Part shown: in pieces, positions 1 through 64,000 of the stretch
Numbering within the stretch: position 1 is the first letter of the stretch
Layout: each line of letters starts with the position of its first letter
Source: Bacteroidetes bacterium GWF2_43_63
GTDB lineage: Bacteria; Bacteroidota; Bacteroidia; Bacteroidales; DTU049
Assembly: GCA_001769275.1 (NCBI GenBank)
Contig: MEOQ01000045.1
Location: 129,821 to 193,820 of the forward strand
Length of the DNA stretch: 64,000 nucleotides
Reading direction: 5' to 3'
Notes under the pieces: model-generated
Seen by the model: the letters and a program-made list of their open reading frames with translations, nothing else
What the model was told of the DNA's origin: nothing
Database searches by the model: none
Program-made: the position numbers and the translations under genes

Positions 1-1865
1 TATCTTGCAAACGCTTTTATCCATGCGCATTTATCGCCGCTCTGAACTTCTATCAGAATAACACCTTTTGCATTTTCCTGCAAAACAGAAGTGCCGTTTT
101 TATCTGTTGTATAGAATTGCTGTATAAGCCGACCATCCGATGAATAAATGCTGATCAGACTATTTTCTGCAGGCAACATCCAGTGCAGATTTCCATCGTT
201 TGCAAAAACTTTCGCCCAGTCACTTGTTTCGTCAAAACCTATATTCTGATAATTGATTGGAGTGGAGCAACCTGTGCATTGGCCTGTATTATTGGCGCAA
301 AGCATATAAGTGCCGGGCTGAGTTGCAGTATATGATTGTCCTGTTGCACCGGGAATAGTATCTCCATAAAGAAACCACTGATAATGGCTGAAAATCAGCG
401 GTGAGGTGAACACAGAGTCATTGGTGATATTTACAAAAACATTGGGCACCGGCATAATGAAAAACTGAATGGAGTCTTCGCCAACACATCCATTAGTGTC
501 TGTATAAGTAAGAGATACCCACATGTTTGTAGAAGGTGAAATAGATGGATTTGGATCGGTTGCGTTGGATACAACGCCAGCCGGACTCCACAGACAATTT
601 GTAAACGCTGTGTTGACGCCTGGCTGCATGGAAGCGCCGTTGCAGAGATTGTAACTGGTAGCACTTATGGCATTCATGGCTTCAGTGCTCACCAATATGT
701 CGAGCCCAGCTGAAATCAGAATTGAACTGTCGGTATATCTAATCGGATAATTCCCTGCGGCAAGATTCTGCAAAGTATTGCTGGTAGTGTATGTCGCACC
801 ATTATCATAGCTGAAGTAAACCGGTCCGTTGATGGTTCCGACATTCAGCGTTAAAGAACCGTCATTGTTTCCACAATGGGCTGGAGTGGTACTTTGACTT
901 TGGAAAACGATGGTCTGAATTTTTGAAACTCCGCCTGCAGTGCCAATCCAAACGAATCCGTCGGAGTCAATTATTGCACTGGTTTGTGTAGCTGAAACAA
1001 GCCCGGCGGAGGTTCCGTAAGTTGTGAACACTCCATTGCGAAAATGGCTGGTTCCGTTACCACTGGTGGCAATCCACATGCGGCTTTTAGCATCTGATAC
1101 AATTCCTCTGACATCGTTATGCGCAAGACCGTCTGTCGTTGAATAGGCCGTCCATATTGTTCCGTTCCATTTGTACAATCCACCTCCGATGCCCATGCTC
1201 GGGAGTGATCCAACCCAGATGTTTCCGTCGGCATCGGTGGTTGCAGACTGAACCTGATCTCCGTTGGTGTTAAAACCGTTAAGGCTGGTGTGGCTTGTCC
1301 AGACTGTGCCGGAAAATTTACTGACACCAGTTGCGGTTCCGAACCACATGTTGCCTGAAAGATCTTGGGTAATTGCAAGAACAGTATTGTGTTGAAGCCC
1401 GTCTGTTGTTGTGTAGTTGGTGAAACTGACGCCATTGTATTTGCTTACTCCGGCCGAATTACCAATCCAGATGTTGTTGGCTGCATCTGCGTAAACACAG
1501 CGCAGGTCATTGGTTGGCAGTCCTTGTGCCGTAGTATAGTTGGTAAATGTGGTGCCGTTGTATTTTGAAAGACCTGCCGTTGTTGCAATCCAGACATTGC
1601 CAAGTCCATCCACATCAATGCCTTTGACATTGTTGCCAATCAAACCTTCGGTGGTGGTCAGGTTTGTCCAGTTGCCACCGCTGAATTTTGACATTCCGTT
1701 TGCCGCGGTTCCAATCCACATGTTTCCGCTATTATCTGCTTTTAAAGATGTAATATTGTTGCTGCTGAGTGCACTATTCGAACTTGTGTAATTGGTTACG
1801 GAATGGTTTTGAGCAAATAGCCCAACGGTGGTCACTGTCAGAAGTATAAAAAACAAGTTTCTCAT
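1..1865 (-). CDS. Secreted beta-propeller repeat protein (Reg_prop-like blades) with probable T9SS C-terminal sorting domain; 3' end runs off the window
   Basis: Absent from the ORF track because there is no stop inside the window. Manual minus-strand translation from ATG at 1865 (MRNLFFILLTVTTVGLFAQN, signal peptide) is stop-free to position 1. Blades of the form W[IF]GT..G[LV]SK[FY].G..[FW]T.YT..DGL..N.V recur. The last ~80 aa (..SLISIYSSDGRLIQQFY..GVILIEVQSGDK..) look like a T9SS CTD. Confidence 0.8.
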   Translation of the reverse strand, partial: MRNLFFILLTVTTVGLFAQNHSVTNYTSSNSALSSNNITSLKADNSGNMWIGTAANGMSKFSGGNWTNLTTTEGLIGNNVKGIDVDGLGNVWIATTAGLSKYNGTTFTNYTTAQGLPTNDLRCVYADAANNIWIGNSAGVSKYNGVSFTNYTTTDGLQHNTVLAITQDLSGNMWFGTATGVSKFSGTVWTSHTSLNGFNTNGDQVQSATTDADGNIWVGSLPSMGIGGGLYKWNGTIWTAYSTTDGLAHNDVRGIVSDAKSRMWIATSGNGTSHFRNGVFTTYGTSAGLVSATQTSAIIDSDGFVWIGTAGGVSKIQTIVFQSQSTTPAHCGNNDGSLTLNVGTINGPVYFSYDNGATYTTSNTLQNLAAGNYPIRYTDSSILISAGLDILVSTEAMNAISATSYNLCNGASMQPGVNTAFTNCLWSPAGVVSNATDPNPSISPSTNMWVSLTYTDTNGCVGEDSIQFFIMPVPNVFVNITNDSVFTSPLIFSHYQWFLYGDTIPGATGQSYTATQPGTYMLCANNTGQCTGCSTPINYQNIGFDETSDWAKVFANDGNLHWMLPAENSLISIYSSDGRLIQQFYTTDKNGTSVLQENAKGVILIEVQSGDKCAWIKAFAR

Positions 1866-1938
1866 AAGGTGATTTTTTGAGTTAGATTCAAACAAAGGGA
1901 TTTTGTTTAAGCAACGTCAAAAATACTAATTTTGAAGC

Positions 1939-2499
1939 ATGAATGTAATGTGGCTTGTACTTTTGAGCATCGGTTTATGCTTCGATACGCTGGCAATCAG
2001 CATTTCCATCGGAATTAATGATCGTAAAGTCCGGTTCGGACAGGCTGTTCGCATAGCATTTATTATGGCTGTGTTTCAGGGAATAATGCCTGCATTGGGA
2101 TGGCTTGGCGGCATGTCGCTCGAACAATATATAGCACCGGTAGATCATTGGGTGGCCCTTGTGCTGCTGACCATCGTGGGAGGAAAAATGATTATTGAAT
2201 CATTTAGCAAAGAAGAAAAAGACCCGATGGATATCAGCAGCATGAAGCTCATTTTTACGCTCGCATTTGCAACCAGCATCGATGCTTTTGCCGTTGGAAT
2301 TCCCCTGGCCTTTACCAATACAAACATCTGGATTGCTGCGCCTGTAATTGGCCTTTTCACGGGTGTTACCGCTATGATCGGAATGCTTATCGGTAAAAAA
2401 GCAGCCGGATTTTTGGGCCCGAAAATTCAAATTCTTGGCGGACTGATTCTGATCGGAATCGGCTTGAAAATTTTTCTGGAACACATGAATGCGTTGTAG
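1939..2499 (+). CDS. mntP: Manganese efflux pump MntP (DUF204 family)
   Basis: 186 aa, six hydrophobic segments. It has the internal duplication typical of MntP (N-terminal ..CFDTLAISISIG.., second half ..FATSIDAFAVGI..). Confidence 0.8.
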   Translation: MNVMWLVLLSIGLCFDTLAISISIGINDRKVRFGQAVRIAFIMAVFQGIMPALGWLGGMSLEQYIAPVDHWVALVLLTIVGGKMIIESFSKEEKDPMDISSMKLIFTLAFATSIDAFAVGIPLAFTNTNIWIAAPVIGLFTGVTAMIGMLIGKKAAGFLGPKIQILGGLILIGIGLKIFLEHMNAL

Positions 2500-2560
2500 T
2501 TCAGACAATGTCGCTTTGTAGCAGTGATCAGTGAGCTTTGCGTGATATCCGAAGAAGCTT

Positions 2561-2650
2561 AATTCATAATTCAGCCTTCACTTCGAACTTCAATGTTCAT
2601 GATTCAGTGTTCGATGTTCATTTCGCCCTTTCCTTCAAAAATCAAAAATC
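2561..2650. repeat. Intergenic word repeat, TTCATGATTCA/CCTTCAA family
   Basis: ..cttcacttcgaacttcaatgttcatgattcagtgttcgatgttcat..tccttcaaaa.. shares words with the 12553-12703 tandem array and the 26881-27066 inverted repeat. Confidence 0.6.
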
Positions 2651-4084
2651 TCAAATCTTATATCTGAATTCTCCCCAGTTCCACGCCGCAGCTGTTGATT
2701 TTGATTTTTCCGGCATCTGATATTTCGATTGCCAGCGACCTTCTCCAAAAACAGAATTATAGTATTCTACCATTGGCAATATGGTTTTGTCGAGATCGGG
2801 GTTCATTTCTTTGTTGTTTTTGAACATAGCAGAACGCTCCGGTATTAATTCTGAAGGCATGTCCTGAAGCGGAATGCAGACGGGGTATATTTTTTCAATC
2901 AGAAATTCCGTAAACTCCTGCGACTCTCCAATAAATTTATGGCGCACCTGCCATTCAAAAGTCGGGTGTTTAAAAATGTCTAAAAAACCAAGTCCGAAGT
3001 ATTTTTGAAATAATTTCTCGTGTTGTTTAAAAAGACCGGGCTGTGTTTTTTGCGTCCGGATGACGGCTTCGCGGGGATTTTCAGAAAGCGACCAGGGCTG
3101 AACCTGGGGGGCAAAAGGACAATAGGAAAGACTCCAGATATATAAGTCATAAATCATGTCTTCCCATCTGCTTTTAATTTCGTCCCATTCAATTTTCATG
3201 GACTCAAACCGGTGATCAATCCTGCGGATTCCAAAATTTAATTCATCGCTGTTGGGAACATGAATGGTTGATGCTGCCGCCAAACGGTCAAATAATTCCA
3301 GCTTTTGTTTTTCGCATTCAATGTGGTGCGGACTTGCAGGCAATGCTTCGGTCATTCCAAGTAAAAACAACATGCCTTCGCGCGCAGCAATGGTTCCTTC
3401 CATGGCTTTATCCAAACCTTTTTCTATCTGTATTCTCAGATATCGTGGATAGGTCATTCCGGGCTCTTCGCCCAGTTTTATCATGTCATCTATTGGTTTT
3501 GTATAAAGCTCTGTTTTGAAAAGTGTGTCAATTTCAACATCGCTGTTATACGCATTTGGCCGGACATTGAGCTCTGCGTCAATATTTTTTTCACCTTCTT
3601 TTTTCACCAGATCCAGACCGCCGCTGCCTGCAAATGCGCCTTTGGCCAGCCCGTTCTTTTTCCCTTCGTTGCGGTGAGCAAAATCAAGCGTGTCCTTCAT
3701 CGCTTTTTTCGGGTCGTAGTTTCTGGCTTCTTCTATCACCCTTGCTTTCTCATCTTCGATGCGTTTAATTGCATCGCGCAATGCATTCAGATTTTGCGTT
3801 AGCAATGCCGAATCGTCGTAGCCGATTTCTTTTTGTTGTTCCTGCGCCTGAGCACTCAGCAGGCGGCTGTAACAATCGCTTATTTTTATATAAATGTCCT
3901 CTTTCATCACCTGCATGTTGAAAGCCATCACATCGTCGTGGGTGCGCGTGAGCTCTTCGAGGCGGTTGTAGTGTTCACACATCTTCTCGAAATAATCTCC
4001 GCTCATGTTTTTGTCGCGACATTCCTGCACCATGTTTTTAAAAGTTCCAAGCAGGGCATCGCTCATCATTGGGTCAAGTGGCAT
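2651..4084 (-). CDS. Hypothetical protein, 477 aa, predicted all-helical, no recognised domain
   Basis: Long clean ORF, 10 bp downstream of the 4095-4751 ORF on the same strand. No signal peptide or TM segment seen. I recognise no family. Confidence 0.7.
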   Translation of the reverse strand: MPLDPMMSDALLGTFKNMVQECRDKNMSGDYFEKMCEHYNRLEELTRTHDDVMAFNMQVMKEDIYIKISDCYSRLLSAQAQEQQKEIGYDDSALLTQNLNALRDAIKRIEDEKARVIEEARNYDPKKAMKDTLDFAHRNEGKKNGLAKGAFAGSGGLDLVKKEGEKNIDAELNVRPNAYNSDVEIDTLFKTELYTKPIDDMIKLGEEPGMTYPRYLRIQIEKGLDKAMEGTIAAREGMLFLLGMTEALPASPHHIECEKQKLELFDRLAAASTIHVPNSDELNFGIRRIDHRFESMKIEWDEIKSRWEDMIYDLYIWSLSYCPFAPQVQPWSLSENPREAVIRTQKTQPGLFKQHEKLFQKYFGLGFLDIFKHPTFEWQVRHKFIGESQEFTEFLIEKIYPVCIPLQDMPSELIPERSAMFKNNKEMNPDLDKTILPMVEYYNSVFGEGRWQSKYQMPEKSKSTAAAWNWGEFRYKI

Positions 4085-4094
4085 AGCAGTTTTT

Positions 4095-4751
4095 TTAAAT
4101 GTTCGCGATGGTTTTGTATTTCAAAATCTGTTCGTCGATCTGTTCGTCTTTATATGGCAGTAGTCTCCGGTGACGGAATTCTTTCACTACATCAGGATTG
4201 TGTTTCCATGCAGGATCGAGCATTTGCATTTGTTGCTCTGTTTCTCTGATAAGTTCTTTTATTCTGTCGGCAAAATACTGAGCACTTTTTTTCATGTCGG
4301 TCTGATAGGATGATGGCACAACTGCTTCAGAATAGGCTTCAATGCGATCAAGCAGCATCCAGCAATAATGGAACACCCGGTTGGCTTCGTCGAGCGAAAT
4401 TTCACGCATACCGCGGGTATTCTCTTCATTAACCATGTTAATCAGGTTAAAAACCTCCGTGAATTGATCAGCTTTTTCAAGGATCCGTTCTGGTATTGCA
4501 CCACGTATGGGTTCAATCAATTCCTGACAAATTGCCTTTTCCATGATGTTTTTGTCTTTCGTCAGGGCAACAGCACATAGCTGATTGAGATTCCCCAGAC
4601 GGCCCCTGAATTCTTCCAGCTCATTACAACCTTGCATGGCTTCGCTCAGGTTTTTTTCTGCTTCATAGCTGTTTTTGTAATTGGGATTGCCCGCGAATCG
4701 TTCCGCTCTGACGCGGTAATACTCCTTGTAATCCTGTAATAAATCAGACAT
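4095..4751 (-). CDS. Hypothetical protein, 218 aa, helical, no recognised domain
   Basis: Clean ORF that is apparently the first gene of a two-gene operon with 2651-4084. An AT-rich 250 bp upstream region lies between it and the divergent gene at 5002. Confidence 0.7.
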   Translation of the reverse strand: MSDLLQDYKEYYRVRAERFAGNPNYKNSYEAEKNLSEAMQGCNELEEFRGRLGNLNQLCAVALTKDKNIMEKAICQELIEPIRGAIPERILEKADQFTEVFNLINMVNEENTRGMREISLDEANRVFHYCWMLLDRIEAYSEAVVPSSYQTDMKKSAQYFADRIKELIRETEQQMQMLDPAWKHNPDVVKEFRHRRLLPYKDEQIDEQILKYKTIANI

Positions 4752-5001
4752 ATCAATTGATTTTATTCGGTAAATATATAAAAAACCGGATATTAAATGT
4801 TAAATTTCACAAGGATTGAGGTTGCGGCAGCGATATTCTGGAAGCCTTGTAAACACTGATGTTTTAAAGGCTATGTGTAGATATTTATCGCATGATATGC
4901 CGAAATTAACTATTCGCATTTAATAAAAACATGACCGGATGCGTTAGTTATATTAATAATTTTTCCTACTTTAGTGTTTTAAAACAAAAGAAAGGTCGCC
5001 G

Positions 5002-6513
5002 ATGAAACACCTGATTTTAATATTGCTGTTCCTGTCACCTGTGCTTGCAGCTATGTCTCAGCCGGCTGATACGGCCATCAACGTTGAAAACACGGAGATT
5101 GCAAAGATTTTCGACGAAATGACCCGTGAGAAATTCTACAACAGCGACAATTTTTTTCCGGAAAAAAACAAATATAATTATCCGGCGAATTTCGTCCCTG
5201 AGTATACTGATAGCATGGTAGCCGCCAGGGTAAAAGCCATGGACGTTGCTTCACCATTCGAATACCGTTACAATCCAGAGGTGAAAAAATGGATTGATTT
5301 CTATATTTCAAAACGCTATTTTATTGGTCGTCTCGTTGGTTTGTCGTTGTTGTATTATCCGGTTTTTGAACAGGCTTTTGATAAATACGGCGTACCTCTC
5401 GAAATGAAGCATCTGGCCATTGTTGAATCAGCGCTAAATCCCACCGCCAAATCGTGGGCCGGAGCTGCGGGCTTGTGGCAGTTTATGTATAAGACCGGAT
5501 TGTTGTATGATCTGAATGTGACTTCTTATGTTGATGACCGCTACGATCCTGCGAAAGCAACCGAAGCAGCCGCTCATCATATGCAGGACTTGTATGCCAT
5601 CTATCACGACTGGGCTTTGGTTCTTGCCGCTTATAATGCGGGCCCCGGAAATATAAACCGCGCCATCAAGCGTGCCGGAGGAGAAACAAATTACTGGAAA
5701 ATAAAGCATTTGCTGCCAAAAGAAACGCAGGCCTATGTGCCGGCTTTTATTGCTGCCAGCTATGTGATCACCTATTACGCCGAACACAACATTAGCATTC
5801 AGCGCCCACAGTTTATGGACTGGGAGCTTGATACTGTGTCGGTCACCGAAACAATGTCGTTTCATTACTTTACTTCTTTTGTTGGAATCGATGAGGCGGA
5901 AATGGTTTTTTTGAATCCTCAGTATATCAAGAAAATCATTCCGGCTACGAAAAACAACCCCTGCGCGATTCGCCTGCCGCAGAAATATGTTCTGGCCTTT
6001 GTTGAGAAAGAACCACTGATGTATGACAGCATTCACAAGGTTGCAAAGGCCGACAGTGCGCTCATTGCCAACAATTCAGTTAGCACTACTGTCAGAACAA
6101 ATCCTGTGAATACTACAACCAATAATTCAACAACCAGCAACAATACAACAACCAATACTTCTGGTACGAAAAATTATCATACAGTGAAAAGTGGTGAAAC
6201 ACTGGGAACCATCGCATCAATGTATAGTACCAGCAGCAGCAGTATACAGGCGTGGAACAATCTTTCTTCTACGGTAATATATCCGGGGCAGAAACTGCTT
6301 GTTTACGGAAAAACAGCGAACAACAGCAACAATATATCGAACACCAGCAACGGGAGTCTGAGCACAGTGTATTACACTGTAAAAAGCGGTGATACATTAT
6401 GGAAGATTGCCAATGCAAATGGGGTTAGCGTGGATGCAATCAGAAAAGCCAACAATCTGAAATCAGATAATTTATGGGTTGGCCAGAAACTCAAAATCCA
6501 CAAAAACAGCTGA
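5002..6513 (+). CDS. Lytic murein transglycosylase (SLT domain, MltD-like) with two C-terminal LysM domains
   Basis: Signal peptide MKHLILILLFLSPVLAAMSQ. SLT catalytic motif ..AIVESALNP..AGAAGLWQFM...AYNAGPGN. Two LysM repeats (YHTVKSGETLGTIA.., YYTVKSGDTLWKIA..) are separated by N/T/S-rich linkers. Confidence 0.9.
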   Translation: MKHLILILLFLSPVLAAMSQPADTAINVENTEIAKIFDEMTREKFYNSDNFFPEKNKYNYPANFVPEYTDSMVAARVKAMDVASPFEYRYNPEVKKWIDFYISKRYFIGRLVGLSLLYYPVFEQAFDKYGVPLEMKHLAIVESALNPTAKSWAGAAGLWQFMYKTGLLYDLNVTSYVDDRYDPAKATEAAAHHMQDLYAIYHDWALVLAAYNAGPGNINRAIKRAGGETNYWKIKHLLPKETQAYVPAFIAASYVITYYAEHNISIQRPQFMDWELDTVSVTETMSFHYFTSFVGIDEAEMVFLNPQYIKKIIPATKNNPCAIRLPQKYVLAFVEKEPLMYDSIHKVAKADSALIANNSVSTTVRTNPVNTTTNNSTTSNNTTTNTSGTKNYHTVKSGETLGTIASMYSTSSSSIQAWNNLSSTVIYPGQKLLVYGKTANNSNNISNTSNGSLSTVYYTVKSGDTLWKIANANGVSVDAIRKANNLKSDNLWVGQKLKIHKNS

Positions 6514-6518
6514 GAATT

Positions 6519-7508
6519 ATGAAAAGAATTTTTTTAGTTTTTTCTATCGGTGTTATTGCAACACTGATGACATCTTGTTTCAATGAAACAGAATCCGGAT
6601 TGCCTCCTTCTAATGGAACTGTTGCCGAAGTACTTGTTGTTATACCCAATCAGCAATGGGAAACATCGGTAGGTGCTGCCGTGAAATCAATTCTGCTGGC
6701 CGAGCAGGAAGGGCTGAATCAGGCCGAGCCATTGTTTGAGCCAATGCAGATTCAGCATCAGGATTACAAGGGCTTGTTTGAGCGCAACCGAAAAACCATT
6801 CGGGTTTTCGTAAGTGATACCGTGAAGAAAAACCAGCTGATTGCCCGACGCGACGTGTTTTCTTCGCCGCAGCTTATCATTGACCTGCATGCCAAAAGCG
6901 ATTCCGAAGCAATCCTGCTGCTTAATGAGCGGGCTAACTCAATTATTGAAATGCTTCATGATGTTGAGCGGAAGCGTCTGATTCTGGCTTTCCGCAGTAC
7001 AAAGAACATTGCTCTCTGTGAGAAAATTGAAAAGCAATTCGGTTTTAGTCTTGTAGTTCCCGAAAGCTATTACGTTGCCAAATCAAACGATGGTTTTGCA
7101 TGGCTCCGACTCGAAGCACCAAAGTACTCGCAGGCTATTCTGATTTATACTCGTGAATTCACCGACAGCGCTCAGTTTAATCCTACACAGATAATTGCAT
7201 ATCGCAATATGATTGCCAAGCAAAATATTCCGGGTGAGTTGCCTGGCTCTTACATGTCAACCGATACCATTGCTGAACCGGTTATGCGCAATGTGCCTTT
7301 TGCCGACACCCGTGCCATCGAAACCCGAGGGCTCTGGAAAACGGTTGGAGACTTCATGGGCGGCCCATTTCTGAGCTATACCTTCCATGACAAAAAAGCC
7401 AACAAAGTGGTTACGCTCGAAGGATATGTCTATTATCCAAGCATGGATAAACGCGACCTGCTCATGCAGCTGGAAGCGATTATGCATTCGTATGAGGTGA
7501 AGAAATAA
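6519..7508 (+). CDS. Lipoprotein of unknown function (DUF4837-like, tentative)
   Basis: I moved the start to ATG 6519 (MKRIFLVFSIGVIATLMTSCF, lipobox Cys). The track start at 6474 overlaps the preceding gene. Confidence 0.6.
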   Translation: MKRIFLVFSIGVIATLMTSCFNETESGLPPSNGTVAEVLVVIPNQQWETSVGAAVKSILLAEQEGLNQAEPLFEPMQIQHQDYKGLFERNRKTIRVFVSDTVKKNQLIARRDVFSSPQLIIDLHAKSDSEAILLLNERANSIIEMLHDVERKRLILAFRSTKNIALCEKIEKQFGFSLVVPESYYVAKSNDGFAWLRLEAPKYSQAILIYTREFTDSAQFNPTQIIAYRNMIAKQNIPGELPGSYMSTDTIAEPVMRNVPFADTRAIETRGLWKTVGDFMGGPFLSYTFHDKKANKVVTLEGYVYYPSMDKRDLLMQLEAIMHSYEVKK

Positions 7509-7532
7509 TTTTTCTGAAAGAATATCAGTCTG

Positions 7533-8360
7533 TCATCCACCTATCATGAACCGAATCGGGAGAGTAAACTGAACTCTGACCGGTTTGTTGAGTTGCATTC
7601 CAGGCTTCCATGAGGGCATAATGCTTACAACACGAATAGCTTCTTCGTCGCAGCCTCCGCCTATTCCCTGAACAACCCTGATGTTGGTTATTTTTCCATC
7701 CGGCTCCACTACAAAACTTAAGAAAACGGTACCCTGAACGTTGTTTTCTCTTGCGTATATTGGGTATTTGATATTTCGTGCAAGAAATTCAAACAAGGCA
7801 TATTCTCCGCCCGGAAATTCTGGTTGAATTTCATTCAATGAAAACAAAACCGTATCAATGTTTTCTTCGATAATGAACTTTGTAGACAAGATGTACTCCA
7901 TTGTCAGCAATGACTCATTTTTTAAAACAACAATGCTGTCAGCTCCTTTCCGAGCTCGTTTGTAGAAGTTGAATGAGATGTCTTCCCGACAGAAAGTCTG
8001 TTCTGTGAGGCAATAATATGCAGGGTCTTCAAAAACTATTGAATCTTTTATAATGCAGTGTTTTCTGAATAGTTCATATGATTTATCATCTCCGAAATTG
8101 CTCGCCAGTTCGAGATATTTGCACGATCCGCACTGATCACCGAGCTTGTTTTTCGCAATAGCCAGATTATAATATACATCTCTGTTCGGCTGAATTTTAG
8201 CTGATAGACCAAAGAGGGAATCAGCAGCCCTGTAATTTTCGGAATTGTAAGCCTCTACGCCTTTATCATAAAGCTTGTCAGCTTTTTTATTTTGCGCTTG
8301 GCCGTATGGTGAAAACAGAACTGATGAAATGATGAGAATGATTGATATTGATGTTTTCAT
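7533..8360 (-). CDS. Secreted TPR-like/TonB C-terminal domain protein
   Basis: Signal peptide. C-terminal ..PEFPGGEYALFEFLARNIKYP..NNVQGTVFLSFVVEPDGKITNIRVVQGIGGGCDEEAIRVV..WKPG... matches the TonB_C fold signature. Confidence 0.8.
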   Translation of the reverse strand: MKTSISIILIISSVLFSPYGQAQNKKADKLYDKGVEAYNSENYRAADSLFGLSAKIQPNRDVYYNLAIAKNKLGDQCGSCKYLELASNFGDDKSYELFRKHCIIKDSIVFEDPAYYCLTEQTFCREDISFNFYKRARKGADSIVVLKNESLLTMEYILSTKFIIEENIDTVLFSLNEIQPEFPGGEYALFEFLARNIKYPIYARENNVQGTVFLSFVVEPDGKITNIRVVQGIGGGCDEEAIRVVSIMPSWKPGMQLNKPVRVQFTLPIRFMIGG

Positions 8361-8401
8361 AATGTATTTGTTTCCTGTTCACTTCATTTATTCATACTAA
8401 G

Positions 8402-9235
8402 CTAATCATTTAATATAAACTGGATTGGGAGATTGAAATAAGCCCTGACCGGCTTGCCTCTTTGTGTTCCAGGTTTCCATGCCGGCATTAAACTTATTAC
8501 ACGGATGGCTTCTTCGTCGCAGCCACCGCCTATTCCTTTCAGAACTTTAATATTGGAGAGTTCCCCGTCAGGCTCAATTATGTATGTGATATATACGGTG
8601 CCTTGTATTTCATTATTTCTCGCAGCTAGCGGGTATTTGATGTTATTTTTGAGGAACGTCATGAGCGCATCTACTCCGCCGGGAAATTCAGGTTGGGTTT
8701 CAGTAATTGTATATATATCCTCTGAGAAATGTATTAAAGTATCAACGTATTTTTCAATTTCAAACGATTTCGAAAGAATAATATCGTTTGTCAAAGTTGA
8801 GTCATTAACTAGAATGACGCAACTGTCAGCTCCACTCTGTAATCTTTTGAAGAATGTGAAAATTATTTCTTCATTACAGCTTTGTCTTTTATAAACAACA
8901 TAATAGTTGTGATTTTCATATTTCAGTGTATCTATTTTAATGCAATACTTATTGTATCTTTTCATTGATGTTGTGTCACCAAAAATTCCAGCCAGATACA
9001 GATATTTACACGATTCGCACTGATCGCCTAGTTTGTTGTTGACTAGAGCCAGATTGACATAAACATCCCTAGTGGGGAATAATTCGGCAGAGAGTTTAAA
9101 GAGGGAGTCAGCTTTATTGTATTTCCCCGAGTTGTATGCATCAACTCCTTTGTCATTGAAGTATATTGCATCGATCCTTTGTGCCTGACACATCAATGAT
9201 ATCAACGCAAGAAAAAGTACAAATAATAATTTCAT
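8402..9235 (-). CDS. Secreted TPR-like/TonB C-terminal domain protein (tandem paralog of 7533-8360)
   Basis: Same architecture and colinear similarity along the whole length (..KLGDQCESCKYL.., ..PEFPGGVDALMTFLKNNIKYP..IQGTVYITYIIEPDG..GGGCDEEAIRV..). Confidence 0.8.
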   Translation of the reverse strand: MKLLFVLFLALISLMCQAQRIDAIYFNDKGVDAYNSGKYNKADSLFKLSAELFPTRDVYVNLALVNNKLGDQCESCKYLYLAGIFGDTTSMKRYNKYCIKIDTLKYENHNYYVVYKRQSCNEEIIFTFFKRLQSGADSCVILVNDSTLTNDIILSKSFEIEKYVDTLIHFSEDIYTITETQPEFPGGVDALMTFLKNNIKYPLAARNNEIQGTVYITYIIEPDGELSNIKVLKGIGGGCDEEAIRVISLMPAWKPGTQRGKPVRAYFNLPIQFILND

Positions 9236-9252
9236 ACTTAAGTTGTAGCTTT

Positions 9253-9471
9253 CTACAATTCAATTTTAATCTGATAATTTTCAAACTCCACAATCATCCC
9301 TTCCCGCAGTTTTCTTCGCCTTCTGAGCTCGGTTTCACCGTCCACTTTCACCATTCCCTCATCAATCACTTCGTGAGCCACTGAGCCGCTTTCAACCCAG
9401 CCCAGCAGTTTCATCAGCTGATCGAGCTGAATGTATTCCTGTCCCCGAAGGGAAAATGTTTCCTGTTTCAT
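9253..9471 (-). CDS. S4-domain RNA-binding protein (YbcJ-like)
   Basis: ..FSLRGQEYIQLDQLMKLLGWVESGSVAHEVIDEGMVKVDGETELRRRRKL.. resembles YbcJ. I prefer the start at the internal Met (MKQETF, 72 aa) because the longer track ORF (to 9495) runs into the repeat element at 9488. Confidence 0.75.
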   Translation of the reverse strand: MKQETFSLRGQEYIQLDQLMKLLGWVESGSVAHEVIDEGMVKVDGETELRRRRKLREGMIVEFENYQIKIEL

Positions 9472-9487
9472 GTGTTCATTATTGGCC

Positions 9488-9618
9488 GCTGTCATTCAGA
9501 GTGTCCGCCATGCTTCGTCAGGCTCAGCACATGGCTGGCGGATGTATCGAAGAAAGGCAGCGGCTTGCTGTCAGCACTTCGATACACCTCGCTTCGCTTC
9601 AGCACTCAGTGTGACAGC
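9488..9618. repeat. Palindromic element bounded by imperfect inverted GCTGTCAYYCWGAGTG termini (REP/MITE-like)
   Basis: Left end is gctgtcattcagagtg (9488-9503) and right end is cactcagtgtgacagc (9603-9618). Internal hairpins include gtatcgaag...cttcgatac, a perfect 9 bp stem. The same termini occur at 14657-14672, 48272-48285, 48299 and 48474-48487. Confidence 0.7.
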
Positions 9619-9626
9619 AATTTTTA

Positions 9627-10202
9627 CTAATATCTTTCCGACACAGCTTCCCAGTCCACCAGCTTCCAGAAGTCTGCAATGTAGTCGGGGCGCCGGTTTT
9701 GCTTATCAAGATAATAGGCGTGCTCCCACACATCGCAGGTGAGCAGCGGCTCCAGACCTTTGCGCATCGGGTTGCCCGCGTTGGATTCCTGAGTAATGAC
9801 AAGCTTGCCGTCTTCATCGGCACTGAGCCATGCCCAGCCGCTTCCAAACAGCGTTGCAGCTGCCTGCGTGAATTGTTTCTGAAATTCTTCAAACGATCCG
9901 AAGTCGCGAACAATAGCATCCATCAGGTCTCCGCTGGGTTGCCCGCCACCTTTTGGCGTAAGACAGTTCCAGTAAAATGTATGATTCCACACCTGTGCTG
10001 CATTGTTGAAAATACCGCCTTCGGCTTCTACTACAATCTGCTCCAGTGGCGCTTTTTCGAAAGGTGAGCCGGGTAACAGATTGTTCAGATTATTCACATA
10101 GGCCTGATGATGTTTGCCATAGTGAAACTCAATGGTTTTTGCACTGATAATAGGCTCAAGTGCATCGGCTGCCCAGGGCAGAGGAGGTAATTCGAATTTC
10201 AT
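9627..10202 (-). CDS. sodB: Fe/Mn superoxide dismutase
   Basis: [36 protein letters not shown]...[10 protein letters not shown] is the classic Fe/Mn-SOD signature. Confidence 0.95.
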
Positions 10203-10214
10203 AGTATTTGATTT

Positions 10215-10826
10215 TTAAAAAATGACGCCGATGTTAAAAGTTCCCATTACGATTTTTGAATCCGGATCGGTGCTGAGCATGGGTGTCAGTCCGTAACGCA
10301 ATGCGAGATCGAATCGCAGAAACCAGAGGTCCATGCCGATGCCGCCGACTGCTGCCAACGAATAGGGTTTGAAATCATCGGCTTCAATATTCAGTAAAGA
10401 ATCGTTCACGGCAGTTTTCAGAATCGACATAAATTCAATGCCGCCCATAAGTCGGACTGAGCTGCTGCCATCTTCGCTGCTGAAAATTTTCAAACCTGCC
10501 ATTACGGGAAGTGCCATGAAGGTGCGATAGACAGTCGTTTCTACAGTTCCGAGAGAATCAGTAGTCATCATGTTGGCTGAACTCTGACCGAGATTGAGAT
10601 TTCCCTCAATAAATAAATTGCCGCCGTAACGCAGCATGAGTCCGCCTTGCCAGCCAATGCGCGCGCTGGCGTCGGTGCTGTCGAGTTCTGTCTGAAATTT
10701 ACTTAGATTCAAACCACCATGCAAGCCCATTTTCATGGAGGCATTACTGCCAGAGCCATCGGTTTGAGCATGAAGCAATGATGAAACAAAAAGTAATGTC
10801 GCAAATAAAAAGCCTTTGAATTTCAT
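10215..10826 (-). CDS. Small outer-membrane beta-barrel protein
   Basis: Signal peptide ..LLHAQ, alternating amphipathic strands, C-terminal ..GTFNIGVIF (terminal aromatic residue). Confidence 0.7.
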   Translation of the reverse strand: MKFKGFLFATLLFVSSLLHAQTDGSGSNASMKMGLHGGLNLSKFQTELDSTDASARIGWQGGLMLRYGGNLFIEGNLNLGQSSANMMTTDSLGTVETTVYRTFMALPVMAGLKIFSSEDGSSSVRLMGGIEFMSILKTAVNDSLLNIEADDFKPYSLAAVGGIGMDLWFLRFDLALRYGLTPMLSTDPDSKIVMGTFNIGVIF

Positions 10827-10928
10827 AGCGGGATTTTTTACAAATCTAATAAAAAAATGATTTTATAATCTATTTTACCGCAAACTAATTTAAATTTACC
10901 GAATTCTGTTCAATTTGTTGAAAATATT

Positions 10929-10936
10929 TATATTTG
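10929..10936 (+). promoter_or_regulatory. Bacteroidota-type -7 box (TAnnTTTG) for the gene at 10982
   Basis: tatatttg lies 46 nt upstream of the ATG and matches the published Bacteroides sigma-A -7 consensus TAnnTTTG. Confidence 0.45.
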
Positions 10937-10981
10937 GTCAAATTTGTTTTTTCTAATTGTTAATCATTAAACTGTATTCCT

Positions 10982-12409
10982 ATGAATAAGCATGTACTTC
11001 TCCTATTTGTCATTATTTCTTTTACAGTTTCTGTAACCGCCCAACAGGCCACCTTTATCAGGAATTATGGTGATTTGTGTCCCGATTTTGGAATGTCGGT
11101 ATGTAATAACAACAGTGGCGGATATATTTTATGTGGCCAGTCCGAAAGCTACACTTCCGGCGCCATCAGTGCCATTGCCATCAGCATTGATTCGCTCGGC
11201 AATCAGGAATGGATGCAGACGTATGGGGGTTCTGACATCGATTTCGGACAAAGCATTGATAAGACGCCCGATGGCGGATATATTATCTGCGGCTTTACTA
11301 CTAGTTTCGGAGCTGGCGGATACGATATATATCTGGTGAAAACCGATGCGAACGGTAATCAGCAATGGCAAAAAACATTCGGAGGTGCAGGCACCGAATA
11401 TGGGTATTGCGTAAAAACGCTGCCCGACAGCGGATTCATCCTTTGCGGAAGCACCACCAGCTTTGGCGCTGGAGGTACCGATGCCATGCTTATTAGAACT
11501 GATGCGGCCGGAAATACTGTCTGGACAAAATATTACGGAGCCACCGGAAACGACGGCGTATACTCGCTTGCACGCACAAGCGACCATGGTTATGTATTGG
11601 CCGGATACACCTTTAATTTTGGCGCAGTGTCAGACGATGCATGGATAATAGAAACAGATTCTGCCGGAAATCAGCTCTGGGCCGAACATTTCGGAGGCAA
11701 TGGTTCAGAAAGGGCAATGAGTATTGTGCAGGATGTCAATCATGATTTCGTTTTCTCAGGGTATTCAAACAGCTACGGTGGCGGTAGTCAGGACTTCTAT
11801 CTTGTTCGGATCGATTCTGCCGGAACACTGCTGCAGGACACTGTTTTCGGTGGCTTGTCGGATGACAAATCCTTTGGAATTGCTGCTTGTGCCGACCATG
11901 GTTTTATTATGACAGGCCAAACAGAAAGCTATGGAAACGGTGGACTGGACTTGTATGTGATAAAGACAGATTCAGCTTTCAATCAGGATTGGAGTTCCAA
12001 CTTTGGTGGTTTCGACGATGACCAGGGATTTAATATCATGTCCACAAACGATGGCGGATATATTACCATTGGAAATACATGGTCTTATCCTCAGTCTGCC
12101 TGGTCCAATATTCTTGTTGTAAAAATTGATTCAACCGGATTTGCTGATGGAATTTCAATATTCAATACAACGCAATCAATTTTGCGTGTCTTTCCAAACC
12201 CAGCTATCGATTTTATTTCCATTGAAACCGGAATAATCCATGATGGCGTTGCTGTAACCATTTCTGACATGATCGGTCGCGTAGTTTTTGAGCAGGAATT
12301 TACTGATGAAAAACCAATAATTGATGTGTCTCTATTCGAAAGTGGAGCATATGTATTAACGATGAAAACCAATGACACAAGTAGTTCAGGAATGTTTGTG
12401 AAACAGTGA
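10982..12409 (+). CDS. Secreted repeat-rich (propeller-like) protein with T9SS C-terminal sorting domain
   Basis: Signal peptide. About seven repeats of ..GG..D.G.S...T.DGGYI..G.T.S.GAGG.D.YL.KTD..GN..W... The C-terminus (..RVFPNPAIDFISIE..GAYVLTMKT..) is T9SS-CTD-like. Confidence 0.8.
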   Translation: MNKHVLLLFVIISFTVSVTAQQATFIRNYGDLCPDFGMSVCNNNSGGYILCGQSESYTSGAISAIAISIDSLGNQEWMQTYGGSDIDFGQSIDKTPDGGYIICGFTTSFGAGGYDIYLVKTDANGNQQWQKTFGGAGTEYGYCVKTLPDSGFILCGSTTSFGAGGTDAMLIRTDAAGNTVWTKYYGATGNDGVYSLARTSDHGYVLAGYTFNFGAVSDDAWIIETDSAGNQLWAEHFGGNGSERAMSIVQDVNHDFVFSGYSNSYGGGSQDFYLVRIDSAGTLLQDTVFGGLSDDKSFGIAACADHGFIMTGQTESYGNGGLDLYVIKTDSAFNQDWSSNFGGFDDDQGFNIMSTNDGGYITIGNTWSYPQSAWSNILVVKIDSTGFADGISIFNTTQSILRVFPNPAIDFISIETGIIHDGVAVTISDMIGRVVFEQEFTDEKPIIDVSLFESGAYVLTMKTNDTSSSGMFVKQ

Positions 12410-12552
12410 TTTTATTGATTTTTCTCGGCTTATTAATCTTTTGTATTGTTGTGTTTTGAATCCTATTCGTTTTCAATCTGATATACACCTACTATCTGAA
12501 GCTTCGCCAGTTCAAGACCTCAAAAATCATCCACCGCGGCGAATTCGAATTT

Positions 12553-12703
12553 CCTTCATCCTTCAAACTTCCTTGTTCCTTGTTCATGATTCACGAATGT
12601 GTCTTCCCTTCATCCTTCAAACTTCCTTGTTCCTTGTTCATGATTCACGAATGTGTCGTCCCTTCTTCCTTCAAACTTCCTTGTTCCTTGTTCATGATTC
12701 ACT
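12553..12703. repeat. 54-bp tandem repeat, 2.8 copies
   Basis: The unit ccttcatccttcaaacttccttgttccttgttcatgattcacgaatgtgtcttc starts at 12553, 12607 and 12661. There are no unique spacers. Confidence 0.9.
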
Positions 12704-12710
12704 ACCTTTG
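12703..12710 (+). promoter_or_regulatory. Candidate -7 box (TAccTTTG) for the ABC-F gene
   Basis: tacctttg directly abuts the last repeat unit and lies 15 nt upstream of the GTG start at 12725. Confidence 0.4.
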
Positions 12711-12724
12711 CAAAAAATCTCTCA

Positions 12725-14602
12725 GTGAATTATCTCTCCGTTGAAAATCTGACCAAGTCCTACGGCGAAAAGCTGTTGTTTCAAAATATTTCCTTTGGCA
12801 TCGACGAAGGTCAGAAAGTCGCTCTCATCGCTGGAAACGGAACGGGCAAGAGTACGCTTCTTAATATTATTATGGGGCTCGATATTCCTGATTCGGGCAC
12901 GGTGACCATGCGCAACGATATTCGCGTGGCCTATCTGCCACAGGCACCGCAGTTCGATCCGGAGCTGAGTATTCTCGATGTAGTACTGACGTCAGACAAT
13001 TTGTATGTAAAAGCCACACGTGATTATGAGCTGGCTGTAGAGCTTGTCAATCACGATCCATCCTTGGCAAACCAGCACAAACTAAGTGAAGCTACTTCGC
13101 AGATGGATGCTCTTGCAGCATGGGATTACGATTCGCGTGTGAAAGAAGTGTTGAGTCGTCTCCGTATCGGAGATCTGACGCGCAAAATGGGAACATTATC
13201 CGGCGGTCAGATTCGAAAAGCCGCACTGGCACGTGTTCTTATTGATGAGTCCCACTTTGTGATTCTTGATGAGCCCACCAACCACCTCGACATCGATATG
13301 ATTGAGTGGCTCGAGGAGTTTCTGCAAAAGCAAAAAATGTCGATGCTGGTAGTCACGCACGACCGATATTTTCTCGACAATGTGTGCGACGAAATTTTCG
13401 AACTCGACAACTGCAGCATGTATCAATACGATGGAGGCTATGCGTATTTTATTGAGAAAAAGTCTGAACGTGAAGCAGCTCAACGACTCGAAACAGAAAA
13501 GGCACGCAACATTTACCGCACCGAACTCGAGTGGATGCGTAGAATGCCGAAAGCCCGGACTCATAAATCAAAGTCACGTATTGAATCTTTTTACGAACTG
13601 GAAATCAAGGCCAAGCGCCGGCTTGAAGACACCCGACCCGAATTTCAGGTAAAGCAAACCCGGATGGGTAATAGCATTTTGGAAATCAACAATATTCATA
13701 AATCTTATGAGCCGGTTGGAAAAGTGATTGATGATTTCAGTCATATTTTCAAACGAGGCGAACGTGTTGGGGTTGTGGGCCCGAACGGATCAGGAAAAAC
13801 CACGCTGTTTAAAATCATCATGGGGGAAGAACATCCCGATTTGGGCAGCCTGAAAACGGGTCAGACCATTGTATTCGGATATTTCTCGCAGATGAATCCC
13901 GAAATAAAAGAAGGCAAACGCGTCATTGAAGTTGTGAAAGATGTGGCTGAAGAAATTGTGATGGGAAATGCGCCGTCGGTTTCTGCATCGCAGTTTCTGC
14001 AATATTTTGGATTCGATCACAACACGCAGTACAATTATTATTCGAATCTGAGTGGTGGCGAAAAACGCAGGCTGCATCTGTGTCTTACGCTGATAAAAAA
14101 TCCAAATTTTCTCATTCTCGATGAGCCCACGAACGATCTGGACATCGATACGCTGAATGTGCTCGAAGAATTTCTCATTGGTTATCCGGGCTGTTTGCTG
14201 GTGGCCACGCACGATCGCGCATTTCTCGATAAAATTGCTGATCATATTTTTGTGTTTGATGGTAATGGTAAAGTCAAGGATTGTTATTCCAATTACAGCG
14301 CCTATCGTTTGCAGAAACTGAAAGAAGAAAACCTGGAAAAAGCAGCTGCGAAGCCAGAAGAGAAAAGTGTAAAACCAAAGACAACTACCAATAAGCCGAC
14401 CTTCAAACAGAAACAGGAATACGAAAAACTAACAGCAGATATTGCTTTGCTTGAAAAAGAAAAAGCTGCATTGCTTGAATTCATGAACAGTGGAAACGAC
14501 GACCCAAAGAAGCTTACAGAAGCATCGACCAAATACTCCGACATCACAAATCGGCTCGAAGAACTGGAATTGCGCTGGCTGGAATTGAGCGAACTGTTTT
14601 GA
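12725..14602 (+). CDS. ABC-F family ATPase (two ABC cassettes, no TM domain, C-terminal coiled coil)
   Basis: Two Walker A motifs (GNGTGKST, GPNGSGKTT), two signature motifs (LSGGQ, LSGGE) and a K/E-rich tail. GTG start as given by the track. Confidence 0.9.
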   Translation: MNYLSVENLTKSYGEKLLFQNISFGIDEGQKVALIAGNGTGKSTLLNIIMGLDIPDSGTVTMRNDIRVAYLPQAPQFDPELSILDVVLTSDNLYVKATRDYELAVELVNHDPSLANQHKLSEATSQMDALAAWDYDSRVKEVLSRLRIGDLTRKMGTLSGGQIRKAALARVLIDESHFVILDEPTNHLDIDMIEWLEEFLQKQKMSMLVVTHDRYFLDNVCDEIFELDNCSMYQYDGGYAYFIEKKSEREAAQRLETEKARNIYRTELEWMRRMPKARTHKSKSRIESFYELEIKAKRRLEDTRPEFQVKQTRMGNSILEINNIHKSYEPVGKVIDDFSHIFKRGERVGVVGPNGSGKTTLFKIIMGEEHPDLGSLKTGQTIVFGYFSQMNPEIKEGKRVIEVVKDVAEEIVMGNAPSVSASQFLQYFGFDHNTQYNYYSNLSGGEKRRLHLCLTLIKNPNFLILDEPTNDLDIDTLNVLEEFLIGYPGCLLVATHDRAFLDKIADHIFVFDGNGKVKDCYSNYSAYRLQKLKEENLEKAAAKPEEKSVKPKTTTNKPTFKQKQEYEKLTADIALLEKEKAALLEFMNSGNDDPKKLTEASTKYSDITNRLEELELRWLELSELF

Positions 14603-14905
14603 CGCATGCGGCATGCAGCATAAGGCATGCGGTTTACGGCTCAATGCACGCTCACCGCTGTCATTCTGAGTGTTTGAAGTGAAGACCTTGAAATATTAAC
14701 AAGCTTCAAATGTATCGAAGAAGGCGGCGGGATAAACTCCGGGCATGCGGCTCTTCACTGGCGCGGATATGTCATCCGTGACAGTGAAACACATAGCACG
14801 GATTTCATCCCGATCGTTGTAGGGACCGCGCTATGTAGCCGTCTGTAACGATTGTCACCCTGTCACTTTGTAACGTCTGTAACGCGTAACGTCTGATACA
14901 ATTGA
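14603..14905. repeat. Mosaic intergenic repeat composite (GCATGCGGCATG left edge, GCTGTCATTCTGAGTG, GTAACG array at right edge)
   Basis: gcatgcggcatgcagcataaggcatgcgg (14605-), gctgtcattctgagtg (14657-14672), aagcttcaaatgtatcgaagaagg, and ..tctgtaacgattgtcac..tttgtaacgtctgtaacgcgtaacgtctg (about 14862-14902). All of these words recur elsewhere in the window. Confidence 0.8.
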
Positions 14906-14969
14906 TATTTAACAGCTTCAAGAAAATGTAGAAATATGTTTTGTATTTTTACAATCCAACACAACAGTC

Positions 14970-15635
14970 ATGACAGCTATAGCACCGGATACATTGCAAT
15001 TTCTTCGCGAAGTAAAAGACAACAACAACCGCGAATGGTTTGCGCCGCAGAAGCATCGCTATGTAGCAGCTCGCGAAAACATTGGGAAATGGCTCGCAGA
15101 GCTTATTGAGCAAATGAAGTTAACAGATAACCGTATTCTTGCCAACCCGCCGCGCGGTGTAGGCCGCATTTACCGCGACATGCGCTTTTCGCCCGACAAA
15201 ACACCGTACCGCACCTTCCTTGGCGCCATGATTTTTCGCGCACCCGAAGATAGAAATTGTGAGTTTTATATTCATTTCGAGCCGGGAAATATTTTTGCTG
15301 GCGGAGGCATTTATATGCCAGATCCCGCGCAGCTAAAGCTCATTCGCGACGACATGGCCTACAGCACAAAAGAGTTAGATAAAATTGTAAAGAAGCCCGA
15401 CTTTAAAAAATATTTCGGCGAAATTACAGGTGATAAATTGCAACGCGCGCCCAAAGGCTTTTCACCGGATCATCCGGCCATTGAATGGCTGCGCTACAAG
15501 CAGTTTTTGGTGCTGCGGTCTTTCACTGATAAACAGGCGTTGCAGAAAAATTTTCAGGATGAAGTATATAAAACATTTCTTGCAGCCAGGCCCTTGTTTG
15601 ATCACATTGACCGTGCGTTGAATTTTAAAGAGTAG
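14970..15635 (+). CDS. DUF2461 (TIGR02453) family protein
   Basis: N-terminal ..FLREVKDNNNREWF..K..Y.. and overall length match this family. Confidence 0.7.
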   Translation: MTAIAPDTLQFLREVKDNNNREWFAPQKHRYVAARENIGKWLAELIEQMKLTDNRILANPPRGVGRIYRDMRFSPDKTPYRTFLGAMIFRAPEDRNCEFYIHFEPGNIFAGGGIYMPDPAQLKLIRDDMAYSTKELDKIVKKPDFKKYFGEITGDKLQRAPKGFSPDHPAIEWLRYKQFLVLRSFTDKQALQKNFQDEVYKTFLAARPLFDHIDRALNFKE

Positions 15636-15656
15636 TAAACGCTTCACATTTGCTAA

Positions 15657-16226
15657 TTACCTGAGTAGCCAGTTTTCAATAATTTTTTTCCCTTGTGGTG
15701 TCATGATGGATTCCGGATGAAACTGCACTCCATGAATATCGAATTGACGATGTTGAAGTGCCATGATAATTCCTTTTTCCGATATGGCCGTTATCTCAAG
15801 ATCTGCAGGAAAATTGTTTTCTGACACAGCCCAGGAGTGGTATAATCCCGCATCAAATCCGTCGTTCAGCCCTTTCAATAAAGTACATGAACCATTCAAT
15901 ATTTTTACTTTAGCTGTGATTCCGTGGCTGACAGGTGTTACCTGAAAAAGCTCTGCGCCAAACGCACAAGCGATAGACTGATGTCCGAGACAAACGCCCA
16001 GAATCGATGCACTGGTTGAATAATTCAAAATGACATCTCGCAGTAATGGCCTATCTGAAGGCAGTCCCGGTCCCGGCGAAATCATGATTTTACGATAAGT
16101 TGTAATATCAGTGTTATTCAGTTTATCCACCGGCACGACATGCACTTGTATATTGCTGAAAGTCTGCAGCAAATGCACCAGATTAAAAGTGAATGAATCG
16201 TGATTGTCGATGAGTAGGATTTTCAA
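15657..16226 (-). CDS. pabA: Aminodeoxychorismate/anthranilate synthase component II (glutamine amidotransferase)
   Basis: MKILLIDNHDSFTFNLV.., catalytic ..GVCLGHQ.. and ..GVQFHPES.. The pabA assignment rests on the divergent pabB-like neighbour. Confidence 0.85.
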   Translation of the reverse strand: MKILLIDNHDSFTFNLVHLLQTFSNIQVHVVPVDKLNNTDITTYRKIMISPGPGLPSDRPLLRDVILNYSTSASILGVCLGHQSIACAFGAELFQVTPVSHGITAKVKILNGSCTLLKGLNDGFDAGLYHSWAVSENNFPADLEITAISEKGIIMALQHRQFDIHGVQFHPESIMTPQGKKIIENWLLR

Positions 16227-16240
16227 AGCCGGGAATTATT

Positions 16241-16248
16241 TACTTTTG
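16241..16248 (+). promoter_or_regulatory. Candidate -7 box (TActTTTG) for pabB
   Basis: tacttttg lies 11 nt upstream of ATG 16259, inside the 32 bp divergent pabA/pabB gap. Confidence 0.4.
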
Positions 16249-16258
16249 CAAAAGTACA

Positions 16259-17254
16259 ATGAAAAAGGAAGACGCGCAAAATAGCATGAATAGACTGGGG
16301 CAGAAAGGCATTCCATTTCTGTTTGTGCTGGATTACGCCCTATCGGATTGTCTCGTAGTTCCATTGGCGGAAATAGATTCGTCTGAAATCATGTACAATT
16401 TGCAGGGAAAATCCAACGAAAATGCTGTTGTAGAAATTCCGGATAAAATTGAATTTTCCAAAACGCCTGTTTCTTTCAGCGAATATCAGAAAAAATTCGA
16501 CATTGTTTTTCGGAATATTCAGCACGGAAATTCCTATCTCGCCAATCTCACACAGCCCACACAGGTTAACACCAATCTGTCATTGCAACAGCTTTATTGC
16601 GTTGGCAGTGCTAAGTTTAAATTGTATTTCAAAAATCAGTTTGTTGTTTTTTCACCAGAGCCATTTGTAAAAATATCTGACGCAAAAATATTTTCATACC
16701 CCATGAAAGGCACCATTGATGCGGGAATCGAAAATGCCGAACAAATTTTGCTTAATGATCAAAAAGAAACAGCAGAGCACAATACGATTGTCGATCTGAT
16801 TCGGAATGATCTGAGTATGGTTGCTGAAAACGTCACAGTGCACCGGTTTCGATACATCGAAAAATTGTCCACCAATTATAAAACGTTGCTGCAAATGAGT
16901 TCTGAAATCTGTGGCGATTTGCCCGGTGATTATCTGCAACATCTCGGAGACATTGTATTTAAGCTGCTTCCGGCGGGTAGTATCACCGGAGCGCCGAAAG
17001 AAAAAACCTGCGACATCATTCGCGAAGCAGAAGGATTTGAGCGCGGATATTTCACTGGTGTCTTCGGGATTTTCGATGGAAAGATCCTTGAAAGCGCGGT
17101 CATGATCCGCTTTTTTGAAAATACCGCTGACGGCATGATATGCAAAAGCGGCGGTGGAATCACCTGCTTCAGCGAGGCGGCGAAAGAGTATCAGGAGATG
17201 GTTGACAAGGTTTATATTCCGCTGCGCGGCTCTGCTCCGCTGTGCGAAGTTTAA
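16259..17254 (+). CDS. pabB: Aminodeoxychorismate synthase component I (short chorismate-binding enzyme)
   Basis: ..PEPF..PMKGT..AEH..IVDL.RND.. and ..GSITGAPK...RG.YTG..G.. are chorismate-binding motifs. Confidence 0.8.
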   Translation: MKKEDAQNSMNRLGQKGIPFLFVLDYALSDCLVVPLAEIDSSEIMYNLQGKSNENAVVEIPDKIEFSKTPVSFSEYQKKFDIVFRNIQHGNSYLANLTQPTQVNTNLSLQQLYCVGSAKFKLYFKNQFVVFSPEPFVKISDAKIFSYPMKGTIDAGIENAEQILLNDQKETAEHNTIVDLIRNDLSMVAENVTVHRFRYIEKLSTNYKTLLQMSSEICGDLPGDYLQHLGDIVFKLLPAGSITGAPKEKTCDIIREAEGFERGYFTGVFGIFDGKILESAVMIRFFENTADGMICKSGGGITCFSEAAKEYQEMVDKVYIPLRGSAPLCEV

Positions 17255-17314
17255 ACCTCGCACAGCGACGTCCTTTCGCAAGAAAATATTAATTTAGCGC
17301 ATAATTTGTTCTTT

Positions 17315-19039
17315 ATGCTTCGTATCGCATTTTTCCTGCTGTTTCTCAGCATCGTTCCGGCGTTTGCCTGCACAAACCTGATTATAACCAAAGGCGCATC
17401 GAAAGACGGCTCGGTGATGATTACCTATGCCGCTGATTCGCACCGTCGCTACGGATATTTATTTCATTATCCGGCAGCTGATCACAAACCGGGCGCTATG
17501 GTCGATCTCATTCATTACGAAAACGGAAAGTTGCTTGGACAGATTCCTGAAGTCGCACACACTTACAATGTGATTGGTCTCATGAATGAACATCAGGTGG
17601 CCATGGGTGAAACAACCTTCGGTGGACTCGAACAATTACAGTCGCAACCCGGCGCCTTGCCCGATTACGGCTCGTTGATGAAGCTCGCACTGCAGCGCGC
17701 CAAAACCGCCCGCGAAGCCATTATGATCATTGCCGAACTTGTTGAAAAATATGGCTACGCCAGCAATGGCGAGTCGTTTTCGATCAGTGATAAAAACGAA
17801 GCATGGATTATGGAAATTATCGGCAAAGGAAGCTTCGAAAAAGGCGCTGTATGGGTTGCCATGCGCATTCCAGACGGGTATGTTTCGGCGCACGCCAATC
17901 AGGCACGTATCACCACTTTCCCATTTCAAAAGAAAAATGATTGGAATAATCTGAAACAGGAAGTGTATCACAGTCCCGATGTTATTTCATTTGCAAAAAA
18001 GCATGATTTTTACAAAGGATCGGATGCGGCTTTCAGCTTTTCAGATGTCTACAATCCGATTACTTTTGATGGTTCACGATTTTGCGATGCACGCGTCTGG
18101 GCTTTCTTCCGCAAGGTAAACAAAGACATCCGCGATAACCCTGCATTTATGAATTACTCTTGCGGAAATCTTGAATATGGTTGTAAAATGGTTAGTGGAT
18201 GCGATAATCCAAATCTGTTTTGTTCCAATCGGCTTCCGCTCTGGGTGAAGCCTGACGAATTGATCGATATACAATTGGTAATGGCTACCATGCGCGATCA
18301 TTTCGAAGGTACTCCCCTCGACATGCGCGATGGAATTGGTGCCGGCCCCTGGCATTGTCCCTATCGCTGGCGTCCTATGACTTTTGAAATCGACAGCATT
18401 GAATATGTGCACGAACGTGCGATTGCAACGCAGCAAACGGGTTACAGTTTTGTGGCCCAGAGCCGCTCCTGGCTTGATGATATCGTTGGTGGAATTTATT
18501 GGTTCGGTGTTGATGATGCCGATGGTTGTGTGTATGCGCCCATGTATGCAAGCATTTCAGAAATCCCATCCTCTTATGCATTCGGCACTGGATCTATGAT
18601 TGAGTGGAATGACAACAGCGCGTTCTGGATTTTTAATCTCGTCACCAATTGGTGTTACACGCGCTACGACCTGATTCACCCGGAGATTGAGGCCTATCAG
18701 AAAGAAATTGAAAATGGATATTTTGCAAAAACCACCGACATCGATGCAGCTGCAAACGAGCTTCTGAAGAGCGATCCGGAAGTTGCCCGTAAATATCTGA
18801 CCGAATACAGTTGCACGATCGGTAACAAGCTTGTTCAGGATTGGCGTGCATTTTTTTACTATCTGTTCATGAAATACATGGATGGCAATGTGAAGGAATC
18901 AGCCGATCATAAATTGCTTGACAACGGCAACAATAAAGGCATTCCGAAAAAAATTACTCATCCCGGCTATGGCGAAGACTGGCTGCGCCTGATGATGATG
19001 AACAGCGGTGAAAGATACATAGTGCCGAAGAAAGAATAG
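17315..19039 (+). CDS. C69 family dipeptidase
   Basis: A signal peptide is followed by the nucleophile Cys context ..AFACTNLIITKGASKDGSVMITYAADS.. Start set to ATG 17315 (the track begins 9 nt earlier at TTG). Confidence 0.85.
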   Translation: MLRIAFFLLFLSIVPAFACTNLIITKGASKDGSVMITYAADSHRRYGYLFHYPAADHKPGAMVDLIHYENGKLLGQIPEVAHTYNVIGLMNEHQVAMGETTFGGLEQLQSQPGALPDYGSLMKLALQRAKTAREAIMIIAELVEKYGYASNGESFSISDKNEAWIMEIIGKGSFEKGAVWVAMRIPDGYVSAHANQARITTFPFQKKNDWNNLKQEVYHSPDVISFAKKHDFYKGSDAAFSFSDVYNPITFDGSRFCDARVWAFFRKVNKDIRDNPAFMNYSCGNLEYGCKMVSGCDNPNLFCSNRLPLWVKPDELIDIQLVMATMRDHFEGTPLDMRDGIGAGPWHCPYRWRPMTFEIDSIEYVHERAIATQQTGYSFVAQSRSWLDDIVGGIYWFGVDDADGCVYAPMYASISEIPSSYAFGTGSMIEWNDNSAFWIFNLVTNWCYTRYDLIHPEIEAYQKEIENGYFAKTTDIDAAANELLKSDPEVARKYLTEYSCTIGNKLVQDWRAFFYYLFMKYMDGNVKESADHKLLDNGNNKGIPKKITHPGYGEDWLRLMMMNSGERYIVPKKE

Positions 19040-19267
19040 CATGATCTGCTAACGCAGACAGAAGTCTCTTCTCCAGTCGTGAGCAGCGAGCAGTGATCGT
19101 TGCGCTTTTGCTCTCTTCACAAAAGAGCGCTGTTCTCTAACATTTTTGCTGATCATGAAGCTTGAAAACAATATATATTTCAATCAGACATATCATTGTT
19201 TACATTGTTTCGGTCAGTAAATAGATGCTGTTTGTTTGCAATATATTTCGGTTAAGATATTTATTAG

Positions 19268-19275
19268 TATATTTG
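19268..19275 (+). promoter_or_regulatory. Candidate -7 box (TAtaTTTG) for the gene at 19294
   Basis: tatatttg lies 19 nt upstream of ATG 19294. Confidence 0.45.
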
Positions 19276-19293
19276 CCAAACAAATTGAACAAA

Positions 19294-20610
19294 ATGAAAA
19301 CACTAATTTCTGCTTTTTTGCTTTTCTTTTTTACTGCGACGCTGTTGTTTTCGCAAATCAGCACCGTAGAACAGTCAGTAAATAAGGTTAAAAAATTTGC
19401 TTCAGCAAAGGCTGATCCGAAAACAAAATCGTCAACTGAAAAAATATTTTGTTTCCCATTTGGAGGATATTCCAATGTGCCAACAGGACCTTCGTATTTT
19501 TATCTGAGTGATCCCAACAACATTTATCTGATTGACTCATCGGCAACACCCATTTACGCTGCTACATGGGCAAATGGTAAATGGTACGGTGCCGATTACG
19601 GTGCAATGACACTGTTAACTATCGACACTGCCAGTGGTGCCATGACAACAATAGGGAATATGGGAGTAGTGTTGAATGGATTGGCTTATGATACTGTGTC
19701 GAATATACTGTACGGAGTTTCTTCAACCGGATTGTACAGCATTGACATTACTAGCGGCGCATTGACATTAATTGGTGAATCCAATCTTACCTCTCCGACT
19801 TATATAAATCTCGCCTGTTCTCCCTCAGGTAAATTATATACGGTAAATATGAATGATGACATCTTGTATTTGCTGGACAAAACAACAGGTGCTGCTACTG
19901 CTGTAGGCACAGGGCTTGGGATTTTAATATCCTTTGCACAGGATATGGAATACGATTTCAACAGCAACACGTTGTATATAGCAGGATATATGGGCGGGGG
20001 ATCAAGCGGACTTTTTGCCGTGGATACACTCACAGGAACTGTTTCGGCCAGTCTTGGAAATCTGGACAGCGCCGAGGTTTGCGGAATGGCTATTCCCATA
20101 AATTCAACAACATCATATAGTGTGGCGTTCAGCGTTGTAAACGGCCATGGTACGCTGTCAGCAACAGTGAATGGCCTTCCGATAAATTCAGGCGACATTG
20201 TTAATGCAGGAGAAACGGTTGATTTCGCTGCTCTTCCCGATTCCTTATATATTGTTAAAGAGTGGATAAACAATGCTTCGATAGTGAGTGGAAATACTAC
20301 TGAAAATTATTCAATATCCGGACTAAGCGATAACGTTGTCGTTACCGTTGAGTTTGTTTCAACGGCAAGTTTTTCAGATTACGAAAAAATGGCCATTGCT
20401 GTATTTCCCAATCCTGCAACAGACTTCCTGACCATTCCGGTTGAAAGCTCAAGTGTTCTGAATGTCTGGTCAGCTGCCGGAACTTTGATTCTGACAAAAA
20501 CAGTTGAGGCAGGAAATAAAACAATTGATGTGTCGGGTTTTGCAGCAGGAAAGTATTATATCATGCTCAGCGGAGAGAAAAACCAACATGCTGTGTTTGT
20601 TATTGAATAA
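19294..20610 (+). CDS. Secreted protein with T9SS C-terminal sorting domain
   Basis: Start moved to MKTLISAFLLFFFTATLLFSQ (signal peptide). C-terminus ..AVFPNPATDFLTIP..GKYYIMLSGE..AVFVIE is T9SS-CTD-like. Confidence 0.8.
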   Translation: MKTLISAFLLFFFTATLLFSQISTVEQSVNKVKKFASAKADPKTKSSTEKIFCFPFGGYSNVPTGPSYFYLSDPNNIYLIDSSATPIYAATWANGKWYGADYGAMTLLTIDTASGAMTTIGNMGVVLNGLAYDTVSNILYGVSSTGLYSIDITSGALTLIGESNLTSPTYINLACSPSGKLYTVNMNDDILYLLDKTTGAATAVGTGLGILISFAQDMEYDFNSNTLYIAGYMGGGSSGLFAVDTLTGTVSASLGNLDSAEVCGMAIPINSTTSYSVAFSVVNGHGTLSATVNGLPINSGDIVNAGETVDFAALPDSLYIVKEWINNASIVSGNTTENYSISGLSDNVVVTVEFVSTASFSDYEKMAIAVFPNPATDFLTIPVESSSVLNVWSAAGTLILTKTVEAGNKTIDVSGFAAGKYYIMLSGEKNQHAVFVIE

Positions 20611-20632
20611 CAAAAACTCAAAAAGCTCAAAG

Positions 20633-20661
20633 CCGGTTCCCTGAAAAGAATCGGTTTTTTT
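20633..20661 (+). terminator. Rho-independent terminator candidate
   Basis: ccggttc-cctgaaaa-gaatcgg followed by ttttttt, 23 nt after the stop at 20610. Confidence 0.5.
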
Positions 20662-20705
20662 ATGAAAAGCAGATTTGGCCTATTGTGTTTCTGGTTTTTT
20701 TGCGA

Positions 20706-21383
20706 TCAATCATTTTTCACCGCCCTCGTCATCTCTCTTTTTCCGGCGAAGCCTGGTAGTTTTTCAATTGCGAAGCCGCACGCTTTCATGGTTCGGCGCA
20801 CTTCGCCTTTTGCGACATACGTGACAAGAATTCCTCCCGGTTTCATAGCTGCAAATATTTTTTCAAAAACGTCTGCGGTCCACATCTCAGGTTGAACGCC
20901 GGGAGAGAAGGCGTCGAAATATACAACATCAAAAAAATTATTTTCAAATTCAATTTGCTGAATTTTATTTTCGTGATAATGAAAAACAAAATAGTCACCA
21001 ATAAGTACTTTTCTTTCTCTGTCTGCCTCATGTATGGCTCTTAGTGCTTCTTTCATGCGATCGCCTCCGGCTATATCGGCGTAATTGAGTTTTGCGATAT
21101 TGTCAGCGCTTATTGGATTTGGTTCTGCAGCAAAATAACGCACGATCTTTTTATTGTTTTCTGCTTCAAGCAATGTCAGCGCTGCATTCAGTCCGGTTCC
21201 CAGTCCGACTTCGAGAATATTGATGGATGTAATATTATTTATTTTTGGTTTTAAACCGGCTTCGATGAACACATGTTTGCTTTCGGCTACAGCTCCGTGA
21301 ATAGAATGGTAATGTTCATTTATCTCTGGCAGAAACAATGTGTGGGAGCCATCTTCAGTTACAATAAGCGTTTTCTTATTCAT
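20706..21383 (-). CDS. mnmD: tRNA (mnm5s2U34) methyltransferase MnmD
   Basis: ..TEDGSHTLF.PE..EHYHS.HGAV.ES.HVFIEAGL.. and a SAM-binding ..ILEVGLGTGLN.. motif. Confidence 0.8.
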   Translation of the reverse strand: MNKKTLIVTEDGSHTLFLPEINEHYHSIHGAVAESKHVFIEAGLKPKINNITSINILEVGLGTGLNAALTLLEAENNKKIVRYFAAEPNPISADNIAKLNYADIAGGDRMKEALRAIHEADRERKVLIGDYFVFHYHENKIQQIEFENNFFDVVYFDAFSPGVQPEMWTADVFEKIFAAMKPGGILVTYVAKGEVRRTMKACGFAIEKLPGFAGKREMTRAVKND

Positions 21384-22669
21384 CGGTTATAAAGTATTTT
21401 GATGTCTTTTATAGAGTCTGGAAGTGCAACCGTTCCGATTAATGAACCGGTTGGATATGAATAAGCATTGATGTTTTTTCCGGATGAAAGGTAAAGAACG
21501 TCATCCGTTTCGTCATACACAACATCTCCAAACGTTGTTGCATTGCCGATTTCAGCATAAGTATTATCGTCGAAGGAATAAACAAAAAGACCATCGCTGT
21601 GACTGATGAGATGTCTGTCATAGTCGATTTGAGAAACACCATAGATTTCTCCAGCCGGGAGATTTTTCAGGTGTGTTATAACCATCGAATATGTGTTTAG
21701 GGTGCGCACGCTTGGCTGTGTTCCTTCATTGCAAAACAGAACAACGTCGTTGCCTGAAACACGAAAAAGATTCTGGACTTTGTAAGTACCGTACACCATA
21801 TCTTTCAACAATCCTGAATACTCGTAAATAGCCCCTGTGAAAAACATGCTGCCATTAAAATATTCAAGAACCGATAAAAGATATATGCCGTCGTAGCTGA
21901 CTTGATGCAGCCTGTAGTTGTCAAAAGTGTAAACAAATTTAAGATTCCCATTTCCAAAATATCCTTCAATTCGCCCGTCGTAATACCCTACAATCAGCAA
22001 ATTATTACCCCAATACAATGACTCAAAATAGGGAAAAGGAGGATTATTGAGTGCGTTGACCTGATCAACAACGGAGCCGTTGGCAGCATCGAGAAAATAT
22101 AGATTTCCTTTGTATTGACCCATGGAATAAATCAGTTGATTCTGGCTATTGACGGCACCTTCCTGAAAGTCGTCGGGCAATTGTTTGAAAAGTGAATAAT
22201 TCAGTAAACTGTCAACTTTATATATTTTCACATTGTCATTGGCCTTTTCATGGCAGAATACAACGAGAGACCGGCTTTCTTTTGGTATTCCGGTTACTGT
22301 AAGTCGAATAAATTTGGTGGATGCGCTGTATCCGTTGCCAGCCTCGATATACAGGTAATGAGTGCCAGATAGCAAAGAGGTGTTCGAAATAATATATTCA
22401 GTATTTATTGAATAGTTTTCAGTGCCCGGATTGATGGTCACAGCTGGACAAGCCTGAACATATGCGGTTGTAAGCAAAACAATTTTCACGTACGTAATTG
22501 GAACGGCGGAAGATATGGACCCTGAGACCTGAAGCGTGTCGCCGGTTGTCGCAGCGCTGTTTTCAGAAGGAGAGTACATCTGTATGAAAGGCGGCTCGTA
22601 GGTCTCTTCGCGGCACGAAGAAACAGCTACTGCAACAATTAAAAAGAAAATAATCCAATTAAATCTCAT
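21380..22669 (-). CDS. Lipoprotein of unknown function (N-terminal Ig-like region, C-terminal propeller-like region)
   Basis: MRFNWIIFFLIVAVAVSSC lipobox. There is a 4 bp overlap with the mnmD start, so the two are likely co-transcribed. Confidence 0.7.
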   Translation of the reverse strand: MRFNWIIFFLIVAVAVSSCREETYEPPFIQMYSPSENSAATTGDTLQVSGSISSAVPITYVKIVLLTTAYVQACPAVTINPGTENYSINTEYIISNTSLLSGTHYLYIEAGNGYSASTKFIRLTVTGIPKESRSLVVFCHEKANDNVKIYKVDSLLNYSLFKQLPDDFQEGAVNSQNQLIYSMGQYKGNLYFLDAANGSVVDQVNALNNPPFPYFESLYWGNNLLIVGYYDGRIEGYFGNGNLKFVYTFDNYRLHQVSYDGIYLLSVLEYFNGSMFFTGAIYEYSGLLKDMVYGTYKVQNLFRVSGNDVVLFCNEGTQPSVRTLNTYSMVITHLKNLPAGEIYGVSQIDYDRHLISHSDGLFVYSFDDNTYAEIGNATTFGDVVYDETDDVLYLSSGKNINAYSYPTGSLIGTVALPDSIKDIKILYNR

Positions 22670-22719
22670 TGTCGGAATTTGTTTATAAATTTAGCACGAA
22701 AAAACTAAATATACTTGTT

Positions 22720-23421
22720 ATGGAAGATTATTTTTCACATATTTTGTTTCTTGACATTGAAACTGTTCCCGGGAGCAAGTCGTACAGCGCGTTGAATGAG
22801 CGCATGAAGCATCTCTGGGACAAAAAGGCCGAAAGTATGAAACGTGCCGAGAATGACACCCCGGAATCATTGTATGGAAAAGCCGGCATTTTTGCTGAAT
22901 TTGGAAAAATCATCTGTATATCAACCGGTGTCGTCAATGGTGGGAAGGCTCATTTAAAAAGCTTCTACGGACACGATGAGGTCGTTTTGCTGAATGAATT
23001 TGCTGATTATCTTCGCGATCTGCCATCGCGCGGGGTGCGGCTTCTGTGTGCGCACAACGGAAAAGAATTCGACTTCCCGTGGATTTGCCGACGAATGATG
23101 ATCAACGGAATCCGCATTCCGGAAATGTTGAATATTCAGGGAAAAAAACCATGGGAAATTGCGCATATCGACACTATGGAGCTTTGGAAATTTGGCGATT
23201 ATAAGAACTTCACTTCACTCGATTTGCTCACTGAATTGTTCGACATTCCAACGCCGAAGGATGATATCAATGGTGCCGATGTTGCGCGGGTTTATTACGA
23301 AGAGGATGATCTGATCCGCATTATGCAATATTGCCAGAAAGACGTTATTGCGCTGATTCAGCTGTTGCGCAGACTCAACTACATGCCACTGATTCCGGAA
23401 GTGAATGTGAATTATTTATAG
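22720..23421 (+). CDS. RNase H-fold 3'-5' exonuclease (PolB-exo/DnaQ-like)
   Basis: Start moved to ATG 22720 (MEDYFSHILFLDIETVP, Exo I DxE). Later motifs ..AHNGKEFDFP.. and ..YCQKDV.. fit. Confidence 0.7.
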   Translation: MEDYFSHILFLDIETVPGSKSYSALNERMKHLWDKKAESMKRAENDTPESLYGKAGIFAEFGKIICISTGVVNGGKAHLKSFYGHDEVVLLNEFADYLRDLPSRGVRLLCAHNGKEFDFPWICRRMMINGIRIPEMLNIQGKKPWEIAHIDTMELWKFGDYKNFTSLDLLTELFDIPTPKDDINGADVARVYYEEDDLIRIMQYCQKDVIALIQLLRRLNYMPLIPEVNVNYL

Positions 23422-23517
23422 CTACTGACTTTTTAGAAGCCAGGGAAGTCTGTTTGGCGGAATGACGTAACTATTCGATGTTCCCGAGCTGGGTTTAGTC
23501 TTTTGTTTAATACTGCT

Positions 23518-23689
23518 GAGGCTGTCTTGGAACAAGCAGTTTCTACAAAAATAATATTCCATCGTCGTAAAGCGACGCAGGAGCGAAAGGATATGGAATC
23601 GTTGTTTTTGTAGCTGTTACGACGATTCCATATCCGCCAGCAGGCGGACGATGGAATATCGTAACGTTTTTTAATTTTGAGACAACCTC
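23518..23689. repeat. Hairpin-rich TIR-bounded element, copy B (inverted relative to 41251-41469)
   Basis: 23551-23689 aligns with the reverse complement of 41262-41445 apart from a swapped central module (ccgccagcaggcgg here). Ends are gaggctgtctt.../...ttttgagacaacctc. Confidence 0.8.
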
Positions 23690-23784
23690 AATAAATATAT
23701 TTACAATATACTATGCCCGAGCTGGTTGAAAGGCTTTACAGGAGCGTAATTCGGCGTGAATGCGTTTATTATTTGAGTGCAATG

Positions 23785-24864
23785 CTAAAATCTGATTTCC
23801 AACGCAAGCTCATACATGCGTCTGATATCGCCGTTCTTATCCCAGTATTCAGCTCCCAGTACCAGTTTGTTTTTTAGAAAACGATAAGCAATTCCCGTAT
23901 TGATGCGGGTTAGAGAAATGTCGTTTTCAGATTCAAATTTGTCGTAGCGGCCAACAATGGAGAATTTTGTTTGCGGGATTTTAAATTCTCCAAAAAAAGC
24001 ATATCCTGAATTTTTGTTGGATTGAAACAGTGTATCAACATAAGTCCCGGCATAATCGCCAACACCGCTATAATACTGAGCCATGAGCACATGATATTTG
24101 CTTTCGGAGGAGAGATACAGAACATTCATAATAAAGTCTGCGTCATTATTTGCAATGTTTGCTTTTCCGTTGGCATAGGCATACCCGAACTGCAGCCCGG
24201 GCATAAAAGCAGGCAGTGGGCGCAGTGTCAGACGTGCTTCAAACGTTTTATTGTTGTTGCGCTCAACATCATGATAGCCACCTCCATTGTATAATCCAAA
24301 CGAAAAACTGCCATATTTTCCAGGATAAGCTGCATTTACTTCTTTCTGATATTGTTTATCAATCTCGCCCCCAATCAATCCTTCATAGATAAATCCAAAA
24401 TCAGCTGAACTAAGCACATTTGTTTTTTCAAGAAACATGGGGCCCATCACCCGATAGGCGTTAATCTTTTGTTCAAATTCAATCCATGGACGGGGGACCA
24501 TTCCTACGGAAATTGATCCTTTCTGAAATTTGGGCAGGAAATTAATTTTTTGCTGAAGATACAGGTATTTTAGACGCATCTCGACATTACCCGCATCATC
24601 ACCTTCTGTATCGAGCGTTATATCCTGTGTGTAGCGTGCCGTCAGACTTTCGGTCAAGTGACTTTCAATGGTGAAATACCCACGTTTAAGTTCTATCTGA
24701 TACAATGAATCCTGATCATCATAATTGCCGGAAATAAACCACTGTCCGGATATTTCAGTGTTTTTAATAAAAGCTTGTTTTGTTTTTGAAGTGTCTTGTG
24801 CCGACAGTTTCAGTGTCGAAAATATTACAATAATAACACTGAATATTGCTAATGATTTCTTCAT
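23785..24864 (-). CDS. Outer-membrane porin (possibly phosphate-selective O/P type, judged from context)
   Basis: Start set to MKKSLAIFSVIIVIFSTLKLSAQ. Beta-strand pattern with a C-terminal ..LALEIRF. It lies next to a PhoR/PhoB-like pair. Confidence 0.55.
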   Translation of the reverse strand: MKKSLAIFSVIIVIFSTLKLSAQDTSKTKQAFIKNTEISGQWFISGNYDDQDSLYQIELKRGYFTIESHLTESLTARYTQDITLDTEGDDAGNVEMRLKYLYLQQKINFLPKFQKGSISVGMVPRPWIEFEQKINAYRVMGPMFLEKTNVLSSADFGFIYEGLIGGEIDKQYQKEVNAAYPGKYGSFSFGLYNGGGYHDVERNNNKTFEARLTLRPLPAFMPGLQFGYAYANGKANIANNDADFIMNVLYLSSESKYHVLMAQYYSGVGDYAGTYVDTLFQSNKNSGYAFFGEFKIPQTKFSIVGRYDKFESENDISLTRINTGIAYRFLKNKLVLGAEYWDKNGDIRRMYELALEIRF

Positions 24865-25049
24865 TTTCGCTTCAATTTTGCGCAAAAATACAGCTTAAAG
24901 ATTAAGAAATTGTTACCGAAATAATATTAATCAGGTCGAAATAAAGTATTGAGATTAAAGCACCGTATAGCTGCACGGCGCGCGACCTGTACTCTTTATT
25001 AACTTTCTTTGCGTCATGTTCTCAACAACTCAGCATTCTATGCGAGCAA

Positions 25050-26102
25050 TCATTTATTGGCTTTGGCAAGCGTGAACGAAAACGTGGTTCCGACATCAAT
25101 TTTTGAACGCACATGTATGGCTTGCTGATGCGCTTCGATAATATGTTTCACGATGGCAAGTCCAAGGCCGGTTCCACCCAATTTGCGGCTGCGACTTTTT
25201 TCGGTGCGGTAGAAGCGCTCGAAAATCCGCGGCAGATCGGCCTGATCTATACCAATTCCGCTATCCGCTACTTCTATTAAAAAATATTCATCCATGTCAA
25301 AGGCGCTGATGGTCGTCGAACCAAAGCGGTTTCCATATTTCAGCGAATTGTCGATCAGGTTGATGAGAACCTGCCGTATACGGTCAGGATCTGCGTGCAC
25401 CATGATTTTCGAGTCAGACTGATTTTTATAATCGAGCACGATGCGACGTTTTTCAGCTTTAATTTCCATGAATTCAAACACATCTTTCACCAGTGCTGAA
25501 AAATTGAAATTTTCAAAATTCATTTTCATGGTGCCGCTTTCAAGCCTCGAAATTTCGTCGAGATCATTCACAATGGCAATCAGACGGTCGATGTTTTTTG
25601 CAGCTCGTTGCAGATATTTCACGTTGATTTCGTTGTCATGGAGGCCGCCGTCGAGCAGGGTCAGCACATAGCCCTGAATGGTTGTAATGGGCGTTTTGAG
25701 TTCATGCGAGACGTTTCCGATGAACTCGCGCCGGAATTCCTCGTTTTTTTTCAGAATTTCAATTTCGTTGGCTTTGTCACGTGTCCATTGTTCAACATCA
25801 CGACTGACATTTTCAATAACATCGCCTTTTTCAATCTGCAGTTTTCTTGTGCTTCTTCCGAGTTTTGTGCTGCGGATTGATTTATAAATGAGTCTGATTT
25901 TATCGTATATAAAGCGATTGAGTGTGTACAGCAATGCAATAAAAACCACCAGGAATGTTGCCAAAGCCAATGTTGTAGCCACTATCCAGGAGGGGGCAAG
26001 AGTAAATTCAATAACAACCATGCTGATGACAAACACCAGAACGGCAAGCAAAGCTGCAATAAAAACCGATAATTGTCGCGGATTTCCGGGAACGATTTTC
26101 AT
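25050..26102 (-). CDS. Sensor histidine kinase (PhoR-like)
   Basis: Two N-terminal TM segments, H-box ..FIGNVSHELKTPIT.., N box ..LIDNSLKYG.., G boxes ..DSGIGI.. and ..GGTGLGLAIV.. Confidence 0.85.
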   Translation of the reverse strand: MKIVPGNPRQLSVFIAALLAVLVFVISMVVIEFTLAPSWIVATTLALATFLVVFIALLYTLNRFIYDKIRLIYKSIRSTKLGRSTRKLQIEKGDVIENVSRDVEQWTRDKANEIEILKKNEEFRREFIGNVSHELKTPITTIQGYVLTLLDGGLHDNEINVKYLQRAAKNIDRLIAIVNDLDEISRLESGTMKMNFENFNFSALVKDVFEFMEIKAEKRRIVLDYKNQSDSKIMVHADPDRIRQVLINLIDNSLKYGNRFGSTTISAFDMDEYFLIEVADSGIGIDQADLPRIFERFYRTEKSRSRKLGGTGLGLAIVKHIIEAHQQAIHVRSKIDVGTTFSFTLAKANK

Positions 26103-26797
26103 TTTTTAATTTCAAAAGTATAACCAACACCTTTAACCGTACGAATCAGGCTCAGTCCGATTTTTTCGCGGATTTTACGAATATGAACATCAATGGTTCG
26201 ATCGCCGACAACAATATCATTTCCCCAGACTTTGGAAAATATTTCTTCGCGCGTAAAAACTTTTCCGGGTTTGCTGGCCAGCAATGCGAGCAACTCGAAT
26301 TCTTTGCGTGGAAGCAATATTTCCTGTCCTTCGCGAATAACAATATAGCGTTCGAAATTTATGGTGAGTCCTTCAAATTCAAGTTCCCTTGAGGATCCAG
26401 TACTGCTTTCGGTCGAAAAGCGACGCAAATATGTTTTGACTTTTGTCAGAAATACTTTAGGTGTAATGGGTTTGCTTATGAAGTCGTCGCCACCAGATTC
26501 AAGAGCCGCGATCTGTGCGAAATCTTCATTGCGCGCAGTCAGGAAAATAATGACTGATTTTTTCAGAGTATCATGTTTCCTCATTTCCTGACAGGCCGTG
26601 ATTCCATCCATACCCGGCATCATAATGTCCAGTACAATCAGCTGAGGTTCGATGTCCAGCGCCTTGGTGATTGCCGATTGGCCATCGCGGGCGGTAAATA
26701 CATTATAACCTTCCTTTTTCAGGTTGTAACTCATGATCTCGAGAATGTCCTTCTCGTCGTCCACCAGCAGTATTCGGATATTTTCGTTCTGATTCAT
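26099..26797 (-). CDS. OmpR/PhoB-family response regulator
   Basis: Receiver domain (..ILLVDDE..LDIMMPGMDG..) plus winged-helix output (..LTINFERY..LLPRKEFELL..VWG..RTIDVHI..LR.K). There is a 4 bp overlap with the kinase gene. Confidence 0.9.
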   Translation of the reverse strand: MNQNENIRILLVDDEKDILEIMSYNLKKEGYNVFTARDGQSAITKALDIEPQLIVLDIMMPGMDGITACQEMRKHDTLKKSVIIFLTARNEDFAQIAALESGGDDFISKPITPKVFLTKVKTYLRRFSTESSTGSSRELEFEGLTINFERYIVIREGQEILLPRKEFELLALLASKPGKVFTREEIFSKVWGNDIVVGDRTIDVHIRKIREKIGLSLIRTVKGVGYTFEIKK

Positions 26798-26880
26798 TTG
26801 TGTAAATCAATTTGTCAGACAAAGTTATTAAAATACCGGAACGAGCATACGAAGTTACAATTGCTTAATATAAAAGTAAT

Positions 26881-27066
26881 GAATACTGAATATGCAATGG
26901 AACATCGAACACTGAATAAGGAATGTTGAAGTAAACATCGAATCATGAACACTGAACAAGGAATGACGAAGTAAAGGCAGAAATATTTGAAGCGCCTTTC
27001 TACTTTATAAACTTTAAGAACTTTGGATTACTTCGTCATTAAACCTTCCTTGTTCCTTGTTCATTA
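26881..27066. repeat. Direct plus inverted repeats of the TTCATGATTCA/CCTTGTTCC word family
   Basis: catcgaacactgaataaggaatgttgaagtaaa (26904-) and catgaacactgaacaaggaatgacgaagtaaa (26945-) are direct copies. ttacttcgtcattaaaccttccttgttccttgttcat (27028-27064) is the inverted partner. Confidence 0.75.
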
Positions 27067-27068
27067 TT

Positions 27069-28385
27069 CTACAGCCCGCCCTCACCGCGGTAAAGCGACA
27101 ATTTGCCATCAAGAGTAACTTTAAGTACGGTCATGTATTTGTCCTGCACTCCTTCTGGGACATCAATGTAAACAATACCCGGAACCTTGCTCCAGGAGAT
27201 CTTTCCAACCACTTTGAAATCTGCGGGAGTGTTGGATCCAACCACTTCAATTTTTTTAATATCGTTGTTCAACCCTTTCAGAATCACATTTCCACTTTGA
27301 TTTCCCTGCAGGAACAAATACAGGGCAGTCGAGTCTTTTGAAATGGTGGTTGGTCCATAAAAATGTCCGAGCGGCATTCCTGCAACTGATTCGAAAACCG
27401 CTTCGCTGTGTTTGGCATTCCATTGACCGAGTTCCTGCATAATAAACAGCTGTTCTTCAGGAATGGTTCCATCGGCTTTCGGGCCAATGTCGAGTAATAG
27501 ATTGCCCCCAAAACTTATGCAATCGGCAAAAATACTTATGATTTCATAAGGCGTTTTATAGGCTGAATCTGTGATGTAATAGCCCCATGAATCATTCATG
27601 GTCATACACAATTCCCAGTTTTCCTTTTGTGGACGGACTACCGGAAAATGCTGTTCGGGCGTGGCATAATCGCCAAATCCCTGCAGACGGCCATTGATGA
27701 TTGCATTCGGATTATTTTTCAAAATTCTTTCACGAATACCGGCCGCATCCCATTCTTCGGCACTGTGTTCCCAATCGCCGTCAAACCAGACCAGGTCGGG
27801 ATTGTATTGCTCAAGAATTTCACTCAACTGGCCGTTGTTGAACTTAATGAATTTTTTCCATCGCTTTGGATCTGCACTGATTTCGTAACGACCCGAATCG
27901 CGCAGGAATCCGGGGTAATCTTCATGTGTCCAGTCAATCAGAGAATAATATAAGCCAAGTTTTAAGTCGGTTTTTCTTACTTCGTTCACAAACGGTGTAA
28001 GCACATCGCGCTTCGCCGGGGAACTTTTTTTTGTACTCAGGTCGTTGAATTTTGTGTCCCAGAGCGATACTCCGTCATGATGTTTCGAAGTAATAACTAT
28101 GTATCTGGCTCCGGTTTTTTCGATCAGCGATACCCATCCGGCCGGATCGTATTTCTCTGCCGTGAATTCACTAATCTGAGCCATATAATCCTTGTGACTC
28201 ATATGCCCGTTGTGAAACTCCCAGGACTCGCTGCCACGACCAGTGGAATAAATTCCCCAATGAATAAAAATGCCAAGTTTGGCATCGGAAAACCATTGCA
28301 TTCTTGCTGAATGGCTTGTGTCGGTCTGCGCAATGGCTTGAGTCGCCAGCAGAAACAGCAGGGAAATATTAAGCAGATATTTCAT
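27069..28385 (-). CDS. GH29 alpha-L-fucosidase
   Basis: Signal peptide, ..W..AK.GIFIHWG.YS.., ..KHHDG..LWD.., ..LVWFDG.W.. and a C-terminal beta-sandwich. Confidence 0.85.
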   Translation of the reverse strand: MKYLLNISLLFLLATQAIAQTDTSHSARMQWFSDAKLGIFIHWGIYSTGRGSESWEFHNGHMSHKDYMAQISEFTAEKYDPAGWVSLIEKTGARYIVITSKHHDGVSLWDTKFNDLSTKKSSPAKRDVLTPFVNEVRKTDLKLGLYYSLIDWTHEDYPGFLRDSGRYEISADPKRWKKFIKFNNGQLSEILEQYNPDLVWFDGDWEHSAEEWDAAGIRERILKNNPNAIINGRLQGFGDYATPEQHFPVVRPQKENWELCMTMNDSWGYYITDSAYKTPYEIISIFADCISFGGNLLLDIGPKADGTIPEEQLFIMQELGQWNAKHSEAVFESVAGMPLGHFYGPTTISKDSTALYLFLQGNQSGNVILKGLNNDIKKIEVVGSNTPADFKVVGKISWSKVPGIVYIDVPEGVQDKYMTVLKVTLDGKLSLYRGEGGL

Positions 28386-28494
28386 GACTTTTAATCTTGA
28401 GACAAAGAAACAAAATGAACAGTGCTAAGCCAAATTGTTTTTGAAAAGCGGGCCAGTATTTATTTGAAATGACGCTACAAAAGTCCAAAAGTTG

Positions 28495-29307
28495 CTATTC
28501 AAGCGTATAATCAAAATCAATATCAGGAATTATATTGTGGCAAAAGACGAAATTTTCGAAATCCGAAAACCATTGAATGACAGTATTTGAATCAACAAAA
28601 TAATTTTCGTTATTAATTATTTCATTATAGGAAGAATAAATCCACTCTTCCGGTCGTTGGAAAAAACCATGATAAACGGGGTTGTTGTGAATATACACAA
28701 CAAGCGTTCGCAAGTAATCATCGGACAACACTTCTTTTCGCTGAAAGGGATGAATAAACAATCCGCCCATTCGTTTGTTTTGCTTATTGAACGCCTGCGT
28801 ATAACTCGAAAACAAGTCGCCGAGCTGGCGGCTGATCCATATTTGAAGAAACGCTTCTACTTCCGATGCCGAGCCGTTTGAGCTTTTGAGGTCTTTTAAA
28901 GCTTCGAGTTTTCTAGAAGTCTTTTTATAGGCATTGAAGCGGGAGCTTGGGGATGTTTTTGCTGCGCTAAAGAAAGGTGGCAACTCCTCTTTCGCCATAA
29001 ACTTCAACGAAGTTTCAAACTTCGTTGAAGTTGGCGAAGAAGTTTCAAACTTCGTTGAAGTTGGCGAAGTTGAAGTTGGTTTAAGCATCTCTTCCAGCGC
29101 AGCAACAATCTCTTCGCAGCTTTTTACCCGAACCAGAAAATGAAAGTGGTTCGGCATCAGGCAATATGCGTAGGTGTCGAAAAACGCTGATAAATGAAAT
29201 TTGTATTTCTCGAGGAAAAACGAGAAATTTTCACCTTTGCGAAAAATATTTTCAAACCCGTTTGCATGATTATAAATATGGTAATATTTCCCGGATTCCA
29301 GATACAT
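28495..29307 (-). CDS. REP-associated tyrosine (Y1, HUH) transposase-like protein (RAYT / IS200-like) with an enlarged central insert
   Basis: HUH context ..YAYCLMPNHFHFLVRV.. and the Tyr-region motif ..VVYIHNNPVYHGF.. At 270 aa it appears longer than I would expect for this family, because of a low-complexity insert containing a 30-bp tandem duplication. Confidence 0.75.
   Translation of the reverse strand: MYLESGKYYHIYNHANGFENIFRKGENFSFFLEKYKFHLSAFFDTYAYCLMPNHFHFLVRVKSCEEIVAALEEMLKPTSTSPTSTKFETSSPTSTKFETSLKFMAKEELPPFFSAAKTSPSSRFNAYKKTSRKLEALKDLKSSNGSASEVEAFLQIWISRQLGDLFSSYTQAFNKQNKRMGGLFIHPFQRKEVLSDDYLRTLVVYIHNNPVYHGFFQRPEEWIYSSYNEIINNENYFVDSNTVIQWFSDFENFVFCHNIIPDIDFDYTLE
29010..29069. repeat. 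Perfect 30-bp tandem duplication containing a palindrome, inside the RAYT coding sequence
   Basis: aagtttcaaacttcgttgaagttggcgaag x2 (29010-29039 and 29040-29069). cttcaacgaagttt-c-aaacttcgttgaag (29002-29030) is a perfect 14-bp hairpin. The duplication is in frame and encodes SPTSTKFETS twice. Confidence 0.9.
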
Positions 29308-29329
29308 TATTGTTTGAAAATATTGCAGA

Positions 29330-30820
29330 CTAGAACTGAATATAAATAAACGGCATCGCGTCGAGACTGTAAAGCTGATAGAGTAATATTATAAGAACGG
29401 CCAGGGTTGCGGCTTTGAGCGACCAGTGGGTTTTAGTAAATCCACCTAGGATTCCTGCGTACATTTTTATTGGCAGATATTGCAAAATCAAACCGCCCAG
29501 CATCAACAGGAACGGGGTCATATAAATACCAAGCCATTGCGGAAACAGGGCAAAATCTGCAGTCAGAATAAAATTATAGAATTCGCCGGCTTTGGCTAAG
29601 TTGGGAACTTTAAGCAATACGGCTGTAAAAACCAGAAAATGAAAAGTGATAAAAATGCTGATGAAAGAATAAATGCTTTTTGGCATCCATTTTTGGATTT
29701 TTGATCTGGTGTTCTGGCTAATCACATCCCAGGCGATGGCTGCTCCATGCAAAAGGCCCCACACCACAAAGGTAAGGGCTGCACCATGCCACAGGCCGGA
29801 TACAAAAAATGTGATGAACACAGCCAGCAATATGAGCGATTTTCCACCCCGGCGCCACGCGAAGGCCATGGGTTGATACAAATATTCATTGAGCCAGTTG
29901 TATAATGTGATGTGCCAGCGGCGCCAGAATTCAGTGATGTTGCCTGCAATGAACGGCTTGTTGAAGTTGTGCTCAATGGTAAATCCCATCAGGCAACCAA
30001 ATCCAACCATCATGTCGGTGTAGCCGGCAAAATCGAAATAGAGTTGCAGCAAACCTCCATAAGCGGCCATCAGCGCGTCAAGCCCGGTAAAATATTGCGG
30101 ACTTTCGAAAACGCGATCCACCAGATTTGCAGCAATAAAATCTGCGAAAACAATTTTTTTGATTAGTCCAAGCATGATTAAAAACAGTCCTTTGCTCAGG
30201 ATGTTTTTGTCAATGATTGGTTTTGAAATAAATTGAGGAAGTAAATCGCGCGCCTTCGAAATGGGCCCGGCCAGAATATTTGGAAAAAACGAAACATACA
30301 GCACATAGCGGAACCAGTTGCGCTCGGGCTCTTCGATGACTTCGCGGTGGATATCGAAAATGTAGGTGAGCGATTTAAAAACAAAGTAGGAAATGCCGAG
30401 TGGCTGAACGATTTTCAGCACCAGGGGCTCTGTTCCCGGGTGAACAAAACCCGTCCATGTTTCAAGCAGAAAATTGGTGTATTTGAAATATAAAAGGGCG
30501 CCAACATTGATGGCTACAGACAGCACCAGAAGCCATTTTTTACTTGCATCACTTTTTGATTTGTGTATGCCTTTTCCAATAAAAAAATCAATGGTGGCCA
30601 TCAGAATCATCACTCCGACAAAAAGTCCGCTAATTTTGTAATAGAAGTATAAGCTGAAAAGCAGGAGGACACTGTTCCGCAAAGTGCGGTTGTTGAACGA
30701 TAGCGAATACAGCAGATAGAAGAATGCGAAGAGTATGAAGAATGTGACAGACTGGAATATAAGCGGCTGTCCGGGCAGATATTGAAGCGAATACAGAAAG
30801 TCGGTAAACGAAAAATTCAT
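29330..30820 (-). CDS. MBOAT family O-acyltransferase (DltB/AlgI/PatA-like)
   Basis: Polytopic membrane protein with ..FWRRWHITLYNWLNEYLY.. and the conserved His region ..SGLWHGA.. Confidence 0.9.
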   Translation of the reverse strand: MNFSFTDFLYSLQYLPGQPLIFQSVTFFILFAFFYLLYSLSFNNRTLRNSVLLLFSLYFYYKISGLFVGVMILMATIDFFIGKGIHKSKSDASKKWLLVLSVAINVGALLYFKYTNFLLETWTGFVHPGTEPLVLKIVQPLGISYFVFKSLTYIFDIHREVIEEPERNWFRYVLYVSFFPNILAGPISKARDLLPQFISKPIIDKNILSKGLFLIMLGLIKKIVFADFIAANLVDRVFESPQYFTGLDALMAAYGGLLQLYFDFAGYTDMMVGFGCLMGFTIEHNFNKPFIAGNITEFWRRWHITLYNWLNEYLYQPMAFAWRRGGKSLILLAVFITFFVSGLWHGAALTFVVWGLLHGAAIAWDVISQNTRSKIQKWMPKSIYSFISIFITFHFLVFTAVLLKVPNLAKAGEFYNFILTADFALFPQWLGIYMTPFLLMLGGLILQYLPIKMYAGILGGFTKTHWSLKAATLAVLIILLYQLYSLDAMPFIYIQF

Positions 30821-30821
30821 A

Positions 30822-32828
30822 CTACTTGATGCTTAGTTTTTGTCCGACATTCAGATTGTCGGATGTCATTTTGTTATCCTTCTTGATTTTATCGACGGTC
30901 GTATTGTATTTTTTTGCGATTGACCAGAGCGACTCACCGCTTTTCACAATATGAACAGTGCCGAGTTTGTTGCTTTGAGTCTGAGTGGTCTGTTGTTGTG
31001 TTGTAGTCTGTGTTGACGTTTTTTGGGCCGTTCCTGCGGTATAAATCACCAGCGTTTTCCCGGCAACAATATTACTTGATGTCAGCCCATTCCATTTTTT
31101 AATATCGTCAACAGACACTTTGTATTTCGCCGCAATCGAGCCGAGGTTGTCGCCACTTTTTATGGTATACACTACTTTCTTACTTCCGCTGCTTGTTTGC
31201 TGCGTAGAAGTATTCTGCACCGTAGTATTTTGTGTTGTTGTGTTTTTTACAGCTGTTTTGCTCACTAGCAGCTTCTGGCCTGCATTAATACGGGTGGAAG
31301 AAAGATTGTTCCATTTTTGAAGATCAGAAACCGTTACTCCATAACGCTTTGCAATGGTGCTTAGATTGTCGCCGGATCGCACAATATAGTACTGGCCTGT
31401 TCCCTGACCTGATGTTTTTATTCCACCTGTCTGATTTTTGTAATTCTCAATTTTGTCAGTCGCAGCAACTTCCTGACGGTTGTAATAGGTGGATTTATTA
31501 ATAACCCAATTACCAAAATTGGTAGTATCGATGTGATCATTGAAAACGAGCAGGCTATCGGGATAGCGCGACAGGTAAGCAATGTATGAATTGAGCAGGG
31601 CATTGCAATACAATTCGCCTTTCACTTTGTAGCCCTTGTAACTAAGATGGCAGCGGTCGCGCTGCGACAATCCGTTCTTTGCCCAATTCAGCATGGATTG
31701 AGGCCCGCCGGATATATTGTAATAATCATAAAGAACAACATTCTGTTCTTTTGAAAGCAATCGGGTGAGCATGCTGTAATCTTTGCAGTTGGTAATATTT
31801 CTTCCGCGATAATAAATATCTTGTGCATTTGGCAGCATGAAAACAGCATTGGGTGCCGACTCGCGGAAAAGCGCGATCGATTTGTTGATGCTGCTCATGA
31901 TGTATTGATAGTTGAATGTGCCGCGAAAAAAATCATTAATTCCCAAATCAAAAATCACAAGATCGGGCTTCACTGCCTTTAGCTGCGTAGAAGTAAGGTT
32001 TTGATTGAAAAAACTGTGATAGCCTGCGCCGTTGATCCCAACGCTGATGTATTGAATACCGGAGTTGGCCACGCTCTGGATTTCGATACCATAACACTCG
32101 AAATATTTTTGTTCGGGCGATGTTTTGTTCACAACAAGTGTCAGTGTGTCCGATGCTTTTGGCAGAATTACCTCGACATACGGAAGGCTGTCGGAATGGC
32201 AATCTGCATCAACCCACGTGTTGGTGCCACCGGCTTTTATTTTCGCATCGAAACTTTCTTTTCCTTTGTGGCAATAGATGCGAATCCTTTTAAAATCGGG
32301 CTGAATGGAGTAGTAGTGTTTTCTGAAAATCAGCTTGAATCCTGCGGTTGAGTCGGTCGTGAATACCGTGATGCCACTGATGCCAATATTCATTTTTGGC
32401 TTTAGCTCTACATTTTTCGATGCTGACCAGACTCCATGCGACTGAGCAAAATAATCAAACGCAGAATGGGTGCCGGCTGCCTGATAAGGGAAAACTATCC
32501 CGCGTCCACCGAAGCCAAAAATCTGCTGAAGCATTGCCCGGGTGATACCCGTTCCAATGTCGCTCTGAATGTGAGAATCGCCAATATGTAGAATGACGAC
32601 TTTTTCCTTGTTGGATTTTTTTAGCTTTTCGAAAAATGGTGCTATGGCATCGATCTGATACCACTCAAGCATGTTTTTATCGTACTGTAAAAAATCGAAA
32701 AATTCGCTGTACTTGACGGCTTGCTTCAGGTAATTTGTATCAGTTGGATTCTTCTGAGCATGGCTTTTCAGGCCGAAGAACAGAAGTCCGGTGATCAACA
32801 CAAATATTTTGAAATTACCTGTCATCAT
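30822..32828 (-). CDS. Exported SGNH/GDSL-type hydrolase/acyltransferase fused to three C-terminal LysM domains
   Basis: Signal peptide, block I ..ILHIGDSHIQSD.., later ..DLGINDF.. and ..RDRCHLS.. Three LysM repeats (YYIVRSGDNLSTIA, VYTIKSGDNLGSIA, VHIVKSGESLWSIA) are separated by T/Q-rich linkers. Confidence 0.85.
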   Translation of the reverse strand: MMTGNFKIFVLITGLLFFGLKSHAQKNPTDTNYLKQAVKYSEFFDFLQYDKNMLEWYQIDAIAPFFEKLKKSNKEKVVILHIGDSHIQSDIGTGITRAMLQQIFGFGGRGIVFPYQAAGTHSAFDYFAQSHGVWSASKNVELKPKMNIGISGITVFTTDSTAGFKLIFRKHYYSIQPDFKRIRIYCHKGKESFDAKIKAGGTNTWVDADCHSDSLPYVEVILPKASDTLTLVVNKTSPEQKYFECYGIEIQSVANSGIQYISVGINGAGYHSFFNQNLTSTQLKAVKPDLVIFDLGINDFFRGTFNYQYIMSSINKSIALFRESAPNAVFMLPNAQDIYYRGRNITNCKDYSMLTRLLSKEQNVVLYDYYNISGGPQSMLNWAKNGLSQRDRCHLSYKGYKVKGELYCNALLNSYIAYLSRYPDSLLVFNDHIDTTNFGNWVINKSTYYNRQEVAATDKIENYKNQTGGIKTSGQGTGQYYIVRSGDNLSTIAKRYGVTVSDLQKWNNLSSTRINAGQKLLVSKTAVKNTTTQNTTVQNTSTQQTSSGSKKVVYTIKSGDNLGSIAAKYKVSVDDIKKWNGLTSSNIVAGKTLVIYTAGTAQKTSTQTTTQQQTTQTQSNKLGTVHIVKSGESLWSIAKKYNTTVDKIKKDNKMTSDNLNVGQKLSIK

Positions 32829-34291
32829 TTACCGGCAGTTGTTCCGTGAATTAAATATTTATTGTATTCGCCCATAATGGCGAGGAAAAGTTCATTGACA
32901 ACAATCTCACGTCCTTTGTCGCTGTAATGTCCGTCACGCGATGCCCAGCCCTTTTTATTCCAGGCCAGCACAGAGTTTTCGCCACCCATCAGCTGATACA
33001 GATCGAAAAATGCACAACCGTTTTTCAGCGCTACTTCTTTCTGAACATCACGAATTCGGCTTACCATCGGGTACGATGCATAGGTTCCGCCAACACTGCG
33101 TGCAACATCGTTCACACCAATTACAAGCACGGATGCATCGGGCAGGGCTTTGCGGAAATGCGCGTAGAGCCGGTCGTAGCTGTTTTTGATGTTGTTCAGC
33201 GACGCTTCATTTTTCACATAGGGTGTAACGTTTCCGCCAAACTGGAGTATTACAAGTTTGTTATTTAGCTTTATGAATTGTGCTTTCAAAAAATCGTTTT
33301 GAATAGTCATAAGTCCGTCGCCGCTATGTCCGCGTAGACCATAATTGTCAAATTGAACTCCGGCACCGGGATCAAAGCTCAGTCCGTAAATCTCAGGACT
33401 GGGGCCGGTGAACACGAATTTTAATGCTGCCGGATTCGATTTAAGCGGAAGCTTCAAAACATTGAATGGATCGGGACTATCAAGCACAACTTCGGCCAAA
33501 AGTTCATTGGTTTTTGAATTATAAACTTTCAGCTCAGCTGTTTCAGTTGCTTTTCCATACCATAATTTTGCAACACTGTAGCCGCGGAAAAGTTTCAGAT
33601 ATACAGTTGCATTTGCGTAGGAACAAGCTGGAATTTTTATTTTGGTTGTATCTCCGTTTTCTCCGATGCTGTCGCGTGTGCATTCCGGAGTTGAAAAACG
33701 ATAACGGAACACAGCTCCTCCGGCACAATACAACCCTTTGGCAGAGCGATTATGAAACACAGTGTGGCGAACCCAGTTGGGGCTTGTGCTTCGCGTATAA
33801 CTAACCGGCGAAGTCACATCGTCGATTGGAACATAACCAACTCCACTGCCGCCAAACTTGTCCTGAAACATGATCCGGAGCAGGCTTGTGATGCGGTCTC
33901 CCTCGATTTGCGAATCGCCATAATGGCCGATACGAATGAGCGAAGAATCGCTTTTTTGCAGATATTTGAAAAAATTCTCCAGCGCAGTGCCACCTTCGGC
34001 AGCCGAAGGATTAAGGAAAAAATCGCTGGAATTAAACACTGATTCATCAAGAATGCTCATGCGTTTTATAGCATCCTCGTTCACGCCGTAGGCGCGCGAT
34101 TCAAGCATCGCAATCACACTGTCTACATTTTGTGTATTGTCCTTTACTTTAAAATTCAGAATTTCTTCCTTTGGAATAAAAGTAATAATCCTGTTGCCTA
34201 CAACAATCTCGCTTTTTGGCCAGAAACAGGATGCTGCAAGCAGGAGTACGCCTGTCAGCACAATAATTGCAAAGACCTGATATCTCTTCAT
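32825..34291 (-). CDS. Membrane-anchored SGNH-like protein (DltD/AlgJ/PatB-like)
   Basis: N-terminal TM anchor (VFAIIVLTGVLLLAASCFW), block I ..IGHYGDSQIEGDRIT.., ..VIGVNDV.. and ..RDGHYS.. There is a 4 bp overlap with the downstream gene. Confidence 0.75.
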   Translation of the reverse strand: MKRYQVFAIIVLTGVLLLAASCFWPKSEIVVGNRIITFIPKEEILNFKVKDNTQNVDSVIAMLESRAYGVNEDAIKRMSILDESVFNSSDFFLNPSAAEGGTALENFFKYLQKSDSSLIRIGHYGDSQIEGDRITSLLRIMFQDKFGGSGVGYVPIDDVTSPVSYTRSTSPNWVRHTVFHNRSAKGLYCAGGAVFRYRFSTPECTRDSIGENGDTTKIKIPACSYANATVYLKLFRGYSVAKLWYGKATETAELKVYNSKTNELLAEVVLDSPDPFNVLKLPLKSNPAALKFVFTGPSPEIYGLSFDPGAGVQFDNYGLRGHSGDGLMTIQNDFLKAQFIKLNNKLVILQFGGNVTPYVKNEASLNNIKNSYDRLYAHFRKALPDASVLVIGVNDVARSVGGTYASYPMVSRIRDVQKEVALKNGCAFFDLYQLMGGENSVLAWNKKGWASRDGHYSDKGREIVVNELFLAIMGEYNKYLIHGTTAGK

Positions 34292-34292
34292 T

Positions 34293-34538
34293 TTATGCGA
34301 TCAGCTTTTCATTGATGATGGTCAGCATATCGCCGACGTTTTTCATTTTCACCATTTCTTTCAACTTGAAACGGAATCCAAAAGCCTCTTCCACTTTTGC
34401 AATCATGGTTAAATGTGTGAGGCTGTCCCATTTGTCAACATCGTTGGCTGTCATTTCAGGGTTGATAACAAGAGCTGGTGCCTGAAACACGTCTCTGAAA
34501 ATTTCCTGAACCTTTGAATTGATTTCTTCGTTGTTCAT
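34293..34538 (-). CDS. Acyl/peptidyl carrier protein (DltC-like)
   Basis: 81 aa with the phosphopantetheine attachment context ..DVDKWDSLTHLTMI.. Confidence 0.85.
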   Translation of the reverse strand: MNNEEINSKVQEIFRDVFQAPALVINPEMTANDVDKWDSLTHLTMIAKVEEAFGFRFKLKEMVKMKNVGDMLTIINEKLIA

Positions 34539-34545
34539 AGTATTA

Positions 34546-35235
34546 TTATCCTTTCATTAAATTCATTATGTCGACTTTCATTAACAGCATTCCGGCTCCG
34601 GGAAAGTATTTCAGCACGTCCGGGTCGTCACAATAAGTACGTTCTGTAATGGTGAATCCCATTTTTTCGTATGCGTGAATGGCTGTTTTGTTCTCAATGT
34701 AAGTCATCAGTTCGGCATTGCTGACCGGATACTGCTGCAATAGATATTTTGCAACATGCGCTTTGAAGAGCTTTGTAATTAGTCCCTTGCCTCTGTGTTC
34801 TTCCGCGACAAATGCAGATTCAAACTGCAGATCTCCATCCGTGCGATGCACCATCATTTTGTCGGTGATGTGTTTTTGGTTCTGCACAAATTCCAGTGCC
34901 CCTTTCGGATAGTATTGCTGCATGAGCACCGAACGCACCATCCATGATGAAACACCATCAAGGCCCTCAATCCATGCGGAAATACAAGCCACAGGTTTCC
35001 CTTCATATTCTGCAACAAGAAAGTGAAACGGCGAAAATTCGCATCCTTCCACTTCTTCGGGCATCATGGCTTCAATAGCGTCGCGTGCCTGCTCGTAGCT
35101 GATTCCGAACAAGGCAGCATAACTTGTGTTTGTGCCGGTTGAGCCGATATCTGCTTTCAGAATGGCTTCAGCCAGAAAACGATAATCGCTTTCCTTCGCG
35201 CGGCGTATGGTGTAGTTGAGATCAGTCATGTCCAA
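34546..35235 (-). CDS. GNAT family N-acetyltransferase
   Basis: ..FVAEEHRGKGLITKLF.. (Q/RxxGxG/A-like acetyl-CoA loop) plus a C-terminal ..AIHAYEKMGF.. motif. It overlaps the upstream ligase gene by 14 bp. Confidence 0.75.
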   Translation of the reverse strand: MDMTDLNYTIRRAKESDYRFLAEAILKADIGSTGTNTSYAALFGISYEQARDAIEAMMPEEVEGCEFSPFHFLVAEYEGKPVACISAWIEGLDGVSSWMVRSVLMQQYYPKGALEFVQNQKHITDKMMVHRTDGDLQFESAFVAEEHRGKGLITKLFKAHVAKYLLQQYPVSNAELMTYIENKTAIHAYEKMGFTITERTYCDDPDVLKYFPGAGMLLMKVDIMNLMKG

Positions 35236-36694
35236 GTACCAGATTATTAATTTCTCTGCGGTTTATTTTGCCATTGTTGTTTAGCGGAAAGCTGCTTATG
35301 AAGCGGAATTCGGAAGGAATCATATAGAATGGCATTTTGCTTTTCAGATAATCGTTCAAGTCGTGTATCGCGTCTTCGCTGCCTTCAATGGCTGCAACAA
35401 TAACGTCGTTTCCTGTAGTATCGTGTGCGGCCATGGCAACTACTCTGCGATTTTCGTAAAACGAAGCAATATGATGTTCTATTTCGCTCAATTCCACACG
35501 GAAGCCGCGGATTTTAACCTGATAATCTTTACGTCCAAGATAAAAGTACAAGCCGTTTTCACGAATACATATATCCCCGGTGCGGTAAAAATTCTTCCCA
35601 TTTATTTCAACAAACGCTTCGCGGTTTTTTTCTTCATTCTTCAGATAACCCGTAATTACCTGACCTCCGTTGAGGAGCAGTTCTCCTTTTTCGCCATCCG
35701 CCACAATTTTATTCTCATCATCAACAATCACTGCATCAATGTCGAGCGTAGGCCAGCCGATACTGACAATGCCATTGCGCGAAGGAATTTCATTTTCCGG
35801 CATGCGATACCACACGGAATAAATAGTTGCTTCGGTAGGTCCGTACAGATTTTGAAATTCCGCATTTGGACAGCATTTCTTCCACTCAAGAGTGAGTCCG
35901 TGCGGAACCGCTTCGCCGCTGAGACACATGTATTTCATTTTTTCGAGCATGATCTCATCGAAGTATGGCCGTAGATAAGCAACCACGCTGGGAACGAGAA
36001 TGGCAAACTCGATTTCATATTCTTCGAGCAGTCTGAAAATTGTTGGATACTTAATATTGTTGTTCGGAACTGAAAACAAAGTTCCTCTGCAAATAAACGG
36101 TGACAAAATGGAAACAATGCTTAGGTCGAAACTGAGATCGAACATCTGCAGAAAGCGGCTGCCCGGGCCAAGTTGGTAATTCATTGTTTCGAGGTTGCGC
36201 AGAAAAGAGCGCACATTGCCGTATGAAACCGGAACACCTTTTGGCTGACCTGTACTGCCGGAAGTAAAAAGAATATAGGCCGTGTCATTGTCTTCGGGCG
36301 ATGCAGGATGGTCAAAAATATTTTCTTTCAGATCGCACGTACATACGAATTCGGAATTGGCTTGCACTTTTTCTGTGCTGTGCAGAATGAGTTTTATTTC
36401 AGCCTGCTCAACAATGCTCGCAATGCGGTCGGACGGGTGGTAGGGGTTGAGTGGTACATAAATATTTCCGGTGGCCCAGATGGCCATGGCTGCGGCATAA
36501 GTGTCGGCATGATCCGAAGCCACAACACCGACAGCAGCTTTTTTCAAGCCACGCGAAGTAAGCAAAGATGCAATGGCATCGATTCGATTGCGAAACGAAG
36601 TGTAGGAATAAAAAACGTCCTCAACGCAAATGGCATTCAGCTTTTCATCGTAGTCTGGAAGAAACGGAAATATCACCTTGTTTGTTTTTTGCAA
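35222..36694 (-). CDS. Stand-alone adenylation enzyme (DltA / NRPS A-domain-like carrier-protein ligase)
   Basis: Core motifs ..AYILFTSGSTGQPKGV.. (A3), ..NLYGPTEATI.. (A5) and ..YRTGD....GRKDYQVKIRGFRVELSEIE.. (A7-A8). Confidence 0.9.
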   Translation of the reverse strand: MQKTNKVIFPFLPDYDEKLNAICVEDVFYSYTSFRNRIDAIASLLTSRGLKKAAVGVVASDHADTYAAAMAIWATGNIYVPLNPYHPSDRIASIVEQAEIKLILHSTEKVQANSEFVCTCDLKENIFDHPASPEDNDTAYILFTSGSTGQPKGVPVSYGNVRSFLRNLETMNYQLGPGSRFLQMFDLSFDLSIVSILSPFICRGTLFSVPNNNIKYPTIFRLLEEYEIEFAILVPSVVAYLRPYFDEIMLEKMKYMCLSGEAVPHGLTLEWKKCCPNAEFQNLYGPTEATIYSVWYRMPENEIPSRNGIVSIGWPTLDIDAVIVDDENKIVADGEKGELLLNGGQVITGYLKNEEKNREAFVEINGKNFYRTGDICIRENGLYFYLGRKDYQVKIRGFRVELSEIEHHIASFYENRRVVAMAAHDTTGNDVIVAAIEGSEDAIHDLNDYLKSKMPFYMIPSEFRFISSFPLNNNGKINRREINNLVLGHD

Positions 36695-36713
36695 AAGTAG
36701 TCATTTCAGGCAA

Positions 36714-36721
36714 TATTTTTG
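36714..36721 (+). promoter_or_regulatory. Candidate -7 box (TAttTTTG) for the CAP-domain gene
   Basis: tatttttg lies 40 nt upstream of ATG 36761. Confidence 0.4.
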
Positions 36722-36760
36722 CAGTGCGGCGCGCTATTCATTGACACCCTTTTGTTAATC

Positions 36761-37330
36761 ATGCGAACATTTTTTCTTCTTCTTGCCCTTTTTATTGTCA
36801 GTCCGGTTATACATGCACAGACCGACACCAGTCTGAGAGCCATGAATGAGCGGGAAATTGAATTGTACAGGCAGATTATGGAATACCGATCAAAAAAGCG
36901 ATTGAAAAGTATTCCTGTTTCATCATCGCTTACAAAAGTAGCTCAGTGTCATGTCCGCGATTTGAACAATTACCCGCCTGCAAAAAAATGTGGTATGCAC
37001 AGTTGGAGCGAAAATGGGCCATGGAAGCCGGTTTGCTACGATGCTGCGCGCAATGGCCCCGAGTTGATGTGGAGTAAGCCATCGGAACTGACTTCGTATA
37101 TCGGCAGGGGTTACGAAAACTCATTCTGGACAACAGATACTTCTTTCAGGGCTGAAGATGCACTTGCTGCCTGGAAATCGAGTCCTCCGCATAATTCTGT
37201 AATCATAAACCTCGGTATGTGGAAAGACTCGAAATGGAAAGCCATTGGATTGGCTGCCGAAGGGAATTATGCAGTAGTCTGGTTTGGCGAGAATGAAGAT
37301 CCAGCCGGGAACATTGATTTACCGGAATAA
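36761..37330 (+). CDS. Secreted CAP (SCP/PR-1-like) domain protein
   Basis: Start moved to MRTFFLLLALFIVSPVIHAQ. C-terminal ..AAWKSSPPHNSVI......KAIGLAAEGNYAVVWFGE is CAP-like. Confidence 0.65.
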   Translation: MRTFFLLLALFIVSPVIHAQTDTSLRAMNEREIELYRQIMEYRSKKRLKSIPVSSSLTKVAQCHVRDLNNYPPAKKCGMHSWSENGPWKPVCYDAARNGPELMWSKPSELTSYIGRGYENSFWTTDTSFRAEDALAAWKSSPPHNSVIINLGMWKDSKWKAIGLAAEGNYAVVWFGENEDPAGNIDLPE

Positions 37331-37347
37331 TTATTTTCTGAAAGGTC

Positions 37348-38766
37348 TTACAACATTGACCGGATCAGCAGGAACAGCCCGCCCGACATGACAATGGTAA
37401 CCGGGATGGTAATAACCCAGGTGAGCAGAATGTTGTAAATGGTTTTCATTTGCAGATTGTGCCAGCCGCCTTCATACACCATAGATCCTGCAATGCCGGA
37501 TGAGAGCACATGGGTTGTACTTACCGGCAAGCCAATGGTTGACGAAGACATGATGGTTGCGGTTGCTACTATTTGGGCGCTGGCGCCTTGTGCATAACTC
37601 ATCTGCGTTTTGCCGATTTTTTCACCAAGTGTTGTTACAATACGTTTCCAGCCAATCATAGTACCGAGCCCAAGTGAAATTGAAACCATCAGAATCACCC
37701 ACCAAGGTGCATATTCCGTGTAAGAGTCCATTTCCTTAATATCGTTTTTCAGCATTTTGCTTTCTTTATGATTCAACACAAGTGCATTGTTCTTAACGAC
37801 AGAAGGACTTTTTAGAAACTCATTCATTTTTTTCTTAATGGTAAGAATGTCTTTTCTTGCATTGAATCGGTCGAGCTTGTCTGATTGTTCAGGATTCTGT
37901 GCTATCAGTAAATTCCCTTTAAGATCAGAAATACAGGATGTCAGTGTAGTATATACAGGCAGATCGGCCACCAGGATTTTTGTAGTATCGGTTTTGCCAA
38001 TATAATACTCAATGTGATTTACATTACCGATCATATTGGATGGGTTTTTCGAAATATCGAGTGCGAAGTGTGCAGGCAGCAAGCTGATCAGAATAATCAT
38101 AATCAATCCAACTCCTTTCTGTCCATCATTGGAGCCATGCGAATAACTTACGGTGGTGCATGTCCCGATCAGCAGTAAACGCACCCAAAAAGGCGGCTTT
38201 TTCTCCGGATCGGCAGGTTTGAAAAACTTTTTCTTTCGGATGGTTCGTTTTAAAATGTGCATCAAAAGAATTGTAAGCCCAAAGCCGATTACCGGTGAAA
38301 TCAAAAGTGCGCTGAATGCTTCAATAACTTTTGTCCAGTTAAGCGCTGCACCACTTGAGTCTGAAATGAAAAGAAAGGCAAGACCAACGCCGAAAATACT
38401 TCCAATGAGTGTGTGCGAGCTGGAGCAGGGAATACCGAAATACCAGGTGCCAAGGTTCCAGATGATGGCTGTCAGAATTAGCGAAGCAACCATCGCAACA
38501 TTATGACTGATGTTTTGGTCGAGCAGAATTTCGAGGGGCAGCAGATTAATAATACCAATTGCAACCGCAATTCCACCAAAATAAACGCCTAGAAAATTGA
38601 AGATTCCGGACCAGATTACTGCTACCCGGGGTTTCAGCGAACGTGTGTAAATGACCGTTGCAACTGCATTGGCCGTATCGTGAAATCCATTGATAAATTC
38701 AAACGCCATGGCTGCCAATATGCAACCAAACAACAGGATGGTCATCCCTAAATCAAGTCCGAACAT
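37348..38766 (-). CDS. Inorganic phosphate transporter, PiT (PHO4) family
   Basis: ..NGFHDTANAVATVI.. at the N-terminus and ..SHGSNDGQKG.. in the second half, with a long cytoplasmic loop between the halves. Confidence 0.9.
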   Translation of the reverse strand: MFGLDLGMTILLFGCILAAMAFEFINGFHDTANAVATVIYTRSLKPRVAVIWSGIFNFLGVYFGGIAVAIGIINLLPLEILLDQNISHNVAMVASLILTAIIWNLGTWYFGIPCSSSHTLIGSIFGVGLAFLFISDSSGAALNWTKVIEAFSALLISPVIGFGLTILLMHILKRTIRKKKFFKPADPEKKPPFWVRLLLIGTCTTVSYSHGSNDGQKGVGLIMIILISLLPAHFALDISKNPSNMIGNVNHIEYYIGKTDTTKILVADLPVYTTLTSCISDLKGNLLIAQNPEQSDKLDRFNARKDILTIKKKMNEFLKSPSVVKNNALVLNHKESKMLKNDIKEMDSYTEYAPWWVILMVSISLGLGTMIGWKRIVTTLGEKIGKTQMSYAQGASAQIVATATIMSSSTIGLPVSTTHVLSSGIAGSMVYEGGWHNLQMKTIYNILLTWVITIPVTIVMSGGLFLLIRSML

Positions 38767-38846
38767 TTTTTCTAATTTCCTGCAAATTTCCTGGAAATTC
38801 CAATATGAATTTAATGTTACGCATTAATAACCATTTGGTAACAATA

Positions 38847-38895
38847 AATTAATATTGACCCGGATCTGTCAGTTGATTCCGGGTCAATATTAATT
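38847..38895. terminator. Perfect 18-bp-stem hairpin between the two PiT genes
   Basis: aattaatattgacccgga (38847-38864), a 13 nt loop, then tccgggtcaatattaatt (38878-38895). It lies 14 nt downstream of the 38909 stop on the minus strand. Confidence 0.6.
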
Positions 38896-38908
38896 GAAAA
38901 ACAAGCTG

Positions 38909-41161
38909 CTAGATCAAGCGGTAATCAGTGTCGGCCGCCTGGCTTTTGGTTCTGATATCGAGTTCTGTCAATTCATTTACAAAGCGCGTGATATTCTGAA
39001 TTTCGGTGGTGATGTTGAAAAACAGCAGACTTGAGCGTGATGCATTTTCTTTGCGTTTCACCCGCTCGATCTGAGAACGCCGGACAATTTTGATTTTATC
39101 GCAAACGACATTGGCTATCTGATGCAGATCGTCGGCCAGGCCACGACCCGAATCTTCCATCACAATTTTCTTTGAGAAGTCGCATAACTGCTGCAGATCT
39201 TCGGACAAAGACTCGAAATCGCGCATTTGATTTTTGCCGAGATTTTTATGCTGATTATTGATGTGATTATACACAGGGTGCGTCAAATAACCAAGACTGA
39301 CTGAGATTTCACGGAGGATTTCAGCGTTTTTGAGATAGTATTCGCCATAGAGCACGTAATTGTCTCCCAGTGCTGAAATTGAGCTGTTGACGGTTGAGCT
39401 GAACAATTCTGTCCGCTTATTAATGTCTTTCACAATTTCATCAGCTTCTTTCAGCTTTTTCAGTTTTTCTTCTTCAAGGCCTTCACGGATTAAAGTGACG
39501 ACTTCAGGAATTTTCTCTATTACATACGAAACATTGGTTCTGCATAAGTCGAGAATTTCGCTTTCGCCGGTATTCTCATCAATGCGTAACATGTTTTCTT
39601 TTTCCTGATAATCCTTTTCGCGACGACGGTGAATAACTTTGCTGCGGACAAGAAAGAATATGGCAAATACGGACAGAAGAACGACTGAAACAATGCTGCC
39701 CAGATAGAGCACATAGGCAAGCAGTGCGGCAGAAAGGAAGGCCAGAAATGCTGTAATGAACCAACCGCCAATTACAGTGGTAACTCCGGAAACGCGATAC
39801 ACAGCGCTGTCGCGGTCCCAGGCGCGGTCAGCCAGTGATGTTCCCATGGCCACCATGAAAGTAACATAGGTTGTTGAAAGCGGGAGTTTGAGCGATGTTC
39901 CGAATGCAATGAGACTTGATCCGACGGTGAGATTTATTGCAGCGCGTACCATGTCAAATGCCGGTGCATCGGGACTGTTGCTCATTGGAGGAGCAGCAAA
40001 CCGTTTTTCGATCCAGCGATGGACAGCAGGAATGCGTACCAGTGTAAAGAAATTTCCGATTGAAACAGCCAGTTTTACAAGCGAACGAGCTACCGGATTG
40101 GTGTCGAAATTTTCAACACCTTCGTTCTGACGCGACAATCCAACCTCGGTGCGGATAACGGTTCGGGTTTTTTTATTGAGCCACAAAGTCAGCAACATGA
40201 TTAATCCAGCCCCCATCAGAAATCCAACCGGAACCTTGGCCGGAGTACTTAATGTCTCCATTGTCATTGTTGGATCTCCGGTTACAGAATAGGCCTGGTA
40301 GGCATCGAGACCAGCCAGTGATGGTCCGAGAAAGTTTACGAGGTCATTACCAGCAAATGCCATGGCGATTGCAAAAGTTCCATAAATCACAATGACCCGA
40401 AAAACATTTACTCTGAAAAGCAATTGCAACATCAACAGAATTACAGCGGCCCCTGCCATTACTGAAGTAAGCATCAATGCAAGGTGCTGGGCCACATATT
40501 CTTTCATGTCCTTATCGATGAAAGTGGCCGATTTCATTCCTTTGAAAAATATAAAATATGAAATAAGGGCGATTGCAATGCCACCGAAAATGGCTCCGCC
40601 GATTTTATATCTTGAGAAGTTGAAACTGAAAACAGTTCGCGCAATTTTTTGAATAAGCAATCCGAAAAAGAAAGCGATGGCAATGGATACAAAAATAGCA
40701 ATGATCATTGCAAAAGCTTTTTCTGTATTCATGTACATATCGAGATCGCCAATTGCCTGCCCATTTTCAACAAGTTTTGCCACTGAAAAAGTAAAGGAAG
40801 CACCCAGCAACGCCGCAACCAGAGAAACGGTTGTCGATGTTGGCAGTCCAAGCGTATTGAAGAAATCAATCAGCAGCACATCGTTGAGCATTACGGCCAG
40901 ATAAATCATAATGACTTCTTCGAACATAAAATATTGCGGATGAAACACCCCTGATCGCGCCACGTCCATCATGCCGCCGGCAAACAAGGCGCCAACAAAA
41001 ACACCCAGCGAAGCTATCACGAGCAACCACTTGAAAGTGAGACTACGGGAGCCGTACCCGGAGTTGAGAAAGTTTACTGCATCGTTGGCCACACCGACGG
41101 TGAGATCCATTATTGAGAGCAGAAAAAGTACGACCAATACACCTATAAAATAATATTCCAT
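38909..41161 (-). CDS. PiT-family phosphate transporter fused to a ~250 aa C-terminal cytoplasmic helical (PhoU-like, tentative) domain
   Basis: N-terminal ..GVANDAVNFLNS.. and a second-half ..FAGNDLVNFLG.. PiT signature pair. After the last TM (..FFLVRSKVIHRRRE) comes a long charged helical region. Confidence 0.8.
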   Translation of the reverse strand: MEYYFIGVLVVLFLLSIMDLTVGVANDAVNFLNSGYGSRSLTFKWLLVIASLGVFVGALFAGGMMDVARSGVFHPQYFMFEEVIMIYLAVMLNDVLLIDFFNTLGLPTSTTVSLVAALLGASFTFSVAKLVENGQAIGDLDMYMNTEKAFAMIIAIFVSIAIAFFFGLLIQKIARTVFSFNFSRYKIGGAIFGGIAIALISYFIFFKGMKSATFIDKDMKEYVAQHLALMLTSVMAGAAVILLMLQLLFRVNVFRVIVIYGTFAIAMAFAGNDLVNFLGPSLAGLDAYQAYSVTGDPTMTMETLSTPAKVPVGFLMGAGLIMLLTLWLNKKTRTVIRTEVGLSRQNEGVENFDTNPVARSLVKLAVSIGNFFTLVRIPAVHRWIEKRFAAPPMSNSPDAPAFDMVRAAINLTVGSSLIAFGTSLKLPLSTTYVTFMVAMGTSLADRAWDRDSAVYRVSGVTTVIGGWFITAFLAFLSAALLAYVLYLGSIVSVVLLSVFAIFFLVRSKVIHRRREKDYQEKENMLRIDENTGESEILDLCRTNVSYVIEKIPEVVTLIREGLEEEKLKKLKEADEIVKDINKRTELFSSTVNSSISALGDNYVLYGEYYLKNAEILREISVSLGYLTHPVYNHINNQHKNLGKNQMRDFESLSEDLQQLCDFSKKIVMEDSGRGLADDLHQIANVVCDKIKIVRRSQIERVKRKENASRSSLLFFNITTEIQNITRFVNELTELDIRTKSQAADTDYRLI

Positions 41162-41250
41162 TGTACGGAGTTTTTAATGATGCAAAAATAAAGGTACAAA
41201 AACAACTCTACATTAGCGCTATGTTAAGAAATTATTAGGTGGGATAGTAA

Positions 41251-41469
41251 GAGGATGTCTCAAAATTGAAAATCGTTACGATATTCCATCGTTCCGGCCG
41301 GTTCGAAATCCCTCGAAGGGTTCTGAACCCTTCGAGGGATAATATTCGGCCGGAATATGGAATCGTCGTAACAGCTTCAAAAACAACGATTCCATACCCT
41401 TTCGCTCCTACGTCGCTTTCGGACGATGGAATATTATTTTTGAAGAAGGCGATATTTTGAGACATCCTC
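41251..41469. repeat. Hairpin-rich element with perfect 16-bp terminal inverted repeats, copy A
   Basis: gaggatgtctcaaaat (41251-41266) pairs with attttgagacatcctc (41454-41469). Nested hairpins include ccctcgaaggg/cccttcgaggg, ccggccg/cggccgg, tatggaatcgt/acgattccata and acgatattccatcgt/acgatggaatat. Confidence 0.9.
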
Positions 41470-41551
41470 GTTGTTGCAGCAACAAAAAATGGGTTTAGCT
41501 TTTACACTAAACCCAATAGAGATTATTTAAACAGAAACAATGAACTCAGAC

Positions 41552-42376
41552 TTACATTCCTCTCAGGTTTTCTTTGCGGACGCTGTCTTTCTGCTCGTTG
41601 GTTTGTTTGAAATTGTATTTGAGCACTGCACTTTCCCAATCACCATACATTGGGTTTGGAAGAACGATAAAACGCTTTCCGAATTCCGATTTGTTTTCGT
41701 CGGTAACGGTAAAGCGATCATCAACCGTTTTGTTTTCAAAAATACCGCTAAAATCATTCATATTGTCGCCAATCAGCAACACAATATTATGAGTTGCCGA
41801 TACTTTGTCGCGACGCTCGTTTTTGCTACTGGTCTTGTCGCGCAGCAACAAATGTTCATCATCGATCATAGGGAAACCAAGTGCCCGCATATTTTTTATG
41901 GTAGCATCCTTTTCGGCAATTTTTCGATTGCTGACATAAAACACATCGACGCCTTTTGAAACAGCGTATTTCATAAATTCAACTGCACCGGGAATGGCCG
42001 TGGCAGATGCTTTGTCGATCCATTCACCCCAACGTTCAGGGTAACCGAAGTTTCCGAGAATATTCGCAGCTTCGTAGGGGCTATTGTCTACCATGGTTTC
42101 GTCAATATCTACAACAACAGCAAGTTTTTTAGGGCCTTTATAACTTTCAAGTGTTTGATCGATCGAAATCCGTGCAGTATTGAATGCCTGATAGCACATA
42201 GCGCGCATTTCTGCTGAAGTCTGATACCAGAGTACCGCCATCAGCATGTAGTCGTAATCAAAATTGTTTACATAAACCGTGTCGTGAACAATCACCGTTT
42301 TTTCAACAATACGCTCAGTCTGACATGCAGTCAGGGTGAGTAAGCCAACTAAAACAACAACGAACAGATTTTTCAT
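41552..42376 (-). CDS. Class C acid phosphatase / 5'-nucleotidase, lipoprotein e(P4) family
   Basis: Lipobox ..LLTLTAC, HAD motif I ..VVVDIDETMVDNSPY.. and motif ..LLIGDNMNDF.. Confidence 0.85.
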   Translation of the reverse strand: MKNLFVVVLVGLLTLTACQTERIVEKTVIVHDTVYVNNFDYDYMLMAVLWYQTSAEMRAMCYQAFNTARISIDQTLESYKGPKKLAVVVDIDETMVDNSPYEAANILGNFGYPERWGEWIDKASATAIPGAVEFMKYAVSKGVDVFYVSNRKIAEKDATIKNMRALGFPMIDDEHLLLRDKTSSKNERRDKVSATHNIVLLIGDNMNDFSGIFENKTVDDRFTVTDENKSEFGKRFIVLPNPMYGDWESAVLKYNFKQTNEQKDSVRKENLRGM

Positions 42377-42391
42377 GGGTTTTTGTTTTGA

Positions 42392-42418
42392 TGAAAAAGG
42401 CCGGACAAAGCCGGCCCT
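42392..42418 (-). terminator. Rho-independent terminator downstream of nifJ
   Basis: The minus strand reads gggccgg-ctttgt-ccggcc followed by tttttc, 21 nt after the stop at 42439. Confidence 0.65.
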
Positions 42419-42438
42419 TAAAGAATTGGGTTGAATAA

Positions 42439-45400
42439 TTAATCAGCAAGTTTTTTATACTTGTTGTAACGCCATTTTGCATTGTCTTCGCAAGCGGCAA
42501 ACAGTACCTTTGCTTCATCGGGAAATGCCTGTTCAAGTGAAGTAAAACGCACTTCGCTTTTCAGGAACTCCTGGAATTTGCTCCAGTCCGGTTCTTTTGA
42601 ATCGAGAATAAATGGATTCTTTCCTTCGGTTTCGAGCTGCGGATTGAAACGATAGTTTTGCCAGTAGCCCGATTCCACTGCATGTTTGCCCTGTGCCTGG
42701 GTTTTGCCCATGCCGGCACGCAAACCATGGTTGATGCAAGGCGAGTAAGCAATGATGAGTGATGGTCCCGGATAAGCTTCAGCTTCGCGGATGGCTTTCA
42801 GATACTGACTCTGGTCGGCACCCATTGAAACCTGGGCAACATACACATAACCGTATGACATGGCCATCATGCCGAGATCTTTCTTGCGGGTTTTCTTTCC
42901 CGAAGCAGCAAACTTGGCAACAGCACCAGTTGGTGATGATTTCGAAGCCTGACCGCCGGTATTTGAATACACTTCAGTGTCAAGAACAAGAACGTTGATG
43001 TCTTCGCCGCTGGCAAGTACATGGTCGAGTCCGCCGTAGCCGATATCGTATGCCCAGCCGTCGCCGCCAAATACCCAAAATGATTTTTTAATCAGGTATT
43101 GTTTTTTGTCAACGATTTCTTTTGCAATTTCTGAATTGTCTTTTTCAGCAATAGCCACAAGTTTTGCAGATGCTGCTTCAGATGCTTCAGCGTTGTTCAT
43201 GCCGGCAATCCATTCCTCACAAGCAGTTTTCAAATCACCGCTTAATCCGGCAGCAATGGCTTCCTGCATTTTCATTGAAAGGAAATCGCGCATTTTATTC
43301 ACACCGGTGGCAATACCTAAACCGTATTCTGCATTGTCTTCGAACAGTGAGTTGGCCCAGGCAACACCTTTACCACTCTTATTGTTGATGGTGTATGGAG
43401 TTGAAGGAGCAGAGCCGCCATAGATTGATGAACAACCTGTCGCATTGGCAACAATCATTCGCTCACCATAGAGCTGTGTGATGGCCTTGATATACGGAGT
43501 TTCACCGCAACCAGCACATGCGCCGGAGAATTCAAATAATGGCTGTGCAAACTGGCTGTTTTTAACCGATTTACTCTTCTCGAGCACGGTGTCTTTATAG
43601 CCAACTTTTTCGTCCATATAAGTCCAGCGTTCTTTTTCAGCAAGCTGGGTTTCGAGTGGTTTCATTACCAGTGCCTTTGTTTTGGCAGGACACACATCGG
43701 CGCAGTTGCCGCAACCGGTGCAATCCATCGGGCTTACCTGAATACGGAAATTGTATTCCTTGGTTGCTGCAAGACCTTTTAAAGTAGTGGTTCCGGCAGG
43801 AGCTTTGGCAGTTTCTTCTTCGGTGAGGAGGAAAGGACGAATGGCAGCGTGAGGGCAAACGTATGCACACTGGTTGCACTGGATGCAGTTTTCCGATTGC
43901 CATTCAGGTATGGTAACAGCAATACCACGTTTTTCATATTTCGTGGTTCCGTATGGGAATGTGCCATCTTCACGTCCAACAAAAGTCGAAACTTTCAGAT
44001 CGTCGCCGCTCTGACGGTTGATCACGTCGGCTACATTGCGGATAAAATCAGGATGTGTTTCATCGTCGAATGCAGCTTTGCCTTCCAGGTTTTTCCATTC
44101 AGCCGGGATGGCTACTTCGGTAAGTTCACCACCGCGGTCTACTGCTGCGCAGTTCATCTTCACTATTTCTTCGCCTTTGCGGCCGAACGATTTGTCAATG
44201 AATTTTTTCATTTCTTTCACTGCCAGATCGTAAGGAATTACGCCTGAAATTTTGAAGAAAGAAGCCTGCATGATTGTGTTGGTGCGGTTTCCCAGACCAA
44301 TTTCATCGGCAATTTTAGTAGCGTTGATGGTGTAGAATTTAATCTCATTCACCGCCATGTACTTCTTCATATCATCGGGCAGGTGATTTTTTGTTTCTTC
44401 AACATCCCAGATGGAGTTGAGGAGGAAAACGCCACCTTTTTTCAGACCTTTTAGCATGTCGTAGCGGCCCAGATAAGCCGGAACGTGACAAGCAACAAAG
44501 TCAGGTGTGTTTACGAGATACGGCGAGCGGATGGGAACATCACCGAAACGAAGGTGTGATGCGGTAAATCCACCAGATTTTTTTGAATCGTATGCAAAAT
44601 AACCCTGGCAATATTTGTTGGTGGTTTCACCAATAATTTTGATGGAGTTTTTGTTTGCACCAACAGTACCATCGGAGCCGAGACCGTAGAATTTTGCCTG
44701 GAAAATGCTGGGATCTGAAATATTGATTTCGGCAATCAGTGGCAGTGATTTGAAAGTAACATCATCAACGATGCCAATGGTGAAGCCGTTTTTCGGCTCA
44801 TTGTTTTTCAGGTTGTCATACACGGCAATGATCTGAGCAGGCGTAGTGTCTTTTGAAGACAGACCATAACGGCCACCAACTACGAGCGGAGCATTGGGTT
44901 TGTTGTAAAACAGATTTTTGATATCGAGATACAAAGGTTCGCCTTCGCTGCCCGGTTCTTTTGTGCGGTCGAGAACAGCAATTCGTTTCACTGATTTCGG
45001 GAACACATTCATGAAATATTTTTCGCTGAATGGACGGTAGAGGTGACAGGTGAGAAGACCAACTTTTTCGCCTTTGGCATTGAGATAATCAATGGTTTCG
45101 CGAATGGTTTCGGTAACAGAACCCATGGCAATGATGATGTTTTCAGCATCAGCGGCACCGTAATAAGTGAATGGGTGATATTCGCGACCAGTAAGTTTGT
45201 TCAGCTCAACCATGTATTCTTCCACGATGTCGGCAACCTTGTCGTAGAAAGGGTTTGCTGCTTCGCGTGATTGGAAATAAATATCAGGATTCTGTGCAGT
45301 ACCGCGGGTAACAGGATGTTCCGGATTCAGCGCTGCGTGACGGAAGCTGGTGAGTGCCTTCATGTCGACAAGCTGCTTCACATCTTCGTTCTCAAGATAT

Positions 45401-45954
45401 TCCACTTTCTGAATTTCGTGTGATGTACGGAAACCATCAAAGAAATGCAGGAAAGGAATGCGTGAACGGATAGAGGCCAAATGCGCTACCGGAGCGATGT
45501 CCATGATTTCCTGAACACTTCCGGTGGCCAGCATGGCAAATCCGGTCATACGGCAACTCATCACGTCGCTGTGGTCTCCAAAGATTGACAGAGCCTGAGC
45601 AGCAATGGCGCGGGCCGAAACGTGAAATACGCCTGGCAGAAGTTCGCCAGACATTTTATACATATTCGGAATCATCAGGAGAAGGCCCTGTGAAGCCGTA
45701 TAAGTCGATGTGAGTGAGCCACTCTGTAGTGAGCCGTGCATGGCGCCGGCAGCACCAGCTTCGCTCTGCATTTCGACAACTTTCACGGTGTCGCCGAAAA
45801 TATTTTTACGTCCGTTTGCCGACCACTCGTCCACATACTCGGCCATCGTACTCGATGGAGTGATGGGATAAATGGCTGCTACTTCGCTGAACATGTACGA
45901 TACATGTGCCGCAGCGTAGTTGCCGTCACATGTAATGAACTTTTTGTTTTTCAT
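42439..45954 (-). CDS. nifJ: Pyruvate:ferredoxin (flavodoxin) oxidoreductase
   Basis: 1171 aa with two 4Fe-4S motifs (CIQCNQCAYVCPH, CTGCGNCADVCP) and a C-terminal TPP-binding region ..GGDGWAYDIGYGGLDHV.. Confidence 0.95.
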   Translation of the reverse strand: MKNKKFITCDGNYAAAHVSYMFSEVAAIYPITPSSTMAEYVDEWSANGRKNIFGDTVKVVEMQSEAGAAGAMHGSLQSGSLTSTYTASQGLLLMIPNMYKMSGELLPGVFHVSARAIAAQALSIFGDHSDVMSCRMTGFAMLATGSVQEIMDIAPVAHLASIRSRIPFLHFFDGFRTSHEIQKVEYLENEDVKQLVDMKALTSFRHAALNPEHPVTRGTAQNPDIYFQSREAANPFYDKVADIVEEYMVELNKLTGREYHPFTYYGAADAENIIIAMGSVTETIRETIDYLNAKGEKVGLLTCHLYRPFSEKYFMNVFPKSVKRIAVLDRTKEPGSEGEPLYLDIKNLFYNKPNAPLVVGGRYGLSSKDTTPAQIIAVYDNLKNNEPKNGFTIGIVDDVTFKSLPLIAEINISDPSIFQAKFYGLGSDGTVGANKNSIKIIGETTNKYCQGYFAYDSKKSGGFTASHLRFGDVPIRSPYLVNTPDFVACHVPAYLGRYDMLKGLKKGGVFLLNSIWDVEETKNHLPDDMKKYMAVNEIKFYTINATKIADEIGLGNRTNTIMQASFFKISGVIPYDLAVKEMKKFIDKSFGRKGEEIVKMNCAAVDRGGELTEVAIPAEWKNLEGKAAFDDETHPDFIRNVADVINRQSGDDLKVSTFVGREDGTFPYGTTKYEKRGIAVTIPEWQSENCIQCNQCAYVCPHAAIRPFLLTEEETAKAPAGTTTLKGLAATKEYNFRIQVSPMDCTGCGNCADVCPAKTKALVMKPLETQLAEKERWTYMDEKVGYKDTVLEKSKSVKNSQFAQPLFEFSGACAGCGETPYIKAITQLYGERMIVANATGCSSIYGGSAPSTPYTINNKSGKGVAWANSLFEDNAEYGLGIATGVNKMRDFLSMKMQEAIAAGLSGDLKTACEEWIAGMNNAEASEAASAKLVAIAEKDNSEIAKEIVDKKQYLIKKSFWVFGGDGWAYDIGYGGLDHVLASGEDINVLVLDTEVYSNTGGQASKSSPTGAVAKFAASGKKTRKKDLGMMAMSYGYVYVAQVSMGADQSQYLKAIREAEAYPGPSLIIAYSPCINHGLRAGMGKTQAQGKHAVESGYWQNYRFNPQLETEGKNPFILDSKEPDWSKFQEFLKSEVRFTSLEQAFPDEAKVLFAACEDNAKWRYNKYKKLAD

Positions 45955-46183
45955 GTTTTATCTGAATTTCTGATTATTAGTTTTTGGAGTTGCGAAATTA
46001 ATCATATTTTATTTCTTTTAAGGTGTTTTAAGTGGGTTTTGTGGAAATTTAACCCCGTTGAAATTTGACCGGTAAATAATTATGTATTAATATTTTGTCA
46101 GTTAATGCCTGAAATTTGCAGATTCGCAAAATAAAACCGAAAAGAGCTCGTTAATATTTCGCAAAACCAATAATAATATATCA

Positions 46184-47062
46184 ATGAAAAACCTGATTTT
46201 TTCAGCTTTAATGATGTTCGCTCTGACATCAGTCTTCGCACAGTCCGATTCAAAGCCGAGGATTCGAATTTCAGACATCATGGTTCAGGGCGGGATGCAG
46301 AACTTCAATAATTTCAGTCTCGATCAATCTGACTTTATCAAGCTTGCTCCCGGAGATCCTTTTTTGTTGACCGATTTCAGTGATTATACAAAATCGCGCT
46401 CAACGGGTGCCAGTAGCGGATTGTTTGCTGTTACAATCGGTTTGAAGTTTCTTGATACAGAACATGATTCATATAGGGCCAATCCGGTACTTCGCCTCGG
46501 AATCTTCAATGCCCGTACTTCACCTGACGGAATATTCTATTCAAAAGATGAGTATTTCAGATATGACACACTGACTTCGTCGGCAACTAATCAGCAATAT
46601 TTTGTCGATTCGGTTTCCACCTCCCATTACGAAATGCATTATTCGTCTGAACATCTTGGCTTGACTGCATCTGTGCAGTTTAGCACCAATCCTGAAAAGC
46701 GTGTTTCGCTTTATGCCGGAGCCGGCCTCATTGCTGCGTTTTCATTCAACAACACAACCGAGGTTGCCAATTATGAATATGGAAGCTTTGTATCTGATGA
46801 TATTTTTTATAATAGTTCCGGACATTATTCCAGCGATTATGATTATAAATCGATTTTCTACACCAATAAAACAACAACGCTGATGTCGTTCGGAGTCCCG
46901 CTGGGCTTCGATTTCAGAATGGGCAGATCGCATTATTTCTGGAATCAGATTCATCTGGTTTATGAAATCAGACCATCCGTTACAATGACAGATATTCCGG
47001 AATTAAAGACTTTCACCACAACAGGATTGTGCAGTACATTGGGTTTTAAAGTGGCGTGGTGA
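46184..47062 (+). CDS. Outer-membrane beta-barrel protein, unknown function
   Basis: Signal peptide ..LTSVFAQ, amphipathic strands, C-terminal ..LGFKVAW. Confidence 0.65.
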   Translation: MKNLIFSALMMFALTSVFAQSDSKPRIRISDIMVQGGMQNFNNFSLDQSDFIKLAPGDPFLLTDFSDYTKSRSTGASSGLFAVTIGLKFLDTEHDSYRANPVLRLGIFNARTSPDGIFYSKDEYFRYDTLTSSATNQQYFVDSVSTSHYEMHYSSEHLGLTASVQFSTNPEKRVSLYAGAGLIAAFSFNNTTEVANYEYGSFVSDDIFYNSSGHYSSDYDYKSIFYTNKTTTLMSFGVPLGFDFRMGRSHYFWNQIHLVYEIRPSVTMTDIPELKTFTTTGLCSTLGFKVAW

Positions 47063-47085
47063 TTTTCTGGTTTTTTTGCGAACAT

Positions 47086-47116
47086 CCTTGCCTGGATTTT
47101 TCAGGCGGGGTTTTTT
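47086..47116 (+). terminator. Rho-independent terminator candidate
   Basis: ccttgcctg-gattttt-caggcgggg (two G-U pairs) followed by tttttt. Confidence 0.55.
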
Positions 47117-47146
47117 GAATCCTTCAGGTTATACATGCAACTCTTC

Positions 47147-47316
47147 CCACAACGCAGAGAGCTTGCTTCGCAAGGCACTCAGGTTGTGGGAGGGTTTTGA
47201 AGCCAACCTCTCCACCGTAGAATAGCGTCGCATTGTGCGACCTGGGTGCGCTGGACTGAAACTCAAATGTTGTCCACAATGCAGAGAGCTCGCTACGCGA
47301 GGCACTCAGGTTGCGG
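47147..47316. repeat. Direct repeat of a ~43-bp module (CCACAAYGCAGAGAGCTYGCT.CGCRAGGCACTCAGGTTG)
   Basis: Copies lie at 47147-47189 and 47274-47316, with a third at 53646-53687. Each contains a short ctcgc/gcgag-type hairpin. Confidence 0.85.
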
Positions 47317-47373
47317 AAGGGCATTGAAGTCTTTTCCTATAGTCAGCAAACAAATCCAATTTTTGAATAAATG

Positions 47374-47381
47374 TATATTTG
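47374..47381 (+). promoter_or_regulatory. Candidate -7 box (TAtaTTTG) for the channel gene
   Basis: tatatttg lies 22 nt upstream of ATG 47403. Confidence 0.45.
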
Positions 47382-47402
47382 TGAAAAATAATTTGGATAG
47401 TT

Positions 47403-48221
47403 ATGACTCGAAATCGAATCAAAGACCGCTTATTTACAGTTATTTTCGAGTCCGATACCCAGGCTGGAAAATTTTTCGATATTACTTTGCTGATTTGTAT
47501 TTTAATCAGTGTTATCACTATTCTTCTGGAAAGCATACCCAGCTATCAAAAAGAGTATTCTTATTGGTTTCGGTCTGTGGAATGGTTTTTTACGATTGTT
47601 TTCACGCTGGAGTATGGTTTGCGGCTTTACAGCACCAGAAATGCGAAAAAGTATGCGCTAAGTTTTTTTGGAATAATCGATCTTTTGTCGATCCTGCCCA
47701 CATACATCGGTCTTGTTTTTGCCGGCGCACATTCCCTTATGATTATTCGATTGGTGCGGGTTTTGAGAATTTTCAGAATTTTCAAACTCACCAAACAACT
47801 CACCGATGGGAATGTTTTGTTGTCGGCTCTAAAGGCCAGTAGAAGCAAAATAATGATTTTTCTGATGTCGGTGCTTTTAATTGTTTGCGTTTTCGGAACC
47901 ATTATGTATCTTGTTGAAGGTCCTGTTAATGCCAGTTTCGACAGCATTCCGCGCAGTATTTACTGGTGTATTGTTACGGTGACAACGGTGGGCTATGGCG
48001 ATATTTCTCCTGTAACCAGTGGCGGGCAGTTTTTAGCCAGCATACTGATGATATGCGGTTATGCTATTTTGGCTGTGCCAACCGGAATAATGACGGGTGA
48101 AATCATCCGCAGTGAAAAGAAGGCCACTGCACAAACCTGCCCTTATTGCACAAAACAAGGTCATGACAAAGATGCAACGTATTGCAAGTTTTGTGGCATG
48201 CCGCTACATGAGAGGGCTTAG
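47403..48221 (+). CDS. Voltage-sensor-type K+ channel (Ion_trans, 6TM) with a C-terminal Cys4 zinc-ribbon tail
   Basis: S4-like ..IIRLVRVLRIFRIFKLTK.., selectivity filter ..TVTTVGYGD.., and tail ..CPYCTKQGH..ATYCKFCGMPL. Confidence 0.85.
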   Translation: MTRNRIKDRLFTVIFESDTQAGKFFDITLLICILISVITILLESIPSYQKEYSYWFRSVEWFFTIVFTLEYGLRLYSTRNAKKYALSFFGIIDLLSILPTYIGLVFAGAHSLMIIRLVRVLRIFRIFKLTKQLTDGNVLLSALKASRSKIMIFLMSVLLIVCVFGTIMYLVEGPVNASFDSIPRSIYWCIVTVTTVGYGDISPVTSGGQFLASILMICGYAILAVPTGIMTGEIIRSEKKATAQTCPYCTKQGHDKDATYCKFCGMPLHERA

Positions 48222-48493
48222 GTACTTCGATGCGATGAAGACTCGTGAAACATATTGCTGAATGCTTCATCGCTCAGTGTGACAGTTTTTTTGGTTCCGC
48301 TGTCATTCAGTCACGAAAGCTTTCGTGAGTTTGCAATAAAGACTTTTATATGAAACCAGCTTCAAATGTATCCCCGCCAGCTTTGCAGCGGGCAGGGAAG
48401 AACGACAGCGGGTTTTAGTTAGTCGCACTTCGATACGATGAAGACGGGTGTAGCGCAAAGCTTATGCGTCATCACTCAGTGTGACAATAGTTT
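48222..48493. repeat. Mosaic repeat including a 189-bp GCTGTCA-ended palindromic element (48299-48487)
   Basis: gctgtcattcag (48299-) pairs with cactcagtgtgaca (48474-48487). Internal perfect palindrome tcacgaaag/ctttcgtga. Shared words are gcacttcgatac and cagcttcaaatgtatc. Confidence 0.75.
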
Positions 48494-49186
48494 TTACAGC
48501 TTGCTCAGCTTAGTAAGCAGCATATATTCCATCAAATCGCCTTTGTCGCTGTAGGTCTCGGATTTTACAATGCCAGCGCCTATCGAAATATAATCTACGG
48601 ATGAATGTTTTGTATTTATAAAACCTGTCTTGGACTGGATTTTCGATGAGATTTTATAAACTTCGAAAGTGCCGGCAGCCGTAGTCATGGTCTCTTTTCC
48701 ACCAATCTTGCGATCGGTAATATTAATTGTCATTGTCATAATGGTCATTCCGTTGCTGCTCATTTGATAAGTAATGTTTGCATCGGGCAATGAGGCGCCT
48801 TCGGTGAGGGTGGCGGGAAATTGCAGGTCATTGGCGGTCATAGCGATTTCCATATCTGGGTTTTCCTGATAGAAATTTTCTCCCAGAAAATCTTTCATGT
48901 CAAAATAAAAAACGCCATCAGCGCATTTCATAATCAGATCGCCGGATCCTTCAACTTCACCCTTTTCATTCATTACAGTTGTGGTAACAGTTGCATCGTA
49001 ACCGTTTGTAAGGTCTTTAACCGATTTAACCGAATAGGCATTAACACCTTCAACTTTATCTTTTTTGTTGTATTGGGTCATTTCCCAGCTGTTTCCGGTT
49101 TTAAGCGGAAAGTATTCTGGACAAACCTGAGCGCTCATCCAGATTGGGAGAAGCAGAAGTAATGCAATGTTTGCAAGTGTTTTCAT
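48494..49186 (-). CDS. Secreted hypothetical protein
   Basis: Signal peptide ..LLPIWMSAQ. The ORF is beta-rich and I recognise no family. Confidence 0.65.
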   Translation of the reverse strand: MKTLANIALLLLLPIWMSAQVCPEYFPLKTGNSWEMTQYNKKDKVEGVNAYSVKSVKDLTNGYDATVTTTVMNEKGEVEGSGDLIMKCADGVFYFDMKDFLGENFYQENPDMEIAMTANDLQFPATLTEGASLPDANITYQMSSNGMTIMTMTINITDRKIGGKETMTTAAGTFEVYKISSKIQSKTGFINTKHSSVDYISIGAGIVKSETYSDKGDLMEYMLLTKLSKL

Positions 49187-49472
49187 AGTATTTTTGTGGC
49201 AAATATAATAATAAATGGGTTATCAACTCGCAAATTTCATCGACCATCACCCCTCGAAGTGTTTCAAGTCCTACACCACAACATTCCGCCGTTTGTAAAC
49301 TTGTGTTTCCCGACGATTCCACGTAAGTAATGTTATACACTCAGCCCTTATAAAATGACGGTAGAATGTCGGGAAACCCAACATTCTGTCGTCCGCATGA
49401 CTGATTTTGGAGAAAGGTTGCGGACACGGAATCGTTGGGGGTAAATTGTTTCAAATCCTTTTTGAGGTATAA

Positions 49473-50075
49473 TCAAAACTGAATCTTCAATTGCTCATTC
49501 AACCGAAAGCTTCTCCGGTGATAGGATGTGATGCCGTTTTCAGCAATCGCTTTTTTGTGTCCGGGCGATGGGTAGCCTTTATTTTCATTCCATCCGTATT
49601 GCGGAAAATTTTCATGAAGATCAATCATGAATTCGTCGCGATGCGTTTTTGCAAGTATGCTGGCCGCCGCAATACTCATGTATTTTCCATCGCCTTTTAT
49701 AATGGTTGTGTGCGGAATTTTTCGGAATGGTTTGAAACGATTTCCGTCCACAATGATATGCGCCGGCTTTGTTTTCAGTTTGCCCAAAGCCAGATGCATG
49801 GCCCTGATCGAAGCATTGAGAATATTTATTTTATCGATTTCTTTGTGATCTACAAATGCTACAGCCCAGTCAAGTGCCTGTTCTTCGATGATTTCCCGCA
49901 GCAGCGCACGTTCTTTTTCATTCAGTTTTTTTGAATCATCGAGCAGCGGATGAAAAAAATTAGCGGGCAAAATGACGACTGCTGCTGTTACCGGACCTGC
50001 CAGACATCCGCGCCCTGCCTCGTCGCATCCGGCTTCGGGAACCAACTCCGAATAGTGATGTAGCAAGGCCGCCAT
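49473..50075 (-). CDS. rnhB: Ribonuclease HII
   Basis: ..[15 protein letters not shown].. (DEAGRG motif), ..DDSKKL.. and ..ASILAK..RD.. Confidence 0.95.
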
Positions 50076-50080
50076 ATAAT

Positions 50081-51061
50081 TTATTTATAATTCAACAGAT
50101 AATAATACAAGATTGGAAACACGATGGGCATCAGCCAGAGTATGATGAACGCGGCTTTCCGACGGGCGTTGTACATCAGTCGGGTCCAGTAAAAAACAGT
50201 TGCAAGTCCGTAAATTGAAAATAAAATATTCGTATTGAACAACGACGAAATCATTGCAGGAGCAAGTGCTATCAACGAAAACAGGATCACTGAATAACTC
50301 CGGCGGACAGATATTTTTGATTCACTAACTCTTGAATGAACAATCAAAGCGAGTAAAAATAAAAGAGCCGGACAGCCGTAGAAACTGGCCGGGAATGCAA
50401 ATTGGAGCAAGTCTTCTTGCAATACAAAAGCACCCGGATTGTCAAGTAAAATATTTGTTTTGTTAGTCAGAAAATACCAGAACAAAACAAAAAAAGCAGG
50501 AGTCAGAAAACCGGTCAACCACACAAGGGTGCGGCGGAACGATATGTTCTGACTGATGATCATGGTGATAATTCCTGTAACAAAAAACAAAACAGCAAAT
50601 GCACCATTCAGTAGCAAAAATCCACTTAAGATTGCGGCGGTAAGTGTCCGGCGAAGTACCGTCCCCTGCGATTCTCCGGGCAAAAGCTGATAAAGAATAA
50701 GGAGGAAAGCTGTCCAATAAATCGACACCATCAATCCGATGCTCCAATCCACAATGGTGAAATGAATGACTGGAAGAATAAAAAAGAGCATGTATTCTTT
50801 TCGTGACACTTCGAGATTTCTTGTCGAAATGAGCCACAGAAGCAGTGTTGAGGCTGCAATAAATAAAACGCGAAGAATTACAATCCAGCTGAAACTGAGT
50901 GTAAGCACTGTTTCCGTAATGCCGGCAAGCCAGGGGTGTAATTGAATATTGGTGTTTGGTTCTCCGTTGAGTATCAGAAAAACAAGCGTAGCAAGCCAGA
51001 GCAGCATGAAAACGAATTTCATCTGCGAGTTGATGACTCTTTCGGCATTAAACGATCTCAT
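50081..51061 (-). CDS. Polytopic membrane protein of unknown function
   Basis: About 9-10 hydrophobic segments. The start is uncertain: 51061 overlaps the purD end by 14 bp, and the alternative Met at 51022 does not. Confidence 0.65.
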
Positions 51062-52331
51062 ACGCTTTTAAATCAAGTCCGATATCGCTGCGGTTTGTTT
51101 TGCCTTCGAAATGCACATGGTCAGCCAGATTGTAGGCCGCTGTGCGGGCTTCGTCCAGCGTGTTGCCCGTGCCCACAACAGCCATCACACGACCGCCTGA
51201 GGTAACTACATTGTCATGGAGCACTTTTGTTCCGGCATGAAAAATCAAATGATTTCCTTCGGGTAAAGAAATTGTTTTGCCTTTTTCATAGTCGCCCGGA
51301 TATCCTTTCGATGCCAGCACAATTGACAATGCTGTCATTGGGAGTGTCTCGGTTTTATAATCTTTCAGATTTCCGGTGGCTGCAGCTGTAAGCATTTCTG
51401 CAAACGAGCCTCCGATGCGGGGCATAACCACCTGTGTTTCGGGATCGCCCATACGGACATTGTATTCGATCACGAATGGATCGCCGTTCACATTCATCAA
51501 TCCGAAGAAAACAAATCCGCAATAATCGATGTTGTCTTTCTGAAATCCGCTGATGGTGGGTTCTACAACGCGTGTTACCACTTTATCCATAAATTCCTTT
51601 GTGGCGAAAGGAACCGGAGAGACCGTTCCCATGCCGCCTGTATTCGGTCCGGTATTTCCATCGCCGATGCGCTTGTAATCTTTTGCGCCGGGCAACAGGA
51701 CATAATTTTTCCCGTCCGTCAGGGCAAAAACCGACATTTCGATTCCATCTAGAAACTGTTCTATCACCAGTGTTTTACCGGCTTCGCCAAAAATATTATC
51801 TTCGAAAACCGATGCGATATGATTGACGGCTTCGTCGGCTGATTCGGTAATAACAACTCCTTTGCCGGCAGCCAACCCGTCTGCTTTCATCACGTAGGGG
51901 CCGCTGTGGCTGCGGATATACGATTGTGCTTCTGTTTTTTGCTCCGAAGTGAATGTGGCGTAGGCCGCTGTGGGTATGTCATGACGAATCATGAATTGTT
52001 TTGCAAAATCCTTGCTCCCTTCGAGCATGGCTCCATGAGCCGATGGACCGACGATCAGAAGATTTATGAAGCGTGGATCTTTTTTCAATAAATCAGTGAA
52101 TCCGTTTACCAGCGGCTCTTCTGGCCCGACAAGAATCATGTCGATGCTGAGCGAAATAATTTGTTCCAGCAGGTTTTCAAAATCGTTGAAAGAGTAGGGG
52201 AGATTTGTGCCGCATTGCAGTGTGCCTGCATTTCCGGGCGCGATAAAAATATTTTCTTTGCCGATATCGCGCGCCAGTCGCCATGCCAATGCATGCTCAC
52301 GCCCGCCCGAACCTGTGATGAGAATTTTCAT
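51048..52331 (-). CDS. purD: Phosphoribosylamine--glycine ligase
   Basis: Start set to MKILITGSGGREHALAW. Downstream ATP-grasp motifs include ..KADGLAAGKGV.. and ..EYN.R.GDPE.. Confidence 0.95.
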   Translation of the reverse strand: MKILITGSGGREHALAWRLARDIGKENIFIAPGNAGTLQCGTNLPYSFNDFENLLEQIISLSIDMILVGPEEPLVNGFTDLLKKDPRFINLLIVGPSAHGAMLEGSKDFAKQFMIRHDIPTAAYATFTSEQKTEAQSYIRSHSGPYVMKADGLAAGKGVVITESADEAVNHIASVFEDNIFGEAGKTLVIEQFLDGIEMSVFALTDGKNYVLLPGAKDYKRIGDGNTGPNTGGMGTVSPVPFATKEFMDKVVTRVVEPTISGFQKDNIDYCGFVFFGLMNVNGDPFVIEYNVRMGDPETQVVMPRIGGSFAEMLTAAATGNLKDYKTETLPMTALSIVLASKGYPGDYEKGKTISLPEGNHLIFHAGTKVLHDNVVTSGGRVMAVVGTGNTLDEARTAAYNLADHVHFEGKTNRSDIGLDLKAYEIV

Positions 52332-52359
52332 AAAACAACTTTGCTGCAAATTTACAATT

Positions 52360-52500
52360 TAGACGCGGAATAACGCGGAAAATAGTATAAGCCCCAACGG
52401 ATAGACGCGGAGAGAGAGGTTTAGACGCGGATTAACGCGGAATATATTAAAACTGACGGATGGACGTGGAGAAAGAGGATTAGACGCGGAATATTTCAAA
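52360..52500. repeat. ~60-bp tandem repeat carrying five TAGACGCGGA decamers
   Basis: The decamer occurs at 52360, 52402, 52422, 52461 (variant tggacgtgga) and 52481, with spacing 42/20/39/20 bp. It starts 29 bp upstream of the purD start codon. Confidence 0.85.
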
Positions 52501-52920
52501 ACGCGTTTTGACGGATTCAAAGGTGCTTCATTTAAAACCACGTGGAACGTGGCAAGCTGTGACATGTCGCTCAATTTGTCCCTGGGGTGGAGTCTATCCC
52601 GCTGCCTCCTTCGATACACCGCAAGCAGATATCTCGCAAAGAGCTGCGAGAGCGGCACTCAGGATGACAGCGAGGGTGTGCCATTCAATTTTGGGTTGCG
52701 ATGCACGCATTGCTGGTGGTCTCTGGATGACAGCGGCGGGGCCAAGGGTTACCGATGTTGGACTGCAGAGTTTGCTCTACAAGAGGCGGAGGCGCATCTT
52801 ATGGAGCTCCGCAGCTTTTTAAATCCTTCGGATACTCGATCTCGTAACGTTTGTAACGTCTGTAACGTGTAACGAAAGTCTTACTAAACCTTAACCTGGG
52901 CGCGCGTCTCCCGACGCGTG
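52501..52920. repeat. Mosaic intergenic repeat composite
   Basis: Words present are ccacgtggaacgtggcaagctgtgac, cttcgatac, actcaggatgacagcg, a GTAACG array (ctcgtaacgtttgtaacgtctgtaacgtgtaacg, about 52840-52873) and ctgggcgcgcgtct (also at about 53724). Confidence 0.75.
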
Positions 52921-52923
52921 ACC

Positions 52924-53472
52924 CTATTCTCCCATGTTGAATTTGACGATCAGATGAAAGAAGAATGTTTCATTGTCGATGATGGTGAAAGCAAAATCGA
53001 GGGGCATGCCGGCTTTGCGGCGGATCTCGAGGATGCCAAGGCCATTGCTTCCGTTTGGACTCTCAGCGATAACAGGTTTTTCGGCATCAGCCTGACGTAC
53101 ATTTTCTTTCATGCTGCCACCGGCTTTGCGGTTGGCTTCGCGGATTCTTTTTTCAACAACCGTTCTGCGGGTGATACTTACGGCGTTTCCGCAATCAATT
53201 TTAAATCCCTGCCGGGTGCGTGTTGCCAGAAAAACAGCCGGATAAAGCGGGTATTCGTTATGCATATAAATATTCTGCAAAATCTCGCTGGCGGCAAGCA
53301 GAATCCGTTTTCTGATGCGGGTTTCCTGCTCTCCGAACAACCCTTCCATATTGTCAAGAATCCTGTCCGATTTCTTCTCAGAAATGGTGCCTTTGAATTG
53401 AGAAATCACATCGGCAGAATTGATGTTCTCCTTGATAAAATCGTCAATATTGAATTTCGATCCTGGTTTCAT
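52924..53472 (-). CDS. Small GHKL-like kinase, SiaB/DUF6272-like (tentative)
   Basis: 182 aa. ..ISQFKGTIS...RKRILLAASEILQNIYMHN.. and ..NGLGILEIRRKAG.. resemble the N-box and G-box of small anti-sigma-type Ser/Thr kinases. There is no partner gene nearby. Confidence 0.45.
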   Translation of the reverse strand: MKPGSKFNIDDFIKENINSADVISQFKGTISEKKSDRILDNMEGLFGEQETRIRKRILLAASEILQNIYMHNEYPLYPAVFLATRTRQGFKIDCGNAVSITRRTVVEKRIREANRKAGGSMKENVRQADAEKPVIAESPNGSNGLGILEIRRKAGMPLDFAFTIIDNETFFFHLIVKFNMGE

Positions 53473-53639
53473 GGGGGTTCAGTGAATTAATTTTTTCTGC
53501 AGATCATCAATGAACAATGTCATGTCTGCCCAAAGGTATAAAATAATTTTAATTATTATCGGTCATTTTTTTAACATGAATGGATAAAATTGGGAAAGCT
53601 GGGCAATCCTACAAAAACTTCTTTTTGAAATTCCCTGCA

Positions 53640-53979
53640 ACATTTCCACAACGCAGAGAGCTCGCTCCGCGAGGCACTCAGGTTGTGAAAATATTCAATG
53701 GGCGAGCCATCTCAAATTCAATCTGGGCGCGCGTCTTCTGCTTGTGTTTACGCCACCTTTACAACCGAGACACGCAGTCTTCTTGTCCATGTGGCTTTCA
53801 CGTGAAGCGTCCTGGAAGAGTCGGAGAGGGAATGCACAGTGCACAACGCCAACGCGCCGCCTGCCTTTGTCTCGCTTGTAACGTTGTAACGCTTGTAACG
53901 TGTAACGCTTGTAACGCGTAACGTCTGTAACGCCTGTAACGCCACGCTTCCAGCGTGATAAATTCCACGCTTGTAACGT
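53640..53979. repeat. Mosaic intergenic repeat composite ending in a nine-copy GTAACG array
   Basis: Third copy of the CCACAACGCAGAGAGC module (53646-53687). The 65-bp segment 53797-53861 is about 90% identical to 59223-59287. GTAACG occurs at 53878, 53886, 53895, 53902, 53911, 53918, 53927, 53936 and 53973. Confidence 0.85.
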
Positions 53980-55197
53980 CTATTTCTCCAATAAAAATTT
54001 CCGGATATGACAATGCTCAATGCCTTCAAAACTAGCACCCTCAAATGCATCCATGGTAATTACTTTTTTCGGATATTGATCTTTTATCTTCATAAGATTG
54101 CCAAATTCCCGCTCTACCGTTTTTTCTCCTTTCAAATTCAGCGCAACCTGTATATACATCTTTTCCTGATTCTTTTCGCACACAAAATCAATTTCACCTG
54201 TGCCAATGCTGCCCACTTTTACATCCCACCCCAAAAACAACAAATGGTTAAATGCGACATTTTCCAATATCTTTCCCAAATCCTGCGGGCGGTATCCAAT
54301 CACTGCATGGCGTAGGCCCGTGTTCTCAAAATAGTTTTTTCCACCTGTTTCGAAAATCCGCTTACCTACAATATCGTAGCGTTCAGCGTGATGTATAATA
54401 AAGGCATTGGCCAGATAGCTGATGAAAAGTTGTATCTGATTCGGCGCAATATTCACCTGCTGAGATTTTAAATAATCACTGATTTTTTTTGCCGAAAACA
54501 AGCTCCCAGTATTATCGGCCAGAAATTGTATCAGCTTTTCCAGCAACTTGTGACTACGTATATTGTATCGATTGATAACATCGCGATATACAATAGTGGC
54601 GTAAATACTTTTCAGATATTCCATCAATACTGCATTTTCCTGGGGAAGATGCATCAGATAGGGTAAACCGCCATAACGAAAATACCGATCCAGTGTTTTG
54701 TCAGAATCCTGAATCTGGTGAAAATGCAAAAACTCGGGATAGGACAAGCTGTAAATTTTTATCTCCACAAAACGGCCACTGAGCAAACTGGAGAGCTCGC
54801 CTGATAACAGCTCAGCATTGCTGCCCGTGCAGTAAATATCGCAGTTCCCTTTTAGCAAAAGGCTGCGCAAAGCTTTTTCAAATGCCGGTATTTCCTGTAT
54901 TTCATCAATGAAGATATAATTCATCCGATCACTTACTATATTTGATGCAATGTAATCGTGAAGGTCTTTTGCCGTCTGCAGGTGATCGAACAACAAATCC
55001 TCCTTGTTTATGTATATCACCGGCACATCATGCTCCAAACCGCGCAGATGCTGTATGATCTGAAAAAGGATGTAACTCTTCCCGACCCGGCGCTGCCCCG
55101 TGAAAACTTTAATCACGTTTTTTCCGATAAAAGGGATTATTCTTGACAGATATTCATGTCGCTTTTTTAATCCCGCAGGCAGAGTTGTTTTGTTCAT
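53980..55197 (-). CDS. AAA+ ATPase with C-terminal DUF4143 (COG1373-type)
   Basis: Walker A ..TGQRRVGKSY.., Walker B ..YIFIDEIQEIP.., ..TGSNAELLSGELSSLLSGRF.., and a C-terminal ..GEIDFV.. nuclease-fold-like motif. Confidence 0.85.
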   Translation of the reverse strand: MNKTTLPAGLKKRHEYLSRIIPFIGKNVIKVFTGQRRVGKSYILFQIIQHLRGLEHDVPVIYINKEDLLFDHLQTAKDLHDYIASNIVSDRMNYIFIDEIQEIPAFEKALRSLLLKGNCDIYCTGSNAELLSGELSSLLSGRFVEIKIYSLSYPEFLHFHQIQDSDKTLDRYFRYGGLPYLMHLPQENAVLMEYLKSIYATIVYRDVINRYNIRSHKLLEKLIQFLADNTGSLFSAKKISDYLKSQQVNIAPNQIQLFISYLANAFIIHHAERYDIVGKRIFETGGKNYFENTGLRHAVIGYRPQDLGKILENVAFNHLLFLGWDVKVGSIGTGEIDFVCEKNQEKMYIQVALNLKGEKTVEREFGNLMKIKDQYPKKVITMDAFEGASFEGIEHCHIRKFLLEK

Positions 55198-55299
55198 ATA
55201 TATAATTGTGTTTATAGTATCTATGCAAATATACGAAAGTTATAAACATGATTACAATAAATAGTAATAATGTGAAAACATTGGGGTCAAATAGTCAAG

Positions 55300-55570
55300 G
55301 GTTGCCTTTGCTCCGTCTTTGCGGCTATCGCGCATATCGGTGGCTGACGCGTAAATTGCACAGCGCGCAAAGCTCGGCGCATGCGGCATGCGGCAAGGCT
55401 TTGCATCGCTCCCACGCTTATTCCCGCTCTCGCTCTCACGCTCGCTCTGATTTATTCAACCTCTATGCGTCGCATAGCGACCTGTCACGATTGCTATCGT
55501 GAGCGTTGAAGAAGGACAAAGCACATCACCTCATCGCCAACGCGCCCCCTCGCCAACGCGCCGGGAAGGA
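55300..55570. repeat. Mosaic intergenic repeat composite
   Basis: gcgcacaaagctcggcgcatgcggcatgcggcaaggctttgcatcgctccc (compare 60905-60950), a CGCTCTCGCTC run, and the 42-bp segment 55471-55512, which is identical to 57384-57425. Confidence 0.85.
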
Positions 55571-55641
55571 CAGAGCAGTAGCAATATTGACCGCGCCATT
55601 GAATGAATAAGATTTATGTTGCATCATGGAAAAAAATTGAT

Positions 55642-55649
55642 TATCTTTG
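55642..55649 (+). promoter_or_regulatory. Candidate -7 box (TAtcTTTG) for the hipB-like/hipA operon
   Basis: tatctttg lies 61 nt upstream of the TTG start at 55710. Confidence 0.4.
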
Positions 55650-55709
55650 CTTGCTTAATAGATAAAATATTATCAATTAAACCGAAAAACCAAATTAAAG
55701 ACTAAAATA

Positions 55710-56030
55710 TTGGTCGAAATATCGGAAATATTAAACCGTAACAATCCAAACAGCATTGCCTTGGAACTGGCAAAGCGTGCGAAAAAATTGCGCTTAGCCG
55801 GCAATATGTCGCAGCAGATGCTGGCGGAAAAATCAGGTGTGAGCCTGGGCTCAGTGAAACGGTTTGAGCAACTTGGTCTGATTTCGTTACAGCATTTATT
55901 GCATATTGCTGTTGCGTTGAATGCGGCCGAAGATTTTATACAGTTATTTTCACAACCGCATTATGAAAGTATTGATGCTCTTGTGAAACTCAAAATGGCG
56001 GAAAACCGGAAACGTGTGCGAAGAAAATGA
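55710..56030 (+). CDS. XRE-family helix-turn-helix antitoxin (HipB-like)
   Basis: ..LRLAGNMSQQMLAEKSGVSLGSVKRFE.. HTH motif. There is a 4 bp ATGA overlap with hipA. The TTG start is inferred because no in-frame ATG lies upstream of the HTH. Confidence 0.75.
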   Translation: MVEISEILNRNNPNSIALELAKRAKKLRLAGNMSQQMLAEKSGVSLGSVKRFEQLGLISLQHLLHIAVALNAAEDFIQLFSQPHYESIDALVKLKMAENRKRVRRK

Positions 56031-57106
56031 AGATACCATCAACAGATATGATTACGGTGAAATGCGGCTCGCACATAGCTGGTCGAATGATATTGTCGCC
56101 GGAACGATTAATGGTTTTTGAGTACGACGCCAATTGGCTAAAGAATGGTTTTGCGCTTTCACCATTTTTTCTCCCGCTGAAGGCCGGCGCCATGACTGCC
56201 CGGCGAGAGCCATTCCATGGTAACTTCGGCGTTTTCGCCGACAGTCTTCCGGATGGATGGGGAAATCTTTTGTTGGATCGTGTATTGCGAAAATACGGAC
56301 TGGATCCGGCTTCGCTCACAACCATTCAGCGGCTTTCGCTTGTTGGAAATAACGGCATGGGTGCATTGACCTATGAACCCGCATTTGCAGTATCTGAACC
56401 GCAGGCATTGGAAGATCTCAACGAAATTGCTGCTGAAGTTGAGATGATAATGAATGACCAGGCATATATGGAATCTGTCGATGAGTTGTACCGTCAGGCA
56501 GGATCATCGGCGGGTGCCAGACCCAAGGTGCTGATTATGCACGAAGGTGAGCACTGGCTGGTGAAATTTGCATCCTCAATGGATCCGGACAATATTGGTG
56601 AAATAGAATTCGAATACTCGCAGCGCGCACGCAGAGCCGGAATTGAAATGCCTGAAACCCGGCTTTTTGAAGGAAAGTATTTTGGCGTGAAACGTTTCGA
56701 TCGTGAAGGAGAAGAGCGGATTCATATGATATCCGCTGCGGGATTGCTGCATGCCGATTTTCGGGTGCCATCGCTGGATTATACCGAGTTGATTAAAGCC
56801 ACCAGAGCGCTGACCGGGAGTGTTGTAGAGGTCGAGAAAATGTATCGGCTTATGGCTTTCAATGTCCTGATTGGGAATAACGATGATCACGCGCGCAACT
56901 TTTCTTTTATTTACAAAAAAGGTGAATGGAAATGCTCACCGGCATATGATTTACTTCCGTCGGTAGGAATGAATGGCGAACACTGCACAGCTGTTGCGGG
57001 TAGCGGACGTCCCGATGAAGGCGACATGCTGCGTGTTGCTGCTCAATGTAGCATTGAGAATGTGCGGGCCAAAGAGATTATTGCGGAAGTTGGAAGGTCT
57101 TTATAG
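56027..57106 (+). CDS. hipA: HipA-family Ser/Thr kinase toxin (type II TA)
   Basis: N-terminal coupling domain ..FADSLPDGWGNLLLDR.., ..GSSAGARPKVLI.. and catalytic ..IGNNDDHARNFSF.. Confidence 0.85.
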   Translation: MKIPSTDMITVKCGSHIAGRMILSPERLMVFEYDANWLKNGFALSPFFLPLKAGAMTARREPFHGNFGVFADSLPDGWGNLLLDRVLRKYGLDPASLTTIQRLSLVGNNGMGALTYEPAFAVSEPQALEDLNEIAAEVEMIMNDQAYMESVDELYRQAGSSAGARPKVLIMHEGEHWLVKFASSMDPDNIGEIEFEYSQRARRAGIEMPETRLFEGKYFGVKRFDREGEERIHMISAAGLLHADFRVPSLDYTELIKATRALTGSVVEVEKMYRLMAFNVLIGNNDDHARNFSFIYKKGEWKCSPAYDLLPSVGMNGEHCTAVAGSGRPDEGDMLRVAAQCSIENVRAKEIIAEVGRSL

Positions 57107-57615
57107 TGATGCATAGCGCTTCAGGCATGCGGCATAGAGCACGACGCATGCGGCATGAAGCACAACGCAAAGCGCACAAAGCTTAATGCTTAACGATTGC
57201 ACAAAACCCTAAGCCTTCAACTACATCCCGCTCCCGCTCTCATTCTCGCTCTGATTCCCGCTCTCGCTCAGATGATTCCCGCTCTCGCTCTCACGCTCGC
57301 TCTGATTTTTTCAGCCTCTCTGCGTCGCGCCTAGTCATCACGTGAAACCACGTAAAACGTGGCAAGCTGTGACAGGCTGTTTCACGCATAGCGACCTGTC
57401 ACGATTGCTATCGTGAGCGTTGAAGAGGCACAGCGCACAACGCATAGCTTAATGCTTAAGAGCTTAAAGATTAGACAAAACCTTAAACTTTCAACTTTAA
57501 GCTTTAAGCAATCGCCTCATCGCCCCCTCGCCTGTAACGTGTAACGCCTTCCGCTTCCAGCGGAATAAATTCCACGCCTGTAACGCCCGTAACGATTGTA
57601 ACGACCATATTTGTA
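57107..57615. repeat. Mosaic intergenic repeat composite (GCATGCGGCATG left, CGCTCTCGCTC middle, CACGTGAAAC, GTAACG array right)
   Basis: 57110-57195 is GCATGCGG-type and 57225-57310 is a CGCTCT run. 57384-57425 is identical to 55471-55512, and 57533-57576 is identical to 59326-59369. Confidence 0.9.
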
Positions 57616-57984
57616 ATTAAGCCAATAATATTTTTTATCTTTGCGATAAGTCTCGCAACGAAAATTTTCGCAATACATGGAAATGAATTCCTTTAGATTT
57701 GGAACCCATTGCTCCGAAACGAAAGGCATTCTTTAGTCTGACATAGGCGCAGCAGTCAATCTATGGTCCAACATTTTTGCATTTTCAGAGATTTTATGGT
57801 CTGAAAAAACAACATTTATTGATCATTATTGGTTTGGAAAAACGAAAATTGTAGCTGAATAAATTTGAAAAGAACACATTATCAGCATAATATACTCCAA
57901 GGTTGCCATGCGCAATAATTGGTACAACAATGTTAATAAGGTTGAAATATGGAAATTAAAATTCCAAAATGCAACCATAATTAT

Positions 57985-57992
57985 TATCTTTG
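57985..57992 (+). promoter_or_regulatory. Candidate -7 box (TAtcTTTG) for the AAA+/DUF4143 gene at 58029
   Basis: tatctttg lies 37 nt upstream of ATG 58029. Confidence 0.45.
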
Positions 57993-58028
57993 CAATGGAA
58001 ATTAGTGGTATCACCAGTCTATGAATCT

Positions 58029-59186
58029 ATGATAACACGTTTTTTATATTCTGAACTATCCTGGTCCATGCAAAAGTTCCCGGCTGTCTGCATCACGGGC
58101 CCACGACAATGTGGAAAGACAACGCTTGCAAAACAATTGTGTTCTGCCTCTGCCAAAGATTTCATCTATCTTGATCTTGAAAAGCATGAAGATTTGATGC
58201 GCATTAAAGATGCCGGCCTTTTTTTTCGTGATAACAGGGATAAACTGATTGTTCTGGACGAAATTCAACGAAAACCAGAGCTTTTCTCAGAAATCAGAGC
58301 CGAAATTGATGCCTTCAAACGCTCCGGCCGCTTTCTGATTCTTGGATCGGCCAGCCCCGATATTATTAAAAACACATCAGAAACACTTGCTGGCAGAATC
58401 CGATATATCCATTTGCATCCTTTCATTCTGAGTGAATTGAATGATCCTGTGTCGTGGAAGGACTTGATGTTCTGGGGCGGATTCCCCGATGTTGTACTCG
58501 ATAATGATGAGAGATTCAGGAAGGAATGGCTCGATAACTTTATTTATACCTATCTCGAACGCGATTTGCCTATGCTCGGTTTAAAAGCTGATCCTGTACA
58601 GATTCGCCGATTGTGGGAAATGCTTGCGTGGCAGGCCGGCAGCCTTCTCAATTCCTCAAATCTCGGCCGCTCTCTTGGCGTTTCAAACCATACTGTAAAT
58701 AATTATCTCGATTATCTCGAAGGGGCTTTCATGATTCACCGTATTGAACCATTCGATGCCAATATCGGGAAACGAATCGTTAAGTCTAAAAAGGTATTTA
58801 TTGCCGATACCGGACTTTTACACCGCCTGTTGCGTCTTAGTTCTTACGACCAGCTTATGGGCAATGCGATGGCAGGTCATTCCTGGGAAAACTTTGTATT
58901 CAATCAGCTGCAGCCACTATTGAAAAACGACTGGAATATCTGGTTTTACCGCACACATACTGGTGTTGAAACCGATCTTGTACTTGGAAAAGGAATGAAA
59001 CCCCTGGTGAGTATTGAAATAAAACTTTCATCGTCTCCTGGTATGACACGCGGCTTTGCAACAGCGATTGCAGATCTTGGAACTCTGAAGAATTTTATCA
59101 TTATCCCTGAAAGCGAAAAATTCAGAGTAAGGGAAGATGTTACTGTCTATGGCCTTCAACAGTTTATCGCCGAATTACCTTTGTAA
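58029..59186 (+). CDS. AAA+ ATPase with C-terminal DUF4143 (second, divergent paralog)
   Basis: Start moved to MITRFLYSEL.. Walker A ..TGPRQCGKTT.., Walker B ..LIVLDEIQRKP.., ..LGSASPDIIKNTSETLAGRI.., and C-terminal ..GVETDLVL.. Confidence 0.85.
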   Translation: MITRFLYSELSWSMQKFPAVCITGPRQCGKTTLAKQLCSASAKDFIYLDLEKHEDLMRIKDAGLFFRDNRDKLIVLDEIQRKPELFSEIRAEIDAFKRSGRFLILGSASPDIIKNTSETLAGRIRYIHLHPFILSELNDPVSWKDLMFWGGFPDVVLDNDERFRKEWLDNFIYTYLERDLPMLGLKADPVQIRRLWEMLAWQAGSLLNSSNLGRSLGVSNHTVNNYLDYLEGAFMIHRIEPFDANIGKRIVKSKKVFIADTGLLHRLLRLSSYDQLMGNAMAGHSWENFVFNQLQPLLKNDWNIWFYRTHTGVETDLVLGKGMKPLVSIEIKLSSSPGMTRGFATAIADLGTLKNFIIIPESEKFRVREDVTVYGLQQFIAELPL

Positions 59187-59440
59187 CGCCTTCCGACCTT
59201 CAAGAGTCGCGACTGTGTCACGTTTCACGTGAAGCGTCCTGGAAGAGTCGGAGAGAGAACGCACAGCGCCCAACGCCAACGCGCCGCCCACCTTGTCACT
59301 TTGTTACCTTGTCACTCTGTTACTCTGTAACGTGTAACGCCTTCCGCTTCCAGCGGAATAAATTCCACGATTGTAACGCCACGCTTTCAGCGTGATAAAC
59401 TCCACGCCTGTAACGCCTGCATCCGATCAAAACACATCTG
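59187..59440. repeat. Mosaic intergenic repeat composite ending in a GTAACG array
   Basis: 59223-59287 is about 90% identical to 53797-53861 and 59326-59369 is identical to 57533-57576. Hairpins present are ccgcttccagcgg and cacgctttcagcgtg. Confidence 0.9.
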
Positions 59441-59513
59441 CGTCCAGTATGCCGGCAGCAGTTGAAATATTTCGTTTTTATGCAATATATTTGCTGTAAT
59501 GAATAAAATAGAC

Positions 59514-59521
59514 TATATTTG
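59514..59521 (+). promoter_or_regulatory. Candidate -7 box (TAtaTTTG); a second copy lies at 59486-59493
   Basis: tatatttg lies 20 nt upstream of ATG 59541. The other copy lies 6 nt upstream of ATG 59499, so the true start is ambiguous. Confidence 0.4.
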
Positions 59522-59540
59522 TACAGTAAAGAACAATTTA

Positions 59541-60806
59541 ATGATTAAAAACATTATTATTCAGCAGCAGGAAGAAAAATTATTTTTGCTAAACCGGCCA
59601 TATATTGAACGTATTGAAGCCGGTGAAAAAACAAAATTATTAAAGACAAGTCTTATTAAAGTCATTGCAGGGCCCAGAAGAGCCGGAAAGTCGGTGATTG
59701 CTCTTCAGCTTTTGAAAGAGAAAAATTTTGCCTATCTGAATTTTGACGATGATTTGTTGTTGAAACACTTCGCCGAAGACAAGGTGCTGCAAGCATTGCA
59801 TCAGATATACCCGGGGTTTGAATATTTATTGCTCGATGAAATTCAAAATCTTGATGGCTGGGAATTATGGGTGAATAAATTGTATCGCCGTGGTATTAAT
59901 ATGATTATCACAGGTTCCAATGCCAGATTGCTTTCACATGAACTGGCCTCGGGTCTGACAGGCCGTTTCGTGCAGTTGACAGTTTTGCCATTTGGCTTTG
60001 CCGAAGTCATTAGGTTTAGCAACTTGTTGCCCGCAGAAAAGCCTCAGGCCACTCTGACAAAGAAAGCCAGATTGCTTGCAATGCTCGAAAATTATCTTTC
60101 CAATGGCGGCTTTCCTGAGACATTGTTGAATCAAGGGCTATTGGTAAATTATCTTTCATCCTTGTTTGATTCTATTTTATTAAAGGATATTCTGAATCGT
60201 TTTCATATTCGCCAAACCCGGCAGTTATACGATTTGTCGCACTACCTGCTGTCGAATTACACAAATTGTTTTACCTTTAACCAGTTGAAAGAATCGCTTG
60301 ATTTCAACAGCGTTGCAACCGTTCAGAAATTTACCGGTTATCTCGAAGAACCCTATCTTTTTCAGCATCTCACACGATACAATACCAAAATAAAAAGTCA
60401 GCAGAAAGCACCACAAAAAATATACATTGTCGATAATGGATTTGTAAAAGCCAGGTCGTTTGAATTGTCGCCCAATTACGGCCGCCTGCTTGAAAATCTT
60501 GTATTTGTCGAATTGTTGCGACGAAATTTTCTGCCCGAATTGTCATTGTTTTATTACCGTACCCGTAATGACCGTGAAGTTGATTTTTTGCTTCGGGAAG
60601 GAAATAAGACAGATCAGTTGATTCAGGTCTGCTATGCGATGGATCAACCCAAAACAATCAAACGGGAAATTAGTGCGCTTATTGAAGCAGCTGAGGAACT
60701 CAAATGCACAAAGCTTTTGATAATTACCTGGGACAAAGAGGAAGTGATAGAACAGAAAAATCTTCGTATTGTTGTTGTACCGGCCTATAAGTGGCTAATG
60801 GAATAG
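59541..60806 (+). CDS. AAA+ ATPase with C-terminal DUF4143 (third, divergent paralog)
   Basis: Walker A ..AGPRRAGKSV.., Walker B ..YLLLDEIQNLD.., ..TGSNARLLSHELASGLTGRF.., and C-terminal ..REVDFLL.. The alternative start at 59499 would add 14 aa. Confidence 0.8.
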   Translation: MIKNIIIQQQEEKLFLLNRPYIERIEAGEKTKLLKTSLIKVIAGPRRAGKSVIALQLLKEKNFAYLNFDDDLLLKHFAEDKVLQALHQIYPGFEYLLLDEIQNLDGWELWVNKLYRRGINMIITGSNARLLSHELASGLTGRFVQLTVLPFGFAEVIRFSNLLPAEKPQATLTKKARLLAMLENYLSNGGFPETLLNQGLLVNYLSSLFDSILLKDILNRFHIRQTRQLYDLSHYLLSNYTNCFTFNQLKESLDFNSVATVQKFTGYLEEPYLFQHLTRYNTKIKSQQKAPQKIYIVDNGFVKARSFELSPNYGRLLENLVFVELLRRNFLPELSLFYYRTRNDREVDFLLREGNKTDQLIQVCYAMDQPKTIKREISALIEAAEELKCTKLLIITWDKEEVIEQKNLRIVVVPAYKWLME

Positions 60807-61188
60807 AGCATAGGGCTTGCGGCATGCGGTCCCGCCTTCGTCGGGATAAACTCCGGGTATGCGGTGCACAACGTCACGCTTGCAGCGTGATAATCTCCAC
60901 GCACAGCGCACAAAGCTCGGCGCATGCGGCAAGGCTTTGCATCGCTCCCGCTCTCATTCTCGCTCTCTCTCTCGCTCTGATTCCCGCTCTCGCTCAGATG
61001 ATTCTCGCTCTCGCTCTCACGCTCGCTCTGATTTATTCAACCTCTCTGCGTCGTGAAGCGACCTGAGTGCGTTGAAGAAGAACAAAGCACATCGCCTCCA
61101 CGCCACATCGCATCATCGCCACATCGCCACCTCGCTCCCACGCCACCTCGCCAAAAAAAAATATACATGGCTCATTCAGAACTGACAA
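60807..61188. repeat. Mosaic intergenic repeat composite
   Basis: gcttgcggcatgcgg at the left edge, 60905-60950 matching 55364-55412, a CGCTCT run (60945-61035), and a CATCGCCAC/CCTCGC run (61090-61152). Confidence 0.85.
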
Positions 61189-61293
61189 CCAATAACCATT
61201 AACCAATAACCATTAACCATTAACCAATAACCAATAACCAATAACCAATAACCATTAACCATTAACCATTAACCATTAACCATTAACCAATAA
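61189..61293. repeat. 15-unit heptanucleotide array of two variants (CCAATAA / CCATTAA)
   Basis: The units are exactly contiguous in the order A T A T T A A A A T T T T T A (A=ccaataa, T=ccattaa). The array is flanked on both sides by actgac and ends 23 bp before a TAtaTTTG box. Confidence 0.95.
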
Positions 61294-61315
61294 CTGACCA
61301 CTGGCAGCTAATTCT

Positions 61316-61323
61316 TATATTTG
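61316..61323 (+). promoter_or_regulatory. Candidate -7 box (TAtaTTTG) almost abutting ATG 61328
   Basis: tatatttg ends 4 nt before the annotated ATG. This implies either a leaderless transcript or use of a downstream Met. Confidence 0.4.
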
Positions 61324-61327
61324 CAAA

Positions 61328-62686
61328 ATGTGGACATTCAACCCCTCCGATTATATAACCCTCTGGGACTGGCTCCTGTCGTTTATGTATATGGGCATGG
61401 CCATGATGGTTTTCTGGGTGTATATCCGCTTCCGAAAAAACGATGACCCTGCATATCGCTGGTTTATTCCCGCCCTCTTTTTCAAATTTCTGGGCGGTAT
61501 CGCCGTGCTGATGATCTATGCATATTATTACACAGCAGGAGGTGATACTTATTCTTATTTCGATAACACCAAAGTTCTTATACGGCTATCTGGAGATGAT
61601 TTTTCTTCGGCATTTCAGTTTTTGCTGGGCGATAACAGCTGGGAATCCTATTCAAAATTCACTTTCGAATCCGGGCGCCCATGGACGGATCTGTATGCTG
61701 ATGACAATGCCTGGGCGGTCAGCCGGTTCACTTATCCAATTGTAATATTAGGATTGGGCCGAATAATGACTTCAACCATTCTTTTCAATGTATTTGCTTT
61801 CATTGGTCCCTGGAAACTCTTCAAATTTCTCAATCAGCGTTACCCCGGACAAACAGCCCGCCTGGCCTTTGCCATCTTCTTCATTCCATCCTGTGTTTTC
61901 TGGGGTTCGGGTTTGTATAAGGACAGCTTCACGCTTTCAGCCACGTTGTGGATTCTGTATTCCATCATGGCCATTTCGTTTGAAAAGAAAAAAATTGCAC
62001 TCAATATTTTTTTGATTCTGGTCAATTCTTATTTAATAATCAGCATCAAACCCTATATTTTTGTGGCGCTCATGCCGGCCGCACTCATTTTGTTTCTGTA
62101 TTCATCGGTGCAGAATATCCGTAACAAGGCACTCCGTGTGCTGGTGCTTCCATTGGGCACAGCAATTCTGCTTGTCGGAGGATTATCCGCTTATTCTTAT
62201 CTTTCTCCATCACTTGGAAAATACGGAAGCATGGATTCTATGATGGAAAAATTAGTGGTCACCCGCGAGGACTTTATAAACAACAAAACCTACAGCTCCA
62301 ACTTTTTCGATATCGGAGATTTTGATCCAACCATGGGGGGCCTTGCACGAAAGGCACCGCTGGCCTTCATTTACGGATTGTTCGGTCCTTTTCCCTGGCA
62401 GGTGGCCAACCCCGTGATGGCCATCAGTTCGCTCGAGGGAATGTTGTTTCTGGTTTTATTTGTAATCGCATTGCGAAATGTATTGTTTCGAAAGGGCGCA
62501 TCCAGAGTGCTTTCCGATCCGGTGATCATAGGGTTTCTCATTTTTTCTCTCATGTTTATCATCTTTGTGGGATTAAGCACCGCCAACTTCGGATCACTGG
62601 TCCGGTATCGCATTCCGGCGCTGCCGCTGTTCTTTTTCTGTGTGATGTATATTATTGGCAAAACGCGGAGAGATCAGCTGGAGTAA
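61328..62686 (+). CDS. Polytopic membrane protein (polysaccharide polymerase/glycosyltransferase-like topology; function unknown)
   Basis: 452 aa with about 11-12 hydrophobic segments and a mid-protein soluble loop. It neighbours a HisF-like (WbuZ-type) sugar-modification gene. Confidence 0.6.
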   Translation: MWTFNPSDYITLWDWLLSFMYMGMAMMVFWVYIRFRKNDDPAYRWFIPALFFKFLGGIAVLMIYAYYYTAGGDTYSYFDNTKVLIRLSGDDFSSAFQFLLGDNSWESYSKFTFESGRPWTDLYADDNAWAVSRFTYPIVILGLGRIMTSTILFNVFAFIGPWKLFKFLNQRYPGQTARLAFAIFFIPSCVFWGSGLYKDSFTLSATLWILYSIMAISFEKKKIALNIFLILVNSYLIISIKPYIFVALMPAALILFLYSSVQNIRNKALRVLVLPLGTAILLVGGLSAYSYLSPSLGKYGSMDSMMEKLVVTREDFINNKTYSSNFFDIGDFDPTMGGLARKAPLAFIYGLFGPFPWQVANPVMAISSLEGMLFLVLFVIALRNVLFRKGASRVLSDPVIIGFLIFSLMFIIFVGLSTANFGSLVRYRIPALPLFFFCVMYIIGKTRRDQLE

Positions 62687-62689
62687 ACA

Positions 62690-63262
62690 CTTTATGTGAA
62701 AATGTGCGACTGCGTCGATGTGCGGCTTCGCCGTATGTGTGAATATAAGCAACATAAAAACTGGCCATTGGCTACTGAATACTGGCTACTAGTAAGAAGG
62801 TGTGAAAATGTGGGGCTCACGTAAAACAGCTTGTCACGTTTCACGTGATGACACGTTCGCCCATGCGGCGCGGAGTTTATCCAGCTGGAAGCGGGGCGCA
62901 TGTGAGAATTTTAGATTCTGCAAATGATGTGAAAATGTGAGGCTCACGTAAAACAGCTTGTCACAGCTTGCCACGTTTCACGTGGTTTCACGTGATGACA
63001 TGTTCGCCTATGTGAGAATTAGAGATACCTTAAAAGCTATGAGTTATGGGTTATAAGTTATGAGTGTAGCGTTGTAACGTCTGTAACGACACAGCCCCTT
63101 CTTTAACCTCTCTGCGTCGCACAGCGACCTGAGTGCGTTAAAGAAGCCCATTACTTCTCAGCTTCTGCTCAGAGCTGATCGCTGATTATCCCGAGTCCTG
63201 CGGACGGGACTTCGCTGACAGCTGATGACTGAGATGTAACGATTGTAACGTGTAACGAAAGG
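62690..63262. repeat. Mosaic intergenic repeat composite with a long direct repeat rich in CACGTG and two GTAACG clusters
   Basis: gtgaaaatgtg[ga]ggctcacgtaaaacagcttgtcac..gtttcacgtgatgaca[ct]gttcgcc occurs at about 62802-62870 and about 62929-63012. GTAACG clusters lie at 63070-63093 and 63236-63258. Confidence 0.85.
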
Positions 63263-63264
63263 TT

Positions 63265-64000
63265 CTAAAAGCAACTGATTTCTTCTGCAGCCGGGTAATT
63301 AATCAACACTGCCTTATTCGGACCATAAAACACAAACATGCTTCCGGCAGCAAGAGCAGTAGCGTGTGCCTGATGGTATGCATCGCGCATGTGCTGCAGG
63401 TTTCCGGCACCCCCCAATGCAACAACGGGAATGGTGACTGCAGCAGATATTTTTGCAATCAGATTCAGATCATATCCATTCATAGTGCCATCGTGATCGA
63501 TGGATTGCACTATAATTTCACCGGCGCCCTGATGTTGCATCTCGATGGCAAATTCAACCGGATTTAAACCGCTGGCTTTTGTGCCATTGATAATATAAGT
63601 TTGCTCGTCGCCTAAAAATTTCTTTTTCACATCCATGCATACAACAATGGTCGAAGCGCCAAAAGTATCGGATGCTTTTCTGATAAATTCTTTATTCAAC
63701 ACCGCCTGAGTATTAATAATCACTTTCTCGGCACCGGCATTGGTCAATTCGCGAATTTGCTCAATAGTAGAAATGCCGCCACCAACAGCGAAAGGCATAT
63801 TGGCTTCTTCGCCCACTTCGCGCACAAAATCAACCGAAATGCAGCGGCTTTCCCGCGTTGCTTTTATATCGAGAAAAACGAGTTCATCTGCTTTCAGATC
63901 ATTGAATATTTTTACAGCATTGATGGGGTCTCCGATGTATTTCGGATTCCCAAACCGGACGGTTTTCACAAGCACCTGGTCTTTTAGTAATAGGACGGGT
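63265..64000 (-). CDS. HisF-like cyclase subunit (WbuZ/HisF2-type, sugar amidination), 5' end outside the window
   Basis: ..VKTVRFGNPKYIGDPINAVKIFNDLKADELVFLDI.. and ..GGGI..IEQI..L...GAEKV.IN.. The reading frame stays open upstream of the track Met to position 64000 (..PVLLLKDQVL..). Confidence 0.8.
   Translation of the reverse strand, partial: PVLLLKDQVLVKTVRFGNPKYIGDPINAVKIFNDLKADELVFLDIKATRESRCISVDFVREVGEEANMPFAVGGGISTIEQIRELTNAGAEKVIINTQAVLNKEFIRKASDTFGASTIVVCMDVKKKFLGDEQTYIINGTKASGLNPVEFAIEMQHQGAGEIIVQSIDHDGTMNGYDLNLIAKISAAVTIPVVALGGAGNLQHMRDAYHQAHATALAAGSMFVFYGPNKAVLINYPAAEEISCF

Follow-up and report, generated by a model that had tools for sequence, protein, structure and literature searches.

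The six-gene operon described here would constitute a carrier-protein-fed version of the peptidoglycan O-acylation (OAP) machinery of Bacteroidota, supplied with an N-acetylated aminoacyl donor, a reading to which we give about an even chance. In more general terms, the operon is likely to decorate the cell wall with an unusual substituent derived from an amino acid, the mechanism being of a known kind but in a variant that is uncharacterised. Directly observed are the genes present, their catalytic residues, the families to which the proteins are assigned and the conserved linkage that ties the carrier to the MBOAT and to Ape1b. An earlier note on this DNA had proposed a hybrid of the Dlt and Pat schemes; the union of Dlt donor logic with Pat acceptor logic is upheld by comparative genomics, whereas the DltD-like SGNH protein that the note included is not. 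The note knew of no characterised pathway with this make-up, and we found no description of it in the literature searched; three of the six genes, however, form a core whose gene order has been known since 2005.

Results

The locus lies in a window of 64,000 nucleotides from the MAG 'Bacteroidetes bacterium GWF2_43_63'. All six minus-strand open reading frames are found exactly where the earlier note had placed them, and profile searches bear out its domain call for each gene.

35222..36694, minus strand: ligase, 490 aa, TTG start; stand-alone, Dlt/NRPS A-domain type
34546..35229, minus strand: GNAT, 227 aa from ATG (229 aa from TTG at 35235); cytoplasmic N-acetyltransferase
34293..34538, minus strand: carrier protein, 81 aa; phosphopantetheine Ser39 codon at 34422-34424
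32825..34291, minus strand: SGNH-A, membrane-anchored, assigned to the Ape1 family (Ape1b-like), with a beta-sandwich insert
30822..32828, minus strand: SGNH-B, exported, assigned to the Ape1 family (Ape1c-like), with three C-terminal LysM domains
30825..31388, minus strand: LysM triplet, residues 481-668 of SGNH-B; peptidoglycan-binding module (Pfam)
29330..30820, minus strand: MBOAT, PatA-type, 496 aa
29333..29350, minus strand: acyl-shuttle hexapeptide F-I-Y-I-Q-F (FxYxxF), fused to the MBOAT C-terminus

The genes are as tightly packed as had been described, with junctions of +7 to -14 nt overall, or 1-8 nt with the ATG start of the GNAT. The ligase and GNAT overlap by 14 nt from the TTG start versus 8 nt from the ATG at 35229, the latter being the start taken by the public annotation (227 aa, P0121). 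A 7 nt gap separates the GNAT from the carrier and a 1 nt gap the carrier from SGNH-A, while SGNH-A and SGNH-B overlap by 4 nt and SGNH-B and the MBOAT lie 1 nt apart. The flanks hold a CAP-domain protein, phosphate transporters and a fucosidase, with no surrounding polysaccharide locus, and T9SS C-terminal sorting domains on two proteins of the window (10982-12409 and 19225-20610) agree with the remark that the genome is T9SS-bearing.

The ligase, previously called DltA-like, is a stand-alone amino-acid adenylation domain (AMP-binding, 7e-63) nearest to DltA and NRPS A domains. It scores 312 bits against TIGR01733 (cut-off 317) and 277-293 bits against the DltA models, far under their cut-offs of 476-560, and its best single-domain PDB match is DltA (3fcc, 225 bits), with LgrA module 2 at 200 bits. 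Asp235 and Lys517 are kept and are invariant among the 120 homologues listed, Asp235 being likewise invariant in the ligase of every six-gene locus. The specificity code, extracted from residues 190, 191, 194, 236, 257, 259, 283, 291, 292 and 476, reads DLVSCSLIYK; this code and DLMSLCVIFK resemble that of DltA, which we take from the B. subtilis sequence to be DLMSMCTVAK, and that of the Gly-activating LgrA module 2 (DIASLCIIYK). The invariant pair and these resemblances together argue for an amino-acid substrate, and the resemblances for a small one. As such, the ligase probably loads a small amino acid, with a code that is not assignable to any single one.

The GNAT matches Acetyltransf_7 and Acetyltransf_1 (both about 1e-10), and its acetyl-CoA motifs are intact, with motif A (R146-G147) and motif B (Y187) invariant. 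Foldseek matches to its AF2 model (pLDDT 90.9) are ordinary N-acetyltransferases. The family is distinct (240 representatives at E<=1e-30) and contains natural fusions of ligase to GNAT (716 aa) and of GNAT to carrier (about 300 aa), which strengthen the suggestion that the transferred group may be N-acetylated by this enzyme. The carrier gives a PP-binding match of 2.7e-5 with the motif W37-D-S39-L; W37, S39 and H42 are invariant across its family, whose HMM scores 116-140 bits on carriers from all locus types. Its best PDB match is 2lml, a 'putative acyl carrier protein' (7e-16), and DltC is not among its PDB matches.

The MBOAT (profile match 9e-24) scores 186 bits against the DltB model TIGR04091 (cut-off 375) and aligns with DltB 6bug at 1.8e-24, an alignment in which the histidine motifs RWH and WHG are kept. 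Its reading frame ends in ...AMPFIYIQF. Of 65 related MBOATs, 58 carry FxYxxF; the remaining seven have unrelated ends, and six of these are shorter than 380 aa. For PatA, this motif has been shown to be the acyl-tyrosine shuttle (PMC12148441). No DltX is found here, the shuttle motif being fused to the MBOAT. Against a DltB assignment, the protein falls below the model cut-off and carries a fused hexapeptide as do PatA and AlgI. In the MBOAT tree, carrier-linked OAP MBOATs form one clade, with an adjacent carrier in 14 of its 15 members, and the window MBOAT falls inside it.

On sequence comparison, the two SGNH proteins fall in the Ape1 family of O-acetylpeptidoglycan esterases, SGNH-A on its predicted fold as well. 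SGNH-A matches Lipase_GDSL_2 over residues 315-462, and its family profile matches N. meningitidis Ape1 (4k3u) at 4.7e-22. Its AF2 model (pLDDT 83.8) begins with a helix (residues 3-23) and contains an insert rich in beta structure (about 150-316). The top Foldseek matches of this model are the Ape1 enzymes of C. jejuni (2.4e-21) and N. meningitidis (TM 0.80), the next reaching only 4e-6; neither AlgX nor AlgJ is among these fold matches, which points to a different SGNH sub-family. SGNH-B (Lipase_GDSL_2 plus three LysM domains, LysM x3 2.4e-49) is paralogous to SGNH-A (25% identity, E 1e-17) and matches Ape1 4k3u at 4.3e-14. Both are catalytically intact by conservation, with Ser127, Gly321, Asn354, Asp453 and His455 invariant in SGNH-A and Ser85, Gly267, Asn298, Asp391 and His394 invariant in 88 sequences of SGNH-B. 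SGNH-A has an unusual D-G-H spacing instead of DxxH (N-G-H in two homologues). The role of DltD counterpart that had been given to an extracytoplasmic SGNH protein is ruled out by the Ape1 sequence matches of both proteins and, in addition, by the predicted fold of SGNH-A. Both retain the block II glycine typical of esterases, and for this reason the operon holds no obvious transferase; in the PatB and OatA transferases the residue is Ser or Asn (PMC12148441). The LysM triplet noticed earlier on the exported protein is real and resembles the repeats of this type in LytE and MltD. Among the 87 loci with a full-length SGNH-B, 38 have LysM on this protein and 8 more have a separate LysM ORF, and in 41 LysM was not detected.

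The order SGNH-A, SGNH-B, MBOAT is seen in 58 of 80 genome loci. This core extends across Bacteroidota and Ignavibacteria-labelled MAGs, mostly without ligase or carrier; in most Bacteroidota the triad stands without any carrier (48/80 loci with at least 3 kb upstream). An ape1b, ape1c, pat order was defined for Bacteroides and Porphyromonas by Weadge, Pfeffer & Clarke 2005, both being genera with O-acetylated peptidoglycan (27-69% O-acetylated in Bacteroides) (PMC1199599). The three-gene core is already known, its likeness to the Bacteroides cluster being one of gene order and, as judged from sequence, Ape1 homology. The Ape1-family SGNH proteins, the A-B-MBOAT order, the fused FxYxxF and the presence of LysM together argue for an OAP-type core in the window. 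What is new relative to that core is the ligase-GNAT-carrier cassette.

The six-gene order recurs in nine complete metagenome loci, in L091 and in genome loci that include L006, L007, L009, L010 and L019. Complete six-gene loci number at least nine, further copies being cut by contig ends, and the arrangement is far beyond chance. Sixty carrier-anchored metagenome loci were compared, 48 of them informative, and in 40 of these the carrier stands directly before Ape1b or an MBOAT: the next gene is Ape1b in 24, a polysaccharide-type MBOAT in 11 and another MBOAT in 5 (neither in 8). Adjacency of carrier and Ape1b spans deep divergence, with SGNH-A scores of 166 to 1000 bits. One carrier family occurs in three layouts: the whole ligase-GNAT-carrier cassette lies upstream, the carrier by itself lies upstream, or the carrier lies downstream together with an acetyl-CoA-synthetase-like ligase. 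The last replaces the cassette in three related loci (L001, L013 and L016), where the same carrier family and MBOAT clade are retained; as the enzyme there is acetate-CoA-ligase-like (NF003313, 683 bits; PDB acetyl-CoA synthetase, 1.5e-148), a plain acetyl group fits at least these loci. The adjacency, the MBOAT clade and the three layouts suggest a functional tie between the carrier and the MBOAT system.

The ligase-GNAT-carrier trio is a portable cassette. With or without the GNAT, it adjoins other MBOATs within capsule/EPS loci (L086, L087 and L089), and the trio alone lies beside secE-nusG in L088 and L090. Its conservation as a unit, even standing alone, and the existence of fusions are consistent with the three proteins acting together. 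A GNAT sits between ligase and carrier for 19 of 20 ligases of OAP-type loci and is absent for 8 of 11 in polysaccharide context; it is therefore not needed for transfer.

Discussion

We propose that, in the cytoplasm, the ligase would adenylate a small alpha-amino acid (D-Ala-, Ala- or Gly-like) and attach it to the carrier through a thioester with the phosphopantetheine arm. Within an A-GNAT-T unit, the GNAT may then use acetyl-CoA to acetylate the free alpha-amine of the tethered aminoacyl group; this is the least certain step, with an analogue in the action of the LgrA formylation domain on Val-S-carrier. The PatA-type MBOAT would unload the carrier, as DltB unloads DltC, and pass the acyl group to the tyrosine of its own FIYIQF at the outer face of the membrane, from where membrane-anchored SGNH-A would receive it on Ser127. 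Last, the group would be esterified to the peptidoglycan glycan, either directly or via LysM-anchored SGNH-B in a relay resembling that of AlgJ to AlgX; alternatively, SGNH-B may trim the modification as an esterase of the Ape1 kind. In this scheme we infer which acyl group is transferred, what the GNAT does, what the acceptor is and how SGNH-A and SGNH-B share the work.

Several observations sit awkwardly with the leading reading: the missed DltA cut-offs, the frequent GNAT absence in polysaccharide systems, the block II glycine, the D-G-H spacing of SGNH-A, the acetate-CoA-ligase-like sister loci and the many loci without detected LysM.

A possible though unlikely alternative is a Dlt-style transfer of the free amino acid, without N-acetylation, which would leave peptidoglycan with a cationic D-alanyl or glycyl ester. 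The GNAT would then serve on the side, for example in proofreading, in regulation or in the detoxification of mis-activated aminoacyl-adenylates (cf. MccE, RimL). GNATs that acetylate aminoacyl-nucleotides are known, the ligase code is near DltA and Gly-activating domains, and most polysaccharide-context ligases have no GNAT. However, the placement of a GNAT between ligase and carrier in nearly all OAP-type loci, and the ligase-GNAT and GNAT-carrier fusions, suggest tailoring that is on-pathway and in cis.

It is rather improbable that the acceptor is another envelope glycan (LPS, capsule or O-glycan) and that LysM merely anchors SGNH-B to the wall. The cassette does feed other MBOATs inside capsule/EPS loci, and LysM goes undetected in nearly half of the SGNH-B loci; yet the Ape1 family, to which both SGNH proteins are assigned, acts on peptidoglycan, the cluster type correlates with peptidoglycan O-acetylation (PMC1199599), and the window locus is outside any polysaccharide locus.

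We think it quite improbable that the product is ordinary O-acetylated peptidoglycan, with the cassette as another route for presenting acetyl-S-carrier to the MBOAT, for example through S-acetylation of the carrier by the GNAT (cf. the CurA GNAT loading domain). There is precedent for S-acetyl transfer by a GNAT, and in the L001, L013 and L016 loci the acetate-CoA-ligase-like enzyme is accompanied by the same carrier family and MBOAT clade; the core cluster, too, correlates with O-acetylation in Bacteroides (PMC1199599). Such a route would nevertheless leave the conserved amino-acid ligase, with its invariant Asp235, without a role, and the GNAT fold resembles N-acetyltransferases. That the trio and the Ape1b-Ape1c-MBOAT triad are unrelated neighbors, as the solitary trios beside secE-nusG and the many carrier-free triads might suggest, is very improbable and already disfavored by the 1-8 nt junctions, the adjacency recurring over deep divergence, the monophyly of carrier-linked MBOATs and the carrier-only and acetyl-CoA-synthetase-like-plus-carrier variants that join the same triad.

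The favored OAP-type reading with an N-acetylated aminoacyl donor may be set against known systems. In the ape1b-ape1c-pat cluster, also of Bacteroidota, two Ape1-family SGNH genes likewise precede an MBOAT; that cluster lacks the ligase, the GNAT and the carrier, presumably draws on acetyl-CoA as donor and is not known to have been dissected biochemically. PatA/PatB/Ape1 of Neisseria and Campylobacter shares the MBOAT with a fused C-terminal FxYxxF shuttle and the SGNH partners in the periplasm, and there too an Ape1-like enzyme bears a module that binds peptidoglycan, but its donor is acetyl-CoA as opposed to the apparent acyl-carrier protein here, and the block II glycines leave this operon without a PatB-type transferase. 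Indeed, non-Dlt MBOAT/SGNH pathways are stated to be without a carrier protein (PMC12148441).

DltABCD(X), the teichoic acid D-alanylation system of Firmicutes, has in common the stand-alone ligase, small carrier, MBOAT and membrane-anchored SGNH protein, along with the acyl-tyrosine shuttle logic and a similar ligase pocket. The present operon differs in that its ligase and MBOAT fall under the DltA and DltB cut-offs, its shuttle is fused in place of a DltX, its SGNH proteins are Ape1-like and not DltD-like, it has an extra GNAT and a second, LysM-bearing SGNH, and its host is a diderm without teichoic acids. AlgI/AlgJ/AlgX, the alginate O-acetylation system, similarly joins an MBOAT to two paralogous SGNH-like proteins, one anchored in the membrane and the other soluble, with a C-terminal carbohydrate-binding module on the latter; its polymer is different, its donor is acetyl-CoA, and its AlgF is absent here. 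Finally, in NRPS initiation modules such as the F-A-T of LgrA, the carrier receives its amino acid from an A domain, and a tailoring acyltransferase then works on the alpha-amine of the tethered aminoacyl group, a likeness to which the A-GNAT and GNAT-T fusions in the present family may be added. Here, there is neither a condensation domain nor a peptide product, tailoring would fall to a GNAT and not a formyltransferase, and the acyl group is proposed to be exported to a wall polymer through the MBOAT.

Results

The operon comprises six minus-strand genes, and ORF calling returned each of them at exactly the coordinates proposed in the earlier note, a reading of the sequence alone whose domain calls were all borne out by profile searches. 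From 5' to 3' the genes are:

35222-36694, minus strand: ligase (ORF and profile search)
34546-35235, minus strand: GNAT (ORF and profile search; public annotation places the start at the ATG at 35229, for 227 aa)
34293-34538, minus strand: carrier protein (ORF and profile search)
32825-34291, minus strand: SGNH-A (ORF and profile search)
30822-32828, minus strand: SGNH-B, with LysM (ORF and profile search)
29330-30820, minus strand: MBOAT (ORF and profile search)

The junctions measure, in the same order, -14 (or -8), +7, +1, -4 and +1 nt. Within 28300-37400, a search for sigma-70 promoters and terminators found sites no more commonly than in shuffled sequence; the sigma-70 model is moreover ill-suited to Bacteroidota promoters, and the result is uninformative. 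On the same strand, 22 bp 3' of the MBOAT gene, lies a 270-aa ORF (28495-29307) without a Pfam match at 1e-4, the N-terminus of which, by reading of the sequence, resembles an IS200/RAYT-type transposase (YHIYNHANG...YCLMPNHFHFLV) and which is broken up by two copies of a low-complexity repeat, SPTSTKFETS. On the other side are two neighbouring minus-strand genes of the PHO4/PiT phosphate transporter family (37348-41161; 472 and 750 aa, the second with a long C-terminal extension). An OmpR-type response regulator and a histidine kinase (25050-26797, minus strand) are found 2.5 kb downstream of the operon, and in the related locus L012 (2829-5817) a response regulator, a kinase and an MprF-like LPG_synthase_TM gene stand immediately upstream of the related genes; this proximity could reflect a link to envelope stress or be a coincidence. 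Two plus-strand proteins with Por_Secre_tail domains, the C-terminal sorting signal of the T9SS (10982-12409 and 19225-20610), confirm that the host is T9SS-bearing, as had been proposed.

SGNH-A and SGNH-B, 25% identical over ~390 residues (E 1e-17), are paralogues. A profile built on SGNH-A homologues matches the O-acetylpeptidoglycan esterase Ape1 of N. meningitidis at 4.7e-22, and that of C. jejuni as well, and SGNH-B likewise matches both of these proteins. In its AlphaFold model (pLDDT 83.8), SGNH-A has an N-terminal membrane helix, the block I strand and then a beta-sandwich of ~165 residues ahead of the remaining SGNH fold; the closest Foldseek matches to this model are two Ape1 structures (E ~1e-20 to 1e-21, TM 0.76-0.80), the next stands at 4e-6, and DltD, AlgX, AlgJ and PatB are all absent from the top 50. 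The earlier note had seen the logic of DltABCD in the ligase, carrier, MBOAT and extracytoplasmic SGNH-like protein. With Ape1 as the best fold match of SGNH-A and no DltD Pfam match to any operon protein in the profile search, a DltD identity of the SGNH proteins was dropped, as was that of AlgX on the fold matches of SGNH-A. Conservation extends to Ser127, Gly321, Asn354 and His455 of SGNH-A, and mostly Asp453 (17 sequences), and to Ser85, Gly267, Asn298, Asp391 and His394 of SGNH-B (88 sequences), such that the catalytic Ser and His on which the earlier proposal depended are kept in both. SGNH-A has two oddities: its GDSQxEGDR block, which is invariant, and the spacing D-G-H in place of DxxH. 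Likeness in sequence, and for SGNH-A in fold, together with the Ser, Gly, Asn and His blocks, places these proteins in the Ape1 family, in which a CBM35-like domain is inserted in the SGNH fold, with O-acetylpeptidoglycan esterase activity as a candidate function. The PatB and OatA transferases carry Ser or Asn at the block II position (PMC12148441). At this position, assigned by spacing and motif, SGNH-A and SGNH-B have an invariant glycine (Gly321 and Gly267, respectively), and neither was retained as a PatB-type O-acetyltransferase; as both share the glycine, the sequence cannot tell which of them is the transferase. Among 87 loci with a full-length SGNH-B, LysM is borne by SGNH-B itself in 38, with a separate LysM ORF in 8 more. 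Elsewhere in the window an MltD-like lytic transglycosylase with an SLT domain and two LysM domains is encoded (5002-6513, plus strand), so that LysM also serves another peptidoglycan enzyme of this genome. O-acylation of peptidoglycan would be expected to block enzymes of just this class, the lytic transglycosylases.

The MBOAT aligns to DltB (6bug) with its catalytic His motifs, WHG and RWH, intact, and scores 186 bits against the DltB equivalog TIGR04091, below the cut-off of 375. Its C-terminus, ...PFIYIQF, is a fused copy of the FxYxxF hexapeptide known as the acyl shuttle, an ending found in 58 of 65 related MBOATs (the other seven end in unrelated sequence, and six of these are shorter than 380 aa). 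In PatA the tyrosine of this hexapeptide is auto-acetylated and the acetyl group handed to PatB, and in Dlt systems the motif is borne by a separate microprotein, DltX (PMC12148441). We found no DltX-like micro-ORF with FxYxxF at or near the operon. The fused motif and the catalytic His make this a PatA-type MBOAT by sequence. The direct use of acetyl-CoA without a carrier, which is also a PatA trait, would not apply here, as the operon encodes a carrier that is co-inherited with the MBOAT clade: in a neighbour-joining tree of the 65 MBOATs, those linked to a carrier within peptidoglycan O-acylation (OAP) clusters form one clade, with an adjacent carrier in 14 of its 15 members. No carrier accompanies any of the sister lineages, namely the Ignavibacteria-labelled loci, those of the A-M-B type, and more distant ones with Flavobacteriia or Chitinophagia labels.

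The order of the last three genes, two of the Ape1 family and then an MBOAT, is that of the OAP clusters ape1b, ape1c, pat described in B. thetaiotaomicron, B. fragilis and P. gingivalis by Weadge et al. 2005, whose measurements on the two Bacteroides species gave peptidoglycan O-acetylation of 27-69% (PMC1199599). Given this shared order and the Ape1-family membership, SGNH-A, SGNH-B and the MBOAT are best assigned as a Bacteroidota OAP cluster, a core that is known from bioinformatics and has never been dissected; in the library searched, we found no later literature on Ape1b or Ape1c in the sense of that work. A genome scan anchored on SGNH-A returned more than 590 relatives, those with labels being mostly Bacteroidota, with some Ignavibacteria-labelled MAGs. 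Among the best 80 of these loci the order SGNH-A, SGNH-B, MBOAT is present in 58, and 48 lack a carrier protein although 3 kb or more of sequence is available upstream. Five loci from Ignavibacteria-labelled MAGs (L004, L005, L014, L017 and L033) have OAP triads without a carrier protein and share two conserved features, an additional SGNH gene and, immediately upstream but on the other strand, a gene for an AMP-binding protein of 570 aa.

The three genes that precede this core make up the donor cassette. The ligase, at 312 bits on TIGR01733 and with DltA (3fcc) as its best single-domain PDB match, is a stand-alone amino-acid adenylation domain. It falls below the DltA models (277 bits on TIGR01734, cut-off 560; 293 on NF003417, cut-off 476), and the public label of "D-alanine-poly(phosphoribitol) ligase" that several members of the family carry is unjustified by these cut-offs and hardly meaningful for diderms. 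Extraction of the specificity residues, which the earlier note had proposed, is complicated by a tandem duplication of the A4 core motif, FDLSFDLS (36119-36142; ligase residues 185-192), that recurs across the family, often as FDL(S/T)FDLS or FEL(T)FDLS, and misleads motif-anchored extraction. An initial code of DLDSCSLIYK, the "acidic residue at 239" of which would have pointed to a basic amino acid, was discarded as wrong, since the second FDLS copy is the true A4 according to HMMER alignment to LgrA and a MAFFT alignment. The correct code is DLVSCSLIYK. Asp235 and Lys517 are invariant among the 120 ligase homologues listed, which indicates that what is activated is an alpha-amino acid, its amine still free at that point. 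The codes in six-gene loci are DLMSLCVIFK, DLMSQCVIYK or DLVSCSLIYK. A pocket specific for D-Ala would be expected to include Cys at Stachelhaus position 301; the ligase of the operon has Ser there and Cys at 299, and in the majority of relatives, with the code DLMSLCVIFK, position 301 is Cys. These codes resemble that of the Gly-activating module 2 of LgrA (DIASLCIIYK, read from the alignment) and that of B. subtilis DltA (DLMSMCTVAK, the numbering being consistent to within one residue), and as such the predicted pocket fits a small amino acid, with D-Ala, Ala and Gly among the candidates.

The carrier protein has a PP-binding domain and belongs to a coherent family with invariant W37, S39 (the predicted phosphopantetheine serine) and H42; the PDB search gave no match to DltC. 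The GNAT has intact motifs A (R/Q-x-x-G-x-G/A) and B, with R146, G147 and Y187 invariant, and it defines a family that has sharp bounds and, at 50% identity, ~240 representatives. Its fold search returned generic N-acetyltransferases only, with nothing for FemX-like, AHL-synthase-like or OlsB-like enzymes that use acyl carriers, and on motifs and fold alike it is an N-acetyltransferase. Ligase-GNAT fusions (P0303 and P0409, 716 aa) and GNAT-carrier fusions (P0266 and P0270, ~300 aa) indicate that ligase, GNAT and carrier behave as a single adenylation-GNAT-carrier (A-GNAT-T) unit. A further homologue, P0262 (440 aa), has two stretches matching the GNAT-family profile, of which Pfam sees only that in the C-terminal half.

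Several independent lines tie this cassette, the new element of the operon, to the MBOAT system. Metagenomes were scanned with the carrier alignment, that of the GNAT having no sufficiently conserved block, and 24 of the 60 carrier-anchored loci have Ape1b as the gene after the carrier, 11 a polysaccharide-type MBOAT and 5 some other MBOAT; 12 are cut off by the end of the contig, and only 8 have room downstream but neither Ape1b nor an MBOAT. The gene order, the conservation of which the earlier note proposed to test, does recur: the full six-gene order is present in 9 of the 60 (L093, L102, L103, L114, L115, L125, L126, L129 and L132), in L091 and in several genome loci, among them L006, L007, L009, L010 and L019, with more copies broken by contig ends, and these six-gene loci are deeply diverged (SGNH-A scores of 166-1000 bits). 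The donor genes themselves vary. In L012, L015, L021 and L022 the carrier alone stands before Ape1b, with unrelated genes further upstream, and in L001 (12857-14739), L013 (14742-16712) and L016 (9218-11105) an enzyme like acetate-CoA ligase lies with a carrier of the same family downstream of the MBOAT, L013 having a second carrier gene upstream. This enzyme scores 683 bits on NF003313 (cut-off 729), matches acetyl-CoA synthetase in the PDB at 1.5e-148 and has the motif DTWFQTETG, in place of the WW of Salmonella Acs.

The cassette is also found outside OAP clusters. In L088 and L090 the trio stands alone beside secE-nusG, and in the capsule/EPS loci L086, L087 and L089 (~8000-13100) ligase, carrier and in some cases GNAT precede a different MBOAT that ends in FIYFKF or FIYFQF. 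The gene after this MBOAT encodes a membrane-anchored protein of 312-314 aa without a Pfam match, which can be called SGNH-like only from a reading of its GDS ... DGAH motifs. Two further loci of this type, L122 and L123, have two tandem ligases that differ in code (DVQSITFIYK and DAMSLGLIVK) and are followed by a single carrier-MBOAT pair. These loci suggest aminoacylated polysaccharides in Bacteroidota. The GNAT accompanies 19 of 20 ligases in OAP context and 3 of 11 in polysaccharide context, and its lack from most of the latter argues for a tailoring role, one that transfer itself does not require.

Discussion

The operon belongs to a known kind of system, MBOAT-SGNH envelope acylation, and what is new in it is the combination of a known core cluster with a known donor logic. 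The earlier note knew of no characterised pathway of this composition, and our searches agree, having found no paper that describes the six-gene system and no relevant literature on carrier-dependent MBOAT systems or dlt genes in Bacteroidota.

It is reasonable to postulate that the ligase would load a small amino acid onto the putative partner carrier, whose linkage to MBOATs is strong, and that the group, possibly N-acetylated by the GNAT, would be passed by way of the MBOAT tyrosine (FIYIQF) and Ser127 of SGNH-A to peptidoglycan. Because the ligase requires a free amine and the GNAT is cytoplasmic, any N-acetylation would take place after loading, on the aminoacyl-S-carrier; that a tethered aminoacyl group can be acylated has a precedent in LgrA, with its formylation domain. 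SGNH-B may serve as a second, wall-bound transferase, as AlgX does after AlgJ, or as an Ape1-like esterase. Peptidoglycan is the putative acceptor, supported by the Ape1 family, the LysM triplet and the 2005 correlation between cluster and O-acetylation.

Taken further, it is possible, if rather doubtful at present, that this Bacteroidota clade esterifies the peptidoglycan glycan with an N-acetylated small amino acid, N-acetyl-D-alanyl or N-acetyl-glycyl being candidate groups, which the A-GNAT-T cassette would build on its dedicated carrier and a PatA-type MBOAT would export, the donor cassette being interchangeable. The interchangeability is drawn from the acetyl-CoA-synthetase-like ligase of related loci and from the same cassette serving capsule MBOATs. 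Were this true, the modification would be one so far unknown in peptidoglycan and the system the first carrier-fed member of the PatA branch. If the proposed route is right, a new ester substituent is to be expected on the peptidoglycan of environmental and anaerobic Bacteroidota, with a bearing on the control of lysozyme and autolysins; the operon would offer a natural system for how MBOATs select their donors, and the many diderm genomes without teichoic acids in which a "D-alanine-poly(phosphoribitol) ligase" is annotated would be explained.

MBOAT-SGNH pairs are the general route for the acylation of bacterial envelope polymers. The resemblance of the operon to AlgI/AlgJ/AlgX is one of architecture only. 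In the current division, Dlt systems combine a carrier-bound donor with the separate DltX shuttle, and the others an acyl-CoA donor with a fused shuttle; the 2025 PatA/PatB paper describes the non-Dlt pathways as being without a carrier protein because they use acyl-CoA (PMC12148441). At the level of gene content, the carrier-linked clade contradicts the equation of non-Dlt with no carrier. The operon and its relatives break the division, pairing a fused-shuttle, PatA-type MBOAT with a dedicated, co-evolved carrier and exchangeable loading enzymes.

Follow-up and report, generated by a model that had tools for sequence, protein, structure and literature searches.

This locus raises the question of what kind of sequence lies between a phosphate transporter gene and an acid phosphatase gene of the Bacteroidales bacterium GWF2_43_63, where a 219-bp non-coding element is bounded by perfect inverted repeats. 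The window, that is, the whole 64-kb stretch of contig MEOQ01000045.1 that was analysed, holds two copies of this element, herein called A and B (Table 1). Three identities had been offered for it in the original prediction: a MITE-like non-autonomous element, a structured ncRNA or processing/terminator module, and a recombination site. That it is a non-autonomous repeat is borne out by the many copies, the covariation and the presence/absence differences described below; its being a classical MITE is not sustained, and an ncRNA or terminator receives no specific support. None of the outcomes that had been named as fatal in advance (only two copies without covariation, no polymorphism, or a match to Rfam) was observed.

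Anatomy and distribution of the element family

By our convention, the element is read from terminal repeat to hairpin module I, hairpin module II and terminal repeat. In copy A, the 16-bp terminal inverted repeat is perfect as predicted, GAGGATGTCTCAAAAT at its left end being fully complementary to the right end. The inner pairings named earlier are likewise all present: ATATTCCATCGT with ACGATGGAATAT, TATGGAATCGTCGT with ACAACGATTCCATA, and a 16+16 palindrome inside CCGGCCGG/CGGCCGG. The inverted second copy is also real, and its core is 93–94% identical to that of copy A. Copy B lacks the 47-nt CCGGCC hairpin and has a short CCGCC..GGCGG hairpin instead. This 47-nt difference in length shifts any reading frame through that stretch, and coding capacity is indeed limited to shadow ORFs, of which there are two, neither with a Pfam match.

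Copy A was correctly placed inside a 390-bp gap (41162–41551) between two minus-strand genes, Acid_phosphat_B and PHO4. From this setting it had been called probably transcribed, which is not established, because a terminator-like hairpin and T-run (41515–41490) separate the upstream gene from the element. A terminator scan returned this as the sole terminator-like site on the gene strand; the site is outside copy A, which does not itself qualify as an intrinsic terminator and has no T-run after either of its ends. The same hairpin is REP-like and also resembles the terminator of the phosphatase gene, and relatives that are 85–88% identical have different terminator hairpins in its place. Copy A comes after the upstream terminator and before the promoter region of the downstream gene, and nothing suggests a regulatory role for it toward the neighbouring phosphate genes. 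A candidate “fifth box” at the PHO4 start codon (41147–41167), complementary to the element at 19 of 21 positions, was rejected as part of the element, since the same coding sequence is found at an element-free locus (L214).

Table 1. Positions of the two element copies, their parts and their surroundings in the window
Feature	Position	Strand	Evidence or remark
Element copy A, 219 bp	41251–41469	+	nhmmer 204 bits
Left terminal inverted repeat of copy A, GAGGATGTCTCAAAAT	41251–41266	+	
Hairpin module I of copy A	41275–41372	+	fold, pair counts, RNAalifold
Stem a, GTTACGA paired with TCGTAAC	41275–41281 with 41366–41372	+	copy A module I
Box1, ATATTCCATCGT	41281–41292	+	copy A module I
Variable distal hairpin of module I, CCGGCCGG..CGGCCGG around palindrome 41308–41340	41293–41354	+	
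Box2, ATATGGAATCGT	41355–41366	+	copy A module I
Hairpin module II of copy A	41378–41442	+	fold, pair counts, RNAalifold
Stem b, CAAAAACAA paired with TTATTTTTG	41378–41386 with 41434–41442	+	copy A module II
Box3, ACGATTCCATAC	41386–41397	+	copy A module II
Conserved loop between box3 and box4, CCTTTCGCTCCTACGTCGCTTTCGG		+	copy A module II
Box4, ACGATGGAATAT	41423–41434	+	copy A module II
Right terminal inverted repeat of copy A, ATTTTGAGACATCCTC	41454–41469	+	
REP-arm-like TGGGATAGTAA, directly abutting the left end of copy A	41240–41250	+	read by eye; unmatched by GGGNNTAGT scan
TGGGTTTAGTGTAAAAGCTAAACCCA, a REP-like hairpin with a T-run after it; distance to copy A 20 nt	41490–41515	-	
PHO4-family phosphate transporter gene, 750 aa	38909–41161	-	flanking gene
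Class B acid phosphatase / e(P4) 5'-nucleotidase gene	41552–42376	-	flanking gene
Element copy B, 172 bp, long-form copy	23518–23689	-	nhmmer 164 bits
Outer REP arm GGGTTTAGTCT, 16 nt outside copy B	23491–23501	+	
Degenerate outer REP arm GGGCATAGTAT, 18 nt beyond the other end of copy B	23708–23718	-	

Copy A has a very stable predicted fold. As RNA, the energy was -105 kcal/mol for the plus strand and -110 kcal/mol for the minus strand (z = -12; none of 200 shuffled sequences was as good), and as single-stranded DNA it was -64 kcal/mol (z = -11). Instead of the four nested hairpins described earlier, the family as a whole has a terminal stem that closes two side-by-side modules. RNAalifold, applied independently to 30 copies, returned the same terminal stem and two hairpins.

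In an alignment of 108 distinct copies (A3), the core of the family consists of two adjacent long hairpins of opposite polarity. Module I is laid out as stem a, T-ATTCCAT-CGT, a variable GC-rich distal hairpin, AT-ATGGAAT-CG and stem a'; module II as stem b, CG-ATTCCAT-AT, a conserved loop (CC..CTCCTnCGTCGC..GG), ACG-ATGGAAT-AT and stem b'. Each module has at its heart an invariant 7-bp ATTCCAT:ATGGAAT helix that is flanked by asymmetric unpaired bases; its cap is a distal hairpin, variable or conserved, and its closing stem covaries. At the distal position of module I, other copies have unrelated GC-rich hairpins. Within the boxes and their surroundings, the sequence of module II is that of module I in reverse complement, and because of this inversion box1:box4 and box2:box3 are complementary, long-range pairings exist, and the element is alike on both strands. 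Both pairings are perfect over 12 bp, which gives the element the two inverted units of a REPIN. Modules also occur singly or in threes besides in pairs, and hence the hairpin module is the basic unit.

Subfamilies keep the boxes and alter the stems in a compensatory fashion. Stem a/a' reads GTTACGA/TCGTAAC in subfamily 1, GCAAAACCGA/TCGGTTTTGC in subfamily 2 and GTCACAA/TTGTGAC in other variants, while stem b/b' reads CAAAAACAA/TTGTTTTTG in subfamily 1 and GCAAACATAA/TTATGTTTGC in subfamily 2. The covariation that the original prediction proposed to look for is present: in A3, 89.6% of the cells were paired versus 33–47% in the control with partners slid, and none of 500 shuffles equalled the observed value. 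Compensatory double changes numbered 36–39 over four pairs of stem a and 35–39 over two pairs of stem b, and were seen at all 16 pairs of the terminal repeat, whose left and right halves covary within copies; these counts include inherited changes, and much of the signal stems from a few subfamily splits, that is, from few independent events. In clade 1b, all four boxes changed jointly, so that box1:box4 and box2:box3 were kept and the box1:box2 pairs broken; this is essentially one evolutionary event. Terminal repeats are recognisable at both ends in 42 of the 59 listed distinct copies of subfamily 1. Copies of subfamily 2 have no terminal repeat; they are embedded in a different, larger repeat, and a T-run comes after them.

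The element belongs to a family of non-coding, hairpin-forming intergenic repeats with many copies in uncultured Bacteroidales. Scanning the genome collection with an exact two-box pattern gave 24 loci, spread over four species-level MAGs of Bacteroidales; this number includes one chance match, on an Oscillospiraceae contig (L072). A related pattern found more than 114 loci among the metagenome matches listed, mostly from anaerobic digesters and bioreactors. There are far more than two copies: nhmmer counted approximately 165 in 0.87 Mb of DNA from Bacteroidales MAGs and bioreactor metagenomes, often two or three per 5–10 kb, in a census that is biased by the pattern used for gathering copies, which needs an intact box3 and box4. 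With genes called as simple ORFs, copies were almost always intergenic and took any orientation to their neighbours, the four orientation classes relative to the flanking ORFs holding 32, 22, 18 and 13 copies. The neighbours are ordinary housekeeping genes. Clustering of 682 neighbouring ORFs yielded housekeeping families alone, with no recurring enzyme or protein partner among them, and the genes between paired copies were all ordinary except one IS4/IS5-like insertion sequence (IS) with unrelated ends.

No known family was matched by the search of Rfam that had been recommended. The window gave no match at gathering thresholds and, in a relaxed search, sub-threshold chance matches alone; at 12 other loci no Rfam match fell on the element. 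Plasmid and phage collections gave no blastn match. In viral contigs, one pattern had no match and a 15-mer had 62 scattered single matches, which were judged to be chance. Searches of the literature with strings of the element sequence returned unrelated primer matches alone.

Gain and loss of copies

Mobility was inferred by comparing species. Both window sites, as a proposed comparison with relatives revealed, are element-free in relatives of 85–88% identity, and both are filled in a 92% relative (L215, L216), in which the site of copy A holds a variant copy. At the PFOR–phosphatase–PHO4 locus, relatives with an 85–88% identical phosphatase have element-free gaps of 135–193 bp, and the alignment to them resumes immediately past the element. 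Copies of the family occur at other loci in MAG DAOPKE01, which belongs to the 88% relatives. A clean pair of filled and empty sites (L111 versus L107 and L113) differs by a 437-bp composite insertion. Some non-orthologous copies are 96–99% identical. Orthologous copies differ in the distal hairpin or in module number (L077 versus L103, L084/L088, L185 and L085), and partial, decayed forms occur. The window was considered as an empty site for the copies at L077, L071 and L143 and rejected as such, since synteny stops short of the element or the spacer is unrelated.

Target-site duplications, a further item on the list of proposed checks, were not found in 48 copies, in which the lengths of junction repeats equalled those of a permuted control. 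The same 48 copies have no conserved flanking base or target motif. The empty sites of the 85–88% relatives are too diverged to define the junctions of copies A and B at the level of single bases. The absence of target-site duplications is as expected for HUH/RAYT chemistry.

REP arms and a RAYT gene

Of 49 distinct full copies, 13 (27%) have outer REP arms containing GTAG (GTTGGGCGTAGTCT / AGACTACGCCCAAC) 16–18 nt beyond their terminal repeats. The arms are found on both sides in ten of these 13 copies and are always inverted, with no arm in the wrong orientation. A stricter REP-arm motif had seven matches in left flanks and nine in right flanks, versus 0.19 expected per flank. Copy B is one of the 13 arm-bearing copies, its arms being degenerate. 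Copy A has REP-like sequence near both ends (Table 1), and the regular spacing is absent.

All collected DNA was scanned for the HUH...Y motif of RAYT genes. Two ORFs of 180 and 182 aa (L078 and L165) were found; they scored 103 and 99 bits, respectively, on the NCBIfam model NF047646 (REP-associated tyrosine transposase; cut-off 80), and both match Pfam Y1_Tnp. An earlier tblastn search with an approximate IS200 probe had returned nothing. The RAYT gene at L078 has clusters of composite REP units on both sides, made of the same repeats as the outer arms of the element. Such a unit comprises an outer arm, about 16 nt, an inner hairpin (TGGGTTTAGTCT-NN-AGACTAAACCCA), about 16 nt and a second outer arm. 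Orthologues of this RAYT (99%, 77% and 72% identical) are syntenic, beside a DEAD-box helicase gene, and have the same REP flanks. The known hallmark of RAYT genes is that they are inherited vertically at a syntenic site and have REPs on their flanks. The arrangement of a REPtron is seen for the outer and inner REP arms only; the two-hairpin core is 0.5–1.6 kb away from the RAYT gene.

Two other RAYT candidates were set aside. The RAYT at L165 has a different cognate REP, and its nearness to an element copy is therefore probably incidental. In the 64-kb window, the sole RAYT-like ORF (28495–29307) is divergent, scores 55 bits, below the 80-bit cut-off, and lacks these REP arms around it; it has an in-frame palindromic insertion, a hallmark of RAYT subclass 2.4.

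The arms and the element share a common geometry. After an outer arm and its spacer, the inner REP arm follows in 27 distinct cases and the terminal repeat of the element in 17, at the same distance (all collected DNA); thus the terminal repeat stands where a REP arm would otherwise be. The left terminal repeat of copy A occupies the position that the inner hairpin arm has in composite REP units. The terminal repeat also resembles the inner arm, and L076 (GGGTTGTCTC) is an intermediate between the two. Equal spacers together with this resemblance point to homology of position rather than insertion. The element may be seen as an inner REP hairpin with a two-module core in its loop.

We consider it probable, at roughly 0.6, that the element is a non-autonomous palindromic repeat of the REPIN type, belonging to the REP/RAYT system of an uncultured Bacteroidales lineage and copied in trans. 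It is best read as an unusually elaborate new family of the known REP/RAYT repeat type, and not as a gene regulator. The lack of target-site duplications, the lack of a parent IS in about 1 Mb of collected DNA, and the ends and flanks linked to REP and RAYT make it REPIN-like and not a classical MITE. In such a process, a single-copy, vertically inherited RAYT (HUH/Y1) would recognise the folded REP arms on single-stranded DNA, cut and rejoin them without making a target-site duplication, and occasionally copy the whole unit to other intergenic sites. Copies without outer arms would have been moved likewise or would have decayed. Selection for single-strand folding would explain the compensatory changes.

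REP head-to-head dimers and their two folding modes have been described (PMC3733652), as have RAYT subclasses of Bacteroidetes whose REPs are of the GT[AG]G, “double foot” or atypical kind (PMC6006769). The element shares several properties with the REPINs/BIMEs of E. coli and Pseudomonas, whose RAYT is TnpA_REP. Like these, it is non-coding, intergenic, palindromic and multicopy, and has two inverted units that can fold as separate hairpins or as one long hairpin (PMC3733652). It likewise lacks target-site duplications, preserves its hairpins by compensatory changes, and has, in a minority of its copies, GT[AG]G arms of the type found on both sides of a syntenic RAYT gene present in single copy (PMC3733652, PMC6006769). 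Unlike REPINs/BIMEs, it is far larger (170–250 bp, or approximately 270 bp with the outer arms) and has three nested layers, with REP arms outermost, then a REP-like terminal repeat, and two box hairpins innermost. Described REPs have nothing that corresponds to its invariant ATTCCAT/ATGGAAT boxes and conserved 21-nt loop, and most of its copies, unlike REPINs, lack GTAG arms. The “double foot” and atypical REPs of RAYT subclasses 2.4 and 2.6 (Quentin et al. 2018, PMC6006769; Bacteroidetes and Cyanobacteria) come from the same phylum. The outer GTAG...CTAC pair of the element is a two-footed palindrome as well, and the RAYT found here resembles those subclasses in its size of about 180 aa and its NH[IL]H and YIHENP motifs. 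The REPs of that survey, however, are short hairpins beside the gene, with no two-module core described.

Bacterial MITEs with structured transcripts (Correia/NEMIS, ERIC, RUP) and the modular BOX elements share the terminal inverted repeats, a length of about 100–250 bp, the intergenic location, the strong fold and the variable internal units, but they duplicate their target (TA in Correia) or derive from an identifiable IS, neither of which is seen here. PATEs and the ends of IS200/IS605 have imperfect hairpins with conserved unpaired bases, which are Y1 HUH substrates, and no target-site duplication. Yet IS200/IS605 elements lack terminal inverted repeats, carry their two hairpins on a single strand and integrate 3' of a fixed tetra- or pentanucleotide, whereas the present modules are mutually inverted and the element has terminal repeats and no target motif, which sets it apart from PATEs.

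Several points count against a REPIN-type repeat. Approximately 73% of full copies, including copy A, are without correctly spaced outer REP arms. The terminal repeat motif, GAGG(A/C)TGTCTC, itself contains no GT[AG]G. No RAYT gene in the DNA collected is directly flanked by the two-hairpin core. Subfamily 2 is without the terminal repeat. An orthologue of the L078 RAYT from the genome to which the window belongs was not seen, the divergent ORF being the window's sole RAYT-like gene. The small number of independent events behind much of the covariation, the bias of the census and the derivation of mobility from comparisons of species weigh on the same side. Finally, known RAYT recognition does not explain the invariant boxes and the loop of module II. 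Boxes and loop are more conserved than the REP-like ends, which keeps alive the alternative of a separate core nested in REPINs.

Competing explanations and significance

Such a nested core may be understood in two ways. First, the box modules and the module II loop are possibly, though with odds well against it, a separate functional cargo that was captured in a REPIN loop and spread by the RAYT; in other words, they would be a second mobile system, specific for hairpins, that lives as a parasite of REPINs. As cargo, they could serve a further protein as recognition sites, or form a structured nucleic acid that can adopt either of two conformations.

Second, and somewhat less plausibly, the core with its 16-bp terminal repeats might be an independent mobile module, which would prefer the centres of REP doublets or other intergenic palindromes and have an enzyme of its own that reads the box hairpins, while the RAYT would move the host REPINs only. 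The majority of copies without outer arms fits this explanation, as do the single, paired or triple modules, the module content that varies at orthologous sites, and the boxes that are far more conserved than the REP-like ends. Some copies have changed both boxes of one module in concert, as expected of protein recognition sites. Against it, the spacer lengths and the likeness of terminal repeat and inner arm favour positional homology over insertion; no candidate enzyme gene recurs among the neighbouring ORFs examined, and the 48 copies studied at their junctions have neither target-site duplication nor target motif.

It is unlikely that the element is a DNA structure exapted by the host, such as a cruciform or protein-binding site serving as a domain boundary, a replication or recombination signal, or a site for gyrase or a nucleoid protein. 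Roles of this kind have been proposed for BIMEs. Four invariant boxes in alternating orientation would suit such a site, and so would two mutually exclusive sets of pairings (a:a' and b:b' versus box1:box4 and box2:box3), which resemble a four-way junction; copies also persist at the same sites in the 92% relative. However, close species differ in whether a copy is present at loci that are conserved in other respects, copies decay to partial forms, and they have no tie to particular gene classes.

We regard a structured RNA family as rather improbable, whether as small RNA genes or as cis-acting stabiliser, processing or terminator modules co-transcribed with neighbouring genes. It would account for the extremely stable predicted folds, the compensatory stem changes, the conserved loop sequence of module II and the T-run after subfamily 2 copies. 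In the small CGTC/GACG stem of module II, G.T pairs outnumbered A.C mismatches by 26 to 7, which also speaks for an RNA; the main stems displayed no strand bias (G.T/A.C of 55/34, 11/9, 7/6, 12/18 and 8/10). The random orientation to flanking genes, the mutually inverted modules that make both strands alike, the lack of an Rfam match at gathering or relaxed thresholds, the location of copy A downstream of a terminator-like hairpin, and the lack of any conserved promoter in view all argue against an RNA.

Least likely of all, the element would be a MITE of the classical sort, derived by deletion from a DDE-type IS and mobilised through its 16-bp terminal inverted repeats. This origin would match the terminal repeats, small size, absence of coding capacity, high copy number and intergenic location, but is opposed by the lack of fixed-length target-site duplications in 48 copies, by the distribution of the terminal repeat (118 matches in 0.87 Mb, 111 of them within element copies and the other seven not beside an nhmmer copy, some at contig ends), by the absence of any transposase gene seen bounded by terminal repeats (GAGG(A/C)TGTCTCAAAA) in that 0.87 Mb and, across about 1 Mb of collected DNA, of any autonomous IS whose ends match, by the unrelated ends of the sole DDE IS found (L195), which merely interrupts copies, by the covariation of left and right repeats within copies, and by the complete lack of terminal repeats in subfamily 2.

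A REPIN-type repeat of this kind has practical and biological consequences. Three independent short-read assemblies of the same strain end 64 nt inside the element, and such repeats break metagenome assemblies of Bacteroidales that are abundant in anaerobic digesters. They can also be mistaken for riboswitch-like RNAs or MITEs. The REP/RAYT system is well studied in Proteobacteria and barely characterised in Bacteroidota, in which the published survey notes only “atypical” structures. The present family is a three-layer REPIN in which the innermost box hairpins are more conserved than the REP arms. Thus, it offers a concrete substrate for asking what a RAYT of Bacteroidota recognises and whether REPINs can carry extra modules.

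RAYT-like genes

The RAYT-like open reading frame in the window carries both HUH and tyrosine motifs (see table), and was matched to the REP-associated tyrosine transposase (RAYT) model in two pieces, with a score of 55 bits that lies below the cut-off of 80. An in-frame insertion within it, at 29000–29062, consists of a duplicated palindrome, the AACTTCAACGAAGTTTCAAACTTC inverted repeat. In this the reading frame resembles the subclass 2.4 genes, in which the REP lies inside the RAYT. No GGGCGTAGTCT REPs flank it.

A second RAYT was found at another locus, L165, where it scored 99 bits. Its cognate REP is a different one, TGGCGCGGATTTGCAATCCGTGACA, which surrounds the gene in five copies. On either side of the whole L165 RAYT unit lies the 3' end of a neighbouring gene, duplicated directly over 159 bp at 98% identity.

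Sequences adjoining the element

Across the start codon of the PHO4-family phosphate transporter gene, AAAATAATATTCCATTGTACG (41147–41167) is complementary at 19 of 21 positions to element positions 41420–41440. It was considered as a part of the element and rejected: L214, a relative without the element, has the same coding sequence, and the stretch is therefore native. Its complementarity to the element is probably a coincidence.

Compared with L107:8980–9110, the filled site at L111:4560–5130 has its target duplicated directly but imperfectly over 34 bp, and between the two repeats lie the long-form element and a 137-nt GC-rich palindromic segment. At L195, an IS4/IS5-like insertion sits between one subfamily 1 copy and one subfamily 2 copy of the element. 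The site of copy B is occupied in relatives of 85–88% identity by a spacer of about 450 bp with other repeats (L218/L217:4078–4524, L219:1873–2322), one of which, TTTGCCAC.A..GCACA.AGACACTAAATATT, occurs twice. Subfamily 2 copies (e.g., L082:1200–1500, L203 and L178) lack the 16-bp terminal repeat and are enclosed by a larger conserved repeat, with ..CTTCGACTCCGCTGCTAATGACACATTTGCTTATACCACTAAAAATCAAACAAATAA upstream and CCCCATTGTCATTTTTTATTTAGGTTGCAAAACGCGTTTTGCTGGTGGTCTCAGGATGACAGCGG downstream.

Other repeats and a candidate variable island

Several long intergenic spacers of the window hold arrays of short TGTAACG-type units, another intergenic repeat family. The GC-rich palindromic repeat of the table also adjoins the element in the L111 composite insertion (L111:4900–5035). 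The GGGATAAACTCCG/CGGAGTTTATCC motif, as GGAGTTTATCCCGCC, is also inserted within module II, the second hairpin module, of some element copies; loci listed with the motif outside the window are L074, L108, L197 and L200. Tandem repeats comprise an array of 7-nt units (AACCAAT/AACCATT) at 61166–61319 and three 54-nt units at 12540–12701, and a related copy of the latter unit lies at 27017–27070.

Coordinates of RAYT-like genes, the insertion sequence and repeats
Feature	Location	Strand	Description
RAYT-like ORF	window 28495–29307	-	270 aa; HUH (NHFH) and Y (YIHNNP) motifs
Second RAYT locus	L165:899–2203		182 aa
IS4/IS5-like insertion sequence	L195:305–1938		DDE_Tnp_1, 499 aa; ends TTTCCTGACTTCATAC
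TGTAACG-type arrays	window 14852–14895, 52835–52878, 53868–53952, 59293–59352, 63065–63088, 63235–63261		
GC-rich palindromic repeat	window 47147, 47274, 53646, 55452, 61033, 63099		..GCACTCAGGT..GCGACGCAGAGAGG..; six, ~50 nt each
Motif GGGATAAACTCCG/CGGAGTTTATCC	window 14725–14750, 60839–60864, 62871–62895		in spacers

The region 52500–62700 encodes three AAA_14/DUF4143 ATPases, one HipA-like toxin and one DUF6272 protein, with repeat-rich spacers of 300–900 bp between the genes, and looks like a variable island.

Follow-up and report, generated by a model that had tools for sequence, protein, structure and literature searches.

Cyanobacterial genomes reportedly contain intergenic STRR heptamer arrays with embedded SDR elements (Mazel et al. 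1990; Elhai et al. 2008, Genome Res). Tandem REP arrays oriented by chromosome half have been described in a study that also cites SDR (PMC3116915). In BIMEs, REPs occur in alternating orientation (PMC2817692), and REPINs are inverted doublets associated with RAYT (PMC2817692, PMC3116915, PMC3733652). Heptamer direct repeats of the TAACTGA type are known from Beggiatoaceae, Cyanobacteria and five Bacteroidetes (MacGregor 2015, PMC4679880); the gaps concerned also contain arrays of other heptamers in Gramella and Aequorivita, the repeats are missing from close relatives whose gene order is the same, and a regular orientation along the chromosome has been noted in Microcystis (PMC4679880).

The DNA analyzed here, a 64-kb stretch referred to as the window, comes from an uncultured groundwater Bacteroidales bacterium and contains a hypervariable island of approximately 11 kb bounded by purD/DUF6272 and hisF. 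The island is made of promoter-plus-gene cassettes with HipBA and three DUF4143 ATPases, and all seven of its gaps (52350-63264) are mosaics of recurring short words. Non-coding DNA makes up 36% of the island vs. 9.6% of the rest of the window, and seven of the eight composites found in the 85 kb examined of the source genome lie in it. In the 8-kb left flank, hairpin-plus-T-run terminators were seen in three of the six core gaps and word mosaics in none. A preliminary description of this DNA, according to which every gap is a mosaic with shared modules and one polarity, was right about the mosaics and the modules but not about universal polarity; it also missed the hypervariable cassette island, the near confinement of the mosaics to it within 85 kb and the close analogues already described. 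The composites are best explained as fast-evolving non-coding repeat mosaics, which probably mark, and may drive, gene swapping by recombination.

The seven gaps and the additional stretch at 14603-14905 are, as initially proposed, composites of recurring words, which repeat every 6-9 nt and in some cases every 16-59 nt. The words belong to families A (TGTAACG), B (GCATGCGG/CACAACG), C (CGCTCTCGCTC) and D (CCACGCC/CATCGCC), accompanied by E (CTCTCTGCGTCG-hairpin-GCGTTGAAGAAG), a hairpin unit H and modules X of the type found at 57334-57386. A left-to-right order B, C, E, D, TGTCACC, A recurs: three gaps show B-C-E-D-A and another two D-A. A block of TGTCACC, then TGTAACG with or without the hairpin, then GTAACGAAAG keeps its internal order across many genomes. 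Different gaps have 544 direct and 66 inverted 10-mers in common, vs. means of 10.2 and 9.6 (maxima of 25 and 21) in 200 dinucleotide shuffles. The composites are indeed far more ordered than random low-complexity DNA. Segments 57533-57576 and 59326-59369 are identical (44/44), as previously reported. Two further matches were found again with a one-base shift of coordinates, namely 55471-55512 with 57385-57426 (42/42) and 53796-53861 with 59223-59288 (93.9% over 66 nt, earlier given as about 90%). The resemblance noted between 55364-55412 and 60905-60950 consists of two alignments one GCATGCG unit apart, 55358-55388 with 60901-60931 (96.8%) and 55386-55437 with 60922-60973 (90.4%). Words of the GCATGCGG type do occur at the low-coordinate edge, at 14603, 57107 and 60807, but are not confined to it, being found also mid-gap at 14743, 55379 and 60922. 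TGTAACG arrays occupy the expected high-coordinate edge in six gaps, and one extra array lies mid-gap (63073-63088).

All composites but the last were assigned to the forward strand. The one outside the island (14603-14905), between an ABC-F gene and a DUF2461 gene, reads B words, H unit, B, TGTCACC and a TGTAACG array (14844-14891). Between the promoter of purD and the stop codon of DUF6272, the composite at 52350-52923 combines a TTAGACGCGGA array with a 59-nt period (52359-52493), part of an X module (52528-52564), a CTTCGATAC...CACTCAGGATGACAGC stretch that resembles a MITE, and TGTAACG words in an array at 52843-52874. In relatives this position is taken by a 23S_rRNA_IVP gene. A CCACAACGCAGAGAGCTCGC hairpin repeat, D words and the TTTCACGTGAAGCGTCC module at 53796-53861 are present at 53640-53979, together with a TGTAACG array (53877-53978) that has 8-9 units plus one hairpin unit and whose end is 2 nt away from the stop codon of a minus-strand DUF4143 gene. 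The order is B-C-E-D at 55300-55570, with an intact hairpin GTCGC-ATA-GCGAC (~55468-55482) and a hairpin TCACGATTGCTATCGTGA. The composite at 57107-57615, described as the longest, starts with B, TTAAGC words, C and an E split by X; B, TTAAGC words and D come next, and the TGTAACG array that closes the series (57533-57603) includes a hairpin unit. At 59187-59440 lie the TTTCACGTGAAGCGTCC module (59223-59288), words of the D family and of TGTCAC/TGTTAC, and a TGTAACG array (59326-59415) whose two hairpin units recur at a 37-nt period. The composite at 60807-61293, which ends at the promoter of a conserved membrane-protein gene, reads B, H, B, H, B, C (14 TCGCTC units), E, D (eight units), poly-A and AACCATT/AACCAAT (15 units, 61187-61294). 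The last one (62687-63264) is of mixed orientation, with X and H modules inverted at 62810-63000, and contains the forward mid-gap TGTAACG array and an E module (63099-63146); the TGTAACG array at its end (63235-63257) is separated from the hisF stop codon by 8 nt. Of all composites, the one at 62687-63264 alone folds better than shuffles (z = -3.2).

The H unit is approximately 30 nt long. Its copy at 53943-53970 on the forward strand, within a TGTAACG array, has stem CACGC, loop TTCCA and stem GCGTG followed by ATAAATTCCACG; further copies are at ~57550-57577, 59343-59369, 59380-59406, 60875-60901 and 60831-60857, and a reversed one at 62871-62895. The covariation analysis suggested in the preliminary description gave a positive result: 89.8% of the stem is paired and two pairs show compensatory changes (20 cells), which none of 500 shuffles matched. 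AACG always stands before the unit and CCACG at its end, and H keeps the same direction within TGTAACG arrays at about 28 of 34 independent metagenome loci. The 53-nt X module (GTCATCACGTGAAAC...GTTTCACG) at 57334-57386, forward strand, is a nested insertion located in the loop of a GTCGC/GCGAC hairpin that is uninterrupted at ~55468-55482.

Comparison with relatives showed that their islands carry other cassettes and that the words at orthologous positions differ. The island of L127 has a 92-aa gene and ATPase_2, that of L130 AbiEii, that of L169 two DUF4143 genes, HipBA and an IVP gene, and that of L172 a single DUF4143 gene; where relatives have the same cassettes, these are in a different order. 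In the window, the HTH-HipA toxin-antitoxin cassette (promoter and two genes, 55596-57113, forward strand) is 93.4% identical to L169 9570-11087, and a DUF4143/AAA_14 ATPase cassette (promoter and gene, 57938-59186, forward strand) is 90.5% identical to L169 6075-7322, vs. 79% for the core. Two more DUF4143/AAA_14 ATPase genes with their promoters are at 53980-55290 (minus strand) and 59441-60806 (forward strand). Remnants of cassette genes that relatives carry were found at 57616-57937, forward strand: the promoter and start of an ATPase_2 gene (57624-57683, 97% to L127) and a second fragment (57759-57847, 86.5% to L130). Overall, cassettes show 90-99% identity between genomes in which that of the core genes is 66-79%. 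The comparisons demonstrate cassette turnover and horizontal transfer. Identity between L169 and L172 is 98.4% as far as a breakpoint located at a composite. In another comparison the cassette was 98.7% identical vs. 65.7% for the core; one end lay in a TGTAACG array, the other in a CTTAAGC array, and its copies had 13 and 9 array units, showing that array length changes between near-identical copies. The older cassette boundaries (HipBA and DUF4143, window vs. L169) lie outside arrays. For core and cassette genes alike, either side of the homologous stretch ends exactly at a stop codon or promoter, and the mosaics between homologous genes are unalignable across genomes.

Every cassette is flanked by direct repeats of 42-93 nt with 94-100% identity. 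Those of the HipBA cassette are at 55420-55512 and 57275-57426, and those of the DUF4143 cassette at 57938-59186 are at 57532-57587 and 59325-59380 (56 nt, 96%, 44/44 exact). Other direct pairs are 57235-57327 with 60961-61053 (93 nt, 94.6%) and 53796-53861 with 59223-59288 (94%).

Within the window the word families are strongly polarized, with 90 forward and 3 reverse occurrences (A 33:0, B 19:0, C 20:1, D 12:1, H 6:1), and the HSPs are 48 direct (1359 nt) vs. 4 inverted (124 nt). GTAACG occurs 39 times forward and 8 times in reverse; all eight reverse copies are isolated, seven in coding DNA and one in a gap at 41274, and the window has no reverse array, as had been stated. Orientation is also, as claimed, independent of flanking gene orientation in the window, where all four gene configurations are present. 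A single polarity of all composites could not be upheld. X, H and a partial X are inverted at 62810-63000, giving the pairs 57334-57386 vs. 62947-62999 (53 nt, 94%), 60831-60855 vs. 62871-62895 and 52528-52564 vs. 62959-62995. In five syntenic relatives, with the same anchor genes as reference, B (3:29) and C (0:13) are reverse-complemented, and A (31:0) and D (31:3) run as in the window. Relative to A, the wider metagenome sample has B, D and X in both directions, TGTCACC mostly forward, and H forward over reverse at 26:2. Polarity is local, not universal. TGTAACG arrays, however, are co-oriented in every multi-array contig (six on W, three each on L169 and L166, two on L140), and this constancy, together with the 31:0 in relatives, hints at a chromosome-level or functional constraint. 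That relatives keep the left-to-right family order although B and C are flipped in place, and that the TGTAACG direction is constant, is left unexplained by a neutral or selfish origin alone.

We propose, with about even confidence, that the composites are slippage-made word arrays with REP/SDR-like mini-hairpins, homogenized per genome, and that they are both substrate and footprint of recombination-driven cassette turnover. Tandem arrays of 6-9 nt words would change in length by replication slippage or unequal exchange, and REP/SDR-type hairpin modules of ~30-55 nt would be copied into the arrays and into one another. Gene conversion or recombination between neighboring gaps would homogenize copies in one genome, resulting in a genome-specific canonical arrangement and direction. 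Situated at junctions of independently exchangeable promoter-plus-gene cassettes in a toxin-antitoxin/ATPase island, the bracketing direct repeats would be long enough for RecA-dependent recombination and would permit Campbell-type insertion, deletion and replacement of cassettes. Such exchange would both produce and require a common direction, whatever the gene orientation inside; inverted copies would give inversions and are rare. We infer slippage and conversion as the generating processes, and repeat recombination as the cause of turnover and polarity; against this stand the older cassette boundaries outside arrays, and a recombination intermediate, a circle junction or an empty site with a single composite was not found.

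Directionality could also arise if an HUH Y1 transposase (IS200/IS605 TnpA or RAYT) encoded elsewhere moved the modules or arrays, as non-autonomous elements, in single-stranded form, because insertion coupled to the lagging-strand template would give one direction per replication arm whatever the gene orientation. The compensatory changes in small hairpins, the gene-independent polarity, the co-oriented TGTAACG arrays in all multi-array contigs and syntenic relatives, and the fixed AACG and CCACG at the ends of H are consistent with such a process, as is TTAC, the target of IS608, within the reverse complement of TGTAACG. REP tandem arrays in Pseudomonas fluorescens are oriented by replichore (PMC3116915). 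Yet Pfam scans of 49 window ORFs revealed no Y1 or other transposase, no conserved GTAG or CGTC head was seen, the modules do not alternate as BIME REPs do (PMC2817692), and B and C are flipped in syntenic relatives expected to share replication direction, which itself is not readable because four-fold-site GC skew follows the coding strand; we consider this origin unlikely. Doubtful, too, is a role as functional cis elements, be it arrays of oriented sites to which a DNA- or RNA-binding protein would attach or insulators/terminators that would keep horizontally acquired cassettes apart from adjoining ones. The order TGTCACC, TGTAACG, GTAACGAAAG conserved across many genomes would fit such a role, island genes are without the hairpin-plus-T-run terminators of core gaps, GTAACG arrays with nearby inverted CGTTACA words are iteron-like in phage and gut Bacteroidales contigs, and regulation was proposed for TAACTGA repeats (PMC4679880). 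In 21 of 33 cases the block is next to a convergent gene's 3′ end, frequently with 1-11 nt between it and the stop codon, and in the other 12 it lies just upstream of a promoter, but this gene association (21 vs. 12) is not significant. Moreover, conservation at orthologous positions is absent (relatives have different words 3′ of DUF6272 and 5′ of the membrane-protein gene), the composites have neither Rfam matches nor intrinsic terminators, whole composites generally fold no better than shuffles, and C-richness, a hint of Rho loading, does not track gene direction in the window and relatives.

One composite per cassette junction, in direct orientation with genes either way, would likewise be expected of attachment sites in an integron-attC-like system, in which a dedicated recombinase inserts cassettes serially and leaves direct sites at junctions; the cargo of toxin-antitoxin genes and ATPases resembles that of chromosomal integrons, and relatives have the same cassettes in different order. 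This we regard as quite improbable, as Pfam scans of the 64-kb window and precomputed Pfam matches for the called genes of the 18.7 kb flanks contain no integrase or recombinase, cassette ends have no conserved core site, the composites (250-570 bp) are highly variable and not imperfect palindromes, cassettes have their own promoters, and composite families flip between strains. Low-complexity repeats can be joined wrongly by short-read assemblers, and L169 has an N-filled gap in an array. For the window, an assembly or chimeric artefact of the metagenome-assembled genome has a negligible chance of being the explanation: in six assemblies built by different pipelines, all seven gaps, or the parts of them that an assembly covers, have the same sequence. 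Window positions 51328-64000 are 100% identical in ENA, two UBA assemblies, the Rifle GenBank MAG and a JGI assembly, which answers the artefact concern raised in the preliminary description, and a Logan contig (run SRR6487689) is identical over 61260-62846. The same module families also occur in 34 independent metagenome contigs and several related MAGs.

In membership tests the composites fell outside BIME, MITE, attC and CRISPR, in line with the earlier view that they are unlike REP/BIME, MITE or attC. With integron cassette arrays they share one- or two-gene cassettes including toxin-antitoxin, a common-polarity repeat at each junction and contents that differ between strains; unlike these, they have no IntI integrase, R″-L″-L′-R′ imperfect palindrome or GTTRRRY core, the cassettes have own promoters and both orientations, and the junction repeats are long variable mosaics. 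Like REP, BIME and REPIN sequences, they contain short extragenic hairpins in many copies and mosaic composites, inserted beside or into each other, and tandem REP arrays likewise have one orientation per chromosome arm. Their modules, however, are direct rather than alternating or inverted, GTAG or CGTC heads are absent, RAYT was not seen among window ORFs, and most of each composite is a non-palindromic word array. TAACTGA repeats are similar as intergenic heptamer direct repeats absent from close relatives with the same gene order, but the words differ (a single TAACTGA lies here at ~61290, by the AACCATT array), there is no preference for positions just before start codons, and PMC4679880 describes no gap-sharing long modules, hairpin units or cassette link. 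Our best reading is that the repeats represent a putative Bacteroidales counterpart of cyanobacterial STRR/SDR repeats, with heptamer direct repeats and REP/BIME as further examples of the same kind. The host phylum is Bacteroidota, not Cyanobacteriota; composites of 250-570 bp with a recurring family order, strong local polarity and concentration at gene-cassette island junctions also set this locus apart. Common to both are intergenic tandem arrays of several ~7-nt words, hairpin mini-elements of 20-30 nt within the arrays, compensatory changes that keep the stems, nested insertions and confinement to a coherent group of genomes.

The window comes from a metagenome-assembled genome from the Rifle aquifer. 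Its positions 51328-64000 were found with 100% identity in five assemblies (ENA ANAN16, two UBA re-assemblies, the GenBank MAG and JGI 3300001242) and 61260-62846 in an identical Logan contig of a separate run, which excludes an assembly artefact. Pfam scans of the 11-kb island (52350-63264) and its edges assigned purD (51048-52349, minus strand), a DUF6272 gene (52924-53472, minus), an AAA_14/DUF4143 ATPase (53980-55197, minus), an HTH plus HipA (55710-57106, plus), two DUF4143 ATPases (57990-59186 and 59499-60806, both plus) and hisF (63265-63975, minus); the membrane protein encoded at 61328-62686 (plus) has no Pfam family. The other 39 window ORFs were mostly housekeeping or without a Pfam match. 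Neither transposase, integrase nor reverse transcriptase was detected among the window ORFs by these scans, and no tRNA or tmRNA gene was found in the window. By direct reading, TAnnTTTG boxes, the Bacteroidota-type promoter consensus, are present between each composite (the word-mosaic intergenic gaps) and the following gene start.

All seven gaps of the island and the gap at 14603-14905 proved to be ordered mosaics of short words, as a preliminary description had it, and the module identities quoted there were reproduced, with a one-base shift in two cases. Non-coding DNA makes up 36% of the island and 9.6% of the window elsewhere. Different gaps have 544 10-mers in common in direct and 66 in inverted orientation, compared with about 10 in dinucleotide shuffles (maxima 25 and 21). 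The words fall into families A (TGTAACG), a (TGTCACC), B (GCATGCGG / GCACAACG), C (CGCTCTCGCTC), D (CCACGCC / CATCGCC), E (CTCTCTGCGTCG-hairpin-GCGTTGAAGAAG), H (a hairpin, then ATAAAYTCC), T (TTAAGC words) and X (the CACGTGAAAC module). The order B-C-E-D(-A) is complete in three gaps, and D-a-A is seen in two further ones. Across the genomes of the metagenome loci a sub-block recurs in which TGTCACC words are followed by TGTAACG words, with or without H, and then by GTAACGAAAG. TRF reported arrays of AACCATT (15.4 copies), GCATGCG (4 copies), AGCTTAA, AAACTTT and TATGAGT, as well as 8-9-nt arrays based on TGTAACG and CACATCGC. At 61187-61294, 15 AACCATT/AACCAAT units of perfect period terminate in ...CCAATAACTGACC, which includes TAACTGA, about 20 nt upstream of the promoter box of the membrane-protein gene; wholly different words occupy this place in relatives.

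The H unit has a 5-6-bp stem and agrees with the REP definition of a many-copy imperfect palindrome of 20-40 nt. We collected 38 distinct copies from the window, related loci and 34 metagenome loci (groundwater and digester samples), the latter with a search pattern that left the left arm free. In about 28 of the 34 metagenome loci H lies inside a TGTAACG array and in the same direction, and its typical form is GTAACG-ATT-YCCGC-TTYCA-GCGKR-ATAAATTCCACG-(n)TGTAACGAAAG. Perfectly paired stems were of three types (TCCGC/GCGGA, CACGC/GCGTG and CCCGC/GCGGG), with hybrids too. On 36 distinct sequences the 6-bp stem was 89.8% paired, a value reached by 0 of 500 shuffles (slid controls, 20-49%), and in two pairs both partners had changed (20 cells). 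The 5′ flank of the stem varies (AACGC, AACGT, CGATT, CGCCT) and the 3′ flank ATAAAYTCCACG is conserved. An alternative hairpin further downstream, GCGTG-ATAAATTC-CACGC, found no support from covariation and was rejected. Outside TGTAACG arrays, the same hairpin-ATAAACTCCACG unit also occurs inside a repeat of about 75 nt (AAAATAAAGCCCAGTCACGC...GCAATTGA) in several contexts (L144 3234-3255, L153 1681-1702, L158 8961-8982, L159 414-435 and 2100-2121).

One X module (57334-57386) sits within the loop of a GTCGC-ATA-GCGAC hairpin that is intact at about 55468-55482; the flanks run on at both sides of the insertion, the ends of X are inverted (CGTGAAAC...GTTTCACG), and 1-3 ambiguous bases are duplicated in the loop. 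Two E modules contain the 18-nt hairpin TCACGATTGCTATCGTGA; in two others AGT stands in its place. Both cases are nested insertions or deletions of small hairpins.

The single polarity claimed for the composites stands locally, with forward:reverse counts of 33:0 for A, 19:0 for B, 20:1 for C, 12:1 for D and 6:1 for H, and fails at 62810-63000, where one H unit and two copies of X, one of them partial, are reverse-complemented. HSPs between composites were direct in 48 cases vs. four inverted, and words of the same families were balanced in the rest of the window. In five syntenic loci of relatives, oriented like the window and with counts summed, A (31:0) and D (31:3; 28:1 in L169 alone) kept their direction and B (3:29) and C (0:13) were reversed. 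Relatives and window agree in the left-to-right order (T, B, C, D, a, A), so B and C are flipped in place, not as a block. Relative to A, the metagenome loci gave 26:2 for H, 9:5 for B, 2:3 for D and 11:3 for X, with TGTCACC mostly forward. Wherever a contig has several A blocks they are co-oriented (six in the window, three each in L169 and L166, two in L140); in L157 an H unit is opposite to an A block 6 kb distant. The A block was next to the 3′ end of a convergent gene 21 times, often 1-11 nt from the stop codon, and next to a promoter 12 times, a bias that was not significant. GC skew at four-fold sites, in plus-strand coordinates, was -0.068 in genes of the plus strand and +0.102 in those of the minus strand, with an uninformative replication component of about +0.017; as this skew tracks the coding strand, replication direction is not inferable from it.

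To place the composites among relatives we used syntenic loci found via homologues of the membrane protein, and more via look-ups of the cassette proteins. The stretch that separates the conserved DUF6272 gene from the membrane-protein gene varies in content from locus to locus: DUF4143 (minus), HipBA, DUF4143 and DUF4143 in the window; a 92-aa gene and an ATPase_2 gene in L127; a 205-aa gene and AbiEii in L130; DUF4143, DUF4143 (minus), HipBA and a 23S_rRNA_IVP gene in L169; and one DUF4143 in L172. L169 and L172 share 98.4% identity over 7.6 kb and begin to diverge at a composite, and 57616-57937 of the window holds remnants of cassette genes found in L127 and L130. Cassettes, i.e., a promoter plus gene(s), are more similar between genomes than core genes are. 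Window and L169 have 93.4% DNA identity in the HipBA cassette and 90.5% in the DUF4143 (plus) cassette vs. 79% in the purD core block, and L132 and L169 have 98.7% in the DUF4143 (minus) cassette vs. 65.7% in the membrane-protein gene. Hence the cassettes move horizontally, between genomes that have just 66-79% core DNA identity.

At all boundaries aligned, the homology comprises exactly promoter plus gene, in core genes and cassettes alike; it ends immediately upstream of the promoter and at most a few bases from the stop codon. The DNA between homologous segments is unalignable between strains at 84-90% identity. The most recent transfer has one end point in an array of TGTAACG and the other in one of CTTAAGC. 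Four array units and a block of TTAAGC words of about 110 nt separate its two copies, vs. some 19 substitutions in 1442 nt, indicating that gain and loss of units is the fastest mode of change. In relatives the purD-DUF6272 gap contains a small 23S_rRNA_IVP/bAvd-like four-helix-bundle gene, and the window has composite 52350-52920 there; a decayed copy of such a gene was rejected as its origin, as tblastn finds no remnant in the window. Genes of this type are located at L169 4652-5026 and 11915-12286, L127 2-445, L172 8308-8682 and L173 8440-8931, and the second one of L169 lies midway along a long CCCCCACGCCATCACGCC array.

Word mosaics were present in none of the six core gaps of the 8-kb left flank (L385), three of which have hairpin-plus-T-run terminators (1395-1467, 4891-5107 and 7998-8061). 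These terminators are bidirectional (A-run, GC hairpin, T-run), and none was seen at any island gene. In the 8.7-kb right flank (L001) one gap, at 13712-14450 and about 1-1.8 kb past the window end, is built of different words (ATCCGTG, ATCTGCG); in it a unit of about 300 nt is repeated and GGGAGACGCGCGCCCA, which is window 52896-52911 and 53723-53737 in reverse complement, occurs twice. Sharing just this reversed 16-nt word with the composites, the gap seems to have little bearing on polarity either way. Thus seven of the eight composites of A-E type in about 85 kb lie in the 11-kb island.

Other gaps of the window contain unrelated repeat families. A repeat with two long hairpins (ATATTCCATCGTCG...CGACGATGGAATAT), some 130 nt in length, folds as RNA at -52.8 kcal/mol vs. 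-28.2 for shuffles (z = -7.8), has no Rfam match and occurs in both orientations in this genome and relatives (window 23536-23665, plus, and 41251-41447, minus; L001 12808-12930; L130 2087-2230). A 54-nt unit is repeated 2.8 times (97% matches) at 12553-12702, directly upstream of the promoter of an ABC-F gene. Its TTCCTTG/TTCATGATTCA words recur in both orientations in other gaps (window 2580-2620, 26900-26974 and 27017-27070; L127 407-437, L130 287-306, L169 4520-4573), in relatives next to purD and DUF6272, positions that in the window hold different words. Two hairpin repeat families, CCACAACGCAGAGAGCTYGC...GGCACTCAGGTTGTGG and a MITE-like one with the ends GCTGTCATTC(A/T)GAG ... CACTCAG(G/T)(A/G)TGACAGC and CTTCGATAC inside, are found at 47147-47202, 47274-47329 and 53646-53701, and also at 9500-9626, 48222-48493, 14650-14720 and 52590-52740.

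Each cassette is flanked by direct repeats of 42-93 nt with 94-100% identity: 55420-55512 / 57275-57426 around HipBA, 57532-57587 / 59325-59380 around a DUF4143 cassette, and further 57235-57327 / 60961-61053 and 53796-53861 / 59223-59288. Repeats of this length and identity are enough for RecA-dependent circle deletion and Campbell-type insertion. It is plausible that the composites are the recombination substrate for cassette exchange, a step which we infer and did not observe. Cassettes would be deleted as circles and inserted in the Campbell manner via the bracketing repeats, events that would leave direct-oriented copies at each junction independently of the orientation of the inner gene; inverted copies would lead to inversion of the segment, and selection is expected to remove them. 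Combined with array slippage and the copying of mini-hairpins, recombination would account for local polarity, shared long modules, clustering in the island and cassette turnover, and for an arrangement that is canonical within a genome and different between genomes.

This recombination account leaves the in-place flips of B and C and the invariant direction of the A blocks unexplained, and both features keep two rivals alive. Replication-coupled single-strand mobilisation of HUH/RAYT type is one of them and we consider it unlikely; no RAYT or Y1 HUH transposase gene, in REP-bearing genomes usually flanked by its REPs, was found among the 49 window ORFs or the genes called in the flanks. The other, a cis-acting function of the arrays, is improbable to a like degree. 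Intrinsic terminators were not above shuffles and none lies within any composite; against Rho loading, the GC skew of the gaps is independent of upstream gene direction and C-rich arrays are flipped in relatives. A large structured element was rejected, with DNA folds of four composites at z = -0.4 to -1.1 vs. shuffles (z = -3.2 was reached solely in the gap with inverted modules), and so was a restriction-site sponge, palindromes of 4, 6 and 8 bp being equally dense in composites and elsewhere. Rfam 15 at gathering score gave 0 matches across the whole window, and an E-value scan of 52000-64000 gave nothing meaningful, a sub-threshold mir-753 hit being spurious (28.9 bits vs. a gathering score of 62). 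Carried further, recombination between composites would make the polar mosaics an integrase-free cassette system of Bacteroidales, in which portable, directional homology adapters common to many gaps and genomes act as an attC analogue: cassettes would come out as circles, go in by the Campbell route and be exchanged among divergent genomes through ordinary homologous recombination, with the fixed family order, its in-place flips and the invariant TGTAACG direction reflecting selection on function. This wider proposal is possible, though we hold it to be rather doubtful; the cassette types it names are toxin-antitoxin, DUF4143 ATPases and Abi genes.

TGTAACG arrays were also met outside this group. 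Among the matches listed in a genome scan, mostly 9-mer arrays of Microcoleus and Calothrix, there were also Verrucomicrobia and gut Bacteroidales. At least 119 viral contigs have such arrays vs. 26 and 65 for two composition-matched control words; as the control words are frequent too, TGTAACG arrays are common and the excess that can be claimed is just 2-5-fold or greater. Their presence in other phyla was rejected as evidence of homology, since control words match often. Carriage by phages was rejected, the hairpin pattern of H having 0 matches in viral contigs. In many phage and Alistipes/Prevotellaceae contigs, TGTAACG triplets with a nearby inverted GTTACA stand by AT-rich stretches and promoter-like sequence (viral L175-L293, e.g., L177, L181, L203; gut Bacteroidales L038, L042, L066, L086) and look like iterons or operator arrays. 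Fourteen TGTAACG occurrences in a Porphyromonas gingivalis paper were discarded as oligonucleotide sequences only.

The feature is real and unusually ordered; the preliminary description was correct, over-generalised the polarity and missed the cassette-island context. Arrays of short words with mini-hairpins, worked out mainly in cyanobacteria and mentioned in passing for Bacteroidetes, are now seen in an uncultured Bacteroidales lineage, tightly tied to an island of moving cassettes and with testable traits: strong polarity within a genome, an order kept through flips of single families, and complete turnover outside the promoter-to-stop segments. Should the repeats serve as substrates of recombination, they would account for an integron-free shuffling of defence and toxin-antitoxin cassettes in Bacteroidales; otherwise they still offer a clean system for the concerted evolution of bacterial micro-repeats and their strand polarity. 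They are a warning, too, that such gaps will be mis-handled by gene callers and by assemblers.

Among known systems, CRISPR is made of a constant repeat (24-48 nt) and intervening unique spacers of similar length, unlike the composites, whose units are 6-9 nt or irregular, with no constant repeat and unique spacers. MITEs have terminal inverted repeats, a target-site duplication and a transposase-bearing parent; X has the inverted ends and ambiguous duplicated bases given above, the composites as wholes have no terminal inverted repeats, and no parent element was seen. Integrons have an IntI tyrosine recombinase and attI beside the array, and attC is an imperfect palindrome of 57-141 nt with RYYYAAC ... 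GTTRRRY cores at the cassette ends. The distinction from attC drawn before is borne out: no integrase domain was found in window ORFs or flanking genes, the cassette ends have no common core (TGTAACG/CGTTACA fit neither RYYYAAC nor GTTRRRY), and the composites, 250-570 bp long, fold no better than shuffles.

The closest systems are STRR/SDR, the heptamers of MacGregor and REP/BIME/REPIN. STRR of cyanobacteria are heptamer arrays with embedded SDR mini-elements, dispersed elements of 21-27 nt with a shared hairpin, compensatory changes and nested insertions. The composites resemble them in having several families of tandem heptamer arrays in intergenic DNA, H embedded in TGTAACG arrays, stem covariation and X nested in a hairpin loop; they differ in the host, with Bacteroidota-type TAnnTTTG promoters before its genes and not of the Nostoc-type cyanobacteria, and are set apart by this criterion of taxon. 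H, as a many-copy imperfect palindrome, recalls REP/BIME. However, REP palindromes have a GTAG or CGTC tetranucleotide conserved at one end (PMC3733652), which H does not, and in BIME the REPs are regularly spaced and of alternating orientation (PMC2817692), whereas the modules here are direct and not the alternating or inverted palindromes of BIME/REPIN; the composites are thus rightly kept apart from BIME. REP-type elements also form mosaics and chromosome-arm-specific tandem arrays (PMC3116915, where SDR are cited). Heptamer direct repeats are described in Beggiatoaceae, Cyanobacteria and five Bacteroidetes, with other heptamers alongside in the gaps and close relatives without repeats (MacGregor, PMC4679880). 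The STRR/SDR description fits the composites in kind, not in taxon, and they are best filed as a Bacteroidales variant of known intergenic micro-repeat mosaics.
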